DNA of 20,000 nucleotides, taken from an uncultured virus (IMG/VR IMGVR_UViG_3300007961_000161). Lineage: Duplodnaviria > Heunggongvirae > Uroviricota > Caudoviricetes. This document shows, one piece after another, positions 1 through 20,000 of this stretch (position 1 is the stretch's first letter; the number at the start of each line of letters is the position of its first letter). The notes under the pieces were generated by a model. That model searched no databases, was not told the origin of the DNA, and saw only the letters and a list, made by a program, of their open reading frames with translations. The stretch is from IMG/VR virus record IMGVR_UViG_3300007961_000161; one strand, given 5' to 3'. The translations under genes and the position numbers were made by a program.

Positions 1-741
1 ATTGCCGAAGCCTGCCGCGCCGCCGAAGCCCTGGAAAAGGCTGGCGCTACCATCGACCGGACCTGCGGGCTCCATGTTCACTTCGACGCCGCCGCCTTTA
101 CCGCCGATGAACTCCGCACCGCCTGCATCCGCTACGCCAAGCACGAAAGAGAAATCGACGCCTTCATGCCGAGGAGCCGCCGCGGGAACGAAAACACCTA
201 CTGCAAGGCGACCACCGGATGCTTCCTGAACAACGCCTCCTTCGCAAGGGCGACCAGCAAGGAAAGCCTCGCCAGAAGCCAGGGAAGCCGCTACTTCAAG
301 GTCAACCTGCAGGCTTACCTCCGCCACCAGACCATCGAGTTCCGCCAGCATAGCGGCACAGTCGACAGCAGCAAGATTGAAAACTGGGTGCGCTTCCTCG
401 CCGCCTTCCTGGACGAGAGCGTCAGGGTCGCCCATCAGGGAACGAACGGCATCCGCCTCCAGCCCGCCCAGCAGAATCTGGTCGACCTCATCAGCCGCGA
501 CGGCGGGATGACCGCCGAAGCCCTGCAGGAGCGCCTCGGGCTCCTTCCGCACAGCCTGCGCGGAACCATCAGCCTCATCCGCAAGCGCGGGGTGAACATC
601 GTCAGCACCCGCGAAAACGGAACCACCATCTACCGCGCCTTCACCTCCAGCGAAGCGCCCCGCGAAGATGCCCTTTTCAACGGGGTGGACGAAAGCGTCC
701 GCGCCTTCTACGCCAGCCGCGCCGCAAGGCTGGCCGCCTAA
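1..741 (+). CDS. Phage amidoligase (Amidoligase_2 / COOH-NH2 ligase type), 5'-partial, with an embedded winged-HTH
   Basis: Frame 1 is open from base 1 (IAEACRAAEALEKAGATIDRTCGLHVHFDA...). It carries the family motifs CGLHVH, RY.KVN and TIEFRQHSGT. Confidence 0.88.
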   Translation: MAEACRAAEALEKAGATIDRTCGLHVHFDAAAFTADELRTACIRYAKHEREIDAFMPRSRRGNENTYCKATTGCFLNNASFARATSKESLARSQGSRYFKVNLQAYLRHQTIEFRQHSGTVDSSKIENWVRFLAAFLDESVRVAHQGTNGIRLQPAQQNLVDLISRDGGMTAEALQERLGLLPHSLRGTISLIRKRGVNIVSTRENGTTIYRAFTSSEAPREDALFNGVDESVRAFYASRAARLAA

Positions 742-751
742 TAAGGTACAC

Positions 752-771
752 GGGGAGGCGCGAGCCTCCCC
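752..771 (+). other. GC-rich hairpin with GNRA tetraloop after the amidoligase stop
   Basis: GGGGAGGC-GCGA-GCCTCCCC, a perfect 8-bp stem. There is no U-tract, so it may be a stability or pause element rather than a terminator. Confidence 0.6.
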
Positions 772-820
772 ATTGCATGATGCATTTCCACCATGTAAAA
801 TCAGCAAAGGAGAAACGATT

Positions 821-1048
821 ATGAGATACCGCTTCATCGACGGCTACGAGTTCGAAGCCAACACCGCTGAGGAAATCTGCACCGCCATCTGGAAGTCCAT
901 GAAGTTCAGCTTCCGGTCAAGCCTCCAGGAATGGATGGACGCCAACGCCTCAGTCATGAGCGAGGGGCTCGCCGAACCTCTCCGCACCGACAGTCCTGAA
1001 CACCATGTCGAGGATATGCTGGCGGCGGGGATAATCAGGAAAATTTAA
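821..1048 (+). CDS. Small hypothetical phage protein (75 aa, MRYRFIDGYEFEANTAEEIC...)
   Basis: Strong SD AAAGGAG at 806-812 before ATG 821; the ORF-track start at 668 is probably too long. Confidence 0.75.
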   Translation: MRYRFIDGYEFEANTAEEICTAIWKSMKFSFRSSLQEWMDANASVMSEGLAEPLRTDSPEHHVEDMLAAGIIRKI

Positions 1049-1072
1049 CCCTTTCTCCACCACGGAGGTGAT

Positions 1073-1105
1073 AACCGCTTCTCAATAACGGGGAGCGGTT
1101 TTATT
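1073..1105 (+). terminator. Probable intrinsic terminator
   Basis: AACCGCTTCTC-loop-GGGGAGCGGTT (two G-U pairs, favouring plus-strand RNA) followed by TTATT. Confidence 0.55.
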
Positions 1106-1203
1106 ATAATTATATGAAATAACACAATTTTTCTTGCTATAGCTTCAAGCCAATGGCAATGTCCCATCAACGAACGATGGAAATTGCCCGGAGGAGAAGC
1201 AGC

Positions 1204-1530
1204 ATGAAGAACATTCCCGCAACGCAGAACACGGAATTCGGATTTTACGGAACGATGGACGAACACGCCGAAGCAGCCTGGGGGATAGCGATGAAGCGCA
1301 TCGCCAAGGCTACGGGCAAGGATCACGAAGCCATCCGTGTATTCCTCGACAGCAGGCACGGACGCCACTTTGCCGATGATGTCCAGAACAACCTGTTTGA
1401 CGGGATGAGCCTTGACATGGCCATCGCCCGGGCTGTCAAAAGCTGGATGGAGTGGACGGCAAATAAGGCAACGGCGCAGGAATATGGCGTCGAAGCCGAC
1501 ACGCCGCTGCTCATCGCCATGATTGGCTAG
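1204..1530 (+). CDS. Conserved hypothetical prophage protein (108 aa; GFYGTM...FLDSRHGRHFADDV type)
   Basis: SD GGAGGAG at 1190-1196 before ATG 1204. The FLDSRHGRHFADD motif is recognised from small proteins next to MTase/terminase genes in proteobacterial prophages. Confidence 0.78.
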   Translation: MKNIPATQNTEFGFYGTMDEHAEAAWGIAMKRIAKATGKDHEAIRVFLDSRHGRHFADDVQNNLFDGMSLDMAIARAVKSWMEWTANKATAQEYGVEADTPLLIAMIG

Positions 1531-2753
1531 GACGGAGGAACGGCATCGAACTCAAGGCCATCAGATTCCCGCACCGCCTTTTTCCCCGAAAACTCCTGCC
1601 AGCGGCGGACGATGACGTCGGCGTACTTCGGATCAAGCTCCATCAGCCGGGCAACGCGCCCGGCTTTTTCGCAGGCTATGGCGGTGGTTCCGGAACCCGC
1701 GAAGCAGTCCAGGATGCTGTCGCCCGGTTCGCTGGAGTTCCGCAGGCAGCGTTCGAAAAGCTCGACGGGCTTCATGGTCGGATGGAATTCATTCCTGACC
1801 GGTTTTTTAATCTGCCATACGTCTCCCTGGTCACGGGCTCCGCACCAGTGTCTTTTCGCCCCCTCACGCCAGCCATAGAGCATCGGTTCGTACTGCCGCT
1901 GATAGTCGGAGCGCCCAAGCGTGAACCTGTCCTTCGCCCAAATGATGAAGGTACTCCAATGCCCGCCGCACTCCCGGAAAGCACTCTGCAAGGCGTCCAG
2001 CTCCGAAGATGACATGGCGATGTAGCATGCGCCGTCGCACCTCTCCAGCATCGGCTTCAGCGCCGAAACGAGGAAATCCTTGAAGCCAGCGCCGAGGTCA
2101 TCGTTCTGAATCGTTCCCGCAGCGCCCTGATACGCAACATTATACGGCGGATCAGTAACGACCAGGGCGGCATGTTCACCGTCCAGTAATCGCGCATAGT
2201 TTTCCTCCTTCGTGCAGTCGCCCACCAGCAACCGGTGCGGACCCATGATCCAGACATCGCCTTCGCGGGATACCGTCTCCTCTTGTTCTTCAGGAACGGC
2301 GTCCTCATCGGTGTTGCCTTGGATGTCAGGTTCTTCCTCGACCTCGGCAAGCATCCTGTCGATTTCGGCGTCGTCAAATCCCGTCATGGAAAGGTCGAAA
2401 TCTTCCTCTTTCAGTTCCGAAAGCTCGATGCGTAGCAGTTCACCATCCCAGCCGCTGCCATTGATGGCAAGCTGATTGTCTGCCAGGATATATGCGCGTT
2501 TCTGCGCTTCGGTGAGGTAGGCAAGCTCGATGACCGGCACCCGCGTCAGCCCCAGCTTCTTCGCTGCGAGCAGCCTGCAATGACCTGCCACGATGCCGTT
2601 CTTCCCGTCCACGAGGATGGGATTCGTCCAGCCGAACTCGCGGATGGACGCCGCCACCTTCGTGACCTGTTCGTCCGTGTGCGTCCTAGCGTTCCGGGCA
2701 TAGGGGATCAACGCCTCGACGGAGCGGTATTCGATCTTGATGTCATCCTTCAC
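1527..2753 (-). CDS. ParB-like N-terminal domain fused to N6/N4 DNA methyltransferase (beta class)
   Basis: N-terminal PYARNARTH...SIREFGWTNPILVD...AGHCRL...ADNQLA; catalytic DPPYN; HPTMKPV; motif I DCFAGSGTT; MELDPKYADVIVRRWQ. GTG start overlaps the upstream stop. Confidence 0.95.
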   Translation of the reverse strand: MKDDIKIEYRSVEALIPYARNARTHTDEQVTKVAASIREFGWTNPILVDGKNGIVAGHCRLLAAKKLGLTRVPVIELAYLTEAQKRAYILADNQLAINGSGWDGELLRIELSELKEEDFDLSMTGFDDAEIDRMLAEVEEEPDIQGNTDEDAVPEEQEETVSREGDVWIMGPHRLLVGDCTKEENYARLLDGEHAALVVTDPPYNVAYQGAAGTIQNDDLGAGFKDFLVSALKPMLERCDGACYIAMSSSELDALQSAFRECGGHWSTFIIWAKDRFTLGRSDYQRQYEPMLYGWREGAKRHWCGARDQGDVWQIKKPVRNEFHPTMKPVELFERCLRNSSEPGDSILDCFAGSGTTAIACEKAGRVARLMELDPKYADVIVRRWQEFSGKKAVRESDGLEFDAVPPS

Positions 2754-3028
2754 AGAGTTCCACCATATGAAAGAGCCGCCCGTAAGGCGGCTTCAATGAT
2801 TTCTTCGCAGTTCCTCGCATCATCTTCCTCTGCGAGTCGTGTCGAGATATTTTCGGTTATCGCAAAAATTCTCTGCGATAGTTCCTGTTCCCGTGAAAAC
2901 TGCCGTGCATCCATTTCCGAGATGTTCGCCAGTTTTTTCTCTCGGTTCTCATATGTTTTCTTCGCCAGCTTTGCAGCGTAGGTTTCCTTGAGGGTCCTCA
3001 GCTTCTGGTACTCGGCTGCATCAGCCAT
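2750..3028 (-). CDS. Truncated paralogue of the terminase small subunit C-terminal region (92 aa)
   Basis: SD GGGAG upstream of ATG 3028. Aligns without gaps to the C-terminal half of the 3021-3506 product at 24/80 identities (hand count), including YxAKLAK. Confidence 0.7.
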   Translation of the reverse strand: MADAAEYQKLRTLKETYAAKLAKKTYENREKKLANISEMDARQFSREQELSQRIFAITENISTRLAEEDDARNCEEIIEAALRAALSYGGTL

Positions 3029-3506
3029 GCATCGCTCCCAATGGGACATAGCGATCAGCCGATGCCATCGTGTCCAGGGCGTCGGTTAATGCTTCGCGGA
3101 GCAGTTCGGCGATTACTGCCGGATCTTTTTCAGCGGCACACATCGGTCCCAGTCTACGAGGGACGGTCATTAATCTGTCCCGTACTTGCCTAGCCCTGAG
3201 GAACACATCCCGGCAAAGCTCTCCAGCATCCGCTACGATTCCTTCACGCTCATCCAGTTCTAGTTTCGCGAGTTTTGCCTCATAGAGCAGCCGCATCTTT
3301 CTCGCCTTTCGGTAGGTCAGACCGGCTTCCTCCAAGGTCTCACCTTCATGAGGAGGGCGGGTGTTGGCTTCCCATTCGAGATCAGCGCGATCGGAATCTA
3401 TGGATCCGTCGTCCTCTCGATGGATGCGTCCGGAGGATATCGCTTTCTGCACAGCGGCAAGGCTGACACCTCTGTGCCGAGCATATGCACGAAGTGAAAT
3501 CCCCAT
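3021..3506 (-). CDS. Probable terminase small subunit (lambda Nu1-like, N-terminal HTH plus coiled coil)
   Basis: N-terminal SLRAYARHRGVSLAAVQKAISSGRI...DGSID...AD.EW; C-terminal YEAKLAKLELDEREG...RDRLMTVPRRLGP. Lies immediately downstream of a cos-like site. Confidence 0.8.
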   Translation of the reverse strand: MGISLRAYARHRGVSLAAVQKAISSGRIHREDDGSIDSDRADLEWEANTRPPHEGETLEEAGLTYRKARKMRLLYEAKLAKLELDEREGIVADAGELCRDVFLRARQVRDRLMTVPRRLGPMCAAEKDPAVIAELLREALTDALDTMASADRYVPLGAMHG

Positions 3507-3519
3507 GCTGAAAATACCC

Positions 3520-3700
3520 CAACAATGACAACCCGTTTCCCAATGAAAAAGCGCTCACCGATAAAACGGCAAGGCGCTGGTTTGTTTTGGTGAATCAGGA
3601 CCTCAAGCCAGACAACTGACAACCATTTTGCTATCTGTCGCTAGGCAATTCCCGCGGTGCCGGGCCACCCGCTTGAAATAATTGGAAAAAGGAACCGTAA
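3520..3700 (-). promoter_or_regulatory. Candidate cos packaging site (cosQ-like, cosN-like and repeat elements)
   Basis: Minus strand reads GGTTCCT...GCGG-GTGGCCCGGCAC-CGCGGG, resembling the lambda GGGTCCT...GGGCGGCGACCT-CGCGGG layout. TGACAACC repeats occur at 3526 and 3617. Confidence 0.55.
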
Positions 3701-3924
3701 TCGTAAAAACTCATAATCTTTTCAGTCAGTTGCCGATGTAGATTTTTCACGATTTGCCTTTCGCTTATCTCAACATTCAAGAGTGTTATGCTTGGCGGGG
3801 TGTCGAACGATTCCTTTCCGGATGTGCTGGGGATGAGCCCCAGACCCAATTCTCAATCGTATGGAATCATCCTGCATTAATGCTGCATTTACGGCAAGCG
3901 ACATTTTATTTTGGGTGTCGCTCT

Positions 3925-4326
3925 TTACGCAAAGCCATAATGCCTCGCCAATATGGACAGGCAAGCAAGGAAGATTCCTTTTGCTTCGCTCCGTTCATAT
4001 CCATCGGACGATGCCCATTCAGCGATGTTCATGCCCATGCCCAGCACTTTCCATGCCGCCTTTCCACACGGACTGCCCATGCCGCCGAGCCTGTCAATGG
4101 CGCGGAAAACGGACTGCCCGCGCATGATTGCCTGTTCTGTAGGTGAGGATACGGAATTGCTGCCGCCGTTGACTTTTTCATAATCTATGCTGCCGGCGCC
4201 GCCGCATTTCGCATCTGCGAACTGCTGCTGGAACTTGCGTCCGCCTTCATATTCCGCGGCATCAATATCACCGCGCTTCCTCATCATTGCCAAGACATCA
4301 ACGTCACGCTTCTGTTTCTTCTTCAT
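3925..4326 (-). CDS. Putative late-gene transcription regulator (DUF6456-like, 133 aa)
   Basis: ATG 4326 overlaps the SNF2 stop (ATGA) and has SD GGAG. Pattern VDVLAMM...G.I....YEGGRKF...A.DRLGG...VLGMGMNIAEWA...AKGIFLACLSILARHYG. Q-like position before cos/terS. Confidence 0.65.
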   Translation of the reverse strand: MKKKQKRDVDVLAMMRKRGDIDAAEYEGGRKFQQQFADAKCGGAGSIDYEKVNGGSNSVSSPTEQAIMRGQSVFRAIDRLGGMGSPCGKAAWKVLGMGMNIAEWASSDGYERSEAKGIFLACLSILARHYGFA

Positions 4327-5660
4327 CGTATCTCCGCCTTCACAGCGGCTATCAGCGCCGCCTGAGTCATGTCCTTGTTCTTCAGCGCCGCCATGACTTT
4401 TTCGTCGATCGTGCCCTTGGCGATGATGTGCTGGATTACGACCGTGCTTTTCTGTCCTTGCCGCCATAGCCTCGCGTTCGTCTGTTGGTACAATTCCAGC
4501 GACCATGTCACGCCGAACCAGACGAGGGTCGAGCCTCCCTGCTGGAGGTTGAGCCCATGTCCAGCCGATGCAGGATGGATACAGGCGACGGGGATGCGGC
4601 CGGCGTTCCAGTCGGAGATATCTGTTGATGTCTTTATCTCACGAACATCGAAGCGCTGCCTGATTCTCTCGATGTCATGTCTGAACCAGTAAGCGACCAG
4701 CAGTGGCTTGCTGTTCATGGATTCGATGATATCCTCCAGCGCGTCCAGCTTGCGATCATGAATCGCGATCACGGCATGCCCGTCATCATAGACCGCACCG
4801 TTTGCCATCTGACCCAGCTTGTTCGTCAGGACGCCGGCGCTCGCGGCCGTCACGTCCCCGTCGGGAAGGGAAAGGACGAGGTCGTTCTTCATCTTCGAAT
4901 ACGCCGCCTTCTCGTCATGCGACAGGAACACGGGGTATTCGGACATGACAAGCTCCGGCATCTTGAGATGGTCAGCCGCATTCATGGAAATGGTGATGTC
5001 AGATATCGCCCGGTAGATCGCGTCTTCCGCCCCCGGCAAAGGCCGCCATGAATAGGTGACGTGCCCGTTGCCTCCAGCCGAGGCGAAGTAGATGTCGCGG
5101 TACTGGTGGATGAACCTTCCTAGCCGCTGCCCCATGTCCAGCAGCTTGAACTCCGCCCACAGGTCCATCAGCCCGTTGCTGCTGGGGGTGCCGGTCAGCC
5201 CGACGATGCGCTTCACGCGGGGGCGCATCGACATCAGCGCCTTGAACCTCTTTGCCGTATGGCTCTTGAATGATGAAAGCTCGTCCACCACGACCATGTC
5301 GAAATCGAACGGCGCGTTTTCCACCAACCACGGTACGTTTTCTCGGTTGATGATGGTGATGTCTGCATGGGCTTCGACGGCCGCCTTTCTCTCGGCGGGG
5401 CTGCCAACGGCGACGGCGAACGTCAGGTGGGAGAGGTGGTCCCACTTGCCGATTTCGGCGGGCCAGGTGTCCCTCGCCACGCGGAGGGGGGCGATGACCA
5501 GGACGCGGGAGACCTCGAAGCTGTCGAACAACAGGCTGGCGACGGCGGTCAGCGTGATCACCGTTTTCCCAAGTCCCATTTCGAGTATGACCGCCGCCAC
5601 GGGATGCTCCTCGACATAGCCGATGGCGTATTTCTGATATTCATGCGGTGAGAATTTCAT
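4323..5660 (-). CDS. Phage SNF2-related DEAD/H helicase
   Basis: Walker A EMGLGKT, DELSSFK, LTGTP, PASAGHGLNLQ and QTNARLWRQGQ motifs. Confidence 0.95.
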   Translation of the reverse strand: MKFSPHEYQKYAIGYVEEHPVAAVILEMGLGKTVITLTAVASLLFDSFEVSRVLVIAPLRVARDTWPAEIGKWDHLSHLTFAVAVGSPAERKAAVEAHADITIINRENVPWLVENAPFDFDMVVVDELSSFKSHTAKRFKALMSMRPRVKRIVGLTGTPSSNGLMDLWAEFKLLDMGQRLGRFIHQYRDIYFASAGGNGHVTYSWRPLPGAEDAIYRAISDITISMNAADHLKMPELVMSEYPVFLSHDEKAAYSKMKNDLVLSLPDGDVTAASAGVLTNKLGQMANGAVYDDGHAVIAIHDRKLDALEDIIESMNSKPLLVAYWFRHDIERIRQRFDVREIKTSTDISDWNAGRIPVACIHPASAGHGLNLQQGGSTLVWFGVTWSLELYQQTNARLWRQGQKSTVVIQHIIAKGTIDEKVMAALKNKDMTQAALIAAVKAEIR

Positions 5661-5907
5661 CTATCTGCTCCTTGCCATCGATGACCAAAACATTGAATCC
5701 AAGCTGCCGAAGCTCCCCGTGCATCTTCATCTGCAGGGGACGGGGTTTTCTTCCCGGCGCTTTCAATTCGGCGAAGAACATCCTGCCTCCCGGAAGCAGC
5801 ACGATGCGGTCGGGCACTCCGGACGTTCCCGGCGACACGAATTTCAGCGCCATCCCGCCATGCTTTTTCACTGCGGTGCGGAGATGCCTTTCGATGTCTT
5901 TTTCCAT
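5641..5907 (-). CDS. VRR-NUC domain nuclease (PD-(D/E)XK)
   Basis: EKDIE...KFVSPGTSGVPDRIVLLPGGRMFFAELKAPG...LQ; canonical position between VirE and SNF2. Confidence 0.93.
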   Translation of the reverse strand: MEKDIERHLRTAVKKHGGMALKFVSPGTSGVPDRIVLLPGGRMFFAELKAPGRKPRPLQMKMHGELRQLGFNVLVIDGKEQIDEILTA

Positions 5908-5920
5908 TTTTGGCTCCCTT

Positions 5921-6200
5921 AATCACAGCAACACACAAAACACACGTTTTCCTATTAAATTCCTACGCGCGTATTTCGCGTATGCGCTATGCGCCAATTC
6001 CTTCTTTTTTCTCTCATTTAAATTATAAGGGAAAAGTTTGTGTTTTGTGATTGTATGCTGTTATGCGTTGAGTTCATTGAATATAATCCGTTCACAAACC
6101 GAGAGATGGATTGTTGCTTTCCTCCCCCGGTTTGTGTCTTGAAATCAGAATGGGATATCCGGGCAGTCACAATCGGAGCCACTGCTGCAATCACAATCTG
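5921..6200. repeat. Iteron-like CACAA/TTGTG repeats and inverted repeats flanking AT-rich DNA (candidate replication origin)
   Basis: 11-bp inverted repeat at 5934-5944/6039-6049, 9-bp inverted repeat at 6093-6101/6128-6136, TCACAATC direct repeat at 6167 and 6191, and palindrome TACGCGCGTA at 5964-5973. Confidence 0.6.
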
Positions 6201-8568
6201 GGATCCTGACGTATAGCCGCTGCCTTCCGTAGATGGGGAGCTTGCGGATGATTTTCCTTGACCGCTCCCAGCCATCTATCTGTGCCATTATCGCCCCGAT
6301 GGCATGGCTGTCAGAAGTCCGTAGTTCCGACAGGTTGTTGCCGAAGCACTCGCACCAGATTTCAGGGTTGCAAACGAAGACCCGCCTGACCTTGCCCCTG
6401 GGCTGCACAGGAGAGTCCAAGTCGTCCAGGAATGCCCGGCGGGCAGCAATATCCATGTCGTCCCAGTTATCTGGCAGGAGCCGTTCAAGATATTCTTCCA
6501 CCATGCCCACGCGGTCGTCCTGTTCCATTGCTTCCCGCTGGGCGTCCTCGGCAGCTTCGGCAGCTTCCCCTTCTAGGTAGAGGGGCTCACCGGACTTCCA
6601 TATCTCCTTGGCTTCCGCCCAGAACTGCGCCCGGTACGCATCATCGAAATCCCAGTCCTTCACGCGCTCCGTCTTGCGGAGCTTCAGCACCCAGAAGCGG
6701 CGGTTCCCTGTGATGTCACGGAGGTATCCGTGCTCTCCGTTGACGGTGGCGATCATGACGCAACTCCTCGGATGGCTCTCGACCACGCGCCCATAGCTGG
6801 GGCGGTACTTGTCATCCTGAGTGGTGATGAAAGCCTTGACCCGCTCGATGTCCGCCTTCTTCATGCCGGCGAGCTCTCCGATTTCCACGACCCAGAATCC
6901 CTGCAGCTTTTCAGCGCCGGTCTTGTCCTCCATATCGGTGAGGGTCAGACTTTCCGAGTAGTATTCTGGGGTGACGAGGTCTCGGACGATGGTGCTCTTG
7001 CCGATTCCCTGAGCGCCGTCGAGGACGATGATGCTGTCCATCTTACATCCCGGCTCATAGACCCGCTTTACTGCCGCGGCGAATGACTTCCTTGTCGCCT
7101 GCCGGACATATTCGGTGTCGTCAGCGCCAAGGTGGCGAATGAACAAATCCTCGACACGTTTTTCCCCGTCCCACGGGGGAAGCCCGTTAAGGTAGTCCCT
7201 GATGGGGTGGAACCGCCTGTTTTCGACTACGTTGGACAGGCAGATTTCGTAGTTCCGCTGGGAAAAAACTCCATAGTTGGCGTCGATGAAAGCTGTAAGC
7301 TGGCATGTGTCGGCATCACGCCAGAAGGAATTTCCATCCGGGCGCGGCCACGGGACTGGACCTGTCACCTGGATGCGCCCGGCAAGCTCATTGAAGGCGA
7401 AATTCCGCAGCCGTGAATCATTGACTAGGATGAGGGTGAGGTTCTGGATGCAGTTCATCAGCATCTGCGACCTCGGTTCCCGCTTCAGCATATCTTGCCA
7501 GCTATCGTCACCTTCCGGGGCGGGAGCGAAGTCTGCTATGGCTTCAGCCCTGCGTTCCTCAAGAAGCGTCCGATTCACATTGCCATCATCCAGCGCAAGC
7601 TGCGCCATCGCCTTGAAAGACGGCATGTTCTGCGGAGCGGATCCGTCAAGGGTGTCGGCGTCGAGGTCGCGGAACTTATGTAATCGGACGAGGTCAAATG
7701 CATTCAGCAATCTCTCGCAGCATGGGTCGGAACCGTGGTGGGAGTAGGCGAACTTGCCGTCATAGATGACCAGCCCGGCGGATCCCTCGCCCTTGGAATA
7801 CGTCCATCGGTCATCGGATTCGGTCGGCTCATAGACATCGGGGATAAACTCACGGATGGCGTCCTGCACCGTGTACGTCCGGCAGAACGCTCCGATTATG
7901 CCGCGTTTCTGCAGCGGATCTTCTGCCTTCGCCGCCCCGTGCCGATCCATGATGGTCTTTCTGGACGAAAGCGGCCATGTGGAGGCGTCGCGCCAGTCAT
8001 CATACTTGGCGAGGTATTTGTCCGGGTCGAGCATCGGTCCGTCAGTCCTGCCGCAGAGGAATTCGCCGTCCTTGGAAGATGTCGGCCAATGCATAAGGCG
8101 GTGCGGCTCGTAGGTCGTGTCATCGAACAGATCGATGCCGATTTCCCTGGCGACCATGTGCCCCAGGGCGGGATATTCCTCCTTCGTGACCTCCCGCGCC
8201 AGCGGCATGACGAGCCGGTAGCGGGGATGCTCCGGCGTATGTTTATGGGTCGTATGCCAGAAGCAAAGGAACGGCAGCTTTTTAATGACAGCGTTCAGCG
8301 TTTCCGGCTCTGCGTAATCCATGTCCAGTGTGAGCATGGAGCGACAGAGGACACTTTCCCTGTGCCGCTGTCCCTTGGCGAGGTGACCGCCGACGAAGCC
8401 TCCCTTGTCCTTTATCTCCGACTGCTCGGCGCGTGACATTTTGAGATATTCCCCTATGGTCTCGTTCGTGCGGGTCGTCTGCGACAGCATCATGCCAAGA
8501 TCGTCGAGGCTGATGTAGCCGTTCTTCCAGACCTTCGAACGCATGGTGTTCGCGGTCGCGTATTTCAT
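6145..8568 (-). CDS. VirE/VapE-family primase-helicase (N-terminal primase-like domain plus SF3 P-loop ATPase), 807 aa
   Basis: ATG 8568 with SD GGAGG. N-terminal GGFVGG...LTLDMD...HTTHKH...PRYRLVMPL; Walker A GAQGIGKS; WVVEIGEL; YLRDITGNRRFW. Confidence 0.93.
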   Translation of the reverse strand: MKYATANTMRSKVWKNGYISLDDLGMMLSQTTRTNETIGEYLKMSRAEQSEIKDKGGFVGGHLAKGQRHRESVLCRSMLTLDMDYAEPETLNAVIKKLPFLCFWHTTHKHTPEHPRYRLVMPLAREVTKEEYPALGHMVAREIGIDLFDDTTYEPHRLMHWPTSSKDGEFLCGRTDGPMLDPDKYLAKYDDWRDASTWPLSSRKTIMDRHGAAKAEDPLQKRGIIGAFCRTYTVQDAIREFIPDVYEPTESDDRWTYSKGEGSAGLVIYDGKFAYSHHGSDPCCERLLNAFDLVRLHKFRDLDADTLDGSAPQNMPSFKAMAQLALDDGNVNRTLLEERRAEAIADFAPAPEGDDSWQDMLKREPRSQMLMNCIQNLTLILVNDSRLRNFAFNELAGRIQVTGPVPWPRPDGNSFWRDADTCQLTAFIDANYGVFSQRNYEICLSNVVENRRFHPIRDYLNGLPPWDGEKRVEDLFIRHLGADDTEYVRQATRKSFAAAVKRVYEPGCKMDSIIVLDGAQGIGKSTIVRDLVTPEYYSESLTLTDMEDKTGAEKLQGFWVVEIGELAGMKKADIERVKAFITTQDDKYRPSYGRVVESHPRSCVMIATVNGEHGYLRDITGNRRFWVLKLRKTERVKDWDFDDAYRAQFWAEAKEIWKSGEPLYLEGEAAEAAEDAQREAMEQDDRVGMVEEYLERLLPDNWDDMDIAARRAFLDDLDSPVQPRGKVRRVFVCNPEIWCECFGNNLSELRTSDSHAIGAIMAQIDGWERSRKIIRKLPIYGRQRLYVRIPDCDCSSGSDCDCPDIPF

Positions 8569-8664
8569 GAAGCCTCCGTGCGGACAGGCGTCCGCTGAAT
8601 TTTGTTGGAGGCATGATCGCCTCCACGTACTACCGGGCATTCGGAGTCAGAGATGGCAAAAAAG

Positions 8665-9155
8665 TTTGTCGGCTTGCGCCGCAGCACATAAATTCGGCAG
8701 ATATTCCAGCCGTACATGACAAACGCGAGTTCTGCGTCACGGGTGAAAATCTCACCCCTTGCAGAAAAATGCGCCTCAGATATGCGGAGTTTCCCGATCA
8801 TTTCCTATCCGTAACCTTGCGTAATGGCGAACTATAATTTTTCGGCTTTATCGACGTGCGACACAGACATCTGCCCATATGCGAGATGAGCGCCCCGAAT
8901 GAGACATCTCCGTAGTTCTGCGACACGGCTGGAAATCTCGCTTCTGGCTGGAAATATCGCCGCAGATGTGCGAATCCGCGGTCATTCGCCTTCCGTAACT
9001 TTGCGTTATGACGCACAGTTTTTCAGGCGGCATTTCAAGAAGTACGGCGCAGACTTCTGCGGAGAAGTCAGATGTGCGTCCCGCATGGGAGATTTTCGAG
9101 TTCTGCGGCATGGGTGGAAATCTCGCCTCTCCTGGAATTCCCATGCCACAGATGT
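8665..9155. repeat. Degenerate tandem repeat, about 3 copies of a 184-186-bp unit
   Basis: Core AGTTCTGCG.CA.GG.TG.AAATCTC at 8728, 8914 and 9099. Copies 1 and 2 match at 45/59 ungapped from the core. TCCGTAACYTTGCGTWATG occurs at 8808 and 8992. Confidence 0.85.
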
Positions 9156-9170
9156 TTTCAGCCATCGGCA

Positions 9171-11081
9171 TCAGTCCTTGCGGTAGAATTCGGTTTCATA
9201 GCCGTCGGCGCGGAGGAGCAGCCCGTCAGCCCACGGCGGCGTTTCAGCCATGATGCGGCAGACTTCTTCAAGTGAATCGGACATGCCGGCTTCGATGACG
9301 AGTTCATCATGGATGTGCATCACGATTCGCCTGTCACGGAGCCGCATCATGGCTTCAGCCAACAGGTCGCGGGAAACCGCCTGCACGATGTTCTCCACGA
9401 ACTTCGGTCCGTAGGATTCGATTCGCTCCCATTTCTTGGTCATGCCGACACCTTCGTATGTCACGGCTTCGCCGCCGAATCTGTTCTCTCCCATGCGCGG
9501 CTTGGGGTACGAGAGTTTCCTTCCCGACGGCAGCGTGATGAACAGCATCCCGGAACGGCACTCGAAGCCAATTCCCTTGACGGTCGATGACGCCTTCCTT
9601 TTGACGGCGAGCTTCACGGATTCGTCCACGTCCCACCAGAACTGGACGATGGCAGGGTTGGCGTCCCGCCATGACGAAACCAGCCCCGGCAGTTCATCCT
9701 CGTCGAGCCCCATCTCAATAGCCCCCATCGCTTTCAAGGCGCCTACGGATCCGCCATAGCCAAGCGCCAATTCCGCTATCTTCCCTTTCTGCCGGAGATG
9801 CCCGTTCACGCCGTGTTTCTCGACGGGAACCCCGAACATCTGCGATGCGGAAGCGCAGTAGATGTCAGCACCTCCTGCGAAGGCGTCCATGCGCCATCCC
9901 TCCCCGGCGAGCCATGCAAGCACCCTTGCTTCAATGGCGGAAAAATCCGCCACGATGAGCTTTTTCCCGGGCGGGGCGATGAAGGTCGTGCGGACAAGCT
10001 GGGAGAGGACATCCGGCACATCGCCGTAGAGAAAATCCGTCATCTCATAGTCTCCCGACCGCACAAGCTCACGGGCTTCAGCGAGATCTCTCATGTCGTT
10101 CCTGCGCAGATTCTGCATCTGGATGAGCTTGCCCGACCACCGCCCAGTGCGGGCAGCGCCGTAGAACCGGAACATCCCCCGTGCCCGCCCGTCGGCGCAA
10201 ACGGCGTTCTGCATTGCTGCGTATTTCTTCACGGATGACTTCGCCAGCTGCAGCCGCAGGCGTAGTGGCTCCCGCAATTCTTCCGGGGCGGATTTCAGCA
10301 GTTCCGCGACCGCTTTCTTGCCCAGCGTTTCGGCTTCGATTCCGTTTTCCGCAAGCCACTGTTTCATCTGCGCCACGCTGTTCGGATTTTCCAGAGCGGT
10401 CAGATCTTTCATTTCTGATGTCAGCCTTGATCTGGATATGCCGTCAAAAGCAAGCGCATGGTTCACGAGTTCCATGTCCAGCAGGACACCGCGATCGTTT
10501 ATTTCCTGGTCGATGCGGTACTGCTCCCATACCTCATCAGGCACGGGGAATTTGGCAAGTTTCTCCTTTATCTGCATCTCCGCTTCAACATCTCGGCGGT
10601 TGTATTCCACGAAATCCTTCCATTTCGGATCGCAGAGGTACGTCATCGCCTTGCCGGGGACGCAGTACCGTTTGATGAGATTCTTGCCTTCGGTCAGCTT
10701 TTTCTTCGACAGTCCCAGGACCACTCCCGCTCCCTCAAGGGACTGCGGCAGACCAAGGGTTGCCGCCCATACCATCGAGCATCGCCATTGGGCAGGATCG
10801 AGAAATGTTCCTGACGGCATGCCGAGCATATGGGAGAGGCAGATCCTCTCGAATGATGCGTTGAATGCCCATTTCCCTATCGACGGGTCGGCAAGGGCAG
10901 CGATGATGCCGTCAGGGATCGTTTCACCGTGCTCAAGGTCGACGACCTCAACGGATCCCTCGTCAATGGAATAGCCGAAAAGTAGCACCTTGAAGCCGGG
11001 AGCCTCCGCATATCGGTATACCCCAGCTTTCGACAGGTCCGCAGAAGAGAATGTTTCAATATCTATGCTGATTGAATTCAT
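9171..11081 (-). CDS. polA: Phage family A DNA polymerase with 3'-5' exonuclease domain (636 aa)
   Basis: ATG 11081 with SD GAGG. Exo motifs DIETFS, AFNASFE and YNRRDV; polymerase motif A ADFSAIEAR, motif B RQKGKIAELALGYG, motif C HIHDE. Confidence 0.96.
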   Translation of the reverse strand: MNSISIDIETFSSADLSKAGVYRYAEAPGFKVLLFGYSIDEGSVEVVDLEHGETIPDGIIAALADPSIGKWAFNASFERICLSHMLGMPSGTFLDPAQWRCSMVWAATLGLPQSLEGAGVVLGLSKKKLTEGKNLIKRYCVPGKAMTYLCDPKWKDFVEYNRRDVEAEMQIKEKLAKFPVPDEVWEQYRIDQEINDRGVLLDMELVNHALAFDGISRSRLTSEMKDLTALENPNSVAQMKQWLAENGIEAETLGKKAVAELLKSAPEELREPLRLRLQLAKSSVKKYAAMQNAVCADGRARGMFRFYGAARTGRWSGKLIQMQNLRRNDMRDLAEARELVRSGDYEMTDFLYGDVPDVLSQLVRTTFIAPPGKKLIVADFSAIEARVLAWLAGEGWRMDAFAGGADIYCASASQMFGVPVEKHGVNGHLRQKGKIAELALGYGGSVGALKAMGAIEMGLDEDELPGLVSSWRDANPAIVQFWWDVDESVKLAVKRKASSTVKGIGFECRSGMLFITLPSGRKLSYPKPRMGENRFGGEAVTYEGVGMTKKWERIESYGPKFVENIVQAVSRDLLAEAMMRLRDRRIVMHIHDELVIEAGMSDSLEEVCRIMAETPPWADGLLLRADGYETEFYRKD

Positions 11082-11092
11082 GATCGCCTCAT

Positions 11093-11115
11093 AAAAAAGG
11101 GGGCTTGACGCCCCC
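11093..11115 (-). terminator. Intrinsic terminator between SSB gene and polA
   Basis: Minus strand GGGGGC-GTCAA-GCCCCC-TTTTTT. Confidence 0.7.
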
Positions 11116-11130
11116 GTATGTGGCCGTGGG

Positions 11131-11691
11131 TCAGCTGAGGAAGTCGTCATCTTCCTCGGAAGCGAAATCCATCGCCGCGCTGGTGCGCCCGCCGAGCGGT
11201 TCGCCATCGCGGAGCTTCTGGAGATGGTTAAGACCGCAGGCGATGCCCTTGTTTCCGTTGCGGTTGAAGGCGAAGAAGCTGATGCTGGCGCGTCCATAGA
11301 CGCCGCTGTACATCTCGCTGCGGTCGAGAATGGGGTTGCAGGCGGCGTCAACGACATCGGGCTTCGCCGTGGCGTTGGCGTTGATGAACCAGCAGCCGGA
11401 GTATGCCTCGTCATCGGGGCGCTCGGCATCGCCATCGCGGAGCGGGGTCTTGATGGAGGACAGGGGCGGCATCGCGCGCCCGTTGCCCTTGAGCTTTGAT
11501 TCGCCGTCGCGGTATGCCGCTTCGATGGCGCGGTGGATTTTTTCCACGGTCTTGCCGTCGGACTTTGGAATGATGAGGGAAACGCTGTACTTGGCGTCTC
11601 CGCCGTTGATGGACTTGGGTTCCCAGCAGTTAAGGTAGCTGAAGCGGACGGTGCCGGTGATGACTTTGCGGGGATCGACGTAGTTTGCCAT
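11131..11691 (-). CDS. DUF2815 family phage single-stranded DNA-binding protein (T7 gp2.5-like)
   Basis: VRFSY...KYSVSLIIPK...PLRDGDAERPDD...YSGVYGRASI...NGNKGIACGLNHLQKLRDGEPLGG and an acidic tail DFASEEDDDFLS. Confidence 0.93.
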   Translation of the reverse strand: MANYVDPRKVITGTVRFSYLNCWEPKSINGGDAKYSVSLIIPKSDGKTVEKIHRAIEAAYRDGESKLKGNGRAMPPLSSIKTPLRDGDAERPDDEAYSGCWFINANATAKPDVVDAACNPILDRSEMYSGVYGRASISFFAFNRNGNKGIACGLNHLQKLRDGEPLGGRTSAAMDFASEEDDDFLS

Positions 11692-11692
11692 T

Positions 11693-12817
11693 TTACACCT
11701 CTTGGCTGAAGTCTGATTGTGCGTTGCTGAAAGCCGGACGCTTATCCGTGTCCGGGACCAATGTCGGTTTGCCCTGGGGCTTCACAAGAAGCCCGCCGAG
11801 CAGTTCATCGAACTTTTTCCTTCCGAGCATCTTTTGCATGTCGGTGATGCCCAGGATGGATTTTTCATAGGGGTCGAAGCCCGCTCCGATGACAGCGTCG
11901 GCGACCGCCTTTTCATCGGAGTATCGCCTGTTGGAACGTCCCTCGACCAGCTTGAAACCTGACCATGCGTGACCTTCAAGGGCGCGTTTCAGGGCATAAG
12001 CCTTGACGTCGCCGGCCCAGGATTCGAGATTGTCCAGCATGGGGAGGATGGCTTCGATTTCGTGATCCTCCAGTTCCGCCGGAGGTGCGAAGTCATACCT
12101 CGCCAGCTTCAAGTTTTCTTCAGCGCGGGCGCGGCACAGCGTTTTCGCCTTGCAGAAGCGGCACCAGTCGCCGGGCTTGAACCCGCCTTCGCCCTTGTAT
12201 GCGGCTTCCGCCGCGGGGCGGAGTTCAAGGTCGCCCCAGAGCAGGAGATCGGCGGTCGACATCTCGCATGAGCGGAATCCGCCGCGCCTCGGCTGAAAAA
12301 TGACCATCCTGACTCTGTCGAAGTCGTACAGCCAGTCTAGGGCGTCCATCGCGCCGAGCGCATAAATCCTAAGCTGGGGATTGCCTTCCGCCTCGACGGG
12401 GACTCCCGAGCCGTACTTGAAGTCGGCGACCGTGAGCAGCCCGTCCGCGCCGATGACGGCGTCGGCGGTTCCGAATCCTTCCGGCAGCCAACGAGACAGG
12501 TTGAGCCTCACTTCGGGGTAGCAGAACGCTCCCGGCGACGCCGCCTTCGCTTCGGCAAGGAACTCCATCGCCATCAGCGCCCACGAATCAGTCGCCTCCT
12601 CCATTTCGGCGTCGAGGAACTGCATCCCTCCGCGGGGATCGGGCATCGCCATGCCCATCGCCTTACGGACCTTGAACTCGGCGAGCGCATGAGCCTCGGT
12701 TCCCTGAGCGGCGCACTCGCCGGCTTCATCGGGCAGCCCACAGGAGAGTTCCACGGACCGCGGGCAGTTCATCCATCGGTAGGCGCCCGATGGCGAGAGC
12801 TTCGCATGATCAGCCAT
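11693..12817 (-). CDS. DUF2800 family Cas4-like PD-(D/E)XK nuclease
   Basis: HAKLSPS...WMNCP, GTEAHALAE, GFGTAD, DFKYG, NPQLRIYALGA and CRFCKAKTLC (1+3 cysteine arrangement). Confidence 0.92.
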   Translation of the reverse strand: MADHAKLSPSGAYRWMNCPRSVELSCGLPDEAGECAAQGTEAHALAEFKVRKAMGMAMPDPRGGMQFLDAEMEEATDSWALMAMEFLAEAKAASPGAFCYPEVRLNLSRWLPEGFGTADAVIGADGLLTVADFKYGSGVPVEAEGNPQLRIYALGAMDALDWLYDFDRVRMVIFQPRRGGFRSCEMSTADLLLWGDLELRPAAEAAYKGEGGFKPGDWCRFCKAKTLCRARAEENLKLARYDFAPPAELEDHEIEAILPMLDNLESWAGDVKAYALKRALEGHAWSGFKLVEGRSNRRYSDEKAVADAVIGAGFDPYEKSILGITDMQKMLGRKKFDELLGGLLVKPQGKPTLVPDTDKRPAFSNAQSDFSQEV

Positions 12818-13136
12818 TGAGTGCCTCCGCTTCCTTCATGACCGCAGCTAAATGCTCCTGGGGCAATTCCGAAAGTTTGTTCACGCCGTAGCGGGTGAGG
12901 ATGTCCTTGACTGCCTCACGGAATCCCTGGCGAGTTTTGTTGACGAGCAGTCCGCGGACATCTTCAAAGGACGGCTGTTTTTCTTCGGACGGAGTTTCGG
13001 TGAACGGAACATCTACCGGTTCTTCATCCTCGATCGCACCATGGCACCAGCCACGTTCTGCAAGGTCGATGACATCGGCGAGTGTCTGGAGAGCGTTCCT
13101 TGCATTATGGATCAGATTGATTTCATCGCTTGTCAT
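12810..13136 (-). CDS. Conserved hypothetical phage protein (108 aa)
   Basis: C-terminal FEDVRGLL..K...G....VKDIL..YG..KLSEL pattern, typical of the gene preceding DUF2800 in this phage type. Overlaps both neighbours. Confidence 0.8.
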   Translation of the reverse strand: MTSDEINLIHNARNALQTLADVIDLAERGWCHGAIEDEEPVDVPFTETPSEEKQPSFEDVRGLLVNKTRQGFREAVKDILTRYGVNKLSELPQEHLAAVMKEAEALNG

Positions 13137-13312
13137 ATGGTTTTCCTTTTGTGCCGCATTTCATGCGGTTTCCGATTATGGTTTACTTTAGCTTTCATGC
13201 CTTCCTCGTATGCTTCGGCCATCCTCAGCAATTTCATGGCCAACCTGGATGCAACGAAGGATGTCTGGATCAGCACGTCAGCAAGCAGTTCGCTTCTGCT
13301 TTGGTTCGTCAT
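13133..13312 (-). CDS. Small hypothetical protein (59 aa, MTNQSRSELLADVLIQTSFVASRLAMKLL...), not in the ORF track
   Basis: Hand-translated. Strong SD AAGGAGGTG upstream of ATG 13312, and its stop overlaps the next ATG (ATGA at 13133-13136). Confidence 0.75.
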   Translation of the reverse strand: MTNQSRSELLADVLIQTSFVASRLAMKLLRMAEAYEEGMKAKVNHNRKPHEMRHKRKTI

Positions 13313-13378
13313 GCCTGTTCACCTCCTTCGGAAAGGCGTTTTTTTCCCTTCCTAAAAGCGAATGGAGGTGAGACAGGC
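13313..13378 (-). promoter_or_regulatory. Long hairpin sequestering the SD of the 59-aa ORF
   Basis: Minus strand GCCTGT(C)TCACCTCC(A)TTCG...CGAAGGAGGTGAACAGGC-ATG. Confidence 0.65.
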
Positions 13379-13401
13379 AATTGAACGAAAAAAATTAGAA
13401 A

Positions 13402-14034
13402 TTATTCAAGACGCCGCCGGATATGCTCGAATGCTTTGTGCTTACGAAAATTAACAGTGGATTGCTTCGTGCCAAGTTCCGTGGCTATTTGATGCTCTGA
13501 TTTTCCGCATAGCAGTCCTTCAATGATGGTGCGCTCTGCATCAGGCAGATCGGGAATGCATTTTCTGAGTTTGAGGCACAAATCAGCCAAAATCACGGCG
13601 TCCTCAACCAGCGTCACATCATGGATTTGGGAATTGAGAAGCCGTTTTGCATGGTGAGATGATGACTTATTCTGTTTATCGCCCGTATAGTGATGGCATC
13701 TGGCGCAATCCATGTCATGGCACATTCCATTCTTGAGAGGGCAGTAGCTCGACCAGAAGGTTCGATCGTGCTTTCCCTGGATGGAATCGCCATCAGTGCT
13801 GCTATCGGCTTGAACATCGATGGAGATGTTCCCGTTCTCCCTGTGGAAGCGGCATGTCATGCAGTCACAGATACATGTCCTGCGCTTGCTGGCGGGAACT
13901 ACGCATTCACCATGCTCTTGCATGCGTCTGCGGTAGGTGTCGGTGAAGCGGCATACTTTGCGGAAAACATCCTCGGTGACATTGATTTTTTCCCCGGAAG
14001 GAGACCTCAGCCAAAATTTGTCTTGCTCGGACAT
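13402..14034 (-). CDS. Sigma70 region 4-like transcriptional activator with two Cys-rich clusters (210 aa)
   Basis: ATG 14034 with SD AAAGGAAG. C-terminal LPDAERTIIEGLLCGKSEHQIATELGTKQSTVNFRKHKAFEHIR HTH; clusters C...CICDCMTC and CPLKNGMCHDMDCARC. Confidence 0.82.
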   Translation of the reverse strand: MSEQDKFWLRSPSGEKINVTEDVFRKVCRFTDTYRRRMQEHGECVVPASKRRTCICDCMTCRFHRENGNISIDVQADSSTDGDSIQGKHDRTFWSSYCPLKNGMCHDMDCARCHHYTGDKQNKSSSHHAKRLLNSQIHDVTLVEDAVILADLCLKLRKCIPDLPDAERTIIEGLLCGKSEHQIATELGTKQSTVNFRKHKAFEHIRRRLE

Positions 14035-14225
14035 TCGCTGTCTTCCTTTGCTGAACGGAAGACGCGGAATGCGGACGCCATCGGACACGACGGGACGGCA
14101 GCAGACCGGCTTGAGCCGTTCAGCTTCCGCCCCGCCTCCCAATGGCGGGGTTTCATATGGGTTGGTGCCATCAAGGCCTTGGGAATGAACGCTGATCAGG
14201 CGCTCGGCAATTGATGGCGATAAAG

Positions 14226-14301
14226 ATCACGCACGTGATATGTTTGCATTCGCAAACAAAACATTGACCGATGCAGTGAATTCATCTAGACTTTTTGCAT
14301 C
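14226..14301 (+). promoter_or_regulatory. Sigma70-type promoter for the defence operon with adjacent operator-like palindromes
   Basis: TTGACC (14264-14269), 17-bp spacer, TAGACT (14287-14292). Palindromes ATCACG-ca-CGTGAT (14226-14239), TGTTTGC-attc-GCAAACA (14241-14258) and TGAATTCA (14277-14284). Confidence 0.6.
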
Positions 14302-14370
14302 TATTCTGAATCCGACCACGCAATTCAGTCATAACTAAGCGGTTGTGTCATGTCGTTCCACGGAGGTTCC

Positions 14371-15393
14371 ATGACAGTTCCACGAGAGCTTGGAATTTTT
14401 AGTTCTATTCCGCTGATTCAATTGGATTTTGGCACCTTCGCGAAGGCGTTGAAACTATCATTTGCCGAGGATGTTGCTGATACGGCTCTCATCGAGCTTA
14501 TCTATAGCTGTGTTTTGGATCCCAAAAAGAATAAAATTTCTGTCAGAAAAGACACCGCATCATATATAATGAATCATCAAAAAGGCGGTAATCCACGGCA
14601 GGATGTAACGAAATCCGGTGGCAAGATGTCCGTGAAAACTCTTGTTTCTAATTTTCAAGCTCGCATCATTCCCAATATTAACGATATAAATATTATTGGC
14701 CTTATTAACTTTTTCTCTGCACTTATAAAAAATGACAACAAGTTGGAACCTCATAGGGAAAAACTGCTTGGTCTTGCTAGCGAGGAAAAGCTGCCCGAAT
14801 TTCTGGCGATGGTGTTCAAGCATTCGCTGAATGTCCAAAATATTTATGAAAACCAAACCGCTAGTAAATTTAAAAGTAAAAAGATAATAAATCAGGGAAG
14901 CCTTCTAGAACTTGCGAAAACAAGGCTTCCAGACCCGGATGTCCCAGAAGAGCCAACAGAAATCGAACAGGCCTACGTATCGGCGCTAATGGCGGTATGG
15001 GCTCAAAAGCACGGCAGAAATTATTTCAATAAAAACATGCTCAAGGATTATCCACAAGATGATGAATTTCATGAGGAGCAACGACGGTATTTCTATGCCG
15101 CAGAGGAAGTCCGTCATGCCGTGAGAGAAATAGATGATGGTACTGATTTTCAGGAACTTAAAGATGAGATATACGAAGGGATAAAGGAGAATTGGCAAGA
15201 TGCTTATCCAAGCGGGGAAAAACGCCTGAGAGAAGTTTTGAAGGAGGTAACCAAAGTAATCCTACATGGTTGCCGCTTAGAAAGGGAAACGGAGCTTGTC
15301 AAAAACCCTGTAAGGAAAGGGGTATGCCATTTTCTTGTGAATGATGGAAAAATTTCTGGGTGGGTGAGGAAAGACGATGGACAGTCTGTTTAA
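14371..15393 (+). CDS. ABC-three-component/Lamassu first protein (LmuA-like): uncharacterised N-terminal domain plus ABC-3C C-terminal domain
   Basis: SD GGAGG at 14362-14366 before ATG 14371 (start uncertain). C-terminal E..YVSAL...QRRYFYAAE...F.ELKDEIYEGI...RL..VL...RKGVCHFLVNDGKI.W pattern matches ABC-3C CTDs. Confidence 0.78.
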   Translation: MTVPRELGIFSSIPLIQLDFGTFAKALKLSFAEDVADTALIELIYSCVLDPKKNKISVRKDTASYIMNHQKGGNPRQDVTKSGGKMSVKTLVSNFQARIIPNINDINIIGLINFFSALIKNDNKLEPHREKLLGLASEEKLPEFLAMVFKHSLNVQNIYENQTASKFKSKKIINQGSLLELAKTRLPDPDVPEEPTEIEQAYVSALMAVWAQKHGRNYFNKNMLKDYPQDDEFHEEQRRYFYAAEEVRHAVREIDDGTDFQELKDEIYEGIKENWQDAYPSGEKRLREVLKEVTKVILHGCRLERETELVKNPVRKGVCHFLVNDGKISGWVRKDDGQSV

Positions 15394-15820
15394 TACGGCG
15401 TTTGAAAACTCACTTAGAATCGCCTTGCTTCTTGATGCCTTTGGCAGACCGCAGAATCTGGATATGATTTATGCTGCTGACTTTATGACTATTTTTGGTG
15501 GATATTTCGGGTTTGGTCATAATTGTCTCCAAGGGGAAAATCGAATGCTGTTTTCCATTTTCACTTCCCGGAGGAAAATCGTAAGGCAGGCAATTAATTC
15601 TCTTGTTGTTGAAGGAATCGTGATGCCTTCTATTGGGTCTGAAGGTTTGGTCTACGGATTAACTGAGACAGGCAGACAATTCTGTACCTCGTTGAGCAGC
15701 GAATATGCCAAAGAATATAAGACCACAGCGATAAAAGTGGCTTCCGCTGTGTCTGGTATGTCTTCAACATTGCTGATTCAAAAACTCAGTGCAGGGAAGT
15801 CACCATTTGTGGAGCAATGA
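15377..15820 (+). CDS. ABC-three-component middle component (MC2-like / LmuC-like)
   Basis: FNTAFENSLRIALLL...D....DF...RR..VRQAI..LV..GIV...G..Y.LT..G..F...L.S.YA pattern; 147 aa, located between the CTD gene and the ATPase. Confidence 0.8.
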   Translation: MDSLFNTAFENSLRIALLLDAFGRPQNLDMIYAADFMTIFGGYFGFGHNCLQGENRMLFSIFTSRRKIVRQAINSLVVEGIVMPSIGSEGLVYGLTETGRQFCTSLSSEYAKEYKTTAIKVASAVSGMSSTLLIQKLSAGKSPFVEQ

Positions 15821-15821
15821 A

Positions 15822-17630
15822 ATGGAACGATTCTATCTCAGCAGAATTATAGTAGGCGGACCTGAAGTCAAAGATTCTATCATTGACTTTGTTGATGGTG
15901 TCAACATTATTTATGGTCCATCAAATACTGGTAAATCCCTTATTCTTAAATGCATTGATTTTATGCTGAACGGCAAAATAGCTCCTTTTGATTCAGTAAC
16001 ATATGGTTACGATACAATCACCATGTTTCTGTCATCTGTGGACGGGAAAGAAATCATTCTTCAGCGAAATACGGATCAGCATTATCCGGTCAAAGTCATG
16101 TGCAATTTTGCCGAAATCGGCAGCACCACTTACAATATGGATAATTTTGATCTATTGCTTTTGAAGTTATTTAACATAGAATCCGGACATGAAATTATAA
16201 AAAATGATACGTTTGGTACTCAAAAGCTTACATTCCGTTCTGCGTACCACAATTTTTATCTTGATGAAGATAGCATTATTAGTAGTAAACCATCTTTACA
16301 AAGTGAACATAGTAAAACTTCCGATTTGACAGCGTTATATTTCCTGCTTACTGGAGATGATTTAAGCGAACTCCGTCCTAGCTTGACTGAACAAGAGCGG
16401 AAAAAACGCCTCTCTGAACAAGAAGGCGTTGCAAAATTTCTAAGGGAAAAATTGGCAAAGATTCAGGAACGGAAGGTTGAGCTTGAGGATTCTATCGGTA
16501 ATGCATCGGATCAAGATATTGAAGAAAAAATTGACGCTTTTTTGCAAGAAGCTACTGCGATAGATGATAAAATTGAACAAGCCAACAAAGAGCGAGAAGC
16601 TTTGATTGCAAGAGCTTATCCACTGAAGATGGACATGGAAGAGGCTCTTATGCTCAAAAAACGCTATGCTGATCTTGAATCCCAGTATATTTCCGACATC
16701 AAACGCCTAGAATTCATTCTTGATGGAAAAAACAAAAGCGCTGACATCTCACCACCACAGAACTGTCCTTTCTGTGGTGGAACTCTGTCAGAAGAAAAAA
16801 CAACTTCTGAAACCATTGCAGGTGCTGCTTTCGCAGAAATGAAAAGGATAAGTCACCAATTAAATGACCTACGAGACACAAGGAAAAGTTTAGACCGGCA
16901 TATTACAGAGCTATCAGCCAGTTATCATGACTTAGTGAAACAGCAACAAACTCTTTCAAATATTATTTCAAACTCTCTGATGCCGAAATCCATATCTTTG
17001 AAAACTATGCTTGCCGGATACACGCAGGCATTGGCTGATAGGCAGGAAATTGTCTCTTTACAACGTATGGCAAAAGAATTGAATGATGACGCGCAGAAAA
17101 ATGATAGCAAGACATTTCCAAAGCCTCCTAAATTTTCTGTCAAAGAGCAATTTGCCGACAAAGATTTTTGGAAGGCAATAAATGATAGTTTTTCATCGAT
17201 GGTTAAACAGTGCGGATATCCAGGTAATCCTGAGGCCAGTATTTCAACGGACACATGGGATGCTGTGGTGTCCGGGAAAAAAAAGGAAAATGAAGGCAAA
17301 GGATACCGTGCTTTCTTAAATACCATCATTATGTTCAATATTCTTACATTTCTATCAGAGCATGGTAAATATTCCCCACATCTTCTCTTGCTAGACTCTC
17401 CCATACTTTCTTTGAAGGAACGTCAAAAAAAGGATACCGTTGATATTCCGTTATCGATGAAGGAATCACTTTTTTCCTGCCTGATATCAAAATGTGGTTC
17501 TAATCAGATCATCATTGTTGATAACGAAATACCCGAAAACGTAAATTATGATAAAGTGAATCTAATTGAATTTACAAAAAACGATTCTGGGCGATACGGA
17601 TTTTTGTCAAAAAAAATTGACTCGGAATAA
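15822..17630 (+). CDS. SMC/Rad50-like ABC ATPase (LmuB-like), 602 aa
   Basis: ATG 15822 with SD GGAG. Walker A GVNIIYGPSNTGKS, long coiled coils, zinc-hook CPFCG, Walker B LLLLDSP and QIIIVDN. Confidence 0.88.
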   Translation: MERFYLSRIIVGGPEVKDSIIDFVDGVNIIYGPSNTGKSLILKCIDFMLNGKIAPFDSVTYGYDTITMFLSSVDGKEIILQRNTDQHYPVKVMCNFAEIGSTTYNMDNFDLLLLKLFNIESGHEIIKNDTFGTQKLTFRSAYHNFYLDEDSIISSKPSLQSEHSKTSDLTALYFLLTGDDLSELRPSLTEQERKKRLSEQEGVAKFLREKLAKIQERKVELEDSIGNASDQDIEEKIDAFLQEATAIDDKIEQANKEREALIARAYPLKMDMEEALMLKKRYADLESQYISDIKRLEFILDGKNKSADISPPQNCPFCGGTLSEEKTTSETIAGAAFAEMKRISHQLNDLRDTRKSLDRHITELSASYHDLVKQQQTLSNIISNSLMPKSISLKTMLAGYTQALADRQEIVSLQRMAKELNDDAQKNDSKTFPKPPKFSVKEQFADKDFWKAINDSFSSMVKQCGYPGNPEASISTDTWDAVVSGKKKENEGKGYRAFLNTIIMFNILTFLSEHGKYSPHLLLLDSPILSLKERQKKDTVDIPLSMKESLFSCLISKCGSNQIIIVDNEIPENVNYDKVNLIEFTKNDSGRYGFLSKKIDSE

Positions 17631-17643
17631 GCGAGGCTAAAAC

Positions 17644-17865
17644 GTGTCTAAAAAAGTTAGCTATAACAAGCTGTGGAAACTGCTCATCGACAAGAAAATG
17701 ACCCGCACGGATATGAAAAACAGGAGCAGGATAAGCACGGCGTCCCTTGCGAAGCTAGGCAAGGGAGAAAACATCACCACGGCTATACTCGTAAAAATAT
17801 GCGAGGCGCTTGACTGCGACATCACGGAAATCATGGAGCTTGTTGATGAGCTTGACGGGAAATGA
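17644..17865 (+). CDS. XRE/Cro-C1 helix-turn-helix regulator (HTH_26)
   Basis: GTG start with SD GAGG. VSYNKLWKLLIDKKM...ISTASLAKLGKGENITTAILVKICEALDCDITEIME is the hallmark pattern of this family. Confidence 0.92.
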   Translation: MSKKVSYNKLWKLLIDKKMTRTDMKNRSRISTASLAKLGKGENITTAILVKICEALDCDITEIMELVDELDGK

Positions 17866-18060
17866 AGCTGAACCTTCAAATTTTTCTTCAAACTATCAAA
17901 TTTTGACATATAGGGAGGGTAAGTTTTCCAGCTTATACCATTCCTATTGTCGTATGGAACGTCCCGCAGCTCCAATATTCCGAGAACACTCTAGTACGCA
18001 ACATTTTGAAATTACAAAGTATTTTTATAGAAAAATTTCTGCTTCTTGTATCAACAGCAC

Positions 18061-19791
18061 ATGGAAAATAGAGCCATAACAAAGGCATTCAAAAACTATC
18101 ATATGTTTGGCTTCACAGGGACGCCGATATTTGCCGAAAACGCAGGCGCAAATGGTGACCCGAACTTGAAAACCACGGAACAAGCCTTTGGGGATAAGCT
18201 TCACACATACACCATAGTCAACGCCATTAATGATGGGAATGTCCTGCCTTTCAGGATTGACTATGTGAATACGCTGAAAAAGAAAGATGAAATCATTGAT
18301 TACAAAGTCCAAGCCATAGATGTTGAAAAAGCCCTGAATGCCCCCCAAAGGATAGCGGAAATCGTTTCCTACATCATTGAGCATTTTGACCAAAAAACGA
18401 AGCGGAACACTTCTTACAGCCTAAAAGGGCAAAGGGTCTTGGGCTTCAATTCCATCTTTGCTGTTGCGTCCATCCCAATGGCAAAGAAGTATTACTATGA
18501 ATTGAAGAAACAACTGGCTGAAAAGCACAAAAACCTTACCATAGCTACGATATTCAGCTATTCGGCAAATGAAGATGACCCAGAGGACATAGCAAATAAC
18601 GAAAGCTTTGATACGGAACATTTGGATACCACTAGCAGAGAGTTCCTTGAAGAAGCCATCGGCGATTATAACAAGGCTTTCAATACCAATTTTGACACAT
18701 CATCAGACAAGTTTGAAAATTATTATAAAGACTTGTCATTGAAGATGAAGCAACGGCAAGTTGATTTGCTGGTGGTAGTCAATATGTTCCTTACTGGCTT
18801 TGACGCTACCACGCTGAATACCTTGTGGGTTGATAAAAACTTAAGGCATCATAGTTTGATTCAGGCATATTCACGGACGAATCGCATACTTAATTCCGTG
18901 AAGACTTTTGGGAATATTGTCTGCTTCCGTGACTTACAGAAAGAAACGGATGACGCCATAGCTTTGTTTGGAAACAAGGATTCTGGCGGTATCGTGCTGT
19001 TGCGTAGTTTTGATGACTACTACAACGGCTATGATGAAGAAAGGGATAACGGCAAGAAGCATAATGTCGGCTATGTTGATTTGATAAAGGAATTGACAAC
19101 GCAGTTCCCATTGGGACATCCCATCATAGGGGAACAGGCGCAGAAAGATTTCCGTGCGTTGTTTGGTTCTATCTTGCGGATGCGGAATATCCTGACATCC
19201 TTTGATGACTTCAAGGGACAGGAAATATTGTCAGAGGCGGACTTCCAAGACTACCAAAGTATCTACATTGATTTGAAGCCAACGCCAAAGCAAGGGCAGA
19301 AAGAAGATATCAATGATGACATTGTGTTTGAAGCGGAACTGATTCGCCAGATAGAGGTCAACATTGATTACATTTTGATGCTTGTTGAAAAGTATCAGCA
19401 GTCCAACTGTAAGGATAAGGAAATCCTTATCCGCATTTCCAAGGCAATCAATTCCAGCATTGAGTTGCGTAGTAAGAAGGAACTGATTGAAGGCTTTATT
19501 GAAAAGGTGAATGTGACTACATCCGTTGGTGCTGATTGGAAAGCCTATGTCACCAAACGCAGGGAAGAAGACCTATCCGCATTGATTGAAAATGAAAAGC
19601 TGAAACCAGAATTGGCAAGGCGCTTCATAGAAAAGTCATTCCAAGATGGCGAACTGAAAACACGGGGGACGGATATTCAGAGCATTCTACCGCCATCCTC
19701 GCCATTTGACAGGAACAGCAACAAGAAAAAGAAAGGCATCATTGAAAGAATCAAGGAGTTCTTTGAAAAGTATATTGGGCTGGCTGTATAA
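18061..19791 (+). pseudogene. hsdR: 5'-truncated type I restriction subunit R (EcoR124I-like HsdR C-terminal half)
   Basis: Begins just before helicase motif III (FGFTGTP) and retains VVNMFLTGFDA and LIQAYSRTNR plus the C-terminal domain. No nuclease domain, Walker A or DExH upstream, and no clear SD. Confidence 0.85.
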
Positions 19792-19854
19792 TTTATTTAA
19801 GAGACAAAGACGGGGCTCTGCCCGTTCAGGCGCAGCCAGACCCTTTTTAAACAC

Positions 19855-19893
19855 AAAAAAAGTCCGCCTTCACCAGAAAAGGCGAAGGCGGAC
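19855..19893 (-). terminator. Intrinsic terminator for a leftward transcript from beyond the window (possibly bidirectional)
   Basis: Minus strand GTCCGCCTTCGCC-TTTTCT-GGTGAAGGCGGAC-TTTTTTT. Confidence 0.7.
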
Positions 19894-20000
19894 CTGAAGG
19901 CTGAAAGCAGAAGGCTCAGCTCATGTCAACTCTGCGGATGCCTTTTTCATCCGCGGTGCGGCTGATGCGATGGGTAAAGACCCGCGCCCAGTTCGCACCC

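Follow-up and report, generated by a model that had tools for sequence, protein, structure and literature searches.

Gene content and surroundings of the locus

In the window, i.e. the whole stretch of 20,000 nucleotides of uncultured virus DNA analysed here, positions 14371-17630 encode a short Lamassu/ABC-3C operon composed of lmuA (with a CTD6 domain), lmuC (of type MC2) and lmuB. The first gene, lmuA (14371..15393, plus strand), encodes a protein of 340 aa that matches Pfam CTD6 (score 114 for a cut-off of 26.4 bits, E 8.5e-33) and the PADLOC LmuA profile PDLC03857 (3.1e-45). Its open reading frame (347 aa) opens at ATG 14350; the start was taken at ATG 14371, because this codon is preceded by GGAGG at 14362-14366 and because the database copy of the protein (P0001) has a length of 340 aa. 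Residues 26-342 of the 347-aa frame align to positions 2-326 of the 327 of PDLC03857, N-terminal domain included, and the protein is laid out as an N-terminal domain (residues 1-160), a disordered linker (161-175) and a CTD6 docking/oligomerisation domain. The full-length model has a pLDDT of 86.2, and its top Foldseek rows in the PDB are LmuA chains, with weak scores (E 0.23). The second gene, lmuC (15377..15820, plus strand), encodes a middle component of 147 aa (Pfam MC2 3.1e-34; PADLOC LmuC PDLC03875 1.1e-36), overlaps lmuA by 17 nt and separates it from lmuB (15789..17630, plus strand). The latter encodes a short SMC/Rad50-like ABC ATPase (Pfam AAA_23; PADLOC LmuB PDLC03867 3.9e-146, spanning residues 12-607), with a likely start at ATG 15822 that would give 602 aa, and its translation carries a Walker A (GPSNTGKS), a Walker B (LLLLDS) and a CPFC hook.

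Three features that characterize short Lamassus are thus present, namely an LmuB ATPase of ~600 aa, an LmuC between lmuA and lmuB, and an LmuA ending in an ABC-3C C-terminal domain (CTD), and the operon belongs to the catalogued Lamassu family of PDLC03857, which may correspond to the "Lamassu-Hypothetical" subtype of DefenseFinder. In PADLOC, the profile PDLC03857 carries no description. The preliminary description of this DNA, made from the sequence alone, had recognized a Lamassu/ABC-3C module, and the CTD6, MC2 and LmuB profile matches bear this out, as does the PADLOC run that it had suggested, in which the LmuA, LmuC and LmuB profiles were all matched. It had also rightly stated that the gene divergent from the sigma-like gene is not a CI/S24 repressor, its C-terminal half being an ABC-3C CTD6. 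The order lmuA-lmuC-lmuB is that of the short (type II) Lamassu systems LmuACB/DdmABC of Vibrio cholerae and Salmonella enterica (PDB 9hr5, 9nxx, 9uxl), which share an LmuB of ~600 aa with Walker A, Walker B (hhhhD[S]) and CxxC hook, and an LmuA made of a variable N-terminal domain, a linker and a CTD. By contrast, the N-terminal domain is here all-helical and without fold match, instead of Cap4 or another known nuclease, and the locus includes a fourth gene, encoding an XRE protein, and a conserved upstream palindrome. With the ABC-3C CTD6/MC2 subfamily (PDLC03857, PDLC03875, PDLC03867), the similarity extends to a profile match over the full length of LmuA.

The operon is divergent from a gene encoding a sigma-70 region-4 protein (13402..14034, minus strand; Pfam Sigma70_r4_2 1.6e-6, phrog_13787 1.7e-17), whose frame extends to TTG 14142 with a likely start at ATG 14034. 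This neighbour, outside the cassette, heads an early operon encoding an exonuclease, a Gp2.5-like SSB, PolA, a primase and an SNF2 helicase, and, of the 16 sister genome loci whose upstream ORF was scanned, 9 likewise gave a Sigma70_r4_2 match (E <=1e-4) there. The GC content drops from ~0.58 to 0.40 at ~14200. The junction between phage genes and lmuA is real, since the stretch 13984-14696 is spanned by a contig that comes from an independent run (X3). On the other side lies a 5'-truncated hsdR, encoding the R subunit of a type I restriction system (18046..19791, plus strand; PADLOC REase_I 1.4e-177), of which residues 8-577 align to positions 389-970 of the 976 of REase_I, the subunit missing before ~residue 389. 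This piece, which lies outside the Lamassu operon, is either left over from adjacent cargo or a gene of the flank. Its junction was not confirmed, a contig of run X2 being identical to the window up to 18072 and unlike it thereafter.

The N-terminal domain of LmuA

The N-terminal domain (residues 1-160; 14371..14850, plus strand) was modelled with AF2 and aligned with its relatives (alignment A2). The model is all-helical, with nine helices (pLDDT 90.7, pTM 0.87). Conserved residues in the alignment are S64, N68, F95, D122, F144 and L145, of which N68 is the sole invariant; conserved polar residues are few, and no catalytic-looking constellation was seen among them. Searches of residues 1-170 against Pfam (E <=5) and NCBIfam (E <=1) returned no nuclease, protease, TIR, Sir2 or HTH family, in agreement with the initial impression that the N-terminus holds no recognisable enzyme family, and the domain had no match among PDB sequences. 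Fold searches were equally empty: the best VIA Z was 3.9 against 48,161 chains, and Foldseek, also suggested at the outset, found no known effector fold (best E 0.76). For the Cap4, Mrr, PDDEXK, HNH, Sir2, lipase, protease, FMO and SMEK effector classes, there was no Pfam, NCBIfam, PDB or fold match, with the proviso that the libraries may lack a SMEK model. As modelled, the N-terminal domain is a conserved helical module without recognised fold or enzyme family.

The preliminary description had called this N-terminus helical and basic, with an HTH-like stretch. Its helical nature stands, while its basic character holds for this copy (pI 8.97, net charge +3) and not for the family, whose median pI is 6.2 and whose members are mostly acidic or neutral (pI above 8 in 6 of 30 relatives, acidic in 13 of 30). 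The putative HTH was not recovered: the model shows here a loop of 14 residues leading into a single helix (residues 60-67), the helices 37-45, 60-67 and 77-85 being set apart by loops of 14 and 9 residues, and HTH proteins were not prominent in the fold searches.

The domain is not restricted to LmuA. The N-terminus of a NACHT-SNaCT14 protein (L121), whose gene occupies the same slot as the Lamassu cassette, aligns with A2 over 139 columns (hhalign probability 96.4%, E 1.2e-9), an NB-ARC+TPR protein (P0034) carries the domain as well (phmmer E 1.9e-6), and it was also found on a DUF2806/Abi_alpha protein. These NACHT/NB-ARC STAND anti-phage proteins thus share the helical N-terminus, and both scaffolds act by induced oligomerisation; here, however, an SMC-like ABC ATPase complex delivers the domain rather than a STAND NTPase. 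In addition, the PADLOC HamA profiles (436-490 positions) match the domain through their first 150-170 positions, weakly in two LmuAs and at 6.8e-16 in the N-terminus of the L121 protein. From these matches, the domain may precede the nuclease in some Hachiman effectors, although no HamA-type protein bearing it was retrieved.

The xre gene, its candidate operator and the cargo slot

Downstream of lmuB, xre (17644..17865, plus strand) starts with a GTG located 13 nt past the lmuB stop and preceded by GAGG. It encodes a small protein of 73 aa with a Cro/C1-type HTH (Pfam HTH_26 2e-16; 60.4 bits for a cut-off of 22), and is probably co-transcribed with lmuACB and the regulator of the cassette. 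In 45 of 63 relatives, a homologue sharing 36-74% identity is encoded downstream of lmuB, at a distance of no more than 400 nt. In several relatives (L056, L021, L064), a methylase gene further downstream overlaps xre or is fused to it, so xre may be part of the following system and not of Lamassu.

The 336-nt intergenic region between the divergent genes holds two palindromes, ATCACGCACGTGAT at 14226-14239 (ATCACG-CA-CGTGAT) and TGTTTGCATTCGCAAACA at 14241-14258 (TGTTTGC-ATTC-GCAAACA). The operator-like palindromes announced by the preliminary description are present, of which one recurs in relatives and the other does not: the core TCACGNNCGTGA of the first has no match in the 160 fetched loci. 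The core of the second, TTTGC-N4-GCAAA at 14243-14256, is no more frequent than by chance within the window (1 match for 1.33 expected), and its significance comes solely from its recurrence in relatives. Allowing one mismatch at most within 450 nt upstream of lmuA, it was found in 17 of 44 loci with XRE and 1 of 18 without (background 0.04 per 450 nt). After clustering, these counts become 9 of 21 and 1 of 12 (binomial against background 5e-8; Fisher p 0.042), the loci without XRE coming from few lineages. Based on this co-occurrence of gene and site, TTTGC-N4-GCAAA is probably the operator of the XRE, and the XRE-plus-palindrome association is a new element of this Lamassu locus. A candidate sigma-70-type promoter of lmuA follows at 14264..14292 on the plus strand (TTGACC, 17 nt, TAGACT; 9 of 12 consensus positions); the consensus scan as a whole was not above chance (14 sites for 11.0 +/- 3.6 expected), so this promoter stays a candidate, and the scan detected no minus-strand promoter near the operator.

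RM C-proteins, CapH of CapH/CapP and BrxR/CapW are small regulators of defence operons. With these HTH proteins the locus shares an XRE-type gene in a defence operon and an upstream palindrome, which suggests autoregulation of a toxic system. Unlike CapH/CapP and BrxR/CapW, the cassette has no partner protease (CapP) or WYL sensor, and xre is the last gene of the operon instead of the first.

Among the 24 sister viral contigs with scanned ORFs, 15 display a window-like layout, and at least 11 of these 15 carry other defence genes in the slot. These include type I RM, PDC-S06/AAA_13 three-gene sets, NACHT-SNaCT14, REases and ABC-3C with CTD11. A CTD6 Lamassu divergent from the sigma-like gene occupies the slot in L085, L144 and L154, as well as in L110 and L117, where it is truncated by the end of the contig. 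The presence of other defence systems in sister elements indicates that the slot is a cargo hotspot and not a repressor position. In sister genome loci, type I, II and III RM, McrBC, HmaAB-like and Schlafen-like genes follow lmuB-xre; one locus carries a serine recombinase, and two end directly in host polysaccharide genes. In 27 of 28 sister loci, the GC content of the cassette is at least 0.05 below that of the phage genes. Of the 60 loci with at least 5 kb of upstream sequence, 28 have the cassette divergent from the early/regulatory genes of a PolA-type element; in other kinds of prophage, the divergent neighbours are early genes as well (Gam/Sak4, ParAB, SNF2, DnaC, Ant, Rha). The subtype is found in dozens of species, including gut/rumen Bacillota, Collinsella and others. 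All 13 sister LmuAs tested match PDLC03857, with 11 alignments extending across the entire profile, and the LmuA of the window is a divergent member of the family (3.1e-45, against 1e-72 to 1e-103 for most sisters), with at most 38% identity to all relatives but one. Within the cassette, relatives have no second effector gene in common.

The defence hotspots of P2/P4-type prophages and satellites, and lambda rexAB next to cI, are comparable cases, with interchangeable anti-phage cargo at a fixed position beside a regulatory region. Here, by contrast, the carrier is another phage family (Bacillota, Actinomycetota) with a PolA, Gp2.5-like SSB and PD-(D/E)XK exonuclease module, and the cassette brings its own XRE and candidate operator. 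According to the Millman et al. preprint, prophage hotspots are among the places where members of the Lamassu family occur.

Proposed mode of action and alternative readings

Given the observed gene identities, synteny, slot variability, domain recurrence and palindrome/XRE co-occurrence, we consider it likely that the locus comprises an entire anti-phage operon of Lamassu, equipped with a small regulator gene of its own, and that it is interchangeable cargo located beside phage-like early genes. The four-gene cassette (operator/promoter, lmuA, lmuC, lmuB and xre) would then, with good probability, be carried by an element of the PolA/primase/SNF2 type that resembles a temperate phage. As in the short Lamassus of known structure, a pair of LmuB subunits and one LmuC would hold a single LmuA through its CTD; the binding of DNA ends or aberrant DNA would release LmuA, which would oligomerise through this CTD, a release and CTD-driven assembly described in bioRxiv 10.1101/2025.03.14.643221. 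The oligomerised cargo would here be a ~160-residue all-helical domain instead of a nuclease. As NACHT/NB-ARC STAND proteins carry the same domain where their effector sits, we interpret it as an effector that forced proximity would activate and that would stop the infected cell or the invader, possibly by non-enzymatic means; a new toxic effector, mentioned initially as the second option, is thus our preferred reading. The XRE, whose gene would be co-transcribed as the last of the operon, most likely binds TTTGC-N4-GCAAA immediately upstream of the candidate lmuA promoter, which would make the operon autoregulated.

An LmuA N-terminal domain acting instead as a non-toxic adaptor, recruiting or regulating a host or phage protein or DNA, or an LmuBC acting on DNA without any effector, appears unlikely. 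The scarcity of conserved polar residues would fit such a role, as would the matches to the first 150-170 positions of HamA profiles, which hint at a fusion ahead of a nuclease, and section 5 of 10.1101/2025.04.02.646746 describes a short-Lamassu clade, which may or may not be the CTD6 family, as having "seemingly lost the effector domain", i.e. as effector-less. By contrast, the domain sits at the effector position in LmuA, NACHT and NB-ARC proteins, is kept and well folded across dozens of species, and is accompanied by no second conserved effector gene; neither was a HamA-type protein with this domain retrieved. The transcriptional output proposed in the preliminary description, in which the LmuA N-terminal domain would bind DNA as a repressor or activator and, held by LmuBC until DNA is sensed, would switch prophage transcription on its release, is highly improbable. 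The gene adjoins the early promoter, its N-terminus is helical and mildly basic in this copy, and palindromes lie nearby; yet the domain has no HTH family or fold match and is seldom basic in relatives, it also occurs on STAND/NACHT proteins, unrelated defence systems fill the slot in sister elements, the cassette is found on several unrelated phage backbones, and the conserved palindrome follows XRE and not LmuA, though every locus has LmuA. Among the observations that the description had named as speaking against its proposal, one is partly seen, in that the intergenic DNA is more plausibly bound by the XRE encoded at 17644.

This XRE could in turn be the repressor of the element, lmuACB-xre forming a lysogen-expressed immunity operon that also silences the divergent sigma-like operon as one unit, much as lambda cI represses the early operon while being co-transcribed with rexAB. 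The position of the cassette, divergent from early/regulatory genes in the PolA-type element and in several other prophage types, the candidate operator within the shared intergenic region and the absence of any other repressor seen in the window favour this arrangement. However, immunity repressors normally differ between phages, whereas this XRE accompanies Lamassu and keeps 36-74% identity from one unrelated phage backbone to another. Sister elements with other cargo have no such gene, or have it elsewhere, the 73 residues of the protein leave no room for a sensor or cleavage domain, no minus-strand promoter was detected near the operator, and the integrase end of the element lies outside the window, so that we hold this immunity operon to be distinctly doubtful. 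Also unlikely is a combined and more far-reaching view, in which a non-enzymatic effector activated by oligomerisation and common to SMC- and NLR-type sensors would act by assembling on a membrane, DNA or an essential factor of the host or phage, and lmuACB-xre on prophages would at the same time be the immunity operon of the lysogen, one transcription unit thereby linking the sensing of DNA ends to control of the element.

The locus bears on a family that is among the commonest of bacterial defence. To our knowledge, mechanistic work on Lamassu has dealt with nuclease effectors throughout, and an output domain without known fold or chemistry, also found on NLR-like proteins, could reveal a new way to stop an infected cell. 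The XRE-plus-palindrome association and the recurrence of the cassette beside the early regions of several unrelated prophages suggest that a toxic defence operon moves between hotspots with its own regulation. For annotation, whatever gene this phage family carries at its "repressor position" is best regarded as cargo unless shown otherwise.

Gene content and junctions of the window

The window is divided by a break in composition at ~ 14200, with a GC content of ~ 0.58 leftward and ~ 0.40 rightward. The left part is occupied by a minus-strand phage-type module, whose operon is headed by a sigma-70 region 4 protein (13402–14034) and which further encodes a 108-aa protein (12810–13136), a PD-(D/E)XK exonuclease (11693–12817), a Gp2.5-like SSB (11131–11691), a family-A DNA polymerase (ORF 9171–11435), a primase-helicase (6145–8640), a SNF2 helicase (4323–5660) and a small terminase (3021–3506). 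The first ~ 115 codons of the polymerase ORF overlap the SSB gene (~ 300 nt shared) and, because PHROG matches begin only at residue 119, its true start probably lies near 11090. At the DNA level, phage relatives were limited to 6 records with 60–80% identity over at most 2% of the query, and a search for plasmid relatives found none. The leader between the start of the sigma-like gene (14034) and the GC break also holds a GC-rich hairpin, CCCCGCC-N7-GGCGGGG (14130–14150), with only TTT behind it on the plus strand; the terminator scan made no call there.

To the right, the plus strand carries lmuA (14371–15393; CTD6, 8.5e-33), lmuC (15377–15820; MC2, 3.1e-34) and lmuB (15789/15822–17630; PADLOC LmuB, 3.9e-146), the last with a Walker A (GPSNTGKS), a Walker B (LLLLDS) and a CPFC hook. 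These matches bear out the Lamassu/ABC-3C module that the preliminary description had placed divergent from a lytic activator. As LmuA matches the PADLOC profile PDLC03857 over its entire length (3.1e-45), and 13 of 13 tested sister proteins match it too, the system is a member of this catalogued family. A 73-aa XRE protein follows (17644–17865; HTH_26, 2e-16), with a GTG start 13 nt past the lmuB stop, and then a 5'-truncated hsdR (18046–19791, plus strand) covering profile positions 389–970 of 976.

Sequences of this stretch are present in gut and rumen metagenome runs from several studies. One contig of run X3, which comes from a different study, bridges 13984–14696, and the phage–Lamassu junction is therefore no assembly artefact. 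From 12000 to 18072 the window is tiled by identical contigs of run X2, which then diverge into unlike sequence at a point that coincides with the start of the hsdR homology (18067), while 17923–19208 is not spanned by any contig in runs X3 and X4. Since the X2 contigs leave the window sequence at 18072, the junction with the hsdR fragment is without confirmation outside the probable source sample in these three runs, and the breakpoint could mark the end of the element, the endpoint of a deletion or a misjoin. Just 180 nt of non-coding DNA precede the hsdR ORF, whose homology opens at position 389 of the 976 in the profile, and the region (17866–19791) contains neither hsdM nor hsdS. Four read-length contigs of a sheep-gut metatranscriptome (run X16, an RNA library) fall on 14035–14319, 15507–15659 and 19348–19380; those on the intergenic region and lmuC have a depth of 3 and 0–1 differences. 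Their strand is not given and DNA carry-over is possible, and they were left out as expression evidence.

A variable cargo slot beside phage early genes

Comparing the window proteins with 80 genome loci encoding LmuA relatives, we recovered the exonuclease/SSB/polymerase module (at least 40% identity) divergent from lmuA in 28 of 60 loci whose sequence reaches 5 kb or more upstream. These loci span the Bacillota, including Bacillus and Negativicutes, as well as Collinsella and Gordonibacter, and the synteny of cassette and phage module is therefore old and widespread. When 18 of the remaining 32 loci were scanned with PHROGs, most proved to have phage or mobile-element genes ahead of the cassette, and the majority have them on the opposite strand. 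These include Mu Gam with Sak4, a SNF2 helicase, a DnaC-like loader, Ant with phrog_13787, a Rha-like regulator with an integrase, and phrog_2513 on the opposite strand with ParA/ParB behind it on the cassette's own strand. In 27 of 28 sister loci the GC content of the cassette was lower than that of the neighbouring phage genes by 0.05 or more (L066 was dropped for an empty slice). The presence of Lamassu in prophage hotspots is already in print in the Millman et al. preprint; no mention was found, in the portions of the literature searched, of one cassette recurring next to early genes in several prophage families.

Further defence genes lie downstream of lmuB-xre in the sister genome loci, namely type I RM (L026, L002), McrBC (L018, L021), type III (L021, L053), HmaA/HmaB-like (L027, L067, L069) and type II RM systems (L045, L054, L056, L064) and a Schlafen-like protein (L051). 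In L054 a large serine recombinase comes after these genes, and L024 and L029 terminate straight in host polysaccharide genes.

Sister phages were sought with an alignment of 16 exonucleases (A3), and 80 viral contigs were fetched. A whole CTD6 Lamassu occupies the divergent slot in three of them (L085, L144, L154); the system is cut at contig ends in L110 and L117, lies on the same strand in L082 and is fragmentary in L081 and L091. The slot was surveyed in 24 contigs, through 94 ORFs scanned with Pfam and 33 chosen ORFs with PADLOC. Nine are arranged otherwise, their exonuclease facing a divergent D5-type primase, and 15 have a window-like layout, in which the slot harbours type I RM (L099, L114, L124, L134), a type II REase (L094), methylases with an REase (L149), an ABC-3C CTD11 effector with a DUF2326 ATPase (L084), a PDC-S06/AAA_13 protein after two family-less genes (L113, L130, L133), a NACHT-SNaCT14 protein (L121), PDC-M30A-like genes with an XRE homologue (L097, L126), a WYL regulator with a Y-family polymerase (L136), or a SNF2/NOV_C and an HTH_3/M78 peptidase pair (L087). 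Because its contents vary among sister phages, the slot divergent from the phage early operon bears the signature of a cargo hotspot.

Two of these gene sets call for separate mention. The set found at L113 4545–8615, L130 3009–7291 and L133 4295–8447 consists of proteins of ~ 300–357 aa and ~ 210–220 aa without a family, then the PDC-S06/AAA_13 ABC ATPase, a layout resembling effector, middle component and ABC ATPase. L097 (6543–8444, 633 aa) and L126 (6369–8306, 645 aa) each encode in their cargo region, beside the XRE homologue and PDC-M30A-like genes, a protein that matches a CapP-like metallopeptidase (PADLOC capP, 8.8e-13 and 7.2e-8).

The N-terminal domain of LmuA and its other carriers

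Among 23 LmuA homologues of like length, one shares 82% identity with the window protein and all others at most 37%, and the N-domain (residues 1–160) can be aligned end to end (alignments A1 and A2). N68 is invariant, and conservation reaches at least 90% at S64, F95, D122, F144 and L145. The AlphaFold2 model of the domain predicts nine helices (pLDDT 90.7, pTM 0.87), and none of its segments has the hydrophobicity required of a membrane helix. The preliminary description had recognised no nuclease, protease, TIR or Sir2 motif here, and searches of Pfam, NCBIfam and PDB folds and sequences likewise found nothing: Pfam and NCBIfam gave no family for the N-domain, the L121 N-terminus or the other carriers, and the best Foldseek match of the N-domain model in the PDB had an E-value of 0.76. 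VIA-align against 48,161 chains returned no row with Z of at least 5 (best Z 3.9, talin); these structural nulls do not establish a new fold. The full LmuA model retrieved weak LmuA rows only from the PDB (Foldseek, best E 0.23), and the ESM Atlas gave unnamed clusters for the N-domain, with a best score of 0.79, below the meaningful level. A Clp ATPase segment, matched when PDB sequences were compared with profile A2 (best E 0.004), was judged spurious.

An exhaustive phmmer search with residues 1–196 revealed 30 proteins, mostly LmuA-sized, together with a 942-aa NB-ARC+TPR protein (P0034) and a 474-aa DUF2806/Abi_alpha protein (P0046). Among longer proteins, a profile search gave 67 hits, 62 of them with CTD6, and one 640-aa hit had a weak nSTAND5 match under the cut-off. 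In the same slot of contig L121, the first 169 residues of the 946-aa NACHT-SNaCT14 protein (5826–8666) match profile A2 (hhalign, 96.4% probability, E 1.2e-9) and also positions 1–168 of the PADLOC HamA profile PDLC00164. PADLOC HamA profiles cover the N-domain with their first 150–170 positions; no HamA protein bearing it was retrieved, and the HamA-fused form is putative. Found on CTD6, NB-ARC+TPR, DUF2806/Abi_alpha and NACHT-SNaCT14 proteins and matched by HamA profiles, the domain is thus an N-terminal module that is portable between conflict systems. In most cases it stands at the effector position, on scaffolds working via induced oligomerisation. A CTD11-fused form in L084, hinted at by PADLOC (8e-6), was unconfirmed by hhalign with A2 (1.4% probability, E 0.035). 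In the accessible parts of the literature searched, an LmuA N-domain common to NACHT/NB-ARC proteins was not found; survey supplements may already name the subtype, as "hypothetical", "SMEK" or "clade O".

The XRE gene, the palindrome and the proposed function

In 45 of 63 judgeable loci, an XRE homologue is encoded on the same strand as lmuB and no more than 400 nt downstream of it, with 36–74% identity to the window copy against 24–48% for the Lmu proteins. Among the inverted repeats enumerated across the 280 nt surrounding lmuA starts, TTTGC-N4-GCAAA stood out, occurring in 7 of 44 XRE-bearing sequences (43 loci and the window) and 1 of 31 others. It forms the core of the second palindrome of the window (14243–14256). 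With at most one mismatch, and among loci that offer 150 nt or more ahead of lmuA, the core was found within 450 nt upstream of lmuA in 17 of 44 XRE-bearing sequences, 1 of 18 XRE-less ones and 3 of 15 with unknown XRE status; the remainder of the loci gives a background of 0.04 per 450 nt, and mononucleotide shuffles a mean of 0.43 of 44. After clustering at 70% LmuB identity or more, 9 of 21 XRE-bearing clusters had it versus 1 of 12 XRE-less clusters (binomial against background, 5e-8; one-sided Fisher, 0.042). Being present also in loci without the PolA-type phage, the site belongs to the cassette. The window palindrome ends 5 nt ahead of the -35 hexamer of a candidate promoter (TTGACC, 17 nt, TAGACT; 14264–14292) from a consensus scan that was overall not above chance. 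Of the operator-like palindromes previously noticed in the shared promoter region, the second thus has a core that recurs in relatives, whereas the first (14226–14239) is not conserved, with no match in 160 loci; the exact 18-nt second palindrome had no match in the loci either. In the portions of the Lamassu literature searched, no account was found of an XRE as a conserved fourth gene together with a palindrome conserved upstream.

In three XRE-less, Bacillus-type loci (L024, L025, L026) a similar site (at most one mismatch) lies ~ 990–1000 nt upstream of lmuA and not within 450 nt, and in one LmuB subgroup (L047, L055, L060, L066, L070, L076) a similar site occurs at +1307 from the lmuA start. 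The latter, within the cassette and near the lmuB start, may reflect conservation of the coding sequence or else be an internal site.

The XRE ORF overlaps the start of a downstream methylase gene in L056 (12740–14157) and L021 (13204–15452), much like the controller protein of an RM system, and in L064 (13191–14405) a single ORF joins the homologue to a C-5 methylase. Because of this overlap and fusion, the XRE protein may act for the system that follows, in addition to the Lamassu or in its place.

Three other readings were weighed. A transcriptional output of LmuA itself, as proposed in the preliminary description, is highly improbable: the "HTH-like stretch" corresponds to the S64/N68 motif, modelled as a 14-residue loop followed by a helix (60–67) and not as a helix-turn-helix, and the "basic" N-terminus holds for the window copy, mildly (pI 8.97), but not for its relatives (30 proteins, median pI 6.2, above 8 in 6 and below 6 in 13). 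The "repressor position" assigned to this slot was not upheld, as sister phages fill it with varied defence genes. That the operon doubles as the immunity operon of the element is an unlikely reading. Hardly more favoured is an accessory N-domain that is not the killing part; the domain lies at the effector position in most carriers. A complex predicted with four N-domain copies reached a median of 0.38 against a mark of 0.42, with one control at 0.40, and speaks neither for nor against self-association.

We consider it likely, instead, that the cassette is a defence cargo with an uncharacterised effector and an XRE autoregulator. In two preprints on short Lamassu (10.1101/2025.03.14.643221; 10.1101/2025.04.02.646746), two LmuB and one LmuC sequester one LmuA via its CTD, LmuA is freed on DNA-end binding, and the CTD cyclic oligomer of freed LmuA gathers the N-domains; the CTD6–CTD12/MC2–MC8 group is described there as the more diverged subfamily. 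By analogy, the Lamassu of the window would follow the same logic of sequestration, release and oligomerisation, and its helical N-domain would be the part switched on by proximity.
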